Below are positions 1 through 43,928 of a stretch of DNA of 43,928 bases, one piece after another (the first letter of the stretch is position 1; each line of letters starts with the position of its first letter). The position numbers were made by a program, and so were the translations under genes. The notes under the pieces are model-generated. The model saw nothing but the letters and a program-made list of their open reading frames with translations. It searched no databases and had not been told where the DNA came from. The stretch is from an uncultured Methanosarcinales archaeon (GTDB lineage: Archaea; Nanobdellota; Nanobdellia; Woesearchaeales; GW2011-AR9): contig CAYJQD010000003.1 of NCBI GenBank assembly GCA_964372235.1, positions 1-43,928 of the forward strand, written 5' to 3'.

Positions 1-539
1 CCTACCGTTTCTGCGACGTCTCTAAAATTATCCGCTTCAAAGTGTTTTTCTACACCTACATGTTTAAGAATATCTCCTATGTGTTTTTTCTCTAAATGAC
101 CATACCTTAAAGGCATTAGTTCTTCTTGTTGATTCTTCATTAATCTATCTCGTAAGTTTTCATGCGCCTCTTGGGTATAATTACTTTTATGTTTCCTAAA
201 GTATCTAGTCAATTCAGATCTTGTAATTCCCACATATTTTTTTAGAAACATATCTTCTTCTATGGTCCCTTTAGCCGGAGCTTTGCCTTTAACTTCGCTT
301 AACTTTTCTGCGGCTGCACTTCTGTAATGATCAATCATCTTATCGATCATGTTATCTTGAACTTTAGTATCTTCAAGTTGTTCATGATCAGGTAGACCAC
401 TTTTATCTTTTATGACATCTGCTGCTTTAGAATAGGCTTGAGAATGAATATCTTTGGTCGCTTCCAACAACTGCCTTACCTTTTTATCCCGATCATAGAA
501 TTCCTTAATGTGTTTTGGTACCTCTTTCTTTTCAGCCAT
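1..539 (-). CDS. hypothetical protein, C-terminal part cut by window edge
   Basis: ATG at 539..537. My manual translation (MAEKKEVPKHIKEFYDRDKKVRQLLEATKDIHSQAYSK...) stays open down to position 1. It is absent from the ORF track because no stop lies inside the window. No family recognised. Confidence 0.55.
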   Translation of the reverse strand, partial: MAEKKEVPKHIKEFYDRDKKVRQLLEATKDIHSQAYSKAADVIKDKSGLPDHEQLEDTKVQDNMIDKMIDHYRSAAAEKLSEVKGKAPAKGTIEEDMFLKKYVGITRSELTRYFRKHKSNYTQEAHENLRDRLMKNQQEELMPLRYGHLEKKHIGDILKHVGVEKHFEADNFRDVAETV

Positions 540-583
540 AAGAGAAGTAAATCAAAACAGAATATTTAAAGATTTCTAATCAA

Positions 584-909
584 GAAAAGTCGCCTTGGCC
601 ACTTATGAGAAAACATTACTAATGCAATTACACGCCATCATGGCGGCAAGACGGACACTTCGTGTCCTACAAACCACCCCGGAGGGGGCAACCCCCGGTT
701 GTCTTGCGCCATGGCGTGCGGCTTGACTGGGGACGCGCCCTCCGGGCTGTCAAGTATGACAAAACAAAGTTTTGGTCGCGAGAAAACTGACAACGATCAG
801 TTTTCTGCGCAGAAATGAGGTAGTTTCCGCATTTCTTGCGTCGCACCGCCAGGTGGCGCATAAATATAGAATGATATAAATTTTTCTGGACCTAGGCGGC
901 GACCTTTTC
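584..909. ncRNA. GC-rich, highly structured RNA candidate of unassigned family; an RNase P RNA or SRP RNA class molecule was considered. Strand uncertain.
   Basis: GC-rich island in AT-rich intergenic DNA. The ends pair: GAAAAGTCGCC 584..594 with GGCGACCTTTTC 898..909. Inside there is a 17-bp bulged helix (632..655 with 701..717) enclosing two hairpins: 653..667, and 677..688 (CCCC-GGAG-GGGG, which reads C(UCCG)G on the minus strand). Four further hairpins follow: 722..727/749..754, 760..765/769..774, 782..790/797..805 and 809..817/830..839. TATA-like boxes lie outside both ends. The 64-aa ORF 667..861 inside it looks spurious. Confidence 0.55.
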
Positions 910-1007
910 AACCTGACCAAAATGTCTCACTTCAGAAAGAAATAAATATAAGCTTTAAAAGTATAGGTTCAAATTACGTTTCAAAGTGTCTCAGGAGGAA
1001 ATACATA

Positions 1008-2882
1008 ATGGCTAAAAAATCAAAATCAAAGGAAATAAAAACCGTGGAGCAAGGTTTACCGTTGCCGCCAAACCTGCCTTCTATCCCTCCAGAAGTAGAG
1101 AAGAAGCTAAAAGCCATTAAAGATAAATTAGACAAATTCAAAGATAAAGTTCTGGATAAGTTTGGAGATTATATTGTTGGGATAACTCTTCTGCCACCTG
1201 AGAAACCAGGAGAACATCCGGCTAAAGAAAGTTCAGCGCCAGAAGAACAAAAAGAAAAAGCTGACGAAAATAAGATCCATGTCATGGTAGTAGTTGACGA
1301 TACTACTTCGCAAAAGATGACTAAGGACGAGCTATTCAATAAATTCTCCTCGGCAGTAAAACAACTCGCAGAAGAAGTAGATAAAGACATCACTCCGCAG
1401 TGCGCCTTGCTGACTGATATTTGGCAGAATTGTTATGATGCCAAATATGACCTAAACCGCTTAATTTCCATGAGTGCTCCTCTGCATGATACCGGAATGC
1501 TGGCGGCAATCAAAATTGCAGAGATCCATAAAAGCATGGTCATCAAAAAATTTGAGAAATACATCCTCAGTTATGTTTTGGCAGGATCTTTAACCCAAGG
1601 AAAAGCAACCCCTACTTCAGATATTGATGTTTGGATCGTCATCGATGATACTGACGTCAAAAAGATGAGTAGAATCGAACTGAAAGATAAATTAAGAGCA
1701 ATCATCATCGGCATGGGCGCAGAAGCTGGAGAGATGACCGGTATCAAAAATAAGCTGAACATCCAAGTCTATATCTTAACTGATTTCTGGGAATCATTAA
1801 AGGAAGCAAATCCTATTATCTTCACGCTGTTGAGAGATGGCGTGCCTTTCTATGATCGCGGTATTTTCATGCCGTGGAAGCAGCTGTTGAGAATGGGCCG
1901 CATCAAGCCCAGCAGAGAAGCGATTGATCTGTTTATGAGTACCGGAGAACAAAGCATCAGCAGAGTGAAAGGCCGTCTGAAAGAGATGGGTATGGAAGAT
2001 ACTTATTACGCGATCTTAACTCCATCACAAGCAGCGATCATGTTGTACGGATTGCCTCCACCAACTCCGAGAGAAACTCCCGATGTGTTAGAAGAGATCT
2101 TCGTGAAGAAAGAAAAAATGCTGGAGCCTGAATATGTCAAGATTCTGCGCAACAATGTAGATATCCGGAAGAAGATCGAACACGGCGACAAGAAAGAATT
2201 AACCGGAACAGAGCTAGATAAACTTATTACCGATGCAGAAAAATTCTTGAAACGGATCAAAGAATTATTTACAGAAATTGAAACCAGACATGATGAACGA
2301 AGCATCGCCATGCTCTATGACGAAGTGATGACCATCATCCGAGATATCTTGAAACTGGAAGGAATTGAAAAAGCACAGGATGCACAGCTGATCAAATTGT
2401 TTGAAGAGGAATTGATCAATACTGGAAAAGTTCCAGCGAGATATCTGCGCGACCTGAACGAAATCATCGAAGCAAAACAGAAGCATGATCAGAAGAAACT
2501 TACCAAGACTGACATCGAGAAGGCGCGCAAGGGCAGCTCTGGATTGTTCAAGTTCTTGGTAGAATACATGCAACGCAAGCGTGGACAGGAAATGGAACGG
2601 GCGCGCGTAAGGGTAAAACACGGTGAGAAGTTTGGGGAAGTGATTTTACTGGATACTGTTGCATTTGTGATCCATGACTTAGATGCCAAAGAACAGCAGA
2701 TCGAGAAAGCAGCGATCAGATCAAACGGAAGTTTAGGACCATTAGAAAAAAGTAGCTTAGAAGAATTCGAGAAAGAATTAGCCAAGGCAAAATTCCCTAA
2801 ACGAGTGTTTGTCAAGGAATCATTGTTTGAGAGCCTGAAAGGCATCTTTGGTCCTGAAGTAGAAGTATTGTTGCAGTATTAA
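1008..2882 (+). CDS. nucleotidyltransferase (Pol-beta/MNT-like) plus HEPN-like helical domain protein, apparently internally duplicated
   Basis: NTase signature GSLTQGKATPTSDIDVWIVIDDTD (about 1581..1650) and an earlier degenerate copy (IHVMVVVDDTT). A helical region carries an Rx4H motif, IRKKIEH (about 2148..2186), as in HEPN domains. Lys-rich N-terminus. Confidence 0.6.
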   Translation: MAKKSKSKEIKTVEQGLPLPPNLPSIPPEVEKKLKAIKDKLDKFKDKVLDKFGDYIVGITLLPPEKPGEHPAKESSAPEEQKEKADENKIHVMVVVDDTTSQKMTKDELFNKFSSAVKQLAEEVDKDITPQCALLTDIWQNCYDAKYDLNRLISMSAPLHDTGMLAAIKIAEIHKSMVIKKFEKYILSYVLAGSLTQGKATPTSDIDVWIVIDDTDVKKMSRIELKDKLRAIIIGMGAEAGEMTGIKNKLNIQVYILTDFWESLKEANPIIFTLLRDGVPFYDRGIFMPWKQLLRMGRIKPSREAIDLFMSTGEQSISRVKGRLKEMGMEDTYYAILTPSQAAIMLYGLPPPTPRETPDVLEEIFVKKEKMLEPEYVKILRNNVDIRKKIEHGDKKELTGTELDKLITDAEKFLKRIKELFTEIETRHDERSIAMLYDEVMTIIRDILKLEGIEKAQDAQLIKLFEEELINTGKVPARYLRDLNEIIEAKQKHDQKKLTKTDIEKARKGSSGLFKFLVEYMQRKRGQEMERARVRVKHGEKFGEVILLDTVAFVIHDLDAKEQQIEKAAIRSNGSLGPLEKSSLEEFEKELAKAKFPKRVFVKESLFESLKGIFGPEVEVLLQY

Positions 2883-2902
2883 GTTACGATTGGTGGGAAG
2901 AG

Positions 2903-3295
2903 ATGAACTGGGAAGAATATCACAATATACCCGAGTTGGTCCAAGAAGGATACTGGACTGATGTATCCTATAGACCAACGCTACTTCAAGGTAATGATCC
3001 AGTCCGAGGGTTTTTTGCTGTAGAGGGGCATAGAATCACGACCATTGGGCATGCTTCGTTCTCCGAACAGCAACCTCCAAAAACTCATCACTATCTCTTC
3101 GATGCGAGCGGAGCGATTTACAGCGAACATCGACCAAGAATAGTCAGAGTAAGAGGCGTCTGTGAAGAAATTGATCCAGATCTTAATGATCAATTCGTTG
3201 ATTTGGCCATGGATTTTCGGGCCATCTTTCCACAATATCAAAAATCGTTAGATTCTTGCATAAGGAACTTGAGTAAATTAACAGGAAAAAGATAG
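2903..3295 (+). CDS. hypothetical protein
   Basis: 130-aa ORF, 20 nt downstream of the preceding gene on the same strand. No motif recognised. Confidence 0.45.
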   Translation: MNWEEYHNIPELVQEGYWTDVSYRPTLLQGNDPVRGFFAVEGHRITTIGHASFSEQQPPKTHHYLFDASGAIYSEHRPRIVRVRGVCEEIDPDLNDQFVDLAMDFRAIFPQYQKSLDSCIRNLSKLTGKR

Positions 3296-3299
3296 AATC

Positions 3300-4154
3300 T
3301 TAATGGTTATTCTTAACTACATAAAACAATTCATTCGGAAATTCTAGGATAGTGTATTCCCATCCCAAACGTTTACATAACCATTCCATCCAGCTTCGTC
3401 TTGGTGCAGTCATCTCTTTGCCGCTTATGGTTTTGGTTGCAAAACTCACCACGATATATTTCGCAGGGATGCGTTTGAGCAATTCTTCTGTTTTTTTATG
3501 CCCTTTACCTTTGTCGATGACATCGGTCATCTTAAGGAGGAGGCACAGGTCCGCTTGTGGAAAGATAACCTTGAGAATATCAGCAACTATGGCTTTACCT
3601 TTGAAAGAAGAATTTTCTGTATGCAACAGTTCAAAATAGCTGTTGATCGATTTGATCTCTTCTTCATTGATATCATAGGCATGATAATTGCATTCTTTCA
3701 ATTTCATATAGAAAAATGAAAAAGGATTGATGCCGCAGCCGAGATCAAGGATGATTTTTGGTTTTTCGGTGATGGAAAATATCTTTGAGTATAACTTTTC
3801 GTAAATAGGTAAACGCTCTTGAGTAGAAGAATGGGTAGAGAGTATTTGTTGAAGAATTGCTGTCCGTTTAGAGAGCGGAGCTTTCAGCAATTCCCCTACT
3901 AATTCTTTTCGCTCTTTTGGATTATCACGGAATAATCCGTACACTCTGCGTAATTGGGAGCGGACCTGTTTGATCAGAGCAGCATACACTTTAGATTTAG
4001 GATGGAAGTTTTCTTGCAAGGCTTTAGCGATTTTAGGTTCTTGTTGCAGATATTTGTGGATATGTTCGGCTACAAAATCATCATCGATGCTTTGTAATTC
4101 TTTTTTTTTCTTGATTTCTTGAATTAAAATAATGATTTTTTCTTTATCGAGCAT
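3300..4154 (-). CDS. 16S rRNA (guanine1405-N7)-methyltransferase family (FmrO / ArmA-Rmt-like) SAM-dependent methyltransferase
   Basis: THSSTQERLP matches the family H-[AS]-S-T-x-ER motif. The SAM motif I ILDLGCGINPF is followed by YHAYDI. LLLKM, VSFATKTISGKE and the C-terminal ELFYVV line up with my memory of ArmA/RmtB (HSSTNER, LDFGCGFNP, YHAYDI, ISFPIKSLSGKEKG). Confidence 0.7.
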   Translation of the reverse strand: MLDKEKIIILIQEIKKKKELQSIDDDFVAEHIHKYLQQEPKIAKALQENFHPKSKVYAALIKQVRSQLRRVYGLFRDNPKERKELVGELLKAPLSKRTAILQQILSTHSSTQERLPIYEKLYSKIFSITEKPKIILDLGCGINPFSFFYMKLKECNYHAYDINEEEIKSINSYFELLHTENSSFKGKAIVADILKVIFPQADLCLLLKMTDVIDKGKGHKKTEELLKRIPAKYIVVSFATKTISGKEMTAPRRSWMEWLCKRLGWEYTILEFPNELFYVVKNNH

Positions 4155-4215
4155 GAAGATACTAAAAACTCTATGTTATAAAAAGCTTTTTAAAGCAAGG
4201 AAGAATAAGTAAGCC

Positions 4216-4863
4216 ATGGATAAAGACGGAAAACTCAAGAAAGCCTGGAATTTCTTTTGGCATGATGATTCCCTAACTAGCTGGGTGGCTAATGTAGCAG
4301 TGGCATTCTTAGTGATCAGATTTATTCTTTATCCTCTTCTTGGAGTAGTGTTAGGAACAAGCTTTCCAATCGTCGCGGTAGTCAGCGAAAGTATGGAGCA
4401 TGGGCTGCATGATGGAAGATTATGTGGAAACTATATACAAGACTTTAAGGAATCGTTCGATAATTATTGGGAAGTCTGTGGAAGTTGGTATGAGCAGCAA
4501 GGCATCAGCAAGGAGCAATTTAAACGATTCCCTTTCCAGAATGGTTTTGATAAAGGCGATGTGATCATCCTCTGGCGGGCAAATGAAGAGAATACCGAAG
4601 TGGGAGACATTCTTATTTTCCAAGGAAATAGGCCACAGCCATTGATCCATCGGGTAGTCAAAGTATGGGAAGAAGACGACCAGAAATTGTACCAAACTAA
4701 AGGCGACCATAACAATGGCATTATCTCTGGAGAAGGCGGCGAAGAACGGATTATCCAAGACAGGATCTATGGCCAAGGGGTGTTACGAGTACCGTATTTA
4801 GGCTGGGTAAAGATATTATTTGTAGACTTAGTAAGACCCTTAGGCTGGAATATTCAGAGATAA
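4216..4863 (+). CDS. signal peptidase I, archaeal/eukaryotic S26B (Sec11) type
   Basis: N-terminal TM helix, then SESMEHG (Ser box), GDVII, HRVV (His box) and TKGDHN (Asp box). Confidence 0.75.
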   Translation: MDKDGKLKKAWNFFWHDDSLTSWVANVAVAFLVIRFILYPLLGVVLGTSFPIVAVVSESMEHGLHDGRLCGNYIQDFKESFDNYWEVCGSWYEQQGISKEQFKRFPFQNGFDKGDVIILWRANEENTEVGDILIFQGNRPQPLIHRVVKVWEEDDQKLYQTKGDHNNGIISGEGGEERIIQDRIYGQGVLRVPYLGWVKILFVDLVRPLGWNIQR

Positions 4864-4865
4864 AG

Positions 4866-5546
4866 TCATTTGAGCAGTTCTAATTTAACTTCAGCAATTT
4901 TTTTGATTAAATCAACACTTTCTAAATCGTTAGTGCCAAAATAAGGAATTAAAACATCATCACCGTAGGTGCCAAAATTTCCACGTTCACTGATATAAAC
5001 CCCATGAGGAGTAGCTACAAGATGATGATACCAAAAGGGAACGTTATTGCTTTCAAGATAATGCACCGATTCTTTATAGAGATCTGGCCGTTTCTTTTTC
5101 CAATCGTCCAGATCAGCTTCCACGCCATCAACAGTATACCAATCAGCTTTACCGCCATGCGCGATGCCTACCACCTTTTCTTTAACTTCATATTTGGTTG
5201 CTAGATAGCTTCGTAATCCTTCATCAAAATCTAAACCGTGGAAACAAAAAAACTCTAACTTTTGAATCTTCCTGATTTTATGGTTAAGTTGGCCTAAAGA
5301 ATCGTATTTTCCAATTAGTGAATTTAGATCATGCTTGATTTCGTGAACATCTGTGGGTAAAGGAAGTACCTCGCAAGCTCTCTTTTCCATGGCGCCGTAG
5401 ATTTTTTTTTCAAAAGGATAGAAGAGATGCTTATAATCCCTTTCTAACACTTGCTCAGTTTCTTTCGGCCTTTCCACAGAAACCTGTACTGGACAGCCGT
5501 ACTCTCTTTCCAAAGCTTTGACCAAGGAACGTATTTTCTTGTCCAT
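4866..5546 (-). CDS. hypothetical protein
   Basis: 226-aa ORF with a clean ATG, convergent with the signal peptidase gene (2-nt gap). No motif recognised. Confidence 0.5.
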   Translation of the reverse strand: MDKKIRSLVKALEREYGCPVQVSVERPKETEQVLERDYKHLFYPFEKKIYGAMEKRACEVLPLPTDVHEIKHDLNSLIGKYDSLGQLNHKIRKIQKLEFFCFHGLDFDEGLRSYLATKYEVKEKVVGIAHGGKADWYTVDGVEADLDDWKKKRPDLYKESVHYLESNNVPFWYHHLVATPHGVYISERGNFGTYGDDVLIPYFGTNDLESVDLIKKIAEVKLELLK

Positions 5547-5666
5547 CCTCTTTGACCCAATCCTTAGGTATAAATACTTTATGCCTCTCCAATTAGATAA
5601 ATTATATAAAGAAGCAGCTGATTTCTGGATAAAATAACGATGGTTAAGATATAATAGGTGATATAT

Positions 5667-5978
5667 ATGTTCTGTCCTACATGTGGTTCAATATTGCGGC
5701 CAAAGGATAAGGCTGGGAAGAAAGTCCTTTTCTGCAGCTGCGGCTTTACCAAAGCTCCTGACGAAGAGACTGCAGAAATAAAGGAAAAAGTAAAGAATAG
5801 CAAGAAGATTGAAGTAGTTGAACAAGTTGAGACTAATCCTAAGATCAAAACGCCTTGCCCTAAGTGCGATAATAAGATAGCGTATTTCTGGACCCAGCAA
5901 ACTCGCGGTGCTGACGAACCAGAAACTAGATTCTTTAAATGTACCAAATGTAATTATACTTGGAGAGAGTACTCGTAA
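5667..5978 (+). CDS. tfs: transcription factor S / RNA polymerase subunit M (TFIIS-Rpb9-like)
   Basis: N-terminal ribbon CPTCG...CSCG. C-terminal ribbon CPKC...CTKC with WTQQTRGADEPETRFF (the TFIIS acidic hairpin signature). The first ATG is at 5667; the track start at 5658 is GTG. Confidence 0.85.
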   Translation: MFCPTCGSILRPKDKAGKKVLFCSCGFTKAPDEETAEIKEKVKNSKKIEVVEQVETNPKIKTPCPKCDNKIAYFWTQQTRGADEPETRFFKCTKCNYTWREYS

Positions 5979-6484
5979 TGGTTTCACCCAGAGAGATGCT
6001 GGCTAAGATTGAGAGAAGTGAGGATTACAAATCTTGGAAGAAAAAACATCCTCAAGGATATCTTTCTCATTTTTTTTGTCCTATTTCAGCTGATTGTCAA
6101 TTGAAGAGCGATTGGGAAATTGGGTTTTATGACGCTGATTCGGAGAGGATGACCGTCTTTGCTTTCAGCGACACTATCAGTGTCAAAGAAAATGAAGATG
6201 AAGTTTTCAAAAAACCAGAACAGAGGGTAGAAGAATTGGAAATAACCTCGGTAAAGATTACTTTTGATAAGGCAGTAGATGTATTTGCACAACATGTAGA
6301 AGAATTGTTTCCCAAGGCAGGACGAGGGGACGGTTTTGTGATCTTACAGAACTTAGAAGGAAAATCATTGTGGAACTTTACGTTCATCACTCGCGATTTG
6401 AAATTTATCAACATCAAGATCAATGCTACGAGTGGAGAAGTTGATTCTCATTTGAGTATGGATCTGATAGATAGAGGACAGTGA
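5978..6484 (+). CDS. hypothetical protein
   Basis: The ATG at 5978 overlaps the tfs stop (TAATG), which suggests co-translation. No motif recognised. Confidence 0.5.
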   Translation: MVSPREMLAKIERSEDYKSWKKKHPQGYLSHFFCPISADCQLKSDWEIGFYDADSERMTVFAFSDTISVKENEDEVFKKPEQRVEELEITSVKITFDKAVDVFAQHVEELFPKAGRGDGFVILQNLEGKSLWNFTFITRDLKFINIKINATSGEVDSHLSMDLIDRGQ

Positions 6485-6530
6485 ATACATTCTAGTTTCT
6501 TTTTTTGAATAAACAAATCATAACAGTATA

Positions 6531-6560
6531 GATAATTTTGAAAAAATATTCAAAATTATC
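6531..6560. repeat. perfect 12-bp inverted repeat with 6-nt spacer
   Basis: GATAATTTTGAA-aaaata-TTCAAAATTATC, in the 325-bp AT-rich gap between convergent genes. Confidence 0.9.
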
Positions 6561-6561
6561 T

Positions 6562-6619
6562 TAGAAACTTTGAAATAATTGAATTATAATATATATCTAA
6601 ACTCTATTCAAAGTTTCTA
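6562..6619. repeat. perfect 13-bp inverted repeat with 32-nt spacer
   Basis: TAGAAACTTTGAA (6562..6574) and TTCAAAGTTTCTA (6607..6619). It shares the TTTGAA/TTCAAA core with the adjacent palindrome. Confidence 0.9.
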
Positions 6620-6809
6620 TATCTTCCATATCAACAGTCTTTATATACTTCAGAACTTTCCTTTTTCTACGATAGATGTTGTATTTCAAAAAGAGGTGAT
6701 AGACCTTTGTCTAAAGATAGTCCTAAAATTTCTTTCAATGCGCAGAAGAAATGCAAGAAGCTAGATGCATTCTTCAGTGAAGTTAAAGAGGAAAAAGAAG
6801 AGAAATGAT

Positions 6810-7457
6810 TTATTGATATCCGTAGAGAGTATTAACCTGTTTCTGAATTTCTTGGGCAATAGCATCGATTGATTGGGTGCCATCAATGGTTACAATATTT
6901 TCTCTAAACTGTAAGATCTGCGCCGCATGCATATATTTCTCGCGCACCTTCTCCTGGAAAGTAAGAGCTTCAAAGTACTCTTCTTTATTTCTTCCGACAT
7001 CCTTTCCCATTCGCTGTTGGGCAACATCAACCGGTGTATCTAAAAAGATAGTCAGATCGGCATTGCGTAGATGTTGGTGACGTTGAATCAAGTCATTCAT
7101 ATCTCTGCCCTGAGCAGACTGATAGGCAATGGTAGAAAGTTTATAGCGATCAGAAATAACTTGTAAACCTAAGCGTAAGCTAGGAACTATAAGATTATCA
7201 TGATGCCATTTCCTATCATTGATAAACAAAGAAGCCCAGTATTCTGGATCGTTTATTACATTCTCCCCTGGGAGTAAATTTCCGCTCAGGCGGCGGCGCA
7301 ATTCCTTTCCATAAGGAGAAAGCTCAGTGGGTTCGCGAGTAAGCACAGGAACATTCTTCTTCAGTTTTTCGAAGAGATGTTTTACTAGCAGTGGCCCCTG
7401 CGTGCTTGTGCCCGCGCCATCTATCCCTTCTAGTACGATAAACTTGCCATCCATCAT
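6810..7457 (-). CDS. tmk: thymidylate (dTMP) kinase with atypical P-loop
   Basis: FIVLEGIDGAGTSTQ (P-loop position), LTREPT and ISDRYKLSTIAYQ (DRY box). It is the last gene of the thyA-folA-tmk string. Confidence 0.75.
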   Translation of the reverse strand: MMDGKFIVLEGIDGAGTSTQGPLLVKHLFEKLKKNVPVLTREPTELSPYGKELRRRLSGNLLPGENVINDPEYWASLFINDRKWHHDNLIVPSLRLGLQVISDRYKLSTIAYQSAQGRDMNDLIQRHQHLRNADLTIFLDTPVDVAQQRMGKDVGRNKEEYFEALTFQEKVREKYMHAAQILQFRENIVTIDGTQSIDAIAQEIQKQVNTLYGYQ

Positions 7458-7477
7458 CCCATCCTCTTTTGTAACAA

Positions 7478-8020
7478 TTACTTTCTCACATAGGTTACAA
7501 ATGAATATCCTTGCCTATCAATTCTTTTATCTTTATCTTCTTTCCATAGAGCAGGATCTATCTTTGGAAAATAACGCATCTGCGGCCCTTCTACATGTTG
7601 ATCGACATGAGTAATTTCTAGGGAGGTAGCATATTGCATTGCCGCTTCGTACACTTTTTGGCCACCACCTATGAAAATCTTGGAGTACTTTATTTCATCT
7701 TTCCAAGTGCTTCGTTCTTCTAAAACGTCGAGAGCATCTTCCAGAGCTGAAGAACGTAATACTCCCGGCTCACTGAAGGACTTATCACTGGTTAGAACAA
7801 CGTTATGCCTGCCGGGAAGTGGACGTTTAGGAATCGATTCATAGGTAACTCGGCCCATTATAATTGGATAGCCTGCAGTTAATGATTTAAAATGTTTAAA
7901 ATCTTCTTTAACCAGCAGTTCGTTGTTTTTTCTATCCTCCTGCCAGGGAATCGTTCCATTTACCCCAATAACATTATTTCTTGATACAGCAGCTATCAAA
8001 ATTATCTCTGGTTGTTTCAT
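7478..8020 (-). CDS. folA: dihydrofolate reductase
   Basis: IILIAAVSRNNVIGVNGTIPW, DFKHFKSLT, PIIMGRVTYESIP, LPGRHNVVLT. The ATG at 8020 is preceded by GGAGG (8028..8032), 7 nt upstream. Confidence 0.85.
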   Translation of the reverse strand: MKQPEIILIAAVSRNNVIGVNGTIPWQEDRKNNELLVKEDFKHFKSLTAGYPIIMGRVTYESIPKRPLPGRHNVVLTSDKSFSEPGVLRSSALEDALDVLEERSTWKDEIKYSKIFIGGGQKVYEAAMQYATSLEITHVDQHVEGPQMRYFPKIDPALWKEDKDKRIDRQGYSFVTYVRK

Positions 8021-8033
8021 GTTTTTTCCTCCT

Positions 8034-8900
8034 TTAGACTGCAATTTGAAATTTTATGAAAGGATGATGCTGATAGTTAAGAACTTTTGTGTCAGTGTAC
8101 TTCCAATCGAAGATGGATGTGAAAGGTTCTGTTTCTATAATTGGTAAGGGATACGGTTTTCGGCTTAGTTGTTCTTCTGCTCCTTTAATATGATTTTCAT
8201 AAATTTGGGTATCACCTAAATTACCTACTAACTTTCCTTCCTGATTTCCTGTTTCTTTTGCTAGCAAGTGCAGTAAAGTAGCGTAACTGGCAATATTAAA
8301 TGGTAAACCCAACATCAGATCAACAGAACGTTGATTCCAGGCCAAATGAAGTTTGCCATCAACAACATCAACTTGAAAATTATAATGACAGGGCGGTAAA
8401 GCCATTTGATGCAGCTGCGTAGGGTTCCAAGCTGAAACAATCATCCTCCGATCGTGAGGATTCTTCTTAATTGTGTTTACCACCTGAGCTAATTGATCTA
8501 CTCCTTGTCCACGGTAATCGATTCCTAAGCCTTTGTATTCCGCACCAAAGTGCCTCCATTGGAAACCATATATGGGACCTAAATCAGGTTCTTCAACCAT
8601 CTTACACAACGTTTCTTCATCGTGTCCATAAGGCACTTTTTCTGGATTACACCAAGCATCCCAGATGTGGTTATTCCGTTCTTGCAACCATCGTTTATCG
8701 GTCAAGCCTTTGATGAAGAATTCCAATTCGCTAAATACTCCTTCATAACGCATCTTCTTAGTAGTAAGCAACGGGAAACCATTGGCCATATCATGCTCAA
8801 ATTTTTCACCAAAAATAGTTAACGTATCTGTTCCTGTTCGATTTTCTTTCTTGATACCTTCTTTGAGAACTTTCCGAACAATTTCTAAATATGCATCCAT
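8034..8900 (-). CDS. thyA: thymidylate synthase (ThyA type)
   Basis: RTGTDTL, FPLLTTKK, LGPIYGFQWRHFG, DRRMIVSAWNP, LPPCH, QRSVDLMLGLPFNIASYA. Confidence 0.9.
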   Translation of the reverse strand: MDAYLEIVRKVLKEGIKKENRTGTDTLTIFGEKFEHDMANGFPLLTTKKMRYEGVFSELEFFIKGLTDKRWLQERNNHIWDAWCNPEKVPYGHDEETLCKMVEEPDLGPIYGFQWRHFGAEYKGLGIDYRGQGVDQLAQVVNTIKKNPHDRRMIVSAWNPTQLHQMALPPCHYNFQVDVVDGKLHLAWNQRSVDLMLGLPFNIASYATLLHLLAKETGNQEGKLVGNLGDTQIYENHIKGAEEQLSRKPYPLPIIETEPFTSIFDWKYTDTKVLNYQHHPFIKFQIAV

Positions 8901-8922
8901 CCCAAAGAATGAAAAATAACTT

Positions 8923-8930
8923 CTTTAAAA
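8923..8930 (-). promoter_or_regulatory. TATA-like box upstream of thyA
   Basis: The minus strand reads TTTTAAAG, centred about 27 nt upstream of the thyA ATG (8900). This is consistent with a leaderless or short-leader archaeal promoter. Confidence 0.35.
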
Positions 8931-8982
8931 CCATTTAGGCAATAAGAAATAATAATTAAAATTCATTATTACTGACGAGGAG

Positions 8983-9216
8983 CTATACAACTTCTAACAC
9001 TTTTTCCCTATTAGTCTCTCCAGATTTTATGCGTACTGAAAGTTTGAATTCTTTCTTAAAAAATTTTATCAATTCCGTATTTGCTTTGCCTTTTTCTGGA
9101 GCAGATTTCAAATATAATTTTAATTTCCCGTCTTCCTCTTTTAATTCAGTCCGGCCAGCCTGAGGAATCACCTTAACTTGGAGCGTTCCGTTGTGGATAT
9201 ATTTACTGATGTCCAT
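8983..9216 (-). CDS. DUF167 (YggU-like) small protein
   Basis: LQVKVIPQAGRTEL...LKLYLKSAPEKGKANTELIKFFKKEF...VRIKSGETNREKVLEV matches the YggU/DUF167 pattern. The start is chosen at MDISKY (9216); 9228 is also possible. It overlaps the end of the upstream gene. Confidence 0.6.
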   Translation of the reverse strand: MDISKYIHNGTLQVKVIPQAGRTELKEEDGKLKLYLKSAPEKGKANTELIKFFKKEFKLSVRIKSGETNREKVLEVV

Positions 9217-10060
9217 GGAGAACGCCATTGAAGACATACATGCGCAGCCAGGCCAGGAAGAACGCTGCCAAAAGAACATTCAATAAGGTAGAATAGAGTG
9301 GATAAAAGAGCAAGGCTTTCTTGATAGGGAGGAGGATAACTGTTGCCAGTAACGCACTCGCTGTAGCCAGCAGCACTAGAAATAATACTTTTTTCCATTG
9401 TTTTCTAAAGGTGCTAAATCCAGCGCCGATAGAATTCCAGACTTGGTAGGATTTGACAAAATGGTTGTAGATGAAAAAGATGATGACCATAAATAAGACC
9501 ACAAGATAAAATAAGGCTGTGCCATCAACAATCAGACGGATATTTTCCATCAGGTTGCTATAAGTAAGATAAAAAACAGGAAAGAGCTTAGGCGGGATAT
9601 TAAGTACAATCATGGTAATGATCTTTACGACCAATAATGTAGCTAAGAATAGCAAGAGTGGTACCAGCAAGGAAAGGTTCAGCAGATTCCAGCGCCAATA
9701 ATTTTTGCTGGTAACTTTTTTTCCGTGCAGATAATTCCAGTTCCGTGCTTGAGAATAGGAATAGAGGAAAACTGAACCTACTACTAATAATGCCAATCCC
9801 ACTAAGGAAGTGATAAGGAACCATTTTAGCGAAGTCAAGAAAGGTGCTAATTGTTCCGGATTTAAGGATAAGAGCATCTGCTGCAGTTCTGCAGTAGTTC
9901 TTCCCTGCAGCAACTCTAAGGAACGCTGCTGGGTGTAGGAGGAAAACCAGATGAAAGTAAAAATGATGATGGAAAGAGTAGCTAAATCGGTCAGAAAGGT
10001 TGTTGTAAACTGTTTTCCTAGTTTGAAAGAGTCGAGATAGGGTTGGATATTTTTATTCAT
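9203..10060 (-). CDS. polytopic membrane protein, hypothetical
   Basis: At least 6 long hydrophobic segments. It lies 36 nt downstream of the large secreted-protein operon on the same strand. Confidence 0.55.
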   Translation of the reverse strand: MNKNIQPYLDSFKLGKQFTTTFLTDLATLSIIIFTFIWFSSYTQQRSLELLQGRTTAELQQMLLSLNPEQLAPFLTSLKWFLITSLVGLALLVVGSVFLYSYSQARNWNYLHGKKVTSKNYWRWNLLNLSLLVPLLLFLATLLVVKIITMIVLNIPPKLFPVFYLTYSNLMENIRLIVDGTALFYLVVLFMVIIFFIYNHFVKSYQVWNSIGAGFSTFRKQWKKVLFLVLLATASALLATVILLPIKKALLFYPLYSTLLNVLLAAFFLAWLRMYVFNGVLHGHQ

Positions 10061-10096
10061 GGCCTATTGAGAGATTTTAACTATATAATGATTTCT

Positions 10097-13000
10097 CTAC
10101 CAATCCGAATTCTTCGTTACTTGTCCGCTGCTGACCGAGACGCTGGCTCCACTTTGTCCTGAACGTTCCCAGTTGACTTTACCGATATCTGAAGTGACGA
10201 CGTTGAAACAGACATCCTCGATAGCGCCATATCCTGCTGCTACGCCATCTCTTCCTGCAATATTGATGCTCACGGGAGCCTGATTCCAACGTATGCAAGC
10301 TTGATCATAGACATTAGTCGAATACTTTATGATGGCATCCCTATCCGATGCACCGTTCTGTAACTGGATCGGAGAAGCAATATTCCCGTTGAGATTATAC
10401 ATCGGTACTGCTCCAGGGTAAAGGAATACGTTAAAGGAAACTGCGACTCCATTTTCGTCTACCAATGGAGTGAAGGCTTCGTCCTGTGGTGAAGAGACTG
10501 CCCAAGTGACTTTATAGAAATATCCTTTTAATGGTTCATCGCTGTCTGGTTCATTATCACGGTCTTGATCTGCATAACAGAATGTATCATCTACACATAC
10601 TTGTCTGCTGTCGCAGATAAATAATTCATCTGATTCTTCGTCTGGGTTCTTATGACAGAGGATAGGTGACGCTTCAGGAGAACGTTCCATCTGGATGGAG
10701 GCTACCGCTTGATAGGTTCCGGAAGTGGTTTTGATAACTGCTTTACCTTCTGGTTCGATATCCTGCCAGTGCAAGGCGTTATTTTCGCAGATAGCAGACG
10801 GGAACCAATTGGAAGCTAATAATGGTGCGAAGGCTTTATCCCACTTGCTGCGCCAGTCTTTGTAAAAGTCTGCTTCACCGAATAAGAGATTACTGATAGC
10901 CGGATAGGATTTGAAGTTGTTAGTAATAGAATAAATTGATTGGATAGCGACATCTATGGTAGCAAGAACTTCTTCAGTTTCTAACTCTTTTAATGCTTCT
11001 TTGTTTTCCTTGCTGTTTAACGTGTTAGTTAGTTTGTCTTCAGCTTCTTTTGCAGCTTGTTCTTCTTTGGTTATATCAGCGTTGATTTTGCTTAGCTCCT
11101 CACCTAACTTCCCTGCCTTGTTTTCCAGAGTGTTACGCTCAGCCTGCGCCGTAGCAAGAAGCTGGGAGACCTTTGCTTCCTCTTCCTTATTACCTTGAAG
11201 CTTCGCAGTCGCATATTCACTTTTCAGGTTTTCTTCTTTAGTCTTAGCTTCTTCAAGTTTACGTTGAGTATCTGCTAAATTTTTCGCTACAGTTTCTCCT
11301 TTCGTTTTAGCATCCTGCAATTTTGGACTAGTAGGGCTGGTAACAGTTCTCCAATCATCCCCTACTTTCTTAGCTTCAATAGTTGTTCCAGTTTTAGCAT
11401 CTTGCAATTGATAGATTACTTCCCCCTGCTCAGTTTTCTTTCCAGATTTAGTAATTATGGCATTGGTTTCTCCTTTTCCATCTACAAGCACAATACCATT
11501 CTTTCTGCCCGTGCCAGGATCAAATAATTCTTTTTGCTGTAATGTACGATCAGCTCCGAAAGGCTTATTGTATTCATAATCTACTAGGTAACTTTGTGCT
11601 TTTCCGTCGATGTTTAGTGTAACTTCCCCGCCTGTTTCCACAAAACAGCCACCATCGGTTTTACATCCAGAAACACCTTTACGATAATAATCTCCTTTCA
11701 GATTAGTAGATTCCTTGGTTTTAGAATTAATTCGCTGCATGGTCTCTTCTTCATAATTTATGGCGGTGAAAACCCCGTCATTTAATTTCAATATTCCTGA
11801 TGGTTCTCCTTCTTTTCCTGGTAATTGGATTCCTTCTTTTAGTTCTCCTAAAGTATCAGCATTAGTGAGAATTTTTCCTTTTGGTAAAGTATAACTTGAT
11901 TCGCCGACCTTTACAACCCCACCTGCTTCTTTTTGGGTTGCGACGATCTGCCCATTAACAACAACATATCTTTCTACAATCTTGTTGCTGGTTGAGCTTT
12001 CGAAACGCTTTGCAGTTATCACACCATCTTCATCTGCTTTCTGATCTACGATTACTTCACCGCCCAATCCAGAGATGACATATACTCCTGCACCAGGCCT
12101 TTCATACACACTTTTTACTTTTCCCACACTTTTTTCAAGATCTGCATAACTTGCACCGAGGGAAGATTCCAGAATTCCTTTAACCCGATCTGTTTCTGCT
12201 TGGGAACCTGCTTTTACTCCTGATTTGAAAGGAACAGTGACTGTTCCTTCTTTTAACGCATTTAGCAATAACCCATTTTGTTCTGGAGCGCCTTTGTAAT
12301 CATCTTTTCCGATAAGCTTTTTATACGCTTCTTCTCTGGCTTTATAGTTTTCACTGCCAGGACCTTTGCCAGCGAATCCTGCTTCTGCGAACACATCTTC
12401 GACAGACTGAACATTGCCGCAAGCTCGAGCGTCTCCTAACGCACATCCTTTGTTAAAAAATTGCAATGCCGTTTTTTGATCTTGCTGGACTCCATTTCCT
12501 TTAGCATAATGAGTCCCTACATTGAGACAACCGGTTTTATCACCTGCAGCACATGCTTGTTGCTGTAATGGCAAAGACTTATCGTATTCTCCATTTTTGT
12601 AATGGATGTTTCCTGCCGCAACACAGGCCTTAGAATAATCAGTACACAAGTTTGTTAATACACCAAGATCTCCTTTTTCTTTCGCTTCTACATATTTTTG
12701 GTTTAAAGCTTGCTGCTCCGGAGTCATCGTTGATGCTGCTGGAGTAGGAGCAGAATCAGAGGGTATTCCGCCTAATTTAGAGCTAAGTTCATTTACCTTT
12801 GCAAGCGGATGGGCCGATTCAACTGTCCAAGGGTTCTTTCCGGCATCTGACCAAGTGTTGGCATTTTTCTCTTTCTCACTTGCCCATTGCCATTTACCAT
12901 TCTGGAAGCGGAAGAATGTTTTATCTGCACCAACAGTAATTAAATATGTTCCATCTCTCTGTTTTTTTGCACCTGCGTCGATTAATAATTTTTCGTCTTC

Positions 13001-13228
13001 AGCCTTAGGGGTCGCTCCCGCTTCTCCCACCAAGGCATCACTTCGATCAAACCACGCTCTTCCTGCTCGGGCTTCTTTGCTTCCGAAAAGGAATTGCCAG
13101 ATCTTACATCCTAGCTTACATTCTTCAACAGGTTCATCTGCGTAAGGATCTGTTTCCTGGGCAAAGGCGAAGATGGAACTACACAACATGAATAATACAA
13201 AGATCGTGGTTAATTTTGCTGCTTTCAT
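10097..13228 (-). CDS. large secreted protein with Sel1/Hcp-like Cys-bracketed repeats, a coiled-coil stretch and a Cys-rich C-terminal domain
   Basis: Signal peptide MKAAKLTTIFVLFMLCSSIFAFA. Sel1-like repeats at about 12410..12703 (CVAAGNIHYKNGEYDKS.., CLNVGTHYAKGNGVQQDQKTALQFFNKGC). Lys/Glu/Ala-rich heptad-like region at about 10960..11330. The ATG at 13228 overlaps the upstream TGA (ATGA). Confidence 0.7.
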   Translation of the reverse strand: MKAAKLTTIFVLFMLCSSIFAFAQETDPYADEPVEECKLGCKIWQFLFGSKEARAGRAWFDRSDALVGEAGATPKAEDEKLLIDAGAKKQRDGTYLITVGADKTFFRFQNGKWQWASEKEKNANTWSDAGKNPWTVESAHPLAKVNELSSKLGGIPSDSAPTPAASTMTPEQQALNQKYVEAKEKGDLGVLTNLCTDYSKACVAAGNIHYKNGEYDKSLPLQQQACAAGDKTGCLNVGTHYAKGNGVQQDQKTALQFFNKGCALGDARACGNVQSVEDVFAEAGFAGKGPGSENYKAREEAYKKLIGKDDYKGAPEQNGLLLNALKEGTVTVPFKSGVKAGSQAETDRVKGILESSLGASYADLEKSVGKVKSVYERPGAGVYVISGLGGEVIVDQKADEDGVITAKRFESSTSNKIVERYVVVNGQIVATQKEAGGVVKVGESSYTLPKGKILTNADTLGELKEGIQLPGKEGEPSGILKLNDGVFTAINYEEETMQRINSKTKESTNLKGDYYRKGVSGCKTDGGCFVETGGEVTLNIDGKAQSYLVDYEYNKPFGADRTLQQKELFDPGTGRKNGIVLVDGKGETNAIITKSGKKTEQGEVIYQLQDAKTGTTIEAKKVGDDWRTVTSPTSPKLQDAKTKGETVAKNLADTQRKLEEAKTKEENLKSEYATAKLQGNKEEEAKVSQLLATAQAERNTLENKAGKLGEELSKINADITKEEQAAKEAEDKLTNTLNSKENKEALKELETEEVLATIDVAIQSIYSITNNFKSYPAISNLLFGEADFYKDWRSKWDKAFAPLLASNWFPSAICENNALHWQDIEPEGKAVIKTTSGTYQAVASIQMERSPEASPILCHKNPDEESDELFICDSRQVCVDDTFCYADQDRDNEPDSDEPLKGYFYKVTWAVSSPQDEAFTPLVDENGVAVSFNVFLYPGAVPMYNLNGNIASPIQLQNGASDRDAIIKYSTNVYDQACIRWNQAPVSINIAGRDGVAAGYGAIEDVCFNVVTSDIGKVNWERSGQSGASVSVSSGQVTKNSDW

Positions 13229-16200
13229 ATCACATCCTCGCCGACTGAGTCGCAATAGTTTAATCCGCCTTGTTTGAAATCTTCTACCACCGTGGTGACG
13301 AAACCAACAATCTGTTCCAGAGTGCCAAAGATCTCCCAGATGTAATTAGCATAGGTACAACCACCTGAAGCAGTATTGCTCGTAGCACATATGATACCGC
13401 AAGTGACCACCGTTACAGTGTGAAGTATTGCAAATGGATCTGCTAACGCTCTCGATAATCCACCAATAACCTCATCCCAGAACTGAGAAAATGGAATCAA
13501 ATACCATAATTCTCCTACTACATATTTACATACCAGTAGATCTTCTAATTCTTCACACATACTTACAGTTGCTAATCCGGAACGTACTTCATTTTCTAAA
13601 CAGGCAATCTTACGACATTTGATCTGCCTAAACTTATCAAGATTCTTGATAATGCCTGGGATACATAATCCTGCAAAAGAGAGGAACAGATTATCTCGTA
13701 TGTCTCTTGGATGAGAATAGTTATCTTCTCCAGGATTGTAGCCTTTAGCAAGAGGATCGCCGGGCGCTTTTAATCTTTCTACTTTATACAATTCTAAGAT
13801 AAATGCCTGCCATTGGCTGTACCAACCTAAGGAACCGCCACTTTGTGGTCGGCACGTTAACACTTCAAGGATAACATCAAATATTTCTCCGCCAGATTTT
13901 GCGCCGGTGGTTCCACTATGGAATCCGAAACAAGCAGCAATCCTCTGCGCTTCTCCCCCGTAAGGATTAGCTTTTAATGCTTCAGTTCCGGTCTTGGCAG
14001 GGCCTTCAAAAATTTCCACTATCTTCATAATTATATTGTATATCTGTATCAGATAATCCAGCCACTTCAACACCTCTGCCATCACACCTATAACATCCCA
14101 GGCTGCATTGATATCATCCCTTGCTTCCTGGATGACTTGATCCAAATTCTCATCCTGTGCGCCAAGTGTAGAAAATCCAAACGGCACAACAACGGTAACT
14201 TGCTGCACTTCTGCTGCTCTGACTGCATTCTTGCCTACCTGTGAGAATATTTTGAAAGTACATACATATTCAACTTCCTGTTTGACAAATTCAGTTTCTT
14301 CTTTCTGACCGATCTGGAACATACTGCGTCCATCAAACGGTTCAAATTCAATAATGACATTTGGACTAGGAGCATAATCTCCGACAGCAGATACCCCACC
14401 ATACAATATTGCTCTGCTAATGACTGGCGCACTTGCTGCAGTTTCTCCTTCCTCTACTTCTGGAACAGCACAATTCACTAATTCGATATCCAATGCGCGA
14501 ACATCATTTACATCAGCACCTAACGCGATCTTAAATGGCAGCCTAGTATAGGTCAACTGGGTGGTGTCCAAATCGATAAAGGCGCCTGCTCCGCCGAGAG
14601 GAGTAACTTTGCGCACTTCCCAGAAATCGGGATTCTCTTCTGTAGTCAAACCTAATAAATCGATAGTGATAGTCGCTTCTTCATTGCTACTACGGAATCT
14701 CTTGACATTCTTCGGTTCGTTTTCTGGCGCAGGCCAGCTGACTGCATCATTGCCGGCAGTGTCCTGCACGCGAACGTCAACTTCTAAACCTGTTTCAGGA
14801 CCGCTCTTGATCGGATCAGTTTCTAAAGCGCATTCCCATCGTCCTTCTGCGCGAGTACAATCCTCTTCAGTAAAGATAACCCAGCCGTCTTCATCGATAA
14901 AGTCATTCGCAGGATATACATTTTCAGCGTCTAATAACAAATCTTGTACATTCACTAAGACGCGCAAGCCACTCGCCTCAGAAACTCTCAATACCAACTT
15001 AAATCGATCATTGCTCTGGAAATAATTCTTATCACCAATTTCAGAAGTTCCAAACACTTCTAAAGACTCGACCTTTGGACCGGTGTTATCTACGACAAAT
15101 TCAGATTCTGCAGCAAGGCCTTCATTGCCGACATTATCTTGGAAACGGGATAAACCGAAGGTCAACACCCCTTCATTAACTTCTTCATCAACATCCCAAT
15201 AACATTCTAAAACGCCAGCATCCTCTACACATTCGTTTGGTTCTGCCAGATTGCTTAACCCAAATCCAGCTAAATTTGCACGGACGCCATCTTTGCTGAT
15301 CCCTGCTCCCTGATCCTCAGCCTGTAAAATAATTGTGTTCTCACCACTTTTCAGATAACTTTTCCCTTCAAACTGTTTAACGGTGCCAAAGAACTTGATG
15401 CTTGGAGGATTATTATCGACGACGAAGGTTGAGGACAAGCTTTTTTCCGCGACATTTCCTTTTTCATCCGTAACTTTGACTAATACAGTTACTGTTCCAG
15501 CCGGATTAACCTTCACATTACTCCAGGTACAATGCCAAAGATCATCTACATCCGCATCAGCTTCACAGGTTGCTTGATCTCCGTCAAGATCAGCTTGTTG
15601 CGAAAATCCTTGCACGGTCGGCACGCTCTTCTCTACTACATCAACTTGTATATCAGTGGAGGAAGCGAACTGTCCGATAAATTGTCCATACTTCGTAAAG
15701 TTAAGATTATTCCCAATTAATGGCTTGACAAAATCAGCAAAGAATGATACAGAGGGGCTAAAAGAGACATGACCTAAATTATCTTCAGCACGGATCTTTA
15801 ATCTCTTGGTACCTTCGCCGCTCATGCTGGCTTGTAAAATTCCTTCATATCCTCCGTCACCCAAATAACTGAACGTCTCTTTTCCATCAGGAAGATCTAT
15901 GGTCTGCAGAGCTGTCCCTGTATCGCCATCAATAATGTCAATCTTCTTCAAGCCGGCAGAAGGAACTCCGCTCTTTTTGTCATTGACGGTGAAATCAAGC
16001 TTTACTTTACCTTCCTTCCCCTGGCTCACTTTTCCTGGAGAAAAGAAGATCTGCGGAGCGGATCCATCTGCTTTGATCACATCACCGGAAGAAGCGCTTT
16101 CTTGTTTCAAGGTTGCACTCAGGAAGGAATAAATGACTTGAAAGGCATATTCTCCTTCTTGTATTCCATCAGTTAGCGGACTAATATACTTACATAATAC

Positions 16201-16494
16201 TCCAAGCGTACTTGGAGAACAGGATGTAAACGAAGCCTGATTGTCGCCGATTTTGATTTTCACATCTTCCGGCTTGACGCTAGTATTGCTAGTCCCTGCA
16301 CCCGAAATAAGTGCTTCAACGGTCCAGACGTCGCCTTGTGCATCGATATGCTGCTCAATCCCTGCTTCTCCTTCATTCTTAGTTATCTGTACAGAGGCAG
16401 CCAAAGCACTCGCAGAATAGACAGGCATGCTCAGCACTAACATAACCATAAACAATGCTGCCAGGTTCCAGATGCTCTTTGTTTTCGGTTTCAT
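13225..16494 (-). CDS. large secreted, beta-rich (adhesin/Ig-like by composition) protein with Cys-rich hydrophobic C-terminal region
   Basis: Signal peptide MKPKTKSIWNLAALFMVMLVLSMPVYSASALA. The long middle part is rich in Gly, Asp, Val, Thr and Ser. The last ~330 aa hold many Cys and amphipathic or hydrophobic helices. Its start lies 2 nt after the upstream stop. Confidence 0.7.
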   Translation of the reverse strand: MKPKTKSIWNLAALFMVMLVLSMPVYSASALAASVQITKNEGEAGIEQHIDAQGDVWTVEALISGAGTSNTSVKPEDVKIKIGDNQASFTSCSPSTLGVLCKYISPLTDGIQEGEYAFQVIYSFLSATLKQESASSGDVIKADGSAPQIFFSPGKVSQGKEGKVKLDFTVNDKKSGVPSAGLKKIDIIDGDTGTALQTIDLPDGKETFSYLGDGGYEGILQASMSGEGTKRLKIRAEDNLGHVSFSPSVSFFADFVKPLIGNNLNFTKYGQFIGQFASSTDIQVDVVEKSVPTVQGFSQQADLDGDQATCEADADVDDLWHCTWSNVKVNPAGTVTVLVKVTDEKGNVAEKSLSSTFVVDNNPPSIKFFGTVKQFEGKSYLKSGENTIILQAEDQGAGISKDGVRANLAGFGLSNLAEPNECVEDAGVLECYWDVDEEVNEGVLTFGLSRFQDNVGNEGLAAESEFVVDNTGPKVESLEVFGTSEIGDKNYFQSNDRFKLVLRVSEASGLRVLVNVQDLLLDAENVYPANDFIDEDGWVIFTEEDCTRAEGRWECALETDPIKSGPETGLEVDVRVQDTAGNDAVSWPAPENEPKNVKRFRSSNEEATITIDLLGLTTEENPDFWEVRKVTPLGGAGAFIDLDTTQLTYTRLPFKIALGADVNDVRALDIELVNCAVPEVEEGETAASAPVISRAILYGGVSAVGDYAPSPNVIIEFEPFDGRSMFQIGQKEETEFVKQEVEYVCTFKIFSQVGKNAVRAAEVQQVTVVVPFGFSTLGAQDENLDQVIQEARDDINAAWDVIGVMAEVLKWLDYLIQIYNIIMKIVEIFEGPAKTGTEALKANPYGGEAQRIAACFGFHSGTTGAKSGGEIFDVILEVLTCRPQSGGSLGWYSQWQAFILELYKVERLKAPGDPLAKGYNPGEDNYSHPRDIRDNLFLSFAGLCIPGIIKNLDKFRQIKCRKIACLENEVRSGLATVSMCEELEDLLVCKYVVGELWYLIPFSQFWDEVIGGLSRALADPFAILHTVTVVTCGIICATSNTASGGCTYANYIWEIFGTLEQIVGFVTTVVEDFKQGGLNYCDSVGEDVI

Positions 16495-16496
16495 GT

Positions 16497-18896
16497 TTAT
16501 TCAAATGTTGGTTCTAATTCCGGTCGTAATTTCTGTGACAGATTTCCTAACTCAGCCATGACATTCAAATCTTCAATAATACGAACATGCTCTTGTTCAG
16601 GAACGCCTTCTAAGTTGAAAGTCAACACATTGAAAGTTATTCTATCAGTCCCATACAATTGTTCAGGAGTAATAGTCAAATAAGATTTAGGTTTATCCCA
16701 TTGCAATCTTCCTAGCAATAATTCGTCCAAGACTTGCTGTTCATAGGTAAAACAAGTTTCAGGAATAGGTATAGGGAGCCAAAGGCCACCGGTACAACGT
16801 TCTTCTTCGGGAATAATTAATTGCTTTGAGCTAGTCACTAAAGCAGTCACTTCGTACACACCAGGTACTAATTCAAGAGAAGCAGTTCCTTTGCCCGTCA
16901 CTGTTGCAGCGGAAGAAAATTCTTCACTAAAGATGCCCGGAACAGTATCGGCAACACGCTTCAACATCACTACTGCGGTTTCATCTTCGGTCAATGGCTT
17001 AGCTAGATTCAAGAAAGACCAGCTGTGCTGTTCATCCAATGATTCAGGAGAATAAGTATAGATAGGGCTTCCTAAACTTCCAAACAATCCTTGGGTGAAG
17101 CATTCTTTATTTTTGCCATCTTCATCTGCGATACATTTTTCCAAACTTTTCTTGCGCACCGACATGTTCACAAACACTTTTTTATGCATGGGAACGACTA
17201 ATTCCGGCGATCCAGCAACAGCGTAGCCGATCGTTCCCGGGGTTTCCCTAAATCGATAGGTATCAACCGGATAAAAGTTAGTGAGATATTCATCTTTCAC
17301 GAAAGAAGCAACTCCGCCATAGACAGCAGGATAGGTGCTTTCAAACGTTCCTTGATTATTAGTTTCCCCCATGTCGCAATCATCTTGTTCAGGGATGGAA
17401 AATCCAATCTGCACTGCTTCCAATGGTTCAAGAGTAGCGCTATCCACGACCACTGTTTTAACTAATTGTGTATTACGCTTATTAGAATCGCAGACCATGC
17501 TTTCCTGCAAGGCTGCTATCGGTGCAGGCTGAGTATAGCCTTCAGTTGGAACTTGATTGTTCCGCAAGTTAGCTTCCAATGCGAAAGCAAAGGTAAATCC
17601 ACGTCCTTCTAACGCATTTGGATCACGAAGAGTAACCAAGACAGGATAGCTCAAGTCATAGGTCGAATAATAGCGATGGATATCTAACGGAATCTTAGGG
17701 ATAGGCGGCACCATAGGGCCATAGAAGATACTTGGTTCAATATTTCCTCCTTTATCGTTCATGTCGAAATAAGTATCCCAGCCGAAGTAATCAAAATTCA
17801 CTTCCATTCCCGGCGCTGCCTCGAGAGGTAAAATCTGGTTATCATAATTTTTTTGATACAAATCTCTAAAGTTCTGAGTAACTCCTTCCTGCTGTGGATA
17901 TTCAAAGCGATAGAAATTAGTGCTGCCAAGATAGCGGAGCATAGGCACATTAGAACTTAACAAACTTTGCGTTTTCAATTTGACATCAGATTCGGCCCAG
18001 ATCACCGGGACAGGTTGATTAAAAGTCATCTGTTCCATGGGCGGTAAACGATTGTAATCTACGCCAGCATACGCCGTCAATAAATCCAGAGCTTGTAATT
18101 CTAAGAAGCTGTGATTCTTTTCTACTGCGGCAATCTCTGCCGCTGTATCATATATTTGTTTCAAGCGAATAGGCACAGGTACATAAAATTGATTCATTTC
18201 TATTTCGGCATCGCCCTTGCTGGCTTCCACATCCATCTTCAACCAGAAATTGACGCTCTGGTCAGCAACCGTAACTTGTATTTCTTTTAAGCCTTCAGAA
18301 CCTTCTTCCAATGCAGGAGCACTGACTACGAAACCGTCTGCTTCAAAACTATCGTAGCCAGCTAAACATTCTGCAATATTTTCTTCTGCAAATCTTGATA
18401 GCTGCGATTCTATGCTTAATTCAGGATCGTCCTGCTTGTATAAAGCTGGTTTTTTGGAAGAATACGATACAGTTGGATTTTCATTGGGCAGAACGTTATA
18501 ATGCCAGTAGGGAACTTTGATCGGTTCCAGATCAAGGCCATCGGCATTGGTCGGATCGTTGGCTGAATATTTGCCGGCTAATTCAGGGTAAATGTAACCT
18601 CCCTGTTGGCCAAGAACAAGTAAGCCGCGTCTTCCTACTTGGGCTAGACAATTTTCGGTATATATCTGTAAAGGTTGGAACTCTTGTGGAACCGCAGCAA
18701 CAATGGGTTCTCCTTCAGCAGTTAATTCTTCTTTGGTAGCAACTTTAGTGATGTACAAGACCCCTGAAAATATGAACAAGATAACGATGCCGATGATGAT
18801 AAAGATTGTTACTTGACCTTGTTTGGACGGGATGGAGCTGCTAAGATTATAGAAACTACTAAAATGGCTACTAGAACTACCTCTTTTTTGCTTCAT
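16497..18896 (-). CDS. large N-terminally anchored extracytoplasmic protein
   Basis: Ser-rich N-tail, then a single hydrophobic helix (KQGQVTIFIIIGIVILFIFSGVLYI), then about 740 aa with no recognised domain. First gene of the three-gene string. Confidence 0.7.
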   Translation of the reverse strand: MKQKRGSSSSHFSSFYNLSSSIPSKQGQVTIFIIIGIVILFIFSGVLYITKVATKEELTAEGEPIVAAVPQEFQPLQIYTENCLAQVGRRGLLVLGQQGGYIYPELAGKYSANDPTNADGLDLEPIKVPYWHYNVLPNENPTVSYSSKKPALYKQDDPELSIESQLSRFAEENIAECLAGYDSFEADGFVVSAPALEEGSEGLKEIQVTVADQSVNFWLKMDVEASKGDAEIEMNQFYVPVPIRLKQIYDTAAEIAAVEKNHSFLELQALDLLTAYAGVDYNRLPPMEQMTFNQPVPVIWAESDVKLKTQSLLSSNVPMLRYLGSTNFYRFEYPQQEGVTQNFRDLYQKNYDNQILPLEAAPGMEVNFDYFGWDTYFDMNDKGGNIEPSIFYGPMVPPIPKIPLDIHRYYSTYDLSYPVLVTLRDPNALEGRGFTFAFALEANLRNNQVPTEGYTQPAPIAALQESMVCDSNKRNTQLVKTVVVDSATLEPLEAVQIGFSIPEQDDCDMGETNNQGTFESTYPAVYGGVASFVKDEYLTNFYPVDTYRFRETPGTIGYAVAGSPELVVPMHKKVFVNMSVRKKSLEKCIADEDGKNKECFTQGLFGSLGSPIYTYSPESLDEQHSWSFLNLAKPLTEDETAVVMLKRVADTVPGIFSEEFSSAATVTGKGTASLELVPGVYEVTALVTSSKQLIIPEEERCTGGLWLPIPIPETCFTYEQQVLDELLLGRLQWDKPKSYLTITPEQLYGTDRITFNVLTFNLEGVPEQEHVRIIEDLNVMAELGNLSQKLRPELEPTFE

Positions 18897-18924
18897 TCTA
18901 TCAGCATTGAGGAAAGAATTAAGG

Positions 18925-18932
18925 TATATAAA
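18925..18932 (-). promoter_or_regulatory. TATA-like box upstream of the secreted-protein operon
   Basis: The minus strand reads TTTATATA, centred about 32 nt upstream of the ATG at 18896. Confidence 0.4.
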
Positions 18933-18961
18933 GATTACTAAAACGCAAGCTTATTTTAGGG

Positions 18962-19070
18962 GAAAGTCGCCGCCTGGGCCAAGAGGCTTTCTGAGCTAAG
19001 TGAGGCGAAGCAAAAGTTCCTTGAAAAATACTGCGAGAAAAAGGCGAGGAAAGCGGCCGAGGCGACTTTC
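18962..19070. repeat. 109-nt imperfect palindromic element whose ends match the terminal stem of the 584..909 RNA candidate
   Basis: GAAAGTCGCC (18962..18971) pairs perfectly with GGCGACTTTC (19061..19070). The helix continues through GGCC/GGCC and GCTTTC/GAAAGC. About 22 nt at each end are near-identical to the ends of 584..909. The interior is purine-rich on the plus strand. Confidence 0.6.
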
Positions 19071-19582
19071 TAAGAGTTATGATAAGTTGCTACCACTTTG
19101 CCGTCGCGGAGCTTTTCGATTTTGATGGGATGTTCAACCTGTTGGTAGTCTCGTTCGATCCAATGAGATAGAAGATTATGATTAAAATCGTTCCTAAATG
19201 TTTTTTCATATTTCAGTTCTCCTCTGATTATGTAGGCTCGAAGCAGGTCTCCGGCTTCTAGAGGAGGCCAACCTTTGAATTCTAATTTCTCTACTGAAGT
19301 GTCGCTCTGAACCTTAATTTCAGTACGATACGTATGACCTGTATTGTAATAAGGACTACTTTCCCCCATTCTCATTTCGCTATGTACAGAAGTTAAACCT
19401 TGATAACCATGGATTTCCAAAACGGTGCATTCTAAACTAACTATTAATTCTTCACGTGTTTTCGCTCTAGCACGTAAATCATCATTGTATTCACGATTTT
19501 CTTTTTCTACTTCTTCTAAAATTGCGACATAGTCACGTATCTCTGGTGCTTCAAAGAATTTCTGCCAATCCTCATCATTCAT
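19070..19582 (-). CDS. hypothetical protein
   Basis: 170-aa ORF with a clean ATG. Its stop codon abuts the palindromic element. No motif recognised. Confidence 0.5.
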   Translation of the reverse strand: MNDEDWQKFFEAPEIRDYVAILEEVEKENREYNDDLRARAKTREELIVSLECTVLEIHGYQGLTSVHSEMRMGESSPYYNTGHTYRTEIKVQSDTSVEKLEFKGWPPLEAGDLLRAYIIRGELKYEKTFRNDFNHNLLSHWIERDYQQVEHPIKIEKLRDGKVVATYHNS

Positions 19583-19645
19583 CCTCAGGGGAAAAGAATT
19601 TTTATTTATAATCTTTTTTATTTACAATAATTTGAATACTAGTTT

Positions 19646-21736
19646 TTACCTAACTTTCGCCCCATCATTGACGCCATGCACTTTGACTTCTTCCACCGAG
19701 GAGAGTAACTTCTTGCCAGAATAAAACACCTGTCCAGCCTGTACAGTCATGTTGATCTTCATGAATTCGTCAAATGTTATTTCTGCATGTCTGTTTTCCG
19801 TGCCTTCAAAGTGCACTGCGTCGCCAGGATTCAGCTTCTGGACTTCTAAGATTGCCACTCGAGCGCCATCATCAGCTGCGAGGATCATGGCTTCACTCAT
19901 TTCACCGCGCAGCTTGGCTGGTTTCATATTAGCAACAAAGACCGCTTTCCTCCCTTGCAGATTTTCTTTAGGGATGTGTTTCTTCAACCCCGCTACAACC
20001 TGTCTTTTTCCGAGACTACCTAGATCTACTTTCAACAGATACAAGCTGTCTGCATTAGGATGATCCAGTACTTCAACGATTTTTCCCACCGTCAAACGTA
20101 GAGGAAAACTTTCCTTGCGCACGATCTCTACTTTGTTCACTAACAGAGGAACATTTTTGATTTTGCCTTTCCATTTGAAATGGATATCCTCGAAAGAAAG
20201 ATTCTTTTCTCCTAAAGCGCTGAAAACTTTTCCGCTAAATTCGGGAAGAACAGGATTGATCAAAATAGCTAAATTCCGAGCTAAATTAACACACCAGGAT
20301 ACTGCTGCTTTCGTCTTGGGATCGTCTTTGGTTTTCCAAGGTTCCGTTTTCTGGAAGTAAGCATTTCCTAAATCAGTGATGAGCAAGATATTTTTGATTG
20401 CTTCATGATAATCCTGCGCAAGATAATTTTTCTTTACTTTTTCAGACAAAGATAATACTTTCTTAGCCATTGCTTTGTTTTCCGCTGGCAGAGGCAATTC
20501 AGCATAATTCTTTTCTGCGAACGTTAAAGATCGGTAACAAAAATTACCTAATTTTCCCACTAAGACATTATTCACTACAGCAGCAAATTCATCAAAGTTA
20601 AGATCTACGTCAGCGACTTTCCGCTGCAGATGGCTGGCGTAATAGAAACGCAACGGCTCTGCGCCATACAGCTTATGGAATTCTTTCGCAGTGAAAAATG
20701 TCCCTCGGGATTTACTCATCTTTTGGCCGTTGACAGTGATAAATCCATGTACCGTCAATTTTGGCAGAGTCATCTCCATGGCCATCAACAAAGCAGGCCA
20801 GAACAGGAAGTGAAAATATACAATATCCTTGCCTATGAAATGCTGTGCTTGACCTTTTTTCCAGTATTCTTCCCATTTGCAGTTTTTAGTTTTAGTTTTG
20901 TCACAATAATTCTTAGTCGAAGAGATGTATCCGATAGGAGCATCTAACCAGACGTAGAAGTATTTCACTTCGCCGCATTCTTTCTTGCTGTCAGGAATCT
21001 CAAAACCAAAATACGGCGCATCACGGGAGATACACCAATCTTCTAATCCTTTGTCCAGCCATTCTTTGAGCCAGTTTTTTACTTCGGGCTGTAAATCTGC
21101 CTGTTTAGAGTTGATCCATTTCTTGAGCTTGCTGGAAAACGCACTTAACTTGAAAAAATAATGAGGGCTCGCTTTGATCTGTGGTGTAGTTCCGCAAAGG
21201 GAACATTTCGGATTCAACAGATCAGTTCCTTTCAGCACGCTGCCGCAGCCTTCGCAGACATCTCCATACTGGTCGGCAGTGCCGCACAATGGGCAAGTAC
21301 CGCGGATATAGCGGTCAGGAAGCGTTCGTTCACACTTTGGACAGTAAATAATGTCCATCTTTTTTATGTAGATGTGCTTTTTCTTCTTCAACTCAGTAAA
21401 GAAATGCTCTGATAATTCTTTATTTTCTTTGGAATGGGTCTTATGAAAATTATCAAAGGAGATTAAGAAGGAAGCGGCATCTTCTTGGTGTTCTTTCCAG
21501 TATTTTTCAACAAATTTTTCTGGCTCCATCCCCGCTTTCTTAGCATTAATTTCTATCGGAGTTCCATGCATATCAGAAGCACAGATGTAAAGAACATCTT
21601 TTTGTGATTGCCTTAAAAAACGAGCGTAAATATCGGCCTGAATTGCTTCCAAGAGAAATCCAATATGCAGCGGACCATTAGCATAAGGAAGTGCTGCAGT
21701 GATTACTGTTTTAGTAGATTTTGAAGCAGTTTTCAT
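19646..21736 (-). CDS. metG: methionyl-tRNA synthetase with C-terminal Trbp111/EMAP-like tRNA-binding domain
   Basis: ALPYANGPLHIGF (HIGH region), Zn knuckles CPKC..CPLCG..CEGCG..CSLCG, KMSKSRG, and a C-terminal LTVGKIVEVLDHPNADSLYLLKVDLG OB-fold signature. The ATG is at 21736; the track start at 21739 is TTG. Confidence 0.9.
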   Translation of the reverse strand: MKTASKSTKTVITAALPYANGPLHIGFLLEAIQADIYARFLRQSQKDVLYICASDMHGTPIEINAKKAGMEPEKFVEKYWKEHQEDAASFLISFDNFHKTHSKENKELSEHFFTELKKKKHIYIKKMDIIYCPKCERTLPDRYIRGTCPLCGTADQYGDVCEGCGSVLKGTDLLNPKCSLCGTTPQIKASPHYFFKLSAFSSKLKKWINSKQADLQPEVKNWLKEWLDKGLEDWCISRDAPYFGFEIPDSKKECGEVKYFYVWLDAPIGYISSTKNYCDKTKTKNCKWEEYWKKGQAQHFIGKDIVYFHFLFWPALLMAMEMTLPKLTVHGFITVNGQKMSKSRGTFFTAKEFHKLYGAEPLRFYYASHLQRKVADVDLNFDEFAAVVNNVLVGKLGNFCYRSLTFAEKNYAELPLPAENKAMAKKVLSLSEKVKKNYLAQDYHEAIKNILLITDLGNAYFQKTEPWKTKDDPKTKAAVSWCVNLARNLAILINPVLPEFSGKVFSALGEKNLSFEDIHFKWKGKIKNVPLLVNKVEIVRKESFPLRLTVGKIVEVLDHPNADSLYLLKVDLGSLGKRQVVAGLKKHIPKENLQGRKAVFVANMKPAKLRGEMSEAMILAADDGARVAILEVQKLNPGDAVHFEGTENRHAEITFDEFMKINMTVQAGQVFYSGKKLLSSVEEVKVHGVNDGAKVR

Positions 21737-21800
21737 CAATTCTTTAAAAATGAAGAAATTATTTAAAGGTTGCTGTATATAAAAAAATCATTGGGAAAAT

Positions 21801-22283
21801 TTAGGCTATAGTACACGAACACCCGACTGTTTTAAAGCCGCCACCAAGAGAAAAGCTACAACTTTTAGCTCCCGAAACGTCAAGGTAGGTTATAATTTGG
21901 TCTGTCCTATCTAAGCTATTTGCATAATAACAATAGATTCGGTTATTGCTGCAAGTAGCTTCTACATTCTCTAAAGGCTTGAATTTCCATCCTTCTTTCA
22001 GTCCCCAATGCTGCTCTGTTGCAGGGAGCAACTCGCGGGGACATTCAATAAAAATCGTTTCCTCCCCTTTTTGGACTGCTTGACTTATCTTCACCTGTTC
22101 TTCCGTTAAGGCTAATTGTTTTGTGTCTTGAATTCGCTGACGGATAGCTTCGCCAGCCACTGCCTCTATATTAGTGCTGCGCTGAAGAACAAAAGCAACC
22201 ACAGCAAGCAGAAGTATAATTACAAAAACAGAAATTAGAAACCAATGATGCCGCCCAGGTTTTCGAGATTTTTGTTTTTTCAT
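21801..22283 (-). CDS. small membrane-anchored Cys-containing protein, paralogue of the upstream gene
   Basis: KPGRHHWFLISVFVIILLLAVVAFVLQRSTNIEAVAGEAIRQ parallels the neighbour's KPMRHHPLLVSLLVIILLLGVVAYFVQRDMIIENIAGEAIRQ. The ATG at 22283 lies 7 nt after the upstream stop. Confidence 0.55.
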   Translation of the reverse strand: MKKQKSRKPGRHHWFLISVFVIILLLAVVAFVLQRSTNIEAVAGEAIRQRIQDTKQLALTEEQVKISQAVQKGEETIFIECPRELLPATEQHWGLKEGWKFKPLENVEATCSNNRIYCYYANSLDRTDQIITYLDVSGAKSCSFSLGGGFKTVGCSCTIA

Positions 22284-22290
22284 CAGATTC

Positions 22291-22872
22291 TCAATCGGTA
22301 GGAATCTTTGCAACACATTCACACTGCTGTATTTTTTCCCCAACTTTTAAGACACAACTTTCAATGGTCTTATATGGATCTCCACCCCACAGCGGATAAC
22401 CAGAAGAGATTTTTTCTGCCTCAGGATTAAAAACATCTTCGTAAAGGCATCCCATCGCCCACTTTCCATCTGTAGGAGTCCTGCCTACATCCTTACACTC
22501 GGTTTTGATTAATTTTAAGATACTGTTGTGCTTGTCAAACTCACTCTGGTGATAAAAATCTAAAGTTAAACCCCTATCCAAATAGAGAATCTCTCTACAA
22601 GTTCCAACTACCGTCGTGGTTTTATAATTTTGCCCTGAAGGAACCTGCTCTGTGGGAGTCTGGTCATTTTTCTGAATGCTTATCTCAGTTGTTGCTATTT
22701 TTAATTTACTTTGACGGATCGCTTCCCCGGCGATGTTTTCTATAATCATATCTCGCTGGACAAAATAAGCCACTACTCCTAATAGGAGAATGATCACTAA
22801 GAGAGAAACCAATAATGGATGATGCCGCATCGGCTTTTTCTCCACCTCTTTTTTTAATCCTTTACCAGCCAA
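22291..22872 (-). CDS. small membrane-anchored Cys-containing protein, paralogue of the downstream gene
   Basis: Same N-terminal anchor and AGEAIRQ motif as 21801..22283. The C-terminal ectodomain has 6 Cys. Confidence 0.55.
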   Translation of the reverse strand: MAGKGLKKEVEKKPMRHHPLLVSLLVIILLLGVVAYFVQRDMIIENIAGEAIRQSKLKIATTEISIQKNDQTPTEQVPSGQNYKTTTVVGTCREILYLDRGLTLDFYHQSEFDKHNSILKLIKTECKDVGRTPTDGKWAMGCLYEDVFNPEAEKISSGYPLWGGDPYKTIESCVLKVGEKIQQCECVAKIPTD

Positions 22873-22941
22873 TCTACTGCCTCTTTTACTAGAAGAAAGA
22901 AAAAGTACTATTTAATGTTTTCCTTTGATGACTTAGCTAGA

Positions 22942-23367
22942 TTATTCATCATCTTCAAGCGGAGATGCTTTCTTTCCTTTTTTAGGCTCTTTCAGCTTCT
23001 TGGTCAAAGGAATTGCTTCTTTACAATGCTGGCAGGTAACCACATACGATTGAACGCCTTGGTAATTTTTGCGTTTGTACTGGCCGGTCGATTCCCCTTC
23101 TTTTCCACAGTGGGGACAGGTGTATTTAGCTTCTAACTGCAAACTTTCTTCGTGCTCCTGTTTTTGCTCCTTGTAACCGCAGGACGGGCATTCATATTCG
23201 TCGGCTCTGGTCTTTACTTTTCCTTTCACTACCGGCTTGCCCATCTTGGCTTTTTTACATTTTGGACAGTCCTTCCTATAGACCCAGGCCATGACTTCGC
23301 CGTTGTCGAGAGAGCGGTTGGTAAAATAGATACATTCATCCATAGATTGGGGGGTTCGTAGAGCCAT
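22942..23367 (-). CDS. multi zinc-ribbon protein with Lys-rich tail
   Basis: CPKC...CPSCG and CPHCG...CQHC pairs, which give two CxxC-CxxC ribbons. Basic C-terminus. Confidence 0.5.
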   Translation of the reverse strand: MALRTPQSMDECIYFTNRSLDNGEVMAWVYRKDCPKCKKAKMGKPVVKGKVKTRADEYECPSCGYKEQKQEHEESLQLEAKYTCPHCGKEGESTGQYKRKNYQGVQSYVVTCQHCKEAIPLTKKLKEPKKGKKASPLEDDE

Positions 23368-23377
23368 GTTTATTCAC

Positions 23378-24193
23378 CTATTCTAACCTTTTGACTTCGA
23401 TAGATATTGCCGGTTGGTTCAGCCGGATATAGCGAGGACATTCCGTCCAGGGCAGATTATTATCTTTACAATAGTTTATAAGATTTTCTTTTTCCCGTTG
23501 ATTTTCAAATTTTACCAAAACAACAAAACCAAGATCATTCTTATGAATTATGTCAAATTGCTTTAAGTCTCCCATTATTTTTTTTCTTTTTCCGTTCAGG
23601 AAAGAGATTCTTTCAGGAAGTTCTAAGAGTTTTTGGGATATCATAGTTAAGATTTTTTTATCTTCTAAAAGAGCGGCATGCTTTCCCGCTTTTTCAAATA
23701 AATTACCATCCTTAAAGGAAATAAAACCACCTCCCTTAGCTTCTACTAATTTCCATTCGCCAAAACTTCCAACCAAGATATCTGCATAATCACCATCGCA
23801 CAACTTGGTGCCGATAGAGCCAGAAATATCCATGATAACCAAGCAATTATTTTTCTGACATAAATTATAGATTTCCTTCACGGCTTGTTCAGCAAAATAG
23901 CCGCCGGGATTTTGATAGAGAAGCGCGCCGCAGGGATATTCTTTTAATTTTTTTTGAAGATTATGGAGATTTATTTTTGCATCATCGCATTGCACTTCTA
24001 CCACTTTCAATCCTAATTTTTTGGGAAGCTTGAGGTAACTTAACCAACCTCCTTCTTCAGGGATGAGGACTACTTTATTTTTAGGAATGATAGAAAGAGC
24101 AGCAGTGATGGCTGCATCTCCTCGCGTAGTTATTTCTATAAAAGAATGTTTAGTAAGCTTTTGCAAGGCTGCGATCAGGTCCTGTTTAATCAT
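23378..24193 (-). CDS. possible PLP-dependent (fold-type I-like) transferase, short form
   Basis: The layout TRGDAAITAAL ... NPGG ... VIMDISGSIG ... SFGEWK resembles the Asp/Lys core of small aminotransferase or desulfurase-like enzymes. Weak assignment by eye. Confidence 0.3.
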   Translation of the reverse strand: MIKQDLIAALQKLTKHSFIEITTRGDAAITAALSIIPKNKVVLIPEEGGWLSYLKLPKKLGLKVVEVQCDDAKINLHNLQKKLKEYPCGALLYQNPGGYFAEQAVKEIYNLCQKNNCLVIMDISGSIGTKLCDGDYADILVGSFGEWKLVEAKGGGFISFKDGNLFEKAGKHAALLEDKKILTMISQKLLELPERISFLNGKRKKIMGDLKQFDIIHKNDLGFVVLVKFENQREKENLINYCKDNNLPWTECPRYIRLNQPAISIEVKRLE

Positions 24194-24241
24194 AGAATTG
24201 AAAAAAACTAGCTATTTTTAATTATTTGGATATAAAATTTC

Positions 24242-24850
24242 CTATTCTAATTCAACTACGGGAGCGGGCAATTTAAAATCTGCATCGCTTACAGTATTAC
24301 TATAAGATATAGCAACCCACACCTGATTATCTCCTGATTGAGAATAGAGCATTGCTCCATCTTCATTATAACAAAATTCATCTTCTGAATACTCTAAAAA
24401 ACATCTTGTTTGCCGACCTAAAACTACTCTTCCGGGAATTTCAACCACATCATATTCTAACAACTTAAGCAACTCAACCTCATCATATCCTTGGAGTTCG
24501 GGATGACTAGAAGAAGTACAATCCCATTGGTCGACGTTAGTATTACACATGATAGTTTTAGAACGTAGGTTGGTAACATCAGTAATTACATAAATCAATT
24601 CTAACTTTTGGCCCTTAATGGTTATTAAGTCTTCCCTGAGGAGCCGTTCTTTACCGCGTTGATACCGATACGCTATTCCATAAGCATAATCACCACTGAC
24701 GTTGTAAACGATGCTATAAGTTGCAGGCTTGTTAAAGATTGCAAGATACTCCTTAAACTCAATCTCTTGAGCATTACCTTTACAACCAGATATAATTACA
24801 AATACAAAAAAAAGCACTATTAAAATATTACTTTTAATTGAAAAGACCAT
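24242..24850 (-). CDS. putative lipoprotein, hypothetical
   Basis: Signal sequence ending in a lipobox-like IISGC. No domain recognised. Confidence 0.5.
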   Translation of the reverse strand: MVFSIKSNILIVLFFVFVIISGCKGNAQEIEFKEYLAIFNKPATYSIVYNVSGDYAYGIAYRYQRGKERLLREDLITIKGQKLELIYVITDVTNLRSKTIMCNTNVDQWDCTSSSHPELQGYDEVELLKLLEYDVVEIPGRVVLGRQTRCFLEYSEDEFCYNEDGAMLYSQSGDNQVWVAISYSNTVSDADFKLPAPVVELE

Positions 24851-24854
24851 TCCG

Positions 24855-25985
24855 CTATTTCCTCTTTCTCTTTTCGTTCATTCCCACACCAAATTTCAGG
24901 GCTAAAATTAATTTTTGCATCAATTTATTTTTAGCTACGAACCCCAGCAGATTTGATTTCTCCAAAACGGGCAAATAGTCAAGATCTTGTTCGGATAATT
25001 TCCTATAGGCGGTGTAGGCAGAATCGTTGCTGCGGAGAGCATCTATCCTAGACAAAGGTAGAACCAATTGTTTTACTGAAATCATTTCCTGCATCTTTGC
25101 AGGCATAGAGGATATATTTTTTAGATCTAAAATCCCAGAAAGAGAAGCGCTTTTTACGACATAAATATCCGTATCGCTATCTTGATATTTTTCTAAAAAT
25201 TCTGAGAATCGCAGAGAGGGATCAACCAGGATATACTTGGCCGTCATTATTTTTTTTATATCGATCTTACTGAGCGCGTCTTTTATCAGCACTTGTTCAT
25301 AGCTTCTTCCAGCAATAAAATACAAAAATCCCCCTAATAGGATTAACCACAGTCCGCCGCCAGATCCGTTGACGATACTGATAAGTCCAAATAAGATCAA
25401 AAAGATAGCGAAAGCTCTTCCACCAAGAACCGCTATACGGGTAGCTTTCTTGAGGTCTTTGAAATAGGCATACAACAACGCGCGGAAGGCTCTTCCCCCA
25501 TCGAGAGGATAGCCAGGAACCAGGTTGAATAAAGCTAAGATTAAATTAAGCTGATACAAGTAAAAAGTGATGGCAGTCCAAAAGAGATTTCCATTTATGA
25601 AATAGATGAGATAAAAGATGCCAAATAGTAGTAAAGAGAATAATGGTCCCGCGATAGACATTAAAAACTCGGTGCCAGGCTTGAGATCTTCGTCATCGAT
25701 GCTCGCTACCCCGCCGAAGAAAAAGAGAGTGATGTTTTCCACTTTTATCTTTTTAGCTTTGGCAACCAGAGAATGGCTTAATTCATGCAATAAGACGGAT
25801 ATAAACAACAGCAACACAGAAATGACTCCCATCAACCAATAGGTTCTGCTTTCAAAGCCCGGAAAATAGTGGGGGAAAAAAGTTGTGGAAAGGCTCCAGG
25901 CTAATAGCGCAAAGACAAACCACCAGGAGAAATGCAGCTGCACATCAATGCCAAAAATACGGAAAAGTTTGGTCGCGCCGCGCAT
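24855..25985 (-). CDS. M50 family site-2 metalloprotease with C-terminal CBS pair
   Basis: HELSHSLVA (HExxH) in a TM helix, FNLVPGYPLDGGR (NxxPxxxLDG), and CBS-like repeats in the C-terminal ~130 aa. Confidence 0.8.
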   Translation of the reverse strand: MRGATKLFRIFGIDVQLHFSWWFVFALLAWSLSTTFFPHYFPGFESRTYWLMGVISVLLLFISVLLHELSHSLVAKAKKIKVENITLFFFGGVASIDDEDLKPGTEFLMSIAGPLFSLLLFGIFYLIYFINGNLFWTAITFYLYQLNLILALFNLVPGYPLDGGRAFRALLYAYFKDLKKATRIAVLGGRAFAIFLILFGLISIVNGSGGGLWLILLGGFLYFIAGRSYEQVLIKDALSKIDIKKIMTAKYILVDPSLRFSEFLEKYQDSDTDIYVVKSASLSGILDLKNISSMPAKMQEMISVKQLVLPLSRIDALRSNDSAYTAYRKLSEQDLDYLPVLEKSNLLGFVAKNKLMQKLILALKFGVGMNEKRKRK

Positions 25986-26042
25986 GGCCTGTTCTAAGAC
26001 AAAGAAGTTTAAAAGAGTTTGTCTTCATTTGAAAATAAGAAA

Positions 26043-26729
26043 TCACTTCAATCTAAACGGCATTTTCTTCAGAGTAGCATTGGTATTTTTCAATCGTTGT
26101 TGGATAAGCTGCTGCAATCTTTTTCGAGATCGCAGAGAAGAACGATTATACTTGCGGATCAGGGCATATAATTCTTTATACTTCTGCACCGTTATATTCA
26201 TCATCTTCCCATGGATGTCCAAGAATTGTATTGGAGCTTTACGGAAGGTAAGCCAGATCCCGCCGAGGACAAAAAGCAATAAAAGAGGGAGTTCAACTAT
26301 TTCCGGCACGGTAAGCATTGATTCTAATTGTAAGGCTAGCGGGTAAAGAGTAAAGTAAAAAACGATGCTTAACACCATCCAAAAGAGTGAATGTAACAAA
26401 TCAATATGCCCACCTACCTGAAAACGTGAAGAAGAATAATCCCATAACTTTATCTTTAGAATTTTTTCTGAAAAAATACCGCCAACATATTCTACCAAAA
26501 TCAGAGCAAAAGATCCTAATAGTATCTGTAAAATAAGTGGTAAATGATTTACATTTTTGAAAAGATATAATAAAATCACTCCGCCAAATCCGTAGATTGG
26601 ACAAATCGGACCCTTAAAGTATCCTGCATTGACCAACTTTTTCTCATCAATACTTCTATACCCAGAATCAATAATCCAGCCTAAGAAAGAGAAGGCAACA
26701 AATTCTAAGATTAACAGAGCTGCAGACAT
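26043..26729 (-). CDS. polytopic membrane protein (possibly the PF06541-like 'ABC-transporter type IV' family)
   Basis: About 6 hydrophobic segments. The N-terminal FSFLGWIIDSGY resembles the F-x-GW-x-x-E motif of that family. The ATG at 26729 lies 1 nt after the upstream stop; the track start at 26744 is TTG. Confidence 0.4.
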   Translation of the reverse strand: MSAALLILEFVAFSFLGWIIDSGYRSIDEKKLVNAGYFKGPICPIYGFGGVILLYLFKNVNHLPLILQILLGSFALILVEYVGGIFSEKILKIKLWDYSSSRFQVGGHIDLLHSLFWMVLSIVFYFTLYPLALQLESMLTVPEIVELPLLLLFVLGGIWLTFRKAPIQFLDIHGKMMNITVQKYKELYALIRKYNRSSLRSRKRLQQLIQQRLKNTNATLKKMPFRLK

Positions 26730-26730
26730 T

Positions 26731-27909
26731 TTATTTTTGTACAATGATAGCTGCTTCTGATTTTAGTATTGGAAGAGGTTGATAACCAAATATAGCTTGT
26801 ATCTCCGCTTGGGAAAGAACACGATTATACAATTGTACTTCGTCAACGTAACCATCCCAAGATTTAGCATCTACTCCGGGATTAGGTCCAACTTTGCTGC
26901 TCGTTCCCAGATAAATAATATTCTGGAATCCTTCCGCTTCAGGAGTAAGATATTCTTCAGCAGCGATAGGAAGTTCTATTCCGTTTACGTATACTTTCAT
27001 TTGTTTGGTGGAAAGATCAAGAGTAAATGCTACATGTCTCCAGGCATTGATTTCAACCATTGGAAATGTACCTGCTATCTGCTGCGTGGGCAGCAGCCCT
27101 GCTAAAATTTTTTTATGAGTATTTCCATCATCATATTCAAAGATGATGTTATTGATTCCACCTATCGATGAAGGAGAAACAGATAAACGCCAAGAGAGAG
27201 GACCGTTCTGGGAAGTTAGCTCGGAGCTAGAATATTGAGGAAATTGGTCAGGCTTGACCCAAGCTGCAAAAGTCATCTTCGAAAGAAAATTGGGAAAAAA
27301 GATCTGTACATAATCATCTTGGCCATCGAAAAGAAAAGATTTTCCAATTTTTCCCGGAGCATTTACCGCGCCATTGAATAATACGCCATCGTTGTTATTT
27401 ACCAAATCATTTGCAGTAGTGCTAACAACATCATCTCCGTCCCACCATCCTACTAAGCCGTTATACACGGGAGTGTATTTTGCGAGGGCCGCCAGACATT
27501 TTCCTTCTAAGCAACCTACCTCACAAGTACTGGTCTTCTGCGTATATTTATTACCGTCACAAGAATATTCTTCTAGCCGATTTTCGGAACAACTATTGGC
27601 AAGAGTTCTTGATTTTATTCCACCATAAGAATATCGTAAATCGACACCGGTTGGGTTGGAAGAACAGCTTATCCAAGTCAAGGATTGTATTTGTTGCCGT
27701 GTTGCTCGAATCTTGTTTGAACTTTCGCCCGTAAATCGGTAAGCCAAAGCTTTGCCAGCTAAGGCAGCATTATCTTCTGCCATCACCGCATCAAACTCTT
27801 CATCGGATAAATTTTCTAATTGTGAAAATAATATTTCATCGGAAACTTTTGGCGCACAGCTTACTGTTAAGAGGATAATCAATACCAGAGCAACATTTTT
27901 AACCATCAT
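26731..27909 (-). CDS. secreted lipoprotein with LamG/concanavalin-A-like lectin domain
   Basis: Lipobox LTVSC. LamG_3 pattern LVGWWDGDD...GKSFLFDGQDDYVQI...MTFAAWVKPD...WRHVAFT...KVYVNGIE...WDGYVDEVQLYNRVLSQAEIQ. Confidence 0.75.
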   Translation of the reverse strand: MMVKNVALVLIILLTVSCAPKVSDEILFSQLENLSDEEFDAVMAEDNAALAGKALAYRFTGESSNKIRATRQQIQSLTWISCSSNPTGVDLRYSYGGIKSRTLANSCSENRLEEYSCDGNKYTQKTSTCEVGCLEGKCLAALAKYTPVYNGLVGWWDGDDVVSTTANDLVNNNDGVLFNGAVNAPGKIGKSFLFDGQDDYVQIFFPNFLSKMTFAAWVKPDQFPQYSSSELTSQNGPLSWRLSVSPSSIGGINNIIFEYDDGNTHKKILAGLLPTQQIAGTFPMVEINAWRHVAFTLDLSTKQMKVYVNGIELPIAAEEYLTPEAEGFQNIIYLGTSSKVGPNPGVDAKSWDGYVDEVQLYNRVLSQAEIQAIFGYQPLPILKSEAAIIVQK

Positions 27910-27950
27910 ATCACGGAAAGAAGTAAATAATATATCTATAAAAATGTATC

Positions 27951-29468
27951 TTATCCTTTTACGTTCCCGATCGGTTTCAAGGCCACCACTGGACGAGTAA
28001 TACCTGCTTTATCCAGAGTATCAACAACAACGTCAATATCTTTGTATGCCGCGCCGGCTTCTTCCGCCAAGCCAGCCATAGTCACAGCATGAACGTAAAT
28101 ACCTTTCTTCTCCATATCCTTCTGCAATTTATCGCCGCGGATCTCTCGTTTGGCTTTAGCTCTGCTCATCGTTCTTCCTGCGCCATGCGCAGTAGAAGCA
28201 AAAGTTTCATCTGCACCATCGGTTCCAAGCAAAAGATACGATCCGGTTTCCATACTGCCACCAAGAATAACCGGCTGCCCAATCTTCGCATATTTTTTTG
28301 GTAGCTCTGAAGCTCGAGAAGGACCAAAAGCGCGAGTAGCTCCCTTTCTGTGCACGAGTAATTCTCGTTCTTTTCCATTCACTTTGTGCTTTTCTAATTT
28401 AGCGATGTTATGAGCAACATCATACACTAAGTTCATCTCCATCTCTTCTGCCGTCTTTCCGAAGACCTGGCTGAATACCTTTCTGATTTGATGAGTGATA
28501 ACTTGCCGATTCGCGAAAGCCATATTAGCGGCGCAAGCCATAGCTTTGTAGTAATCTTGTCCCTCCGGAGAATTAAACGGTGCACAAGCTAATTCCTTGT
28601 CCAGAATCTCAATGCCATACTTAGGCATGACTTCTAAAAATAATTTCAAGTAATCCGAACCAATCTGGTGTCCGAAACCGCGGCTGCCACAGTGTACCAT
28701 GATAACTATCTGCCCGGGCTTGGTGATGCCCATTACCTTTGCAGCATTATGGTCGTAAATATTTTCTTTCTTAACTTCCTGGATCTCAAGATAATGATTT
28801 CCTGAACCTAAGGTACCAAGCTGGTCAAAACCTCGCTTAGTGGCTTTGTCAGATACTTTACTAGGATCAGCCTGAGGTATTTTACCATGGCTTTCGATAT
28901 GATCTATATCTGAAGGCCAGGCGTAGCCTTTCTTTAAACACCATTGGGCACCATCTTTCATGACTTCCTTGAATTCTTCCTTGCTGACTTTGACAAAACC
29001 CTTGCAACCGACTCCGGCAGGGACTGCTTTGTAGAGTTCATCAACTAGCTGTTTGATGCGAGGTTTTACTTCATTGACAGTAAGGTTGGTGGTGATTAAT
29101 CTCATACCACAGTTGATATCGAAGCCGATACCGCCTGGAGAGATGACCCCGCCTTCCTTCGGATCAAACGCAGCAACTCCGCCAATTGGGAATCCGTAGC
29201 CCCACTTGTCTCTTTCTAACCCTTAGTTAGCAAAGATATGACCATCGGGCATGCAATATGCATATTTTTGGATTCCCGGCAGATTTGCCACGTTTGAAAT
29301 CTGGTTGTACACTCCCGCATCCATAGCATCAATAAGTTCTTTTGTGCCAATAATCCTGGCCGGAACACGCATTCCTTTTTTGAAGGAAGCAGGTAATTCC
29401 CAGGTAGTGTCATTTACCTTTTTTAATTCCGGTGGAGGACCAATCGGCTGACCTTCTTGCTCTTCCAT
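27951..29468 (-). CDS. rtcB: RNA-splicing ligase RtcB, single reading frame interrupted by a 33-nt insertion carrying an in-frame TAA
   Basis: ORF 29223..29468 (..AYCMPDGH) and ORF 27951..29105 are in the same frame. The stretch between them translates as WGYGFPIGGVAAFDPKEGGVISPGGIGFDINCG. Removing 29205..29237 restores the family motif PD-x-H-W-GYGFPIGG. Confidence 0.8.
29205..29237 (-). other. 33-nt in-frame hairpin insertion with a TAA stop in its loop
   Basis: The RNA reads AUCUUUGCUAACUAAGGGUUAGAAAGAGACAAG. Stems UCUUU/AAAGA and CUAAC/GUUAG are separated by one bulged G. The loop is UAAGG, and its first three nucleotides are the stop codon (29223..29225). Confidence 0.85.
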
Positions 29469-29501
29469 GGATAATTCAAGTTGGATTAGAGTTGTGCTTT
29501 T

Positions 29502-30131
29502 TTAAAGCTTTTCCTTGTTAACAGTGATTTGGGTAGAAGCCATTGGTAAGTACGAAGCAAGTGCTTCTTCCAATTTTTGCTTTTTCTTGGGATGAAGAAA
29601 ACCAACTTCTTGTTGGTAGTTTAAGATATTTTCTTTTCCGCAAATAGTCAACCGCCAAATAGTCCTATTTTTCTTCTTAGCCAGCTGCGAAGGGATACCT
29701 AACTTAAGGAGCTCTTCCTTAACCTGAAGAATTCCGCGTTCATTACAACATTCTAAACCGATTAATCGGCTTTTTCTGGGTTGATTTTCAACCCATCCTT
29801 CACAATCAAAAAAAGCTCGTAACCAGGATTTTACTTGTTCTTTTGATAATTCTGGCATTTTCCATTCGTAAGAATAGTAGGAGAAATCTTTGGTTAAAAT
29901 ATAGTAAATCTCTTTATTTTGAAGTATGCTTCTGCCTTCGATGATACGGGGTTCGAGACCAAATACAGCTTTAAACTTTTGCTGAAAATCCTTCAACAAA
30001 ATATCATTTGTATTTCTAAAACCAATGTAGTAATATTTGTGCTTTTGATGTTCAGGATTCTTAATGACATAACCATCACCACAGAGATAACCATGAATTG
30101 CAGCAAGATTTTCCTCAAATTTCATTTTCAT
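29502..30131 (-). CDS. free-standing LAGLIDADG homing endonuclease (two-motif type)
   Basis: LAAIHGYLCGDGYV and LRAFFDCEGWV are two LAGLIDADG motifs about 95 aa apart. The likely ATG is at 30131 (MKMKFEEN). The gene ends 33 nt upstream of the rtcB ATG. Confidence 0.7.
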   Translation of the reverse strand: MKMKFEENLAAIHGYLCGDGYVIKNPEHQKHKYYYIGFRNTNDILLKDFQQKFKAVFGLEPRIIEGRSILQNKEIYYILTKDFSYYSYEWKMPELSKEQVKSWLRAFFDCEGWVENQPRKSRLIGLECCNERGILQVKEELLKLGIPSQLAKKKNRTIWRLTICGKENILNYQQEVGFLHPKKKQKLEEALASYLPMASTQITVNKEKL

Positions 30132-30325
30132 CCATCGCTTTGTGAAACTACATAAATGATTTTCTTTTCTAAGACAATTATAATTCAGTAGTTGAAGCTG
30201 GAAAGAATGAAAATGAAGAGAAAATCTTAGTGGATTATAGTTTACGATAAACGCGGAGCAACCAATAAGAGTCAAGGATTATAAAGATCATCCAAAGAAT
30301 GGCCCAAAATCCGTAGGTTTTACTT

Positions 30326-30883
30326 CTAATCTGATTTCAAATAGCTTCTAACCAGTTCTACTGCTTCTTCAACTGTACCGTTATTAGTAATAAAAATGTA
30401 AGGTATTCCTGATTTTTGCGCTTGTTCGTCCCAACCTTTGCTTTCTTTCAGCCGTCGTTCTATATTGTCCTGCATTTCTCCTCGCCGTTCCATGCGGGCA
30501 CGTAAAATATGTTCTTCTGGACTGCAGATGTAGAACGATTTGATATTATCCTCACTAACATGGTTGCGGAGCTCTTTCACCGCATGTGGAACTAGGATCA
30601 TGACGGAAGATAATGGAGATTTTAGCGCGGCATCGATCGATTCATAGGTGGTCCCATACCTGTTACCAGCAAACGAAACACCCCAAAGGAATGCATCCCA
30701 GCATTTTAACCAATCAAAATGAAGGTCAGTCACATAGTCGTATTCCCCAGGCAAGTCTGAAAGTCGGGAATTTCGCGTGGTTACGCTAGGTATCAAAGCG
30801 TACTGAGGATCTTGCAACAGCTCTTTGACCAGGGTAGTCTTCCCTACCCCTGAAAACCCGGTAAAAGTCACAATTTTTCCCAT
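30326..30883 (-). CDS. guanylate kinase-like P-loop kinase
   Basis: GFSGVGKTTL P-loop and SVTTRNSRLSDLPGEYDYV (the TTRxxRxxExxGxxYxF pattern of Gmk). Confidence 0.55.
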   Translation of the reverse strand: MGKIVTFTGFSGVGKTTLVKELLQDPQYALIPSVTTRNSRLSDLPGEYDYVTDLHFDWLKCWDAFLWGVSFAGNRYGTTYESIDAALKSPLSSVMILVPHAVKELRNHVSEDNIKSFYICSPEEHILRARMERRGEMQDNIERRLKESKGWDEQAQKSGIPYIFITNNGTVEEAVELVRSYLKSD

Positions 30884-30989
30884 AAAGAAGCCAAAAAAAG
30901 TTTGATTTTAAATGGATTTAGTAAGAGAACAATATAAATTGGATACTACACCACAATCCTTTTAAATTCCTATATTCTACTCACATTAC

Positions 30990-31424
30990 ATGGCTAAAAA
31001 AGCAGCAAAAAAGGCAGTAAAAAGAAAAGTTCCCTCTAAAAAAGAAGAGGAAAATGACGATGAAGAATTAGAAGTATATCCGGCTGAAGAACAAGGTATT
31101 TTGCCTGATGAAACTTCAGAAGAGCACGAGCTAGCCATGGATCTCGGAGATGAGGATGAGGATATCTATACCGAAGAAGGTCGCAAGAAACTAGAAGAAG
31201 ATGATGAGATTGAACCCTGGGAAGAAGGAGTTATGGAAGGAGCAGCTGGTTTAGGACAGCTGGGGAAAGACGCGCTTACCGGGAAGCCTTTGATGGATGC
31301 TGACGAAGTGATTGAGATGGAACTTGATGGAAAGTTGTACCGCTTTGTTTCTACCAAGAATGCTGAGAAATTCCGCGAGAAGTGGATGAAGCAGAAAAGT
31401 AAAGGGAAAGGAAAGAAGGATTAG
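30990..31424 (+). CDS. acidic hypothetical protein with Lys-rich ends
   Basis: 144-aa ORF with a Lys-rich N-terminus, a Glu/Asp-rich middle and a conserved-looking C-terminal DGKLYRFVSTKNAEKF. Confidence 0.45.
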   Translation: MAKKAAKKAVKRKVPSKKEEENDDEELEVYPAEEQGILPDETSEEHELAMDLGDEDEDIYTEEGRKKLEEDDEIEPWEEGVMEGAAGLGQLGKDALTGKPLMDADEVIEMELDGKLYRFVSTKNAEKFREKWMKQKSKGKGKKD

Positions 31425-31427
31425 ACC

Positions 31428-31982
31428 TTAACGTTTTATATAATGATTTGAGAATGCGTTTGCATATTCGTCCCATTTGTTTCCAGTATCTAAGAAATGT
31501 ATAAAATTAGGATTAGAGATTATGGTAATCTCTCCAAGTGATAATCCATTCTGCCATTTCCATCCTGCGTAACTTAATTTGTAGGTTCTTTCTTTTAATG
31601 TTGTAGGCACTTCGTTATCAAGTTCTACTTTCGATACTTTTTCTTGATACTTATCTATGGCAAACTCTAAACAAATGTTGCCCCGAATAACTCCCACTTT
31701 TTCTGCATCTTTAAAGGTCGTAATCTGGAAGTGATTTTTTGATAAGAACTGAGTGATGTAACCTTCAGGAGTCTGCCGTGGTTCTTTATGCCATCTTTTT
31801 CTAAACAACAAAAAGTCTAGCAGAGATTTTTCTGTTTCCGGATAATTTCCCTGCTGAGTATTTTTAACATACCAATCTGTGTTAAAAAAACCAAGTTCAG
31901 GTGTCGTTCTCAGACCAATAATCTCGTCACGCATAGCTTCGGCACGTTCAATAGGGTCAAAGGGATTATAATCCATGCTCAT
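31428..31982 (-). CDS. hypothetical protein
   Basis: 184-aa ORF with a clean ATG. No motif recognised. Confidence 0.45.
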   Translation of the reverse strand: MSMDYNPFDPIERAEAMRDEIIGLRTTPELGFFNTDWYVKNTQQGNYPETEKSLLDFLLFRKRWHKEPRQTPEGYITQFLSKNHFQITTFKDAEKVGVIRGNICLEFAIDKYQEKVSKVELDNEVPTTLKERTYKLSYAGWKWQNGLSLGEITIISNPNFIHFLDTGNKWDEYANAFSNHYIKR

Positions 31983-32032
31983 TTATTTCTTTATCACTAT
32001 ATAAAATTTAAGAAAGAAAAACTAAAATCTCT

Positions 32033-33202
32033 TCAAAACACTTTCTTTCTACTTTTCTCTGCTCTCAATTTCCGCTTCAAGGCATTCTTAGCGTTATCGA
32101 AGGTCTTGTGTAAAGCAGTCTCAATGCGCCAGTCGTATTCGGTAACCGTAATGCTTTGTCCGGGGGCATCTACACGCAGAGAGATGGAATACTTTCGCTC
32201 ACGGCCGCTTTTAGTATGATCCTTGATGTGCACCACCATGGAGAAATCATCCTGAATTTCCCGCTGTAGCTTGAAGGCTTCGTTGGATGCGATCTTCTGC
32301 ACTGCTTCTTTCTGATGAGCTAACAAACCGACGTCATTCAAGCCCACAAAACGGATGTTGAAATTTTCAGGAATATTCAGGCTTCCTACTAAACGCAGTA
32401 CGTTCTTCAAAGTAAGCAATCCTTCAAACTTTTCTCCGTCCATGACGATGGCGCTGGAAATGTTAGCCTTTCCCATTGCGCCAATTACGTCTGATAAACG
32501 AGCTTTTCGAGAGACGGTAAGCATATTCTGATTGGTGCTGAACGATTTGATGGGCAGCATGGCTAAATTAGGCTTGTCAGATTCTGACCCTTTAGAGCCA
32601 CCGCTTACTTTCTCAAACTTGGTGGACGTCTCTCTGGTAGGAGCCCAGGCCAAATATTTCTGCAGCAAGTCGCGGAAGCTGACGATGCCATACAATTTTT
32701 TCCCTTCAAAAATAGGAACTTGATCGACACGAGCTTTATGCATCACTTCCGTAGCTTTGCTGACGGGATCATCTTTTTCGATCTTCTCACCTTTCACTAA
32801 TTTAACGTCAGCAACAGTGAATGATTTTGTTTCTGGAAGATCTGCCGCTAACTTCGCTAAATCCAAGGCAGAAAGAACACCGACAATTTTTTTGTTGCTT
32901 TCTACCGGCACAAAATCGCTATCGGCCTTAAATAAAGCATAAGCAGTTTCAATCACATCAGCATGCTCATTCACAAGAGGAGTGCGGTGCACAAAATTAT
33001 GTATTTTCGCTTTAGTGACATCTAAACGAGATCGTAGTAACCCTTTTTTTTCTATGACGCCAAGATATTTGTCTTTCTTAAAAATTAAGCCATGACGCTC
33101 ATCATATTTATGTAATTGACCGATCATTTCTGACACAGCTTGTTCGGAATCAAACGAGAGAAATTCAGATTTTATTGCTGGAGTTATTTCCATGTCATCC
33201 AC
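32033..33202 (-). CDS. four-CBS-domain protein fused to a C-terminal HPF/RaiA (S30AE)-like domain
   Basis: Four CBS-like units in aa 1-275. aa 281-380 (32063..32362), NIRFVGLN..AVQKIASNEAFKLQREIQDDFSMVVHIK..KYSISLRVDAPGQSITVTEYDWRIETALHKTFDNAKNALKRKL, follows the beta-alpha-beta-beta-beta-alpha pattern and the D-x-Y/W-x-A-[IL]-D/H..F/L..L..KL ending of hibernation-factor proteins. Confidence 0.55.
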   Translation of the reverse strand: MDDMEITPAIKSEFLSFDSEQAVSEMIGQLHKYDERHGLIFKKDKYLGVIEKKGLLRSRLDVTKAKIHNFVHRTPLVNEHADVIETAYALFKADSDFVPVESNKKIVGVLSALDLAKLAADLPETKSFTVADVKLVKGEKIEKDDPVSKATEVMHKARVDQVPIFEGKKLYGIVSFRDLLQKYLAWAPTRETSTKFEKVSGGSKGSESDKPNLAMLPIKSFSTNQNMLTVSRKARLSDVIGAMGKANISSAIVMDGEKFEGLLTLKNVLRLVGSLNIPENFNIRFVGLNDVGLLAHQKEAVQKIASNEAFKLQREIQDDFSMVVHIKDHTKSGRERKYSISLRVDAPGQSITVTEYDWRIETALHKTFDNAKNALKRKLRAEKSRKKVF

Positions 33203-33262
33203 CTCTGAAAGAATTAGAACTCTTTAATATTTAAATCTGCCTATCTCTTATTATTGAACTAA

Positions 33263-33309
33263 TTTTCACTTAAAGAAAATTCTATACTTGGGATTTTCTA
33301 AAGTGAAAA
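33263..33309. repeat. composite inverted repeat in the promoter region of the CBS-HPF gene
   Basis: TTTTCACTT (33263..33271) pairs with AAGTGAAAA (33301..33309). Inner arms are AGAAAAT and ATTTTCT. A third direct copy of TTTTCACTT lies at 33343..33351. Confidence 0.8.
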
Positions 33310-33345
33310 GTAGCGAAATCTTTAGCCATAAGATTTCTGCTCTTT

Positions 33346-34065
33346 TCACTTCACACTATATCCAATTTCCTGCTTCCCGCCGGCGTAGGATTGGAAGATG
33401 ATCCATTCGATTTGGAAGGTCGCTCCTATATTTTCGTAGGTAAAATTTTGTTGTTCTACAATAGGGTCGCTCTTGATGCCATTTACTTTGAGGGTAACCT
33501 GATTCGGCTCTAAGAAGTGAATGCTGACATTGGTTTGAACTCCATTGATCTGAATCTGTTGTTGCTCGCCTACTTTAAGATTATAGATGGTTTTTTCTTC
33601 TTCTGCTTCTTCATCTTCCTGATTTTCTGCTATAGCCGAATACTTAGGCTCTGGAGCCGGCGCTTCAGAAACATTTTCAAAAATATTGGCTGGTTTTTCC
33701 TGGCATTGCCCTTCCCAGCATCCCCATTCACAATCTTTTTTGCTGATAAAAGAGCAGTCTTCTTTTTGGTATCCTCTGCGAAAATCATCTATACATTTGA
33801 AACCTGTAGTGCAAATTTCCGCAGGTCGGCAGGTGCCATTGACACAACCTCGTTCACATTTTTCCGGTCTCCCAAAAGTGCAGTTCTCAGCCTGAAAACG
33901 CATATAATTCTCATCTACACATTCAGAATGAGGTGTACATTTGAGGGAGATAACGCTGGCCTCGTCCTCTGGAGCTGGTTCTAGAGAGGTAGGACTTTGG
34001 CAAGAAACCAGAAATAAAGCTAATATCAAGACCACGATGACCTCTTTTTGAGCTACTTTACTCAT
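33346..34065 (-). CDS. secreted lipoprotein with duplicated Cys-rich modules
   Basis: Lipobox LVSC. Two repeats end in CERGCVNGTC and CEWGCWEGQC, followed by an acidic linker and a beta-rich C-terminus. Confidence 0.55.
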   Translation of the reverse strand: MSKVAQKEVIVVLILALFLVSCQSPTSLEPAPEDEASVISLKCTPHSECVDENYMRFQAENCTFGRPEKCERGCVNGTCRPAEICTTGFKCIDDFRRGYQKEDCSFISKKDCEWGCWEGQCQEKPANIFENVSEAPAPEPKYSAIAENQEDEEAEEEKTIYNLKVGEQQQIQINGVQTNVSIHFLEPNQVTLKVNGIKSDPIVEQQNFTYENIGATFQIEWIIFQSYAGGKQEIGYSVK

Positions 34066-34166
34066 AATTTTACGTCTAAATCCATTTTACTATATAAAAT
34101 TGTTTTACTCACTAGTTAGTGATTAATTTAGTAAAATTTATAAAGAAATCCTTCAAAAAGAGCGTA

Positions 34167-34634
34167 ATGGCAAAAGAAACGGCAGATAGAATTATTGACG
34201 AAGCCATGGAATGCGTGCATGAAGGAGACTATGAAAGAGCATTACAAGTCTTTTATTTATGCCAAGATTATAACAACCCTCGCTTCTTGCATGGGAAAGC
34301 GACTGCGTTACTGTTGGGTGCTGAAAAACTCGATCTGAGAATTATTGAAGAAGTAGCAGGATTATACGAACAAGCTAAAAGTCTAGATTCTAACTGGATC
34401 GAACCGTACTTAATGCTTGGCTTGACATACTCTAAAAAAGCCGATTTAGAGATAGCACAACTGGAACAAACTTCCTCAATAGAATCCAATTTACCTATCA
34501 TCAACACCTTGCATCTAGCAGAAGTAAATTTACGCAAAGCTTTGGAGTTAAATCCACATTTTGATTTTCGAGTAAAGATGGATCTGGAGTACGTCCAGGA
34601 TCGAAAAGAATTTTTCCAAGGAGAGCTGCATTGA
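34167..34634 (+). CDS. TPR-like helical repeat protein
   Basis: Ala/Leu/Tyr spacing typical of TPR (ALQVFYLCQDYNN.., AGLYEQAKSLDSNW.., AEVNLRKALELNPHF). The ATG at 34167 is preceded by TATA-like TTTATAAAG about 25-30 nt upstream; the track start at 34119 is GTG. Confidence 0.5.
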   Translation: MAKETADRIIDEAMECVHEGDYERALQVFYLCQDYNNPRFLHGKATALLLGAEKLDLRIIEEVAGLYEQAKSLDSNWIEPYLMLGLTYSKKADLEIAQLEQTSSIESNLPIINTLHLAEVNLRKALELNPHFDFRVKMDLEYVQDRKEFFQGELH

Positions 34635-34635
34635 G

Positions 34636-35310
34636 ATGGTACCCGAAATTCGTTTGCCTGCAAATGCAGTGAGAGACAAGCGATACAGACAAATTTTCAA
34701 CGACGTCATTAGAAACAAATCGTTGTTGGAGCAGCCTATTGCTCCGATAGAAATACCATGGGATTCTGATCTCGCCGCGCATATAGATGAGATAGCAAGA
34801 TGCAATAGATATAGACTTTTCAGAAAAAATAACCTTACACCAGACTTTTTTTTAATAGGTTACAATCAGGAATCTATGGATAAAACAGTATCCTTTCTTG
34901 AAGCCTTGGCATTGCAGGGAATATTTGAAACAAACTCATTTCTTGCCGAAGGTTACAATGGCAAAGCGCCATTGATCAGCCAAGTTAATCCTGTGACTAA
35001 CCCTAGATTAAATCGTGTATTTGCAACCCATCAAATAACCCCTAAAGGGAATGATCTATATTCTCTGCGGGAAAATCAATACAAATATTTTAGTTCTCAG
35101 AACGAAGATGAAGTATTAGCAGCCATAGACTGTTTGGTGAGGAGGGAACGGGATTATTTCTTACCCGCTATATTAAAAGAAAAAGAAAAACAAAGACCCG
35201 TCCTTTTTTTAGCTGACGTGGTACACACACTTTCCTCTAATTTTCCCATTGTGTTAAATAATAATGGAGTGACATATGCAGTGTGGGTGCCGCATCCTTT
35301 GAAAAAATAA
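34636..35310 (+). CDS. hypothetical protein
   Basis: The ATG lies 1 nt after the upstream stop. No motif recognised. Confidence 0.5.
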   Translation: MVPEIRLPANAVRDKRYRQIFNDVIRNKSLLEQPIAPIEIPWDSDLAAHIDEIARCNRYRLFRKNNLTPDFFLIGYNQESMDKTVSFLEALALQGIFETNSFLAEGYNGKAPLISQVNPVTNPRLNRVFATHQITPKGNDLYSLRENQYKYFSSQNEDEVLAAIDCLVRRERDYFLPAILKEKEKQRPVLFLADVVHTLSSNFPIVLNNNGVTYAVWVPHPLKK

Positions 35311-35315
35311 GAAAA

Positions 35316-35921
35316 ATGAAATACGCAATATTTTCAGATATACAAGGAAACTATAAAGCATTACGAAGATTTTTTGACGAAGTTAACCAAACTGTTGATC
35401 GATACCTCTGCCTTGGTGATATTGTACAAAATGGCAGCTCCTTTGAAGATAACTTGTGCATCGATCTTGTAAAAAAGCATGGATGTCTAGCTGTCCGGGG
35501 CAATCATGAAGATAGAGTTCTGGCCAATAGGGAGACATCAAGAAAAAAAATCTCCCTTGAAAATCTTGAATTTATTTCTTCCCTGCCTTCAGAATTAATA
35601 GTTGATAAAAAATTTTTCTTAGTACACGCCCCTTCAGGGAAAAGAATAGTTTCATCTAAACAAGCAGAGGAAGAATTTATTAAAATGCCTCAGGAGATTA
35701 CATTCTACTTATATGGACATTCGCATAAACCAATGCTTTTCAGCAAAGATGAAAGTAAAATAAAACAGGAAAGCATAGCTTATCATAACCAAAATTATTT
35801 ATCTCCTACCTCACAATATATGATTAATCCAGGAGGAGTTGGCCTTTACTTTGGTCTTCCGCAAACCTATATGATTTTTGATGACGATTCTAGAGAACTA
35901 TATTTCATCCGCCTTTCTTGA
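35316..35921 (+). CDS. metallophosphoesterase (calcineurin-like, YfcE/MJ0936-type)
   Basis: IFSDIQGN (motif I), CLGDIV (GD), VRGNHED (GNHE), HAP, GHSH. The ATG at 35316 lies 5 nt after the upstream stop. Confidence 0.75.
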   Translation: MKYAIFSDIQGNYKALRRFFDEVNQTVDRYLCLGDIVQNGSSFEDNLCIDLVKKHGCLAVRGNHEDRVLANRETSRKKISLENLEFISSLPSELIVDKKFFLVHAPSGKRIVSSKQAEEEFIKMPQEITFYLYGHSHKPMLFSKDESKIKQESIAYHNQNYLSPTSQYMINPGGVGLYFGLPQTYMIFDDDSRELYFIRLS

Positions 35922-35930
35922 TTAATTTCT

Positions 35931-38900
35931 TTAGCTACTGCTGCTCGAGGTGGGAAGCCTACCTTTGTCGATCCACTGATTGATAGGTTGATCAACCAAT
36001 GATTCGTCTATCAAATCCAGATCTATCTTTTCCAACATTTCCTGTTCCACATATTCAACCACTTGATCAGAAATTTTCCAGCCAGTAGTTCCCTTGGCTT
36101 TCTGAATATTAGTTATTTGGGAGCTAGCTTGCATACCTATAATTTTTCCTTTAGATTTATCGTATTGAAATTCAAACCCGAATGCTCTATTGGGCAGGTC
36201 AGCGATAAGATAATTATCATATTGTCCATCATATACTAAATCACCTTTCTCTCCTCCGATTATAGTTCCAAGAGCCTGCCTATGATGAGTTTTATCACTT
36301 TCAGTGAGGAAGACTACTTGGACCCTTCCATCGTCGTGTATGTAGGCAATCGCCTTCCCACCATAGATATCTTCTCCAAGGAATTCTAACTTATTTTGAA
36401 ACACTTCATCAACATTCTGTGGGCCGACACTATCATAAAGATTACTCACTGTTCCCTCGTATCCTTGAACAGTTGTAACTACTTTGGGCTCTGGAAGATC
36501 GGCAGGAGGCAATTCAAACACTATTTCTTCTGAAGGTAGATTCAGGGGTAAACAAGGCCCAGCTATAGATAGGCCTGCTATAGCTCCTCCAACCGCAGCT
36601 CTACCGACGGAGCAAGATTCAAGTTTAACTTCCGGTAATACTATCTGGCCTTCTTCTATCAACCTAGCCCTGCTTTGATCTAATTGCGCAATAATTTCAG
36701 CATCGTCAACTTCCTTATCAAACCATAACGTTCTTTTCTGCTTCCATTTTCCTTCTTCAAAGTAATAATCCTTACCGGCTATTTCAAACGCATTATCACC
36801 CTTTTGAATTACTGCCGCTTGAGCTTTAGGCACTCCTGCTTTTTCCCTTGCTTTGTTTAGAATTGCTACAGTTACCTCATCAGCTTCTTTATCTCCAAAT
36901 AGTGTGTCGACTAGACCTTCTCGCGGCTGCACCCATTTTCCTGTTTTGGTATCAAATATGTATTTACCAGTCGAAGTTTCAAAGAATCGTTCAGCATGCG
37001 TTCCCGGCATTTCTTTCGCTACTTTCTCAGGATCTATTCCTAACTTATACATCAACTGCAGCCGGCTATCTTCATTTCTGATAATATTCAGCACGTCAGG
37101 GGTAGCTTGATAACCAGCAGCGTGCATTGCTCTCTGCAGTTCAGCTATGTCAGCATTCTCAACTACGTCGGCAGAGCGAGGCAGCTCTTGTTTAAAGCGT
37201 ACTGCTTTCGCTTCAGGAATCTTGGTCGATACGAGTAACGGGTCAATCCCTTGCTCATACATTCTTCTTAGTTGGTGCTCTCCTGGCCTTATGTAAACCA
37301 ACACCTCCGGAGAAATATCGTAGCCAGTAGCATCCAAAGCGATCAATAATTCTTTTTGAGTCGCGCTCTGGACTGCTTCTGCAGCAGGAGTCAGATCACG
37401 TTTAAACGCTAGGGCGTTCTCTGCTCCAGAACGTGGAGCGGTCATGACATTATCAACCCATGCTTGTAACAATTCTTGTTTTTGTGCAGGTGTTCTTCCT
37501 TCCTTGAAACTCCAATCGGCGACATCGACGAACAAGACATCACCAGCTTGGTATTGTTTTCCCCCAAGGTGATGCGGTTCGGTCAGGACCATAGCCTGAA
37601 GATCATGCGGATTCCAGCCGGCATCTATCGCTCTGGCCAGATCCTGCGTAAATAGCTCAATCTTTTCTGGAGTAAAGTATTGAACTACTTCTTCATCGGT
37701 GAGATCAAAGAAGTGTCTCCCTTTTATTTTATCAGAAACTAAATATGGAACTCCGTCGACTTTGTATATCCCGTAATATTGAGGACAAGGCACCAGCTTG
37801 CATGCTTCCCTGGCTTTCTCAAATTCGATAAAAAGCCCATCCACATTTGACTCTAAATTTCCGCGCAATATTCGCTCACCGGGCAAGGCTTTAGCAGTCT
37901 TGAAAGCCAGATCATCTCCTACCCCAGGAAGGTCAGCTTCGTATACCAAGCCGACAGTTCCTTCTCCAAGTTTGTTGGTAAAGGCTACCTCAGCATCTTG
38001 CACCTGCACGGTAGGATGACGTTGTACTATCTTCTCTAAGTTGATCTTCTGTTGAGCATAGCCGCCCTTTACTGTGGCAATCTCCCGTGAGATCTGAGAA
38101 GGCGTTTCTACTTTTCTTTCCAAAAGAAGAGGTTCTGATTCAAAAAAACGTGGTTCTTTAATTCTTACGCCGGAAATATCCTCCGTTTTCCCAACAATCT
38201 CATCAAGAGTAGAATCACCTAATTCTTCTGCTGGCAATGGTTCTGCTGCTCTCGCCGCTGAACAAGAAGCTAATCCGTAAATGGCGCCGCCGGCAACTGC
38301 ACAAGGCTCTATTACATCTGATCTAACCCTTGGCCCTGATTCCCGTGGAATTGGCACATCTCCTAAACGAGAATCAAGATTTAGCCAGGGCTGGTCAGGA
38401 TTGATGCCATACTTCTCAAAAATTTGCCGTTTTATCTTATCAAATTCTGGACCGGTTTTTCCTCCGGTCACAGTATATATTTCAGTTAGCGCTTCAGCAC
38501 GAGCTTGTCCAAAAGAAGGTGCATTTACGTCTTTTGCCTGAATATATTTAATTTCATTTTCAGTAAGCCCTTTGTAGAACACATTTCCAGGATCTTCTGC
38601 CCAGGAGACACCTCTACCCACTGGCTTAGTAAACAGGGGAATTTCTTCATCTAACAACGTAGGGTTTATTCCTGCTAGGATTTTTTCTACTTGATCTTGG
38701 TGAGCAGCTTCAACATACAAGACAGTATTATCCGTTCGCCGGGCAAATGCCGCCTTATTTCTAGATGTCTTTATCTTAAATGGGATCTGCTGCTCGGTCA
38801 ATTCTCTTCCAACTTTTTCCAATATCACCTGAGAGGAATCAAAATTCTTAGAGTTTATGTAAAATCTAATTCTATTATTATGCGGCAGGTCTTCTACACT

Positions 38901-41900
38901 CTGAATGGCTATCCAACCTCCCTGTATTCCTCCTGGAGAAATATCGACTTTATCTGGATCTATTTTATTCTGCAGCCCAATAGAAGCATGAAGCTGGTTT
39001 ACTTTGCCTTCTTCAATAATATTTGGAGATGTTTTGTGATTATAACTGTCGTAGAAATGTTTGAAGATTTCTTCATCAGATTTTCCTTGCAGGTTAGCTA
39101 AATTTTTATTTTCAAAAATATCTTTCACATTTTGCGGCTTAGGAGCAGCCGTGACGACTTCACCTTCTCTTTGTAAAGTATCAAAATTCAGATCTGTTTT
39201 TCTGAAACGTACCGTGTCTCCGTTAGCATACGTGAGGCGAAAAAATTCAGAATCCTCTCCGGCGTATTTGCCTGCATAAGGCCTGCCACTAGTTCCAGCA
39301 ATCCTTATCTGATCTCCTTCTTTGATAATACTGCTTTGATCTAATCTATCGATACGCAAGGTATTTGTCTCTGGTTTACTGCCGAGCAGTCCAAAGAATC
39401 TCTCTTTCTCACCCGTTTGAATAGTTATCAATTGCTCATCAGCTTTCAGATATTTACCACCGTACGAATTTCCACTTTTGGAACGAACGCGGAAAGATTG
39501 TCCTTCTTCGAGATCGGCGATGGCTCTTTGATTCGTCTCAACTGGCGGCGCAGTTATTTTTTCAGGAGCTGCTCCCGGTCTGGCGGCTGGCGCTCCCGGA
39601 CACGGCGCTAGACCATAAATCGCTCCGCCGGCAACGGCGCAAGAGTCAACCACATCAGAAACGCCTCTGCCGGTCCTTTCTCTTTTGGCCTTTTGAAAGG
39701 TAGTAAAGTCTATGTCAAACCCGCCGCCGGTAAGTGCTTCTCTTACTTTTTCATCATAAACCTGCCGGAGTAAGGATGGTTCGCCCGGTATTGCAAATCC
39801 TGCGTCTAGAACCTTTGCTTCCAATTTTCCTTCAGGCGTTTTGGTAAGGATGATGTTGCCCCAATGGAAATCTCCAATTTCTATGTTTTCAGCTACCAAA
39901 TCATCAGCAAGCGTATCAACAGCTTCAACTACATCATCGAATTGGCCTTGCGCTTCTGCTCTCAAGAGGATTGCTTCTCCTTCAACGTCATTGGCTAATC
40001 TGTACTCTTCTAACTGTTGCGGCGTTAATCTTTCACGTATAGTCTGAGCTAAAGTCTGACCTTCAATTTTTTCAGCAATGTAATAAGTATCTTCAGCCTG
40101 ATAAACTCGCGGAGCTGCACCGCGATCTGCGAGGCGATTCAAAAAGTCAGCTTGTTCAGGGAACGTATTAGCAGCACCTTCTAAAGACCTATCAATATTT
40201 CTAACTTTTATAATTGCCGGTTTTTCGACATTAGGTAAATTGACCCTTACCGCTTCTGGAATTTCTAGAACCACACCTTCACCACCGCTACCAAGAAGTA
40301 ATTTTTCCTTATTGACTAATTTTTCCAAATCTGATTCAGGTATTCGAGAGCCAGGATGTGTATCTAATACATCGACAATTTCATTCCAGTCGTCCTGCCC
40401 CTGAACTCGCGGGGGAAGATTTACTTGTTTTTGAGGAGCACTGATTGGTACTTCGGCGGTAGCGATATCTGGGACTCCTGGTTTAGTGATGACTTGAACA
40501 CCTTCTTTTCTAGTCTTTAGATCTTTAGTAGTCTGCTCTACAATTTCTTCAAGATCAATTTTTTCCGGAGCTTCTTCGACCTTAGCCGATGGAGTTTCAG
40601 CGACAGTTCTTGCGCACGGAGCTAATCCATAGATCGCTGCAGCGGCTAAACTACATGGATTAACTGCTTCAGTTTTTGCTCCATTCAATACCTCATCAGT
40701 TTTTCTTCCAGGACTATTGATCAAATCTTCTGCTTTCCTAACTTCTCCCAAGAATTCTTCTTTAGTAACTAACTTTCCATCAATGCGAACTCCTTCAAAA
40801 CGTACTCCGTCGATATCTATTGTCTCAATTGGAACGTCGTCAAGATTGTATCGTAATCTTCCGTCAGGAGCTAACTCCCAGCGCGCTCCTAATGGTTCAA
40901 GCTGAGTACGTAAAGAATCGAGTTCGTCTGGAATGATTTGTGGACCGGCGACTCCCACTGCTTCTAATCTTCTTGCTTTGACGTCATTGGCTGCAACATA
41001 TTCACTATTAGCAAGATCTTCTAAAAGCATCTCTTCTAGTTCTGCTTCTGCTCTTGCCTCAGTAGTGTCTATCCTCCGTAAAATTTCATTTCCTTCTTCC
41101 ACTTCTATCCGCAATTGAGGAGGAGCATCTTCAGGAACTTCAAAACGCAGTCCTGTTCCTTCTGGTTCGACGCGCACAGCAGGATTACTTGCCAACTCAT
41201 CAAGTTTAGCAACTCCCTCTGCGCCAACTGCATCATACACCTCATCTCCCTCCCTTGAAACTTCTGCTTGTTGCAATCTCTCACCTAATGCAGATTTGCT
41301 TCGCTCAAACTTCCTATTAAGATACGCATCATCTACTTTCTGAGCTGCAACTTCCAAATTTTCCTTAGCCGCATCTAACTTGGTTCTGGAAAGAATTGCT
41401 TCCGGAGTATCTCCCACTAGTTGTGCATTTTTGCTCGCATCCGCAAATTCATCTGCCACTCGTCTAAATTCATCCTCTGCTCTCAAGACTTCTTCTCCAG
41501 GACCATCACCAAGTACTTTTCCAAACGTAGAATCCCAAGCTCTTCTTACCACGTCCTTATTCGGTCCAGCGATATTTGATACCCGTAATAAATCATCTAA
41601 CTCGTCAATGTTCTCAGTTGATTGCACTAGTGCTTCCTGAGCATCAGAAATTTTAACTAAGGATTGTCCTTCTGCAACAGTATCGCCGCTGGCGCGTGCT
41701 GCTGCTAACTCCCGTTGCGCTTGGTTAAGATTTTGAGTCTGAGTTGCAATATTATCAATTTCAACATTTCTAGCCTTGGCTATATCACGATCAAATTTAC
41801 CAAGAGGAGTATTTATTACTCTCTTGAATTTCTGATATTTGCTGGCTTCCCAACCCGCTATGATTTCCGCTTGAAGCGCTTCTTTAGCGGCATCAAACGC

Positions 41901-43928
41901 TTTCCTGGCTTCTACCGCCGCTTCTGCCGTATCAGCTGCTCGTTCAGCTGCTCGGGCTGCCACATATGCTTCTCTAGTTCCTTTTGAAGCGTAGCGATAA
42001 GCATCAAGGACGGTGTCTCCTTTTTCTAACGCTTTGGCTAACTTTGCAATTTTTCCTAATTTTACAGCTCCGCTAGCTCCTCCGCTAAGGAATTCAGTAG
42101 CTAGATCTACAGGAAGAAGAACATTATAAAATTCGCTAATAGCAGTATCTCTGAATATCTGTTCGGTTTCACTGCTATAAGTAACACCTACCCTCTCTAA
42201 ACCGCCCGCAATTGTTCTTCCAACCGTTTCTCCAGTATAAACAGCGATAACTTCTCCTAACACATTTTGATTTAAACTGTCTACTGTACGCTGTACACTT
42301 TTAGCTCCTGCACAATCGGGACAGACTGCCAATGCTTCTTTATATTTTGCTGCTGCTTCGCCGGCAAGCTTATCCCTATTAAGGCTCCGTGCATTCTCGG
42401 CATCGCGAACGATAACGTTAAATTCAAGCTCCCGCCGCTCTGCTTCATATTGTTCTTTACGCTGTTGAGTCAAAGCAGTTTTCGCCAGTATATCATCCGA
42501 AGCTTCTAAAAATTTCTTATCTTCTTCAGAAAATACGGACCTGGTCAAATCAAATTCTAACAAAGCCGCAGCAGGCTCGTCTGCTACACCGATTTGAAAA
42601 TCCGATGTAGAGGAAACCACGCTGCCGTCAGCAGCCCTATCTATCCCGGCACGAGCATCAGCAAAGGCCTGGCCAGCAGAAAGACCTCGTTTTTCGTAAT
42701 CTCTCAATTTCAAACGCAAGCTATGCAATTGATCAATTTGCCTTTCCTGTTCATCGAGAGCTCGTTTATCCAGCTCATTTCTGACATCTTCAATTCCAAA
42801 AGCTTCTGCACCTGCTTTAGAACCGCTATCTGCAATAAATGAAAAAGAATGCCCTGCTAACGCTACCGAATCTGCAACAGCATCAAGAAAGTTACCTGAC
42901 GTACCTATATTTTTCCAGGCATTAGCAACAGCTCTTCCTGCTCCTAACTCTTCTTCCTCTTGTAGAAATCTTTTTTTCAGCTTAGCTTGTTCTAACTCTT
43001 TCTCACGTTCTTCTAATACTCTCTTAGCATGACTAGTCTGAGCGATCCTGGCTTTCTTCAACTTCGCCAAATCAGGATCAAGTAAGGCTTCTGGAACATT
43101 TTCTGACCCTTGCAGCTTTTGTGCTAGTTCAGGATTATCTGCTTCAATCTCTTGCAAGATCGCTCCGGCTTCATTACCATAACCGTAATCATACAACAGC
43201 GCTACTTGATCTAATGTTTCATCTCTTTGCTGACGAACTGCTCGATCCACAATATTCTTGGCATGATCATCAGATACTACTTTTTGTCCGGCTAAAACAG
43301 AAACATCAATGGTTTCTAACACCACCACGTTTCCTTTCTCATCTTTACCCAGTTTGACCACTTCTTTTATGCCACCCTCCGCAGCTATGCTGGGCCCAGA
43401 AAGAATGTTTTCAACTTCTTTATATTTTCCAGCTAAGAGAGCAACTTCTGCCGCTACATCATCTTTCCCTTCCATCCGATATTTTTCAATAAGAGCTTGG
43501 TTTTGTGAGTCCAATCCCTTTAAATCTTTATCAAGTTGCTCAAGCTCGCGTTGGGTTTCCACAGTGGCAGCGGCATCAGCGCGGAAATCTTCCCGAAGAG
43601 TATATACTTCAGGATCTAATTTGTTATCAAAAAAACCACGAGGAGCATGCCTATTTATGAGATGGATAACATAATCGGGATCGGAATTAAATCTATCTTC
43701 ATCAATAGCAAGAAAGATAGATTTTTTTCCGCCTCCAACTAACCATTCTTTTTCTAACTTAGACCAAATTTCGTTTCTTAATTGGTTGCGCCGACCCCTT
43801 TGTGCTTCCAGAGTGTGTTTTAAATCAACTTCTCTTTTTTTGCCGTTATCTATTTTTCTCTTAGTGTCTTCAATTTCTCTTTTGTCCGTCGCAACGATAC
43901 CTTTAGATCTGAATAGCAAACGTCTGAA
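35931..43928 (-). CDS. giant multidomain protein (over 2,660 aa). The N-terminus lies beyond the window. It has a coiled-coil arm, two APH/ChoK-like kinase folds and several internal repeats.
   Basis: The frame is open to the window edge; the track start is only a TTG. aa ~1-1088 are helical and rich in Ala, Glu, Lys and Arg. Kinase-like fold 1 has LGSGGEGVV, AIIKV, IGDFHWGNII and VLDAG (about 39780..40300). Kinase-like fold 2 has LGEGTVGLVY, AFKTAK, NPHDLQAMV and FVDVADW (about 37500..37980). Four Cys-bracketed modules mark the boundaries. Confidence 0.85.
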   Translation of the reverse strand, partial: FRRLLFRSKGIVATDKREIEDTKRKIDNGKKREVDLKHTLEAQRGRRNQLRNEIWSKLEKEWLVGGGKKSIFLAIDEDRFNSDPDYVIHLINRHAPRGFFDNKLDPEVYTLREDFRADAAATVETQRELEQLDKDLKGLDSQNQALIEKYRMEGKDDVAAEVALLAGKYKEVENILSGPSIAAEGGIKEVVKLGKDEKGNVVVLETIDVSVLAGQKVVSDDHAKNIVDRAVRQQRDETLDQVALLYDYGYGNEAGAILQEIEADNPELAQKLQGSENVPEALLDPDLAKLKKARIAQTSHAKRVLEEREKELEQAKLKKRFLQEEEELGAGRAVANAWKNIGTSGNFLDAVADSVALAGHSFSFIADSGSKAGAEAFGIEDVRNELDKRALDEQERQIDQLHSLRLKLRDYEKRGLSAGQAFADARAGIDRAADGSVVSSTSDFQIGVADEPAAALLEFDLTRSVFSEEDKKFLEASDDILAKTALTQQRKEQYEAERRELEFNVIVRDAENARSLNRDKLAGEAAAKYKEALAVCPDCAGAKSVQRTVDSLNQNVLGEVIAVYTGETVGRTIAGGLERVGVTYSSETEQIFRDTAISEFYNVLLPVDLATEFLSGGASGAVKLGKIAKLAKALEKGDTVLDAYRYASKGTREAYVAARAAERAADTAEAAVEARKAFDAAKEALQAEIIAGWEASKYQKFKRVINTPLGKFDRDIAKARNVEIDNIATQTQNLNQAQRELAAARASGDTVAEGQSLVKISDAQEALVQSTENIDELDDLLRVSNIAGPNKDVVRRAWDSTFGKVLGDGPGEEVLRAEDEFRRVADEFADASKNAQLVGDTPEAILSRTKLDAAKENLEVAAQKVDDAYLNRKFERSKSALGERLQQAEVSREGDEVYDAVGAEGVAKLDELASNPAVRVEPEGTGLRFEVPEDAPPQLRIEVEEGNEILRRIDTTEARAEAELEEMLLEDLANSEYVAANDVKARRLEAVGVAGPQIIPDELDSLRTQLEPLGARWELAPDGRLRYNLDDVPIETIDIDGVRFEGVRIDGKLVTKEEFLGEVRKAEDLINSPGRKTDEVLNGAKTEAVNPCSLAAAAIYGLAPCARTVAETPSAKVEEAPEKIDLEEIVEQTTKDLKTRKEGVQVITKPGVPDIATAEVPISAPQKQVNLPPRVQGQDDWNEIVDVLDTHPGSRIPESDLEKLVNKEKLLLGSGGEGVVLEIPEAVRVNLPNVEKPAIIKVRNIDRSLEGAANTFPEQADFLNRLADRGAAPRVYQAEDTYYIAEKIEGQTLAQTIRERLTPQQLEEYRLANDVEGEAILLRAEAQGQFDDVVEAVDTLADDLVAENIEIGDFHWGNIILTKTPEGKLEAKVLDAGFAIPGEPSLLRQVYDEKVREALTGGGFDIDFTTFQKAKRERTGRGVSDVVDSCAVAGGAIYGLAPCPGAPAARPGAAPEKITAPPVETNQRAIADLEEGQSFRVRSKSGNSYGGKYLKADEQLITIQTGEKERFFGLLGSKPETNTLRIDRLDQSSIIKEGDQIRIAGTSGRPYAGKYAGEDSEFFRLTYANGDTVRFRKTDLNFDTLQREGEVVTAAPKPQNVKDIFENKNLANLQGKSDEEIFKHFYDSYNHKTSPNIIEEGKVNQLHASIGLQNKIDPDKVDISPGGIQGGWIAIQSVEDLPHNNRIRFYINSKNFDSSQVILEKVGRELTEQQIPFKIKTSRNKAAFARRTDNTVLYVEAAHQDQVEKILAGINPTLLDEEIPLFTKPVGRGVSWAEDPGNVFYKGLTENEIKYIQAKDVNAPSFGQARAEALTEIYTVTGGKTGPEFDKIKRQIFEKYGINPDQPWLNLDSRLGDVPIPRESGPRVRSDVIEPCAVAGGAIYGLASCSAARAAEPLPAEELGDSTLDEIVGKTEDISGVRIKEPRFFESEPLLLERKVETPSQISREIATVKGGYAQQKINLEKIVQRHPTVQVQDAEVAFTNKLGEGTVGLVYEADLPGVGDDLAFKTAKALPGERILRGNLESNVDGLFIEFEKAREACKLVPCPQYYGIYKVDGVPYLVSDKIKGRHFFDLTDEEVVQYFTPEKIELFTQDLARAIDAGWNPHDLQAMVLTEPHHLGGKQYQAGDVLFVDVADWSFKEGRTPAQKQELLQAWVDNVMTAPRSGAENALAFKRDLTPAAEAVQSATQKELLIALDATGYDISPEVLVYIRPGEHQLRRMYEQGIDPLLVSTKIPEAKAVRFKQELPRSADVVENADIAELQRAMHAAGYQATPDVLNIIRNEDSRLQLMYKLGIDPEKVAKEMPGTHAERFFETSTGKYIFDTKTGKWVQPREGLVDTLFGDKEADEVTVAILNKAREKAGVPKAQAAVIQKGDNAFEIAGKDYYFEEGKWKQKRTLWFDKEVDDAEIIAQLDQSRARLIEEGQIVLPEVKLESCSVGRAAVGGAIAGLSIAGPCLPLNLPSEEIVFELPPADLPEPKVVTTVQGYEGTVSNLYDSVGPQNVDEVFQNKLEFLGEDIYGGKAIAYIHDDGRVQVVFLTESDKTHHRQALGTIIGGEKGDLVYDGQYDNYLIADLPNRAFGFEFQYDKSKGKIIGMQASSQITNIQKAKGTTGWKISDQVVEYVEQEMLEKIDLDLIDESLVDQPINQWIDKGRLPTSSSSS
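36552..36614 (-). repeat. Cys-bracketed Gly/Ala-rich module, copy 4 (longer, diverged)
   Basis: EVKLES-CSVGRAAVGGAIAGLSIAGPC-LPLN. Confidence 0.7.
38262..38303 (-). repeat. Cys-bracketed Gly/Ala-rich module, copy 3
   Basis: VRSDVIEP-CAVAGGAIYGLASC-SAAR. Confidence 0.85.
39600..39641 (-). repeat. Cys-bracketed Gly/Ala-rich module, copy 2
   Basis: GVSDVVDS-CAVAGGAIYGLAPC-PGAP. Confidence 0.85.
40614..40655 (-). repeat. Cys-bracketed Gly/Ala-rich module, copy 1 (protein-level repeat)
   Basis: TEAVNP-CSLAAAAIYGLAPC-ARTV. Confidence 0.85.

Follow-up and report, generated by a model that had tools for sequence, protein, structure and literature searches.

In a contig assigned to the Woesearchaeota (DPANN), the gene for the splicing ligase RtcB is interrupted by 33 nt that very probably represent a pre-mRNA intron of the archaeal bulge-helix-bulge (BHB) type, the class handled by the splicing endonuclease and RtcB. 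The window, i.e. the whole stretch of 43,928 nt that was analysed, carries rtcB on the minus strand at positions 27951..29468, in one frame that extends from the ATG at 29468 to the TAA at 27951-27953. Exon 1 (29238..29468, minus) encodes Met1 to His77 and ends in ...CCC GAU GGU CAU, while exon 2 (27951..29204, minus) encodes Trp78 to Gly494 followed by the TAA stop. The 33-nt mini-intron AUCUUUGCUAACUAAGGGUUAGAAAGAGACAAG lies between them (29205..29237, minus) in phase 0, at the position termed site A. Translation across the interruption gives ...YCMPDGH IFAN*GLERDK WGYGFPIGGVAAFD..., in which the 11 surplus codons correspond exactly to 29237..29205 and the fifth is an in-frame TAA (29223..29225, minus) located in a hairpin loop. 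The exon 1/exon 2 junction was set by alignment to 75 uninterrupted relatives reading PDGHWGYGFPIGG, and the corresponding MPDGHQGYGFPIGG is likewise unbroken in P. horikoshii RtcB.

Removal of the 33 nt yields a 494-aa protein that matches the complete Pfam RtcB profile (1-426 of 426, E = 8e-175) and P. horikoshii RtcB over its entire length (E = 7e-162). The first in-frame start 3' of the TAA is the ATG at 29105, use of which would lose the core GYGFPIGG...DINCG. An altered genetic code is ruled out: TAA, TAG and TGA each terminate long ORFs in the window (16, 8 and 8, respectively), so the standard code applies. The first-pass annotation of this DNA had described two RtcB ORFs sharing one frame, the 11 codons that separate them, the lack of a restart ahead of the core, the contiguity of the motif in the RtcB family and the use of TAA as an ordinary stop by neighbouring genes, and all of these observations hold. 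When the first 142 aa of the spliced protein were searched against a protein database, the only hits were short fragments, none exceeding 84% identity, and no near-identical spliced product emerged. Database entries for intron-bearing rtcB genes are labelled 'partial' or consist of two ORFs. Since gene callers split or truncate the gene, DPANN genomes may be wrongly recorded as having a broken rtcB or none at all.

The intron and its flanking codons can be drawn as a BHB motif, GGUC[AU|A]-hairpin-GACA[AG|U], with two 3-nt bulges on opposite strands. The 5' strand of the central helix (GGUC, 29240..29243, minus) is provided by the Gly-His codons of exon 1 and pairs, with a probability of 0.97, with the GAC of the 3' strand on the intron side (GACA, 29207..29210, minus); its four positions comprise three Watson-Crick pairs and one G.A. 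The 5' bulge (A-U|A, 29237..29239, minus) is unpaired in the minimum-energy fold and has its predicted cut at 29238/29237, and the 3' bulge (A-G|U, 29204..29206, minus) has its predicted cut at 29205/29204. Folding and covariation define the inner hairpin h' (UCUUU-g-CUAAC / loop UAAGG / GUUAG-AAAGA, 29211..29236, minus), whose strong helix of 10-11 bp shows pair probabilities of 0.97-0.99 in the ensemble. The outer exon-exon helix is weak, consisting of a single U.G, an internal loop and then CCC/GGG, and the motif has an HBh'-like form. On the 3' side, the minimum-energy fold is drawn slightly differently from the BHB model. In cbf5 introns, cleavage takes place past the second bulge nucleotide (PMC2738675); combined with a four-position helix, this rule predicts a 3' cut in the window that is identical to the protein-derived junction. 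The fold energy of the hairpin by itself is unremarkable (z = -1.74), and its significance derives from the comparison with relatives and not from the hairpin itself. The stem with a bulged G and the loop UAAGG that starts with the stop codon had been reported in the first-pass annotation and are present. Its statement that no canonical BHB could be drawn is superseded by the model above. The proposed relaxed endonuclease-type mini-intron stands, on comparative evidence, as far as the intron is concerned; the term 'relaxed' does not, as the motif is near-canonical, with two 3-nt bulges and a helix that is perfect in relatives.

The comparison drew on 80 related genomes, sampled without bias, and on a second sample of 80 metagenome loci picked by the protein of the LAGLIDADG gene described below; the whole survey covered 161 loci. 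Alignment of rtcB in the unbiased sample reveals that the 33 nt are variable, with 75 of the 80 genes reading uninterrupted and five carrying inserts of 30-33 nt, one of which is frame-shifting (32 nt, L055). Across the 161 loci, 48 distinct inserts of 15-35 nt fall at four positions of a 9-nt interval in the PDxH-x-GYG codons. Mini-intron lengths overall range from 12 to 35 nt, the shortest being 12-15 nt, and a second hot spot is also present. More than half of the distinct inserts (27 of 48) have a length that is not a multiple of three, those at site B split a codon, and an in-frame stop occurs in 20 of the 21 inserts of multiple-of-three length, against 10.5 expected. Homologous site-A introns are found in L025, L060, L082-L084 and others, and the intron of locus L001 is the window intron with three differences (30 of 33 nt the same). 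Between the window and L001, both intron-bearing, exon 2 displays a dN of 0.042 and a dS of 1.68 (dN/dS ~0.03), and is thus under strong purifying selection with saturated dS.

In the BHB test, junctions were taken from the protein alignment alone, and a fit required an inner helix as well as at least three of the four central-helix pairs, both in exact canonical register. The canonical register is fitted by 44 of the 48 distinct introns, while 0.72 are expected from shuffled introns, and in 44 of 48 the protein-derived junctions coincide with cuts between the second and third bulge nucleotides, as they do in the window (CAU|...|UGG). Junction-anchored columns have 91.7% of their cells paired, compared to 55% for shuffles and 35-51% with slid partners, and reach a covariation score of 0.986, compared to 0.26 and at most 0.27, respectively. 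Double, compensatory changes are detected at nine of nine tested pairs. Compensated central helices include GGGG/CCCU, AAGG/CCUU, CAGG/CCUG, GGUC/GAC and GGCC/GGC, together with GGCC/GGCA in L060, and full pairing is reached in L082 (GGUC/GACC), L093 and almost every site-B and site-C intron. Additionally, the first five pairs of the inner hairpin covary (40 sequences, 96.5% paired).

In this motif, GGUC of exon 1 pairs with GACA of the intron, the hairpin supplies the inner helix, and the bulges AU|A and AG|U flank the central helix. If the 33 nt are spliced as a BHB intron, the tRNA-splicing endonuclease EndA would cleave past the second nucleotide of either bulge, and RtcB would ligate ...GGU CAU to UGG GGC..., remaking the conserved PDGH-WGYG with a predicted junction ...CCCGAUGGUCAU|UGGGGCUACGG... 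in the spliced message. Translation of unspliced rtcB mRNA would stop at the TAA, so that fresh RtcB would require pre-existing RtcB. As the host gene encodes the very ligase that would seal the splice, RtcB production would be autocatalytic, an unusual regulatory arrangement. DPANN lineages, including one Woesearchaeote among the surveyed genomes, are reported to encode EndA (PMC5829648); Pfam annotation of the window ORFs yields no EndA gene. In L001, Rfam detects a tRNA gene beside rtcB with 22 inserted nt on the 3' side of its anticodon, consistent with this lineage using tRNA-type splicing. ARAGORN and Rfam gave no hits in the window, and ARAGORN detected no tRNA gene in 60 loci from relatives; since ARAGORN misses the L001 tRNA that Rfam detects, its negatives are uninformative here. 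An uninterrupted second rtcB may be encoded elsewhere in the genome, which would speak against the intron claim. The reading favoured in the first-pass annotation, an RNA-level mini-intron with RtcB joining its own mRNA, receives strong comparative support from the inserts, their BHB fit, the covariation and the selection on exon 2.

A free-standing LAGLIDADG endonuclease gene of the short form (207 aa; 29502..30125, minus) precedes the start codon of rtcB by 33 nt. This gene was absent from the first-pass annotation and is statistically tied to the introns. Its product matches Pfam LAGLIDADG_3 as well as the homing-endonuclease domains of PI-PfuI and V-ATPase inteins, and contains two LAGLIDADG motifs (...YLCGDGYV... 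and ...FFDCEGWV...). The protein is identical to database protein P0001, whose Logan contig stops short of the intron; exact-sequence look-ups of the two rtcB ORFs and the guanylate kinase led to no source contig. All 84 family members retain both catalytic acidic residues (Asp, and Glu/Asp), and nearly all have an unbroken ORF.

In the unbiased sample, the LAGLIDADG gene is found at three of four assessable intron-bearing loci and at none of 66 intron-less ones (Fisher p = 7e-5, uncorrected for shared ancestry). Among the loci picked by the LAGLIDADG protein, rtcB adjoins the gene in 70 of the 72 contigs with room, and 47 of these 70 rtcB genes contain a mini-intron at the hot spot. Another 20 of the 70 have no intron there; 13 of the 20 belong to a clade with a diverged GYGACIGG motif, which is free of hot-spot introns, and L106 combines an exact PDGHWGYGFPIGG and the LAGLIDADG gene with an intron-less hot spot. 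L001 has the intron and lacks the LAGLIDADG gene. Truncated 5' copies of rtcB upstream of the endonuclease gene end precisely at CAT| in L087 and 5 nt further in L090. In L005, guanylate kinase and rtcB, between which the LAGLIDADG gene sits elsewhere, are adjacent and ~50 nt apart. In a single pair, the window and L001, identity is 92-98% between nt 6 and nt 305, a tract that covers exon 1, the intron and ~40 nt past it, and ~80% elsewhere, with a dS of 0.33 in exon 1 versus 1.68 in exon 2.

It is proposed, with an even chance of being correct, that the introns shield rtcB from the upstream LAGLIDADG nuclease and spread with its gene in a process akin to collaborative homing. The likely DNA target of the nuclease would be the uninterrupted sequence encoding PDGHWGYGFPIGG. 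A short insertion disrupting this target and able to fold with the neighbouring codons into a BHB would persist as an 'immunity scar', surviving because the host tRNA-splicing enzymes excise it, and recombination would then spread the intron jointly with exon 1 and the endonuclease gene. The LAGLIDADG linkage, the clustering within 9 nt and the truncated copies suggest that BHB introns may originate and spread as spliceable disruptions of nuclease targets. If true, the proposal would offer a concrete route for the origin of BHB introns, a standing problem of archaeal RNA biology; it would also describe the first collaborative-homing system based on a protein-spliced intron and make synthesis of the splicing ligase dependent on the ligase.

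An explanation that is appreciably less probable, yet has to be taken seriously, holds that the intron is spliced but that the LAGLIDADG protein is a domesticated rtcB factor, i.e. a regulator or an RNA/DNA-binding helper that is merely co-inherited and not a selfish partner. The near-universal integrity of its gene would equally agree with a domesticated role in the host: the gene is whole, its motifs conserved, at almost all of the 84 loci, adjoins rtcB even in the 13 GYGACIGG loci without a hot-spot intron, and overlaps or abuts the rtcB start in an operon-like manner. Against this, its occurrence is sporadic among close relatives, as it is absent from all 66 intron-less genomes, whose RtcB proteins are 65-92% identical, and turns up in scattered lineages; it separates guanylate kinase from rtcB, genes that adjoin each other in L005; and it preserves the catalytic acidic residues. 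Moreover, truncated rtcB copies terminate at the hot spot, and independent introns within 9 nt are a prediction of target disruption.

Explanations that dispense with splicing altogether fare far worse. It is highly unlikely that rtcB is a pseudogene in which the 33 nt are a dead mobile-element footprint or repair scar and from which no functional protein is expressed, the alternative raised in the first-pass annotation. The in-frame TAA with no usable restart before the ATG at 29105, the adjacent mobile endonuclease gene and the truncated rtcB fragments in some relatives would agree with such decay. They are opposed by 417 codons past the stop that contain no further stop or frameshift and that evolve under the purifying selection seen between the two intron-bearing lineages. 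In addition, the insert is kept at 30 of 33 nt though synonymous sites are saturated, and a splice-competent structure is preserved, with compensatory changes, in 48 different inserts. This alternative is contradicted as well by dozens of homologous and analogous inserts, frame-shifting ones among them in number, whose rtcB genes are otherwise undamaged.

Translational bypass of the insert has a slightly smaller chance, either by stop readthrough, giving RtcB with 11 extra residues, or by ribosome hopping as in T4 gene 60. Like the gene 60 bypass element, the rtcB insert has its stop codon in a hairpin loop, and its 33 nt are in frame. Insert variation, though, preserves RNA pairing and not the peptide, and readthrough is unable to rescue the 27 of 48 inserts that are not multiples of three. 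A programmed hop of the gene 60 type was rejected: take-off and landing codons do not match (CAU before the gap, AAG before UGG), the stop does not directly follow the take-off codon and lies four codons past the last conserved one, and most inserts in relatives shift the frame or, as at site B, divide a codon.

Even more improbable is the production of RtcB as two polypeptides, an 81-aa N-terminal and a C-terminal piece assembled after translation as for the split genes of Nanoarchaeum. Split protein genes are known from DPANN archaea, and gene callers do report two ORFs here. As the first start codon past the TAA is the ATG at 29105, however, the second piece would be deprived of WGYGFPIGG...GFDINCG, a segment that all relatives share with the solved RtcB structures, and the frame-shifting and codon-splitting inserts of relatives bring no start codons with them. 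An assembly or sequencing artefact is barely conceivable: the contig of the closest relative, L014, begins 20 nt upstream of the site, which might reflect assembly trouble or population heterogeneity, yet the 33-nt insert recurs with three differences in L001, an independent assembly from another project, and related inserts occur in some 50 contigs that numerous studies obtained independently.

Other element classes were also considered. Group I and group II self-splicing introns were rejected, as the element measures 33 nt and the window has no Rfam match at gathering thresholds, and so was an intein, given that size and the stop codon. A repeat search located no further copies of the hairpin in the window, so that the hairpin is not a dispersed repeat there, and Pfam annotation of the remaining ORFs identified no obvious other split genes. 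A window-wide screen for BHB motifs and ORF merging returned 342 hits, mainly ordinary gene boundaries, and is thus not discriminating.

The closest known counterpart of the candidate rtcB intron is the cbf5 pre-mRNA intron of Crenarchaeota, reportedly described by Watanabe in 2002. In cbf5, the intron has a BHB-like motif with exon borders between the second and third bulge nucleotides (Yokobori 2009; PMC2738675). This is the sole confirmed case of archaeal pre-mRNA splicing cited in the papers covered, those of 2018-2025 included (PMC2738675, PMC5829648). No earlier description of rtcB introns, of LAGLIDADG genes with RtcB or of mRNA introns in DPANN was found in a partial coverage of the literature, which amounts to absence of evidence only. 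Both cbf5 and rtcB are protein genes with a short, BHB-flanked intron of lineage-specific presence, removed by EndA and a ligase in cbf5 and presumably also in rtcB. Unlike cbf5, whose intron occurs in Desulfurococcales and Sulfolobales, the rtcB host belongs to DPANN/Woesearchaeota and the interrupted gene encodes the splicing ligase. Independent rtcB introns are numerous, at four positions in 9 nt and at a second hot spot, they are as short as 12-15 nt, and they are associated with a homing-endonuclease gene. If spliced, they would constitute the second case of archaeal pre-mRNA splicing after cbf5, a much more diverse one from another superphylum, with dozens of independent introns.

The BHB introns of archaeal tRNAs and rRNAs (hBHBh' and relaxed forms) share the motif and presumably the enzymes, and 12-35 nt is within the range of small tRNA introns. 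The rtcB intron differs in interrupting an ORF, so that exon pairing must use codons of a catalytic motif. LAGLIDADG genes are often situated inside rRNA BHB introns, whereas that of rtcB is outside the intron and upstream of the host gene. An arrangement of this kind is known from collaborative homing, represented by the cyanophage psbA group I intron with free-standing F-CphI and by T4 mobE with the nrdB intron (PMC6083498, PMC2790892). There, as putatively here, an ORF-less intron breaks the target of a free-standing endonuclease encoded beside the host gene. Intron and endonuclease gene are co-inherited in both settings, and the flanks bear signs of co-conversion in collaborative homing and may do so in rtcB, judging from a single pair in which L001 lacks the endonuclease gene. 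The rtcB element departs from these systems in being, as proposed, a protein-spliced BHB and not a ribozyme, in the presence of the LAGLIDADG gene in a cellular archaeon, and in the putative status of cleavage of the intron-less allele.

Two further systems involve RtcB. In XBP1/HAC1 splicing, the intron that IRE1 excises from stem-loops is likewise very short (26 nt in XBP1), RtcB seals the exons in animals, and the protein product is altered. In that system, the endonuclease is IRE1, the RNA motif is another one, a stress response is regulated, and the ligase does not act on its own mRNA, in contrast to the rtcB proposal. Inteins are known from Pyrococcus RtcB and are also present at DIN|C in the RtcB of relatives L048 and L106. 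They are selfish insertions in catalytic motifs of rtcB, as the element of the window is proposed to be, and they carry nuclease domains of the LAGLIDADG_3 type; unlike this 33-nt element with its stop codon, they comprise ~500 aa and are removed at the protein level.

On the minus strand of the window, rtcB is read in a single frame from an ATG at 29468 to a TAA at 27951-27953, and its translation around the insert (...YCMPDGH-IFAN*GLERDK-WGYGFPIGGVAAFD...) contains 11 extra codons at 29237..29205 with an in-frame stop at 29225..29223, reproducing the 33-nt interruption with an in-frame TAA described in the first-pass annotation. Long ORFs in the window are ended by TAA (16), TAG (8) and TGA (8), so the standard code applies and the stop within the insert is a real one, in line with the earlier reading of TAA as a normal stop. 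The insert is bordered exactly by the codons for His77 and Trp78 and blocks translation; the earliest in-frame start 3' of its stop is the ATG at 29105. Once the 33 nt are deleted, a 494-aa protein is obtained that matches the Pfam RtcB profile from 1 to 426 (E 8e-175) and aligns over its full length with RtcB of P. horikoshii (E 7e-162), in which the motif MPDGHQGYGFPIGG is unbroken. The previously proposed hairpin is present: its pairs form in the thermodynamic ensemble with probabilities of 0.97-0.99. Taken on its own, the region's fold energy is not unusual (z = -1.74).

The first-pass annotation had stated that no canonical bulge-helix-bulge (BHB), the motif cut by the tRNA-splicing endonuclease EndA, could be drawn. 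Such a structure can in fact be drawn on the minus strand: GGUC of exon 1 (29243..29240) pairs with the GAC of the intron's GACA (29210..29207) to form the central helix, which is flanked by the 3-nt bulge AUA (29239..29237) and a second bulge AGU (29206..29204), and the hairpin serves as the inner helix (29236..29211). In the cbf5 intron each bulge is cut between nucleotides 2 and 3 (PMC2738675), and the same rule applied to the window places the cuts after CAU and before UGG, the sole junction that restores His-Trp. At position 4 of the central helix the window has G.A, the related locus L082 has G-C (GGUC/GACC) and L093 has G.U, and a compensated central-helix pair is found in L060 (GGCC/GGCA).

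A genome scan with the spliced protein as query, limited to one genome per species, yielded 80 loci with 65-97% identity. All belong to Woesearchaeota/Nanoarchaeota-type DPANN genomes. In 75 of these, PDGHWGYGFPIGG or a near variant is uninterrupted, and five are broken within the same few codons. L001 (protein 92% identical) carries the window's 33-nt insert with three differences, L025 and L060 have inserts of 30 and 33 nt at the window's position, and L044 and L055 have inserts of 30 and 32 nt located 7 nt downstream of it; the insert of L055 shifts the frame, and rtcB is intact beyond it in the new frame. The closest relative, L014 (97% protein identity), has no insert. Position 1 of its contig (JBBSWK010000160.1) lies 20 nt 5' of the intron site, which may represent an assembly break from a population with mixed intron and endonuclease states.

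A metagenome scan, queried with an alignment of four LAGLIDADG_3 proteins from the family of the gene upstream of rtcB in the window, returned a further 80 loci. Together, genome and metagenome loci hold 48 distinct mini-inserts, 15-35 nt long, at four positions. Site A follows the His codon, and a second position lies 2 nt past it; site B splits the Tyr codon after its first base, and site C directly follows this codon. The length is not a multiple of three in 27 of the 48, and 20 of the other 21 contain an in-frame stop (10.5 expected from shuffles), so that 47 of 48 inserts block translation unless removed.

The BHB of these introns is conserved and covarying. Every junction was first set by protein alignment alone, and the canonical BHB register was then looked for: a 4-position helix that stops 2 nt short of each junction, and an inner helix that begins 1 nt beyond the 5' junction. 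A pass required three or more of the four central pairs and three or more inner pairs. This test was passed by 44 of the 48 distinct introns (0.72 expected from shuffled introns). In junction-anchored columns of 40 sequences, standard pairs fill 91.7% of cells; shuffling lowers this to 55%, and sliding the partners by 1-3 columns to 35-51%. Each of the nine pairs has changed on both strands, and the covariation score is 0.986 (shuffles, 0.26). Covariation between exon codons and intron bases extends across sites (GGGG/CCCU, AAGG/CCUU, CAGG/CCUG, GGCU/GGCC, GGUU/GACC), and the smallest introns, 15 nt long, consist of GCGAAAGC, GGCU and AG, barely more than the BHB motif.

The suggestion that rtcB has become a pseudogene is contradicted by the comparison of the two intron-bearing genes of the window and L001, which are 84% identical in DNA with a dN/dS of 0.03; exon 2, 3' of the stop, is under purifying selection (dN 0.042, dS 1.68). 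The intron is identical at 30 of 33 nt despite saturated synonymous sites. By analogy with established BHB introns, EndA would cut the intron from the rtcB pre-mRNA and RtcB would seal the cut mRNA, in which case RtcB synthesis would depend on pre-existing RtcB. An EndA gene was not found within the window. EndA has been reported in DPANN lineages, and the surveyed genomes include a Woesearchaeote (PMC5829648). In L001, a tRNA gene directly upstream of rtcB (2798..2904, plus strand; Rfam, 41 bits) has a long variable region and contains 22 inserted nt 3' of the anticodon; together with the EndA reports, it makes the needed enzymes plausible in the lineage. ARAGORN missed this gene and predicted no tRNA in 60 loci (an estimated ~400 kb), so that an absence call from it cannot be relied on in these genomes. 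In the literature searched, up to 2025, cbf5 alone is cited for archaeal pre-mRNA BHB splicing, and no description of rtcB introns or of a LAGLIDADG-rtcB link was found.

The rtcB introns are linked to a LAGLIDADG gene. In the window, a free-standing LAGLIDADG_3 gene (Pfam; 29502..30125, minus strand) upstream of rtcB separates it from guanylate kinase (30326..30883), with 33 nt between this gene and the rtcB start codon; its 207-aa product is identical to database protein P0001. The same arrangement is found in L055, and in L005 guanylate kinase and rtcB are ~50 nt apart. The family, whose proteins are mostly ~285 aa long, spans at least 396 clusters in the database, annotated as hypothetical or as 'LAGLIDADG family homing endonuclease'; the window protein is a short form (~200 aa) with both LAGLIDADG motifs. 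The ORFs are intact, all 84 members examined keep the catalytic Asp and Glu/Asp, and the profile of the protein matches the homing-endonuclease domains of PI-PfuI and V-ATPase inteins. In the unbiased genome sample, 3 of 4 assessable intron-bearing loci have the gene, against 0 of 66 loci without an intron (p = 7e-5); in L059, the only LAGLIDADG ORF is 29% identical and lies 1.3 kb away. Among the metagenome loci, rtcB adjoins the gene in 70 of 80, and two of the remaining 10 have room for rtcB yet lack it. A mini-intron occupies the hot spot in 47 of the 70 adjacent rtcB genes and is missing from 20 (three unassessable); 13 of these 20 carry a diverged form of the motif, GYGACIGG, where introns were not observed. 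Two family members, at L121 and L136, have no rtcB next to them, and the ORF that follows in L121 resembles the window ORF at 30990..31424, whose product is acidic and lacks a Pfam match.

Possible traces of DNA breaks and exchange surround the same site. Truncated second copies of the rtcB 5' end lie upstream of the endonuclease gene in L087 (3212..3433), L090 (2090..2338) and L081 (172..294), separated from it by one or two unrelated ORFs. The L087 copy breaks off precisely at the exon/intron boundary of site A, its last codon being that for His (...GATGGTCAT, then TGAAAA), and that of L090 stops 5 nt downstream of this boundary (...CATTGGGG, then TTTAAT). When window 27951..29468 is compared with L001 3001..4515, identity is 92-98% over nt 6 to 305 of rtcB, which takes in exon 1, the intron and the next ~40 nt, and ~80% elsewhere in the gene; the sequences upstream of the start are unrelated. 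The dS is 0.33 in exon 1 versus 1.68 in exon 2; L001 is ~10 times nearer to the window than L002 or L003 in exon 1, and all three are equally distant in exon 2. The truncated copies and the mosaic are compatible with breakage at the hot spot and with movement of the intron, together with its flanking sequence, by recombination. Judged from the distribution of the endonuclease, the chance is about even that it targets the uninterrupted rtcB site, with the introns giving protection from it and spreading alongside it. The chief alternative is a LAGLIDADG protein domesticated as a partner of rtcB. For an intron/endonuclease partnership, the nearest analogue is collaborative homing in phages.

Some relatives have a second hot spot of mini-introns ~90 nt downstream, in the motif PGG-I-GFDINCG, with inserts of 12 nt in L060 and L096 (~3300), 32 nt in L088 (~1335) and ~21 nt in L117, L128 and L140. 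Drawn by eye, outside the systematic test, the L088 and L117-type inserts appear to allow BHB-like pairing, as, more tentatively, do those of 12 nt. Inteins of ~1.5 kb lie between DIN and C in L048 and L106, and likely in L145; the window rtcB has neither these mini-introns nor this intein. Elsewhere in the window, an ORF of more than 2662 aa (35931..43919, minus strand) with a HopA1-effector-like domain runs off the end, and two adjoining ORFs of ~1050-1090 aa (10097..16494, minus strand) have weak Ig-like and Sel1 matches; these are possibly surface or host-interaction proteins of the DPANN archaeon.

Follow-up and report, generated by a model that had tools for sequence, protein, structure and literature searches.

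A Cys-bracketed hydrophobic module is the standard connector of giant modular proteins that form a small family in Nanoarchaeota-type archaea

Organization of the giant ORF and its locus

The window analysed here is the whole stretch of DNA, 43,928 nucleotides in length. A giant ORF on its minus strand encodes a conserved arm followed by a series of cassettes, with four short Cys-bracketed modules (M1 to M4) between them. Its features, from the N-terminal to the C-terminal side, are as follows.

35931..43928 (-): giant ORF, 2665 codons read and then a stop; the 5' end lies beyond the window
40680..43928 (-): conserved arm (aa 1-1083 as read), 50-72% identical to 7 relatives
42312..42323 (-): CPDC (aa 536-539), a conserved cysteine pair of the arm that all relatives have
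40614..40679 (-): M1 with lead-in, AKTEAVNP-CSLAAAAIYGLAPC, aa 1084-1105; M1 itself, CSLAAAAIYGLAPC, at 40614-40655, lead-in TEAVNP
40419..40613 (-): Pro/Glu/Ala-rich spacer 3' of M1, about 25 to more than 170 aa among relatives
39666..40418 (-): K1 cassette, kinase-like (APH/atypical type), from motifs and sub-threshold matches
39600..39665 (-): M2 with lead-in, GVSDVVDS-CAVAGGAIYGLAPC, aa 1422-1443; M2 itself, CAVAGGAIYGLAPC, at 39600-39641, lead-in SDVVDS
39129..39599 (-): spacer and putative SH3-like repeat pair, aa 1444-1600
38388..38891 (-): HopA1-family domain, aa 1680-1847; Pfam PF17914, E 2e-13
38262..38327 (-): M3 with lead-in, VRSDVIEP-CAVAGGAIYGLASC, aa 1868-1889; M3 itself, CAVAGGAIYGLASC, at 38262-38303, lead-in SDVIEP
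37329..38138 (-): K2 cassette, second kinase-like, from PDB profile matches and a Pkinase match on a homologue
37785-37802 (-): conserved CKLVPC pair in K2
36639..37328 (-): repeat region, units of about 40 aa, 'YY..G.WK...F..KEVDD.EI', read by eye
36552..36638 (-): M4 with lead-in, LPEVKLES-CSVGRAAVGGAIAGLSIAGPC, aa 2431-2459, the longer type-B variant; M4 itself, CSVGRAAVGGAIAGLSIAGPC, at 36552-36614, lead-in VKLES
35934..36551 (-): C-terminal cassette CT, aa 2460-2665

All four Cys-bracketed Gly/Ala-rich copies described in an earlier note on this DNA are thus present in the minus-strand ORF, and no further such motif was found in any of the six reading frames of the window. M1 is of the 'AAAA' subtype, the type found after the arm in most family members. 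The last repeat unit of about 40 aa runs into M4.

The K1 cassette carries the invariant motif columns GxGxEG, IIKV, FPEQ, DFHWxN, and LDAGFA, and it matches APH (E 0.12) and YrbL (E 0.054) below threshold; the AF2 model of K1 is poor. The K2 profile has 143 matches in the PDB at E<=5, and 60 of the 60 listed are protein kinases. These matches align over their first approximately 50 residues, with ABL1 the best (E 0.038). The K2 homologue in the relative P0007 gives a Pkinase match (E 2e-3). Together, the conserved motifs and the kinase matches weakly to moderately support the earlier designation of both cassettes as kinase-like. The domain after the SH3-like pair, previously left as unknown, can now be assigned to the HopA1 family, which reportedly includes phospho-Ser/Thr lyases (PMC9486802, PMC10604976).

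The relatives of this ORF are proteins of 2394-4731 aa, and those with a named source all come from Nanoarchaeota MAGs. An N-terminal region of about 850 aa and the arm of about 1000 aa are common to the family, and the order of cassettes afterwards differs. In this ORF the arm has a high content of Ala, Glu, Leu, and Asp, Pro makes up 2% of it, and directly before M1 it has an extra stretch of about 85 aa that is missing from most relatives. Complete relatives carry a Sec-type signal peptide at the N-terminus, and no TM anchor was found elsewhere. The only hydrophobic 19-residue windows found in the family proteins are the signal peptide, one arm segment, and the modules. The giant protein is a secreted product of a tiny symbiotic archaeon, and its enzyme-like cassettes, exchangeable units, have modules between most of them.

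Locus synteny is kept between MAGs despite differing cassette content. The ORFs downstream of the giant gene lie on the opposite strand and encode a TPR protein, an unknown protein, and a metallophosphoesterase; no immunity-like gene was recognised among them. The conserved upstream partner gene shows no protease signature, and a Pfam scan of this ORF detected no protease domain. Neither Peptidase_C80/CPD nor any RTX or glycine-rich repeat region was detected in Pfam scans of this ORF and six relatives.

The module across the family

A total of 42 module copies were catalogued in 16 family sequences, with 2-7 modules per protein. The unit measures about 22-30 aa: behind an acidic lead-in, [ST]-[DE]-x-V-x-P, two Cys enclose 11-19 small or aliphatic residues, and a Pro/Glu/Ala-rich spacer that differs in length comes after it. 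Ser or Thr stands at -6 from the first Cys (Cys1) in 25 of the 42 modules and is followed by Asp or Glu in 24. Two types can be distinguished. Type A is Ala/Gly-rich with 11-13 residues between the cysteines and usually ends in L-A-x-C; type B has 13-19 residues, with Arg in some copies. Profiles of the two types align Cys to Cys (hhalign E 0.005). The orthologous giant proteins share the module with this ORF, so the refuting case of the earlier note, orthologues lacking it, does not apply, and we consider it shown to be the standard connector within this small family.

The module is a trait of one rare family of Nanoarchaeota (DPANN) giant proteins. No Pfam family matched any of six modules at E<=10, and no NCBIfam model, including the TIGRFAM C-terminal sorting signals, matched at E<=1, which bears out the earlier statement that no described family fits. 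A module profile searched against 1.84 billion proteins retrieved this family only.

All 42 modules lie between cassettes, and none follows the last cassette in any complete protein. Cassette blocks reappear in varied orders among relatives, and the block edges cluster at the modules: 42% of BLAST block ends fall within 30 aa of a module, whereas random positions gave 17% and never more than 22% in 1000 trials. The putative SH3-like pair block is found at other positions in P0001, P0005, P0010, and P0012. CT, the last cassette here, is internal in P0004 and is followed there by another module. P0001 has the same order as this ORF from K2 and the repeats through the module to CT, with 67-85% identity. 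Further cassettes in relatives were read by eye as phosphatase-like, HExxH, and GNAT-like. The cassette block maps agree with the earlier description of modules that part different globular units. The claim that they occupy every domain boundary is too broad, as they stand between cassettes: the SH3-like pair joins the HopA1-like domain without a module, and in P0012 a phosphatase, HopA1, and the SH3 pair adjoin in the same way.

M2 and M3 share 13 of 14 residues. Of their 14 codons, 5 are unchanged, 8 have synonymous differences, and 1 has a non-synonymous one; at the DNA level 10 of 42 nucleotides differ and the longest identical run is about 11 nt. As the earlier note had proposed, the differences are mostly synonymous and what is conserved is the peptide rather than the DNA. 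Several lineages have a variant of their own at several of their junctions: P0007 has the PG type, P0012 has AIAGMAPC, and P0010 has insertions before the second Cys (Cys2). Since duplicated segments hold some of these copies, recent duplication could also account for them.

Cysteines are paired throughout. Among the 2665 residues of this ORF there are only 12 Cys, 8 of them inside modules, and all are in close pairs, an arrangement reached in 0 of 200000 random placements. In 13 family members, each of the 228 Cys lies within 21 residues of another, suggesting that disulfides form locally. Both module Cys are retained in 42 of 42 copies although their spacing ranges from 11 to 19 residues, and no Cys-less copy was found in the family.

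An AF2 prediction of the module from an 18-sequence alignment shows a short helix from Cys1 to a conserved Ile, after which the chain runs back to Cys2 without helix; the core has a pLDDT of about 79, which means moderate confidence only. The 12 residues between the cysteines are, as noted earlier, insufficient for a TM helix: such a helix takes approximately 18-20 or more consecutive hydrophobic residues, against 11-13 Ala/Gly-rich residues in type A, and only type B reaches 13-19, with Arg in some copies. Wimley-White interfacial energies range from -1.9 to +1.6 kcal/mol per module, and Trp and Phe are absent. A small-xxx-small-xxx-small periodicity occurs in 21 of 42 modules, compared with 22.3 expected after composition shuffling. 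The Gly-zipper idea thus finds neither a Pfam family match nor a periodicity above that given by composition. No basic furin-type site is present in the modules.

Possible roles of the module

The loop probably marks sites of cassette joining, recognition, or release. The specific reading that we prefer, with a probability of roughly one in three, is that the modules are disulfide-clasped junctions that a single shared partner recognises for processing or release. Outside the cell, the two Cys of each module would form a local disulfide and close the peptide into a compact loop. The clasped loops may serve as recognition points for a protease or for a docking or translocation component, at which the string of cassettes would be nicked or handled one cassette at a time. 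Cut pieces would stay tethered by the disulfide until the reducing cytoplasm of a host is reached. The invariant cysteine pairs, the Sec-type signal peptide, the position between exchangeable cassettes at a syntenic locus, and the predicted fold of the module count in favour of this reading. Near-identical peptides at non-homologous junctions, kept by purifying selection in M2 and M3, are a sign of a common reader, and so are lineage-specific variants at several junctions of one lineage. The kinase-like and HopA1-type cassettes require ATP or phosphoprotein substrates (PMC9486802) and so appear to need a cytoplasm. Against the preferred reading stand the failure to detect a protease domain in this ORF and the lack of a protease signature in the conserved upstream partner gene. 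Being hydrophobic, strongly conserved, and in part helical by prediction, the loop would also suit a structural or binding role.

A purely structural connector is the next candidate, with a probability of roughly one in five: the module would be a disulfide-stapled mini-loop, a rigid knob or hinge that caps a cassette and insulates its folding, never cut and never touching a membrane. Gly and Ala would then be kept because a closed loop of 12 residues requires small residues. The short conserved spacing to the upstream domain against a variable downstream spacer, the compact helix-turn-return of the AF2 prediction, and the weak interfacial hydrophobicity are consistent with it, as is the failure to find a protease in the ORF or the upstream partner gene. 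It leaves unexplained, however, why nearly the same sequence stands at unrelated junctions and why one variant occupies several junctions of a lineage. Moreover, the existence of module-free domain boundaries implies that folding insulation as such does not need the module.

Slightly less probable again are membrane-active loops, similar to fusion or toxin-insertion loops, that dip into the host's or the producer's own membrane and anchor or translocate the cassettes. Gly/Ala-rich Cys-bracketed loops are known in viral fusion proteins, the modules are among the few hydrophobic 19-residue windows of these proteins, and some membrane crossing is required if the cassettes need a cytoplasm. The calculated properties point the other way: interfacial energies are weak, aromatic Trp and Phe are lacking, the periodicity is that of composition, type A lacks the length to cross a bilayer, and Pfam gives no Gly-zipper or fusion family match. 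The fusion or membrane-insertion reading offered in the earlier note gains no support from these values.

A thioether or other crosslink is improbable. In class V lanthipeptides and thioamitides, Ser/Thr is dehydrated by an APH-like kinase paired with a HopA1-like lyase (PMC9486802, PMC9415263, PMC10604976), and the corresponding cassettes of this ORF would act in cis to dehydrate the lead-in Ser/Thr, to which a module Cys would add. The co-occurrence of the HopA1 domain with kinase-like cassettes and the frequent Ser/Thr at -6, followed by an acidic residue, favour such chemistry. Of the 42 modules, 17 nevertheless lack the donor, although every copy has both Cys, the second Cys has no conserved partner, and P0001, P0002, P0005, P0007, and P0009 have modules with no detectable HopA1 domain. 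The signal peptide also argues for export, where ATP for self-modification would be lacking.

An internal lipobox-like signal, in which cleavage before Cys2 and lipidation turn the cassettes into lipoproteins on a Pro/Glu/Ala tether, is a shade less probable still. The L-A-x-C ending of most type A modules and the tether-like sequence after Cys2 resemble lipoproteins, but just 7 of the 42 modules contain the strict pattern [LVI][ASTVI][GAS]C; LAPC and MAPC, which have Pro at -1, are the most frequent endings. The signal would also be an internal one behind an acidic instead of a basic lead-in, and this reading gives no reason for the invariant Cys1. That the peptide has no function and reflects a repeat or recombination site at the DNA level, a chimeric assembly, or low complexity arising by chance is very improbable even though cassette shuffling happens at module points, given the mainly synonymous differences, the short identical DNA run between M2 and M3, the recurrence of the module together with its block architecture in independent MAGs and metagenomes (P0001, for example), and the exclusion of chance by the random Cys placement and the six-frame scan.

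Comparison with known systems

The pairing of HopA1-family and APH-like domains recalls the APH-like LanK and HopA1-like LanY proteins of class V lanthipeptides, thioamitides, and lanthidins, as do conserved short Cys-containing peptides, often with an upstream Ser/Thr. In this ORF the HopA1 match is clear (E 2e-13), and the APH similarity of K1 is sub-threshold and accompanied by motifs. The domains here are cassettes of a signal-peptide-bearing giant protein rather than members of a biosynthetic gene cluster, several members have modules without HopA1, and the donor Ser/Thr is not conserved.

Disulfide-bracketed internal fusion loops are known from Ebola GP2 and ASLV Env, and Gly/Ala-rich fusion peptides are also known. 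The module resembles them in its Gly/Ala-rich aliphatic stretch with Ile, Tyr, and Leu closed by two Cys. It differs in the absence of Trp and Phe, in its weak calculated interfacial partitioning, in the absence of a recognisable fusion-protein architecture, and in being repeated between enzyme cassettes.

Polymorphic toxins such as CdiA (VENN) and Rhs (PxxxxDPxGL) likewise combine a conserved N-terminal delivery part with variable C-terminal modules in a syntenic locus, and a short conserved motif demarcates the variable part. Here several serial cassettes are each demarcated, and the motif sequence is unrelated.

The disulfide-bracketed nicking loops of AB toxins, including diphtheria toxin, botulinum and tetanus neurotoxins, Pseudomonas exotoxin A, and Shiga toxin, also place a Cys pair around a short loop between functional parts, and the cut chain stays tethered until reduction. 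In these toxins the loop occurs once and is hydrophilic, open to proteases, and little conserved, whereas the module is hydrophobic, strongly conserved, and present 2-7 times per protein, with a putative disulfide and putative cleavage; this contrast counts against nicking as the role of the module.

MARTX toxins carry effector arrays in which a cysteine protease domain cuts inter-effector sites. The present family is similar in being a giant secreted chain with a variable string of effector-type enzyme domains, in having a short recurring element between the units, and in that domain content varies, as it does by strain in MARTX toxins. Pfam scans of this ORF and six relatives detect neither Peptidase_C80/CPD nor RTX or glycine-rich repeats in it, its export is apparently via Sec, and the organism is an archaeon. 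The MARTX junction is an unstructured Leu-containing linker; here it is a conserved Cys-bracketed hydrophobic loop. If the disulfide-clasped junction is the correct reading, its logic would be that of the AB-toxin nicking loops combined with the MARTX inter-effector sites, repeated along one chain.

The giant ORF and its four modules

The giant ORF is a single minus-strand frame (35931-43928) that extends past the edge of the window and hence lacks its N-terminus. It contains four Cys-bracketed, Gly/Ala-rich modules, each located exactly where the earlier note had placed it:

40614-40655, minus strand, module M1, short type A, CSLAAAAIYGLAPC
39600-39641, minus strand, module M2, short type A, CAVAGGAIYGLAPC
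38262-38303, minus strand, module M3, short type A, CAVAGGAIYGLASC
36552-36614, minus strand, module M4, longer type B, CSVGRAAVGGAIAGLSIAGPC

No module-type motif was found in the remaining reading frames of the window. The Cys content of the giant ORF is very low (12 of 2665 residues), and all 12 cysteines fall into six close pairs, namely CPDC, CKLVPC and M1 to M4. The same pairing was obtained in 0 of 200000 trials with 12 randomly placed cysteines. M2 and M3 agree at 13 of their 14 positions, and their codons show 5 identities, 8 synonymous differences and 1 non-synonymous difference. This mainly synonymous divergence indicates selection on the peptide and bears out the earlier view that the peptide, not the DNA, is conserved.

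The neighbouring genes are ordinary cellular genes, among them those for methionyl-tRNA synthetase, RtcB, an M50 peptidase, CBS proteins and guanylate kinase. Searches of the window for tRNA genes and Rfam families gave no match. These observations mark the window as part of a cellular genome, with the relatives of the giant ORF pointing to an archaeon. The RtcB frame (approximately 29100-29400, minus strand, upstream of the ORF at 27951-29105) is broken within the conserved MPDxHxGYG motif. After '...YAYCMPDGH' the same frame continues with 'IFAN*GLERDK' and then 'WGYGFPIGGVAAF', so that some 10 codons, one of them a stop, are inserted. A mini-intron, recoding or an assembly error could account for this interruption. 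On the same strand, RtcB is immediately preceded by a free-standing LAGLIDADG-type ORF (29502-30275, minus; Pfam E 5e-22).

Conservation and predicted structure of the module

A total of 42 module copies were catalogued from 16 sequences. Both cysteines are kept in all 42, with a Cys-Cys spacing of 11-19, and the interior consists mainly of Ala (31%), Gly (21%), Ile (10%), Leu (8%) and Val (7%). The lead-in frequently takes the form [ST]-[DE]-x-V-x-P, with Ser/Thr at position -6 in 25/42 and Asp/Glu at -5 in 24/42 copies, and Ala, Glu, Pro and Val are enriched in the 14 residues downstream. The type B modules follow the pattern E-[LI]-P-x-C-x-[IV]-G-G...C-[IL]-P and align Cys-to-Cys with type A in profile-profile comparison. 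Module-like copies missing a Cys were not found in the giant-protein family, and each of the 228 cysteines in 13 family members has a partner no more than 21 residues away.

The module has no match in Pfam or NCBIfam, even at permissive thresholds. A type-A profile of 41 columns, run over 1.84 billion representative proteins, retrieved ten proteins at E<=1e-3, nine of which are members or fragments of the giant-protein family; the tenth is a WD40 false positive. A word-index homology search with the module profile returned 99 candidates, none of which scored. No matches were obtained with a 520-aa segment of the relative P0008 as a homology query or with the back-translated module pattern in viral contigs, and no account of the family or of the module was found in the literature. 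The module is a trait of this family of giant proteins, and type-B copies may also occur beyond it. Two apparent small proteins carry a module at their end. P0014 (128 aa) is counted as a putative family fragment. P0015 (243 aa) was rejected as a stand-alone protein and is a fragment of a frameshift-broken giant gene at locus L007 (ENA ERZ1286166 contig_6371, 1-7700), where a family member is split into many short same-strand ORFs. This broken gene is a pseudogene or else an artefact of error-rich assembly.

The AF2 model of M1, the following kinase-like cassette K1 and M2 (five-sequence alignment) was too poor for use (mean pLDDT 41). The module itself, modelled from an 18-sequence alignment, reached a mean pLDDT of 66 and about 79 in the core. 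In this model a short helix runs from just before Cys1 to a conserved Ile, followed by a non-helical Tyr-Gly-Leu-Ala-Pro return to Cys2. The predicted shape is compatible with a helix-plus-return loop that would be closed by a disulfide. A Foldseek search with the 42-residue module model found no analogue in the PDB.

Relatives, locus and cassettes

Eight relatives of the giant ORF, 1545-4460 aa in length, were retrieved from a 5.8-billion-protein set, and all those with a named source come from Nanoarchaeota MAGs. Genome and metagenome scans yielded only six related loci. Relatives with a full-length N-terminus open with a Sec-type signal peptide (e.g. MKNKINQLAALFFIYLMFISPFSLA) and show no TM anchor outside it. 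The family has in common some 850 aa of N-terminal region and an arm of roughly 1000 aa, after which the members diverge. The 239-aa and CBS genes downstream in the window match the neighbours of the gene for P0002. With synteny kept and cassette content differing, one locus holds different cassette strings across MAGs.

A gene of about 340 aa lies directly upstream of the giant gene in 6/6 related loci:

L001, 4678-5700, upstream partner gene
L004 and L006, 4572-5585, upstream partner gene
L002, L003 and L005, matching positions, upstream partner gene

Its product combines a TM helix at the N-terminus with a PKD/Ig-like domain at the C-terminus, shares about 70% identity between lineages and has no significant match in a sequence search of the PDB. 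The stop of this partner gene overlaps the start of the giant gene in L001 and L004. The window stops short of where this partner would be. Three more large ORFs (1052, 1089 and 799 aa) occur in the window at 10097-18896 on the minus strand; they have a signal peptide or a hydrophobic stretch at the N-terminus, and weak matches to Sel1 and Ig-like domains. The N-terminal 190 aa or so of the 799-aa ORF share about 25% identity with the N-terminus of a 436-aa L001 gene (1070-2380), which resembles the N-terminal part of the partner.

Blocks of the giant ORF turn up rearranged in its relatives, and the block edges fall at modules. K1 (aa 1171-1429) is flanked by two modules in P0002, P0005 and P0009, and the second kinase-like cassette K2 with its repeats is module-flanked in P0001 and P0009. 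The C-terminal cassette is terminal in the giant ORF and P0001; P0004 carries it internally, with a further module after it. Among the 417 ends of BLAST blocks in the cassette region, 42% lie within 30 aa of a module, compared with 17% of random positions (maximum 22% over 1000 trials). The final cassette of complete proteins never has a module after it. The spacing from the K1 end to the module is short and conserved; downstream of a module, the length of the spacer ranges between about 25 aa and over 170 aa. The proposal that modules sit at every domain boundary needs correcting, as some boundaries have none, for instance SH3 pair/HopA1 in the giant ORF and phosphatase/HopA1/SH3 pair in P0012. 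A short repeat unit (about 40 aa), 'G(K)xYY..G.WK..R...F..KEVDD.EI', occurs at 36639-37000 and in P0009, P0010 and P0012, usually ahead of type-B modules.

Two of the cassette domains of the giant ORF lie as follows:

38388-38891, minus strand, HopA1-family domain (PF17914, E 2e-13)
39666-40418, minus strand, K1, with kinase-type motifs

The first is the domain previously regarded as unknown. HopA1 was also identified in P0008 (two stretches) and P0012 by Pfam, and in P0010 by BLAST similarity. The HopA1 family is reported to include phospho-Ser/Thr lyases (PMC9486802, PMC10604976, PMC9415263). K1 has the invariant kinase-type motifs GxGxEG, IIKV, FPEQ, DFHWxN and LDAGFA, its database matches, to APH and YrbL, all being sub-threshold. 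The K2 profile gave 143 PDB matches at E<=5, and all 60 listed are protein kinases (best among those listed, ABL1, E 0.038), aligned over the first 50 or so residues, the site of the glycine loop and VAIK lysine. A K2 homologue matches Pkinase at E 2e-3. Sequence searches of the PDB with K1, K2 plus repeats and the C-terminal cassette gave no significant match.

Other cassettes were read by eye, including a calcineurin-like phosphatase signature in P0012 (GDLHGN..GDIYDRG..GNHE), three HExxH (metalloprotease-like) cassettes in P0010 and GNAT-like C-terminal cassettes in P0007 and P0009. Except for a weak GNAT match in P0007, these have no Pfam support. The cassette enzyme types need cytoplasmic cofactors or substrates, although the protein has a signal peptide. 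HopA1 and APH-like kinase-like cassettes occur in one polypeptide in the giant ORF, P0010 and P0012. An APH-like kinase and HopA1-like pair forms the Ser/Thr dehydration enzymes of class V lanthipeptides (PMC9486802). Acting as effectors, these cassettes could turn Ser/Thr residues in target proteins into dehydro-residues, and their co-occurrence raises the possibility of Ser/Thr dehydration on host proteins. The family appears to be a secreted, polymorphic effector-type enzyme array with a family-specific and strictly conserved junction element.

Possible roles of the junctions

We favour, with a probability of roughly 35%, a clasped junction for processing, release or handling. The Cys pairs would be disulfides in the exported protein, and one common reader would act on the modules. 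Such a reader is suggested by a near-identical peptide at non-homologous junctions and by lineage variants common to several junctions per protein: the PG type in P0007, AIAGMAPC in P0012 and insertions before Cys2 in P0010. Some variant copies lie in duplicated segments, and recent duplication could be an alternative cause. Against a clasped junction, no protease in cis was detectable, and the loop is hydrophobic and, in the AF2 prediction, structured instead of exposed.

We regard a purely structural connector as a less probable, though not far-fetched, explanation. A membrane-active loop is also doubtful: the modules are nearly the sole hydrophobic windows in the protein, but their calculated interfacial energy is weak and their glycine-zipper periodicity is at chance level, equal to the expectation from composition. 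A reading of the modules as TM segments of an alternating in/out multi-pass topology was rejected, as the segments are too short and kinase cassettes would fall on inconsistent sides in the giant ORF and P0009. A thioether crosslink formed by the kinase and HopA1 cassettes acting in cis is improbable, since the Ser/Thr donor is not conserved and modules occur in members with no detectable HopA1. An internal lipobox is very improbable, a strict lipobox being present in only 7/42 modules. A DNA repeat, a chimera or chance is hardly credible.

If the junctions are points of processing, release or membrane contact, they would offer a short, synthesisable and mutable experimental target, and a sequence signature for effector arrays in metagenomes. 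To our knowledge, the attachment of DPANN archaea to their hosts, exchange of material with them and control of them are mostly unexplained, and DPANN giant proteins are mostly unannotated. In a bolder scenario, which we consider unlikely, the protein would be an archaeal counterpart of multi-effector toxins: the DPANN episymbiont would show an effector string on the long arm, and the loops would engage the host membrane or break through it, setting the cassettes free on reduction. That string would comprise kinase, phospho-lyase and other cassettes released into the host cytoplasm. If true, this would give a concrete molecular handle on DPANN host manipulation and connection.

The architecture of the giant protein resembles that of polymorphic or multi-effector toxins, and a clasped junction would be like the nicking loops of AB toxins and the inter-effector sites of MARTX. 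The giant protein is no MARTX member, as neither a C80 protease nor RTX repeats were detected. With its anatomy well established and its function a proposal, it appears to be an archaeal form of modular secreted effector array whose Cys-bracketed junction element had not been described before.

Follow-up and report, generated by a model that had tools for sequence, protein, structure and literature searches.

A giant protein family of DPANN archaea with predicted kinase and lyase modules joined by cysteine-bounded linkers, and its possible role in host interaction

What role could a protein of about 3,400 amino acids play in a tiny symbiotic archaeon? The question is raised by a giant gene that lies at one end of the window, i.e., the whole stretch of 43,928 nucleotides analysed here, and that an earlier note described as a mosaic with enzymatic cargo domains and proposed as a candidate for host interaction or effector delivery. 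The molecular basis of attachment, feeding and host manipulation in DPANN archaea is largely unknown, and the family of this protein gives testable candidates, namely a conserved scaffold for export and its pilin-like partner, swappable enzymatic cargo and a linker motif that apparently defines the cassette boundaries.

Reading frame, family and locus

The stop-free run of the giant open reading frame (ORF; Table 1) has a probability of ~1e-69 when each codon is a stop with a probability of 0.058. Over aa 9-1021 (62% identity), 1429-1600 (52%) and 1855-2664 (68%), the frame aligns colinearly with the orthologue P0001, and the colinearity continues through the stop codon, which speaks against a frameshift or a chimera. 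Judged by these comparisons, the uninterrupted 8-kb frame, previously reported as still open at the window edge, appears to be real. The N-terminus sought in the earlier note is supplied by the orthologues, which start with a Sec-type signal peptide and from which we estimate that ~765-790 residues, including this signal peptide, are missing from the window protein; the signal peptide and the upstream partner gene described below are visible in the orthologues only, the window stopping short of both. The window ORF most likely covers the C-terminal ~78% of a protein of ~3,400 aa belonging to a member of the Nanoarchaeota (DPANN).

The family is rare, with 4 loci among 185,579 GTDB species genomes, and the named relatives are all Nanoarchaeota or "Woesearchaeota" MAGs, in agreement with the small-genome archaeon postulated before; the family appears to be confined to tiny symbiotic (DPANN) archaea. 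Literature searches found no description of this giant-protein family. Its members have in common a core of ~1,900 aa, and the cargo modules that follow differ genome by genome, being shuffled among orthologues with linkers at the block boundaries. The part of the core present in the window is the Ala/Glu/Lys/Arg-rich region of ~1,090 aa noticed earlier; these four residues account for 38.3% of it, compared to 29.6% elsewhere in the window protein, and Pro for 2.4% compared to 5.5%. This part (aa 1-1091) has no Pfam or NCBIfam match, nothing in the core was recognised as a translocation or pore-forming domain, and no transmembrane helices were found except the signal peptide of the orthologues and one poorly conserved core segment. 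No characterised relatives were found for the core, the linkers or the C-terminal domain, so that the protein as a whole is not placed in any characterised family. The tRNA and Rfam scans of the window gave no matches.

The impression that the GC content of the giant gene exceeds that of its neighbours holds numerically (0.431, the 33 other ORFs in the window averaging 0.400) but not as a compositional anomaly (z=1.06). The excess resides in codon position 1 (GC 0.595), whereas GC3 is 0.312, below the average of 0.371, which points to amino acid composition, rather than foreign origin, as the source; horizontal transfer as deduced from GC or codon deviation was ruled out accordingly.

The comparison of synteny goes against recent acquisition as well. 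The gene order L15e, pilin-like partner, giant gene, 240-aa gene, CBS gene is conserved, and the chromosomal context between the genes for ribosomal protein L15e and the CBS protein is kept in six independent assemblies, indicating that the giant gene, at a conserved chromosomal locus, was not recently acquired. The genes downstream of the giant gene, which in the window are orthologous to those of loci L001 and L003, are convergent; the neighbouring genes are housekeeping or unrelated. The upstream partner gene of the orthologues is co-oriented, encodes ~340 aa and abuts or overlaps the start of the giant gene. The partner protein combines an N-terminus that by eye is pilin-like (K-R-G-Q-V-T-I-F plus a hydrophobic stretch) with an Ig-like domain; it has only weak Big_9/PKD matches in Pfam, and the class III signal model gave none. 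The locus has no conserved processing protease.

Table 1. Features of the giant gene in the window; aa positions refer to the window protein
Feature	aa	Position	Strand	Remarks
Giant ORF		35931..43928	(-), frame 1	2,665 codons + stop; 5'-truncated at window edge
Family core, C-terminal part	1-1091	40656..43928	(-)	Ala/Glu/Lys/Arg-rich, Pro-poor; 50-70% identity to orthologues
Linker 1, CSLAAAAIYGLAPC	1092-1105	40614..40655	(-)	core/cargo boundary
Module K1	~1171-1429	39642..40418	(-)	protein-kinase-like; invariant Gly-loop, VIK Lys, D-[FL]-H-x-x-N, I-D-x-G
Linker 2, CAVAGGAIYGLAPC	1430-1443	39600..39641	(-)	GVSDVVDS before, Pro/Ala-rich tether after; predicted disordered
Two tandem SH3-like (Agenet/Tudor/KOW/Hfq-like) beta-barrels	1474-1590	39159..39509	(-)	repeat score and predicted fold
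Predicted LanY/HopA1-type phospho-Ser/Thr lyase domain	~1601-1849	38382..39128	(-)	Pfam PF17914 and fold
Linker 3, CAVAGGAIYGLASC	1876-1889	38262..38303	(-)	predicted disordered
Module K2	1946-2173	37410..38093	(-)	atypical protein-kinase-like; Gly-loop, AxK Lys, alphaC Glu, D-x-Q, D-[VF]-x-x-W
Duplicated ~55-aa helical unit	2193-2248, 2262-2317	36978..37352	(-)	z=19.5
Duplicated 'GKxYxFxxGKW' hairpin unit	2311-2369, 2376-2429	36642..36998	(-)	z=7.5
Linker 4 (type 2), CSVGRAAVGGAIAGLSIAGPC	2439-2459	36552..36614	(-)	always before module E in family
Module E	2480-2665	35934..36491	(-)	orphan alpha/beta domain; poly-Ser tail here

Kinase-like and lyase modules

Both kinase-like folds mentioned in the earlier note are supported at the profile level. 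Module K1 has the residue set of kinases, i.e., Gly-rich loop, VAIK Lys, catalytic D..N and DFG-like Asp: across 12 sequences, G53/E55/G56 and I78/K79 are nearly invariant (at least 90%), and D191, N196, D213 and G215 are invariant. The best PDB match in a profile search is the kinase of the lanthipeptide synthetase CurKC (E=6e-4), followed by ~130 kinases with E<1, and the NCBIfam match is LanKC (E=6e-4). The Pfam matches (APH, ABC1, RIO1 and Pkinase) are all below the gathering scores, and single K1 members weakly match Kinase-PolyVal and LPD22. We predict that K1 is a kinase of the lanthipeptide-synthetase/APH type and that it is catalytically intact; the copies in P0018 and P0007 look degenerate. 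Module K2 has an invariant Gly-loop, K73, E98, D172 and D198, and lacks the catalytic-loop Asn (D-x-Q instead). Nine of the 12 K2 members match Pkinase (best E=1.8e-5, below the gathering score), and the best PDB match, AXL (E=1.5e-4), covers the N-lobe only.

The lyase module gives the sole match in a Pfam scan of the whole window protein, HopA1 (PF17914; 51 bits compared to a gathering cut-off of 22.7, E=2e-13, model positions 19-168 of 170, aa 1680-1847). Its AF2 model has a pLDDT of at least 90, and a Foldseek search with this model retrieved 9dk3_B (LxmY, E=7.6e-11) and 4rsx (HopA1, 1.5e-8), both with probability 1.0, as well as ThurKC (1.7e-3). The module can be assigned to PF17914, with a modelled alpha/beta fold of the HopA1/LxmY type. 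In 72 sequences, residues K1720, R1731 and D1733 hardly vary. In lanthipeptide biosynthesis, a Ser/Thr dehydratase is composed of LanK and LanY, and APH kinases are found together with PF17914 proteins (PMC9486802, PMC12141560); lyases with the HopA1 fold and those of the OspF family are virulence effectors that are secreted (PMC10604976). Module K1 adjoins the lyase in the window protein, P0014 and P0018, and P0025 carries both module types. The fused lyase-K1 block of P0018 was considered as LanKC-like given its domain order and was rejected because its K1 copy is devoid of the catalytic motifs. The short beta-rich duplicated units described previously precede the lyase and correspond to aa 1474-1535 and 1536-1590 (z=8.7), with a predicted fold of two SH3-like barrels. 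With two predicted kinases of the PKL type and a HopA1/LanY-family lyase that is above the Pfam gathering cut-off and confirmed by fold, the description of the protein as modular with enzymatic cargo is borne out.

Linkers and the C-terminal module

Four Cys-bounded hydrophobic linkers that delimit segments of the window protein (Table 1) were overlooked in the earlier note. The conserved motif, P-C-(11-13 small or hydrophobic residues)-P-C, is located between modules and is previously undescribed. The linkers rank highest in hydrophobicity among the 14-mers of the window protein (the three type-1 linkers are in the top 0.2-0.5%), are predicted to be disordered (pLDDT 31-48) and are followed by flanks with a three-fold enrichment of Pro. 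Both Cys residues are invariant, and a Ser is found six residues before the first Cys in 23 of the 48 unique copies. At the DNA level, identity among the three type-1 linkers over 99 nt is no more than 49-59%, and they share no exact run longer than 11 nt; given that the peptide is conserved in 48 unique copies, selection appears to act on the peptide, and we discarded the possibility that the linkers are DNA repeats serving as recombination substrates. The lipobox [LVI][ASTVI][GAS]-C, which should follow an n-region and an h-region, was rejected as well, being compatible with only 6 of the 48 linkers, with Pro at position -1 in 24.

The C-terminal domain of ~200 aa ending in PTSSSSS, which had been recognised before, is present and is here denoted module E. 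It carries a nearly invariant motif, F-L-T-E-x3-T-H-H, and is nearly always located at the extreme C-terminus of its carriers. In stand-alone module-E proteins, an N-terminal hydrophobic signal or anchor occupies the position of the linker in the giants. A homologue search with module E alone retrieved two proteins only. The module is predicted to fold confidently and has no match among PDB sequences, PDB folds or viral folds (BFVD), and NCBIfam searches with the core, module D and module E gave nothing useful. As a C-terminal domain, module E is widespread, and no structural relative of its predicted fold was found.

Possible functions of the giant protein

Our preferred explanation, to which we would give an even chance, is that the giant is a Sec-exported multi-effector host-interaction protein that consists of a core scaffold and swappable cassettes, with the kinases and the lyase acting in the host. 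The candidacy for host interaction put forward in the earlier note is favoured by the signal peptide of the orthologues and by the cargo that differs among them, but not by a GC anomaly or recent acquisition. The ~1,900-aa core would be a stalk or delivery scaffold. In each cassette, a short hydrophobic linker bounded by Cys residues and a flexible, Pro-rich tether would lead to an enzymatic or binding domain. The window protein would contain four such cassettes: (i) K1, (ii) the two SH3-like barrels with the lyase, (iii) K2 with the helical and hairpin repeats and (iv) the orphan C-terminal domain. The protein would be exported and displayed on the symbiont surface together with the pilin-like partner, and the cargo modules that need ATP would be active inside the attached host cell. 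An exported protein with ATP-dependent kinases presumably has its site of action in the cytoplasm of another cell, and we infer that the modules are delivered into the host cell. There, the kinase/lyase pair might phosphorylate Ser/Thr of target proteins and then beta-eliminate the phosphate, irreversibly yielding dehydro-amino acids as with the OspF/SpvC/HopAI1-type effectors and the LanK/LanY dehydratases. The hydrophobic linkers could be flexible joints and might also mediate membrane interaction and/or proteolytic release of single modules. The chemistry of such a kinase and phospho-lyase pair is so far known from virulence effectors of bacteria and from the biosynthesis of lanthipeptides, not from archaea. 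Against the preferred explanation weigh the core in which no translocation or pore-forming domain was seen, the want of a conserved processing protease, the sub-threshold Pfam scores of K1 and K2, the missing catalytic-loop Asn of K2 and the degenerate-looking K1 copies. A more specific proposal, possible though rather doubtful, is that these proteins are an archaeal counterpart of multi-effector toxins, in which the linkers are membrane-insertion and/or processing elements that pass or release single modules, including a complete protein-level Ser/Thr dehydratase made of the LanK-like kinase and the LanY-type lyase, into the host archaeon, where host proteins would be irreversibly edited, or else that the same enzymes cross-link the linkers by thioethers (a ribosomal giant 'lanthi-protein').

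Several known systems resemble the proposed multi-effector protein. The MARTX toxins of Vibrio and relatives are giant secreted proteins with a conserved delivery scaffold and a strain-variable, linker-joined effector array; the present family, in contrast, is archaeal, with a Sec signal, an unrelated core, unrelated Cys-bounded linkers and no type I secretion, and neither the window protein nor the full-length orthologues match RtxA-type Gly-rich repeats or the C80 cysteine protease in Pfam or NCBIfam. The lyase belongs to the same Pfam family, and matches the same fold, as HopA1 of P. syringae, which along with the phosphothreonine lyases OspF, SpvC and HopAI1 is a type III effector that is secreted and active in the cytoplasm of another organism; the giant, however, is not a stand-alone T3SS substrate, has no chaperone and brings its own kinases. 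In Nanohaloarchaeota, the SPEARE proteins, reportedly described by Hamm et al. in 2019, are said to be very large surface proteins proposed to mediate host interaction. The likeness lies in the size, the DPANN origin and the proposed role; the defining serine-protease, adhesion and restriction-endonuclease domains were not detected in the window protein and there is no sequence relationship.

The pairing of a kinase with a lyase whose fold is closest to LxmY also resembles LanK/LanY of class V lanthipeptides (LxmKY, CaoKY), and the best PDB and NCBIfam matches of K1 are the CurKC, LanKC and LanL kinases of classes III and IV. Whereas LanK/LanY is a cytoplasmic heterodimer encoded in a bacterial gene cluster, here the two are modules of an exported archaeal protein of 3,400 aa, with a linker and two SH3-like barrels between them. 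No precursor peptide, LanD or LanC was found, and a class V synthetase system (LanA/K/Y/X/D) was rejected: the kinase and the lyase are present but fused in an exported giant, and the neighbours are housekeeping or unrelated. In an alternative that we consider unlikely, the giant is a self-modifying surface protein, with K1, the LanY-type lyase and perhaps K2 (cf. the kinase-fold LanX cyclases) acting on the giant itself or its partner; Ser/Thr, e.g., in the linker sequence V-S-D-x-V-x-P-C, would be dehydrated and joined to the neighbouring Cys in a lanthionine-like thioether, making the linkers rigid or protease-resistant. The recurrent Ser and the two invariant Cys of the linkers fit this alternative, as does the presence of kinase and lyase on one polypeptide; moreover, the substrate itself can control lanthionine formation, with the LanK-LanY complex only speeding it up, and in class V systems AviMeCys macrocyclisation is catalysed by RosX, a kinase-fold protein (PMC12291118). 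However, the available sequence of most members (P0002, P0003, P0005, P0007 and P0009) contains the same linkers but no lyase module, any modification of an exported protein would have to precede its translocation by Sec, the matches of K2 are to Pkinase and not to APH/LanX, and no leader-peptide-like element was found.

It is likewise improbable that the giant is a polyprotein or adhesin in which the linkers are internal signal or anchor elements that are cleaved, lipidated or membrane-inserted, so that the domains are not injected but displayed singly at the surface of the symbiont, where they would serve adhesion or the scavenging of nutrients. Each cassette is laid out like a single secreted protein (hydrophobic segment, Pro-rich tether, domain), the stand-alone module-E proteins have their signal or anchor in place of the linker, and the SH3-like and Ig-like parts fit binding. 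Against this speak the scarcity of lipobox-compatible linkers, the hydrophobic stretches of 11-13 residues, which are too short to span a membrane, and the lack of ATP for kinases outside the cell.

Polymorphic toxins (PMC3482391) and polyvalent proteins (PMC5512222) resemble the giants in having many conflict-type enzymatic domains per polypeptide, with recombination-varied cargo behind a constant region and a conserved junction motif; in contrast to both, the giants are encoded at a syntenic chromosomal locus, not on a mobile element, have no evident immunity gene and carry several cargo modules instead of one terminal toxin. A polymorphic toxin used in competition among related archaea, with the cognate immunity protein encoded alongside, is brought to mind by the constant N-terminal region, the variable C-terminal modules and the motif that demarcates them, but is very unlikely. 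The downstream genes are convergent, not co-oriented; two of them are common to the window and L003 despite different terminal modules (E vs K2/HEL), the cargo is an array and not one terminal toxin, and no orphan cassettes were seen. Metallophos phosphoesterase genes downstream of two lyase-bearing giants were considered as a common immunity or antidote gene and rejected, the two proteins not being specifically related (E=0.11). Finally, that the giant is a polyvalent protein encoded by an integrated virus or plasmid, or that unrelated genes were artificially fused in the assembly, is hardly credible and largely refuted: the weak matches of single K1 members to Kinase-PolyVal and LPD22 and the polyvalent-like multi-enzyme architecture are outweighed by the L15e-CBS context conserved in the six assemblies, the lack of a compositional anomaly and the frame that is colinear with orthologues through the stop codon.

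Other modules were seen in the orthologues. One in P0004 and P0007 was by eye 'ART-like'; its sole PDB match is to repeat segments of DotG/IcmE, and hence we make no claim of an ADP-ribosyltransferase. A module containing HExxH is present in P0002, P0005 and P0006.

The giant gene and its locus

The giant minus-strand frame comprises 2,665 codons and one stop and is open at the window edge, as the earlier note had stated; given the stop probability of 0.058 per codon that follows from the window base composition, a run this long without a stop has P ~1e-69. Also borne out were the Ala/Glu/Lys/Arg enrichment of the first ~1,090 residues (38.3% vs 29.6% in the remainder), a region that is Pro-poor as well, the poly-Ser C-terminus (...GRLPTSSSSS) and the duplicated units, confirmed as three pairs. 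The GC content, previously judged by eye to exceed that of neighbouring genes, is numerically higher (0.431 vs a mean of 0.400 for the 33 other window ORFs), but only by 1.06 SD; the surplus is at codon position 1 (0.595), owing to the Ala/Glu/Gly/Val/Asp-rich composition of the protein, and GC3 is below average (0.312 vs 0.371). Thus, there is no compositional hint of foreign origin, and GC deviation as a mark of horizontal transfer was rejected.

A whole-protein search retrieved eight relatives of 1,545-4,460 aa, all the named ones labelled Nanoarchaeota and none with a Pfam annotation except for HopA1 in one. Relatives with a complete N-terminus start with a Sec-type signal peptide (e.g. 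MKNKINQLAALFFIYLMFISPFSLA/VDE) and, the distant P0008 excepted, share ~1,900 aa (the core), including residues 1-1091 of the window protein (WIN) at 50-70% identity. Given that the first WIN residue aligns with ~residue 766 of the relative P0002, ~770 residues are missing and the full protein would be ~3,400 aa. The conserved gene order in relatives is ribosomal protein L15e, a ~320-340-aa partner gene that abuts or overlaps the start of the giant gene, the giant gene, zero to three small convergent genes, then a Cys-rich gene of ~240 aa and one with a CBS domain. The synteny comparison proposed earlier identified the downstream genes as orthologues, so the window holds the chromosomal locus orthologous to theirs, with the cut falling just within the giant gene; it is cellular DNA, with genes for MetRS, RtcB, ThyA, M50 protease and guanylate kinase. 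From the orthologues, which also supply the N-terminal check suggested in the earlier note, we infer the N-terminus, signal peptide and partner gene in this genome. The N-terminus of the partner in relatives (M..KRGQVTIFLV.GIVILLL) resembles, by eye, an archaeal class III (pilin-type) signal, with no match of the partner protein to the curated class III model; an Ig-like domain is found at its C-terminal end (weak Big_9/PKD matches).

The family is rare: four loci were found among 185,579 GTDB species (one genome each) and two in JGI metagenomes, all with the partner gene, signal peptide and linkers. An exhaustive HMMER search with residues 1466-2665 yielded 188 proteins (E<=1e-3), including more giants of up to 5,374 aa; the named members belong to Nanoarchaeota or Candidatus Woesearchaeota, and database labels include 'T3SS effector HopA1 family protein' (NCBI) and 'predicted Ser/Thr protein kinase' (IMG). 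One locus labelled 'uncultured Methanosarcinales archaeon' (L006, contig CAYIZT010000005.1) is a complete Nanoarchaeota-type locus with the partner gene and a 3,786-aa giant containing 4 linkers; the label may reflect a binning error or a host bin contaminated by its symbiont, possibly hinting at the host.

Two window proteins with textbook lipobox starts, the Cys-rich protein (also kept downstream of the giant in loci L001 and L003) and a Laminin_G_3 protein, are noteworthy in a DPANN archaeon and contrast with the non-lipobox linkers of the giant. A Metallophos gene converges on the giant gene, with the stop codons 9 nt apart, and the lyase-bearing giant P0008 has one downstream of it as well (L004 19910-21148); specific kinship of the two proteins was rejected (E=0.11).

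Features of the giant protein (aa) and of the window (nt)
Feature	Position	Strand	Detail
Giant ORF	35931-43928	minus	
Linker 1	aa 1092		CSLAAAAIYGLAPC
Linker 2	aa 1430		CAVAGGAIYGLAPC
Linker 3	aa 1876		CAVAGGAIYGLASC
Linker 4	aa 2439		CSVGRAAVGGAIAGLSIAGPC
Duplication	aa 1474-1535 vs 1536-1590		z=8.7
Duplication	aa 2193-2248 vs 2262-2317		z=19.5
Duplication	aa 2311-2369 vs 2376-2429		z=7.5
C-terminal tail	35934-35990		[KRE]-[LI]-P-[ILVT]-x-x
Metallophos phosphoesterase gene	35283-35921	plus	
Convergent gene pair	34636-35310, 34119-34634		match pair of locus L003
Cys-rich gene	33346-34065	minus	47-69% identity to orthologues; …ALFLVSC/QSP
CBS-domain gene	32033-33202		83-85% identity to orthologues
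LAGLIDADG_3 gene	29502-30275	minus	E=4.9e-22
RtcB	27951-29105		
Laminin_G_3 gene	26731-27909	minus	…LLTVSC/APK
Apparent second operon	10097-18896	minus	
799-aa ORF	16497-18896		27% identity to partner (168 aa, E=9e-8)
FmrO-family gene	3300-4154	minus	E=9e-26

Cys-bounded linkers and modular architecture

Eight of the 12 Cys residues of the giant form four pairs, missed in the earlier note, each around an 11-19-residue Ala/Gly/hydrophobic stretch; these linkers divide the protein into five segments. The motif is absent from all other window ORFs in every frame; one looser Cys…Cys match, in a 113-codon frame near nt 3405, is unlike a linker. Among 48 unique copies compiled, the inner length is mostly 11-12 residues, and Pro precedes the first Cys in 26 and the second in 24. 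Type 1 follows [VI]-S-D-x-V-[DEN]-P-C-[AN]-[VL]-A-[AG]-[AG]-A-I-Y-G-L-A-P-C and type 2, L-P-x-C-S-[IV]-G-G-...-P-C-[LI]-P; where type 2 occurs, it always precedes module E, so linker and module travel together. Pro makes up 12.1% of the 25 residues downstream of linkers (4.1% background). The three type-1 linkers of WIN are its most hydrophobic 14-mers (top 0.2-0.5% by Kyte-Doolittle as well as by Wimley-White hydrophobicity). Their DNA is only 49-59% identical and nowhere matches exactly over more than 11 nt, so selection acts on the peptide. In AlphaFold2 models, both linkers beside the lyase module and their tethers are disordered (pLDDT 31-48), against >=90 for the domains between them. 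A classical lipobox (fitting 6 of the 48 copies) and a transmembrane helix (the 11-13-residue stretches are too short) were both rejected, and no description of the motif was found in the literature.

Segmentation of the relatives at linkers, clustering of the segments and scanning of the collected sequences with module HMMs reveal combinatorial arrays behind a constant core; cargo therefore differs among orthologues with a common core and locus, and the modular giant with enzymatic domains proposed earlier is upheld.

Architectures of the window protein and four relatives (L, linker; HEL, helical unit; HP, hairpin unit)
Protein	Order of modules
WIN	core, L, K1, L, SH3 SH3 lyase, L, K2 HEL HEL HP HP, L, E
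P0001	core, L, BIG, L, SH3x3, L, K2 HEL HEL HP HP, L, E
P0002	core, L, K1, L, MP, L, K2, L, MP MP
P0004	core, L, (putative module), L, E, L
P0007	core, L, L, x K1, L, K2, L

Predicted enzymatic modules and module E

The lyase (aa 1680-1847) is, by profile score, a bona fide member of PF17914 (HopA1; 51 bits vs the gathering score of 22.7). The region 1418-1900 was folded with a 72-sequence alignment (AlphaFold2, mean pLDDT 82.3). Its best match in PDB is LxmY (9dk3_B, E=7.6e-11 over 292 aligned columns), one of the chains of the lexapeptide dehydratase LxmKY; next come HopA1 (4rsx, E=1.5e-8) and, from class III synthetases, the lyase domains of ThurKC, PneKC and SalKC. HopA1-like LanY eliminates phosphate from pSer/pThr once the APH-like LanK kinase has phosphorylated them, the two forming a heterodimeric dehydratase, and PF17914 genes strongly co-occur with APH-family kinase genes (PMC9486802, PMC12141560); the OspF/SpvC phosphothreonine-lyase effectors have the same fold (PMC10604976). 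Ahead of the lyase, the two beta units match tandem barrels of the Agenet/Tudor/KOW/Hfq type (E=4e-4).

Both kinase-like folds recognized earlier are supported by profile matches. The residues of D-[FL]-H-x-x-N and I-D-x-G are fully conserved in the 12 family copies of K1, and conservation of the Gly-rich loop and the VIK Lys is almost complete. The best PDB match of the K1 profile in both searches is the lanthipeptide-synthetase kinase CurKC (7WJ6, E=6e-4), and ~130 protein kinases come after it; the best NCBIfam matches (LanKC, E=6e-4; LanL; thiamine kinase) and the weak matches of single members to APH, ABC1, RIO1, YrbL and Pkinase are all below curated thresholds, so K1 is called a divergent PKL kinase, apparently catalytically intact, with lanthipeptide-synthetase kinases as its predicted nearest characterised relatives. 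K2 keeps the Gly-loop, AxK Lys, alphaC Glu, D-x-Q catalytic loop and D-[VF]-x-x-W and lacks the catalytic-loop Asn; 9 of 12 members match Pkinase (best E=1.8e-5). In PDB, AXL scores best (E=1.5e-4), over the N-lobe only.

Module HMMs place K1 in the block adjoining the lyase in WIN and P0014; in P0018 the two share one inter-linker block, and P0025 contains both module types, with core and linkers not detected. The narrow K1 HMM detected no K1 in other lyase-bearing giants. Two K1 copies (P0018 aa 2418-2580 and P0007 aa 2706-2920) without the Gly-loop and D-x-H-x-x-N motif look like pseudokinases; that of P0018 is fused directly behind the lyase, which is the LanKC/LanL domain order.

Module E has no match in Pfam, NCBIfam or PDB sequences. 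It occurs in >30 clusters: other large secreted proteins carry it at their C-terminal end (e.g. signal peptide + Pkinase + E; HEAT + GT2 + E; TPR + E), and short ones of 160-320 aa combine it with a hydrophobic signal at the N-terminus; in most carriers <35 residues follow it. Invariant residues are H70, K46, F31, G44 and Q130; Y19, N26, H69, D111 and S124 are nearly invariant. Its fold, modelled with a 31-sequence alignment (pLDDT 93.4, pTM 0.88), has no match at E<=1e-3 in PDB (best TM ~0.2-0.27) or in the viral fold database BFVD; module E and the region 1418-1900 are the parts to which the structure searches suggested in the earlier note were applied. Most closer module-E relatives keep a short C-terminal tail (RLPTSSSSS, ELPLAS, KLPLSP, EIPVTS) that could be a recognition signal. 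The helical units at aa 2193-2317 (…AGY-x-x-[ST]PEVL…), like a comparable stretch of one orthologue module (P0004, P0007, P0021; PDB match E=1.3e-4), resemble the AGF/AGYSAxEL decapeptide repeats of Legionella DotG/IcmE.

Proposed function and other window genes

The giant belongs to an exported, locus-conserved family with a constant core, shuffled enzymatic cassettes and flexible, peptide-conserved hydrophobic linkers, and, judging from homology, one cassette pair represents the two halves of a Ser/Thr dehydratase. Kinases need ATP, and cargo in relatives includes a GT2 glycosyltransferase and a weak GNAT match that would depend on cytoplasmic cofactors, so exported modules would be usable only inside another cell, probably the host of an episymbiotic DPANN archaeon; the same reasoning is used for MARTX toxins and type III effectors. 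The chances are about even that the giant is an exported multi-effector protein acting in the host cell. In this reading, the kinase/lyase pair would act on its targets in two steps, phosphorylation and then irreversible dehydration of Ser/Thr; the SH3-like barrels and repeat units would bind targets, and the linkers would serve as hinges that possibly also touch membranes or get cleaved.

Self-modification, in which Ser/Cys-bearing linkers are turned into thioether cross-links, is unlikely; in its favour, lanthionine formation can be substrate-controlled after Dha/Dhb forms (PMC12291118), but most linker-bearing relatives lack the lyase. We consider equally doubtful a polyprotein processed into modules displayed on the surface. 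A polymorphic toxin with an immunity gene is less plausible still, since the downstream genes are convergent and show no co-variation with the terminal module; a mobile-element protein or an artefact is very improbable.

The giant works like several multi-effector proteins but lacks the defining features of each: it has neither the RtxA repeats nor the C80 protease of MARTX, is not encoded on a mobile element as polyvalent proteins are, and has no cognate immunity gene as polymorphic toxins do. The kinase-lyase pair is similar to LanK/LanY, but the locus is not a lanthipeptide gene cluster. No characterised relatives of the core, linker motif or module E were found, so the whole protein is not placed in a characterised family. 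Nor was a description of the family found in the literature; a modular multi-effector giant in DPANN archaea would thus be new, in both lineage and parts.

Elsewhere in the window, an apparent second operon of this type comprises a pilin-like leader gene followed by large secreted proteins. The 799-aa ORF in it shares the ...KQGQVTIFIIIGIVILF N-terminus and C..QGGYIYP motif of the giant's upstream partner. Behind it come two proteins with signal peptides (1,089 and 1,052 aa), encoded by ORFs with a 31-nt overlap. RtcB has as its neighbour a free-standing LAGLIDADG_3 homing-endonuclease-like gene. Finally, an FmrO-family ribosomal RNA methyltransferase is unexpected for a reduced archaeal genome, this family being known from the self-resistance of aminoglycoside producers.
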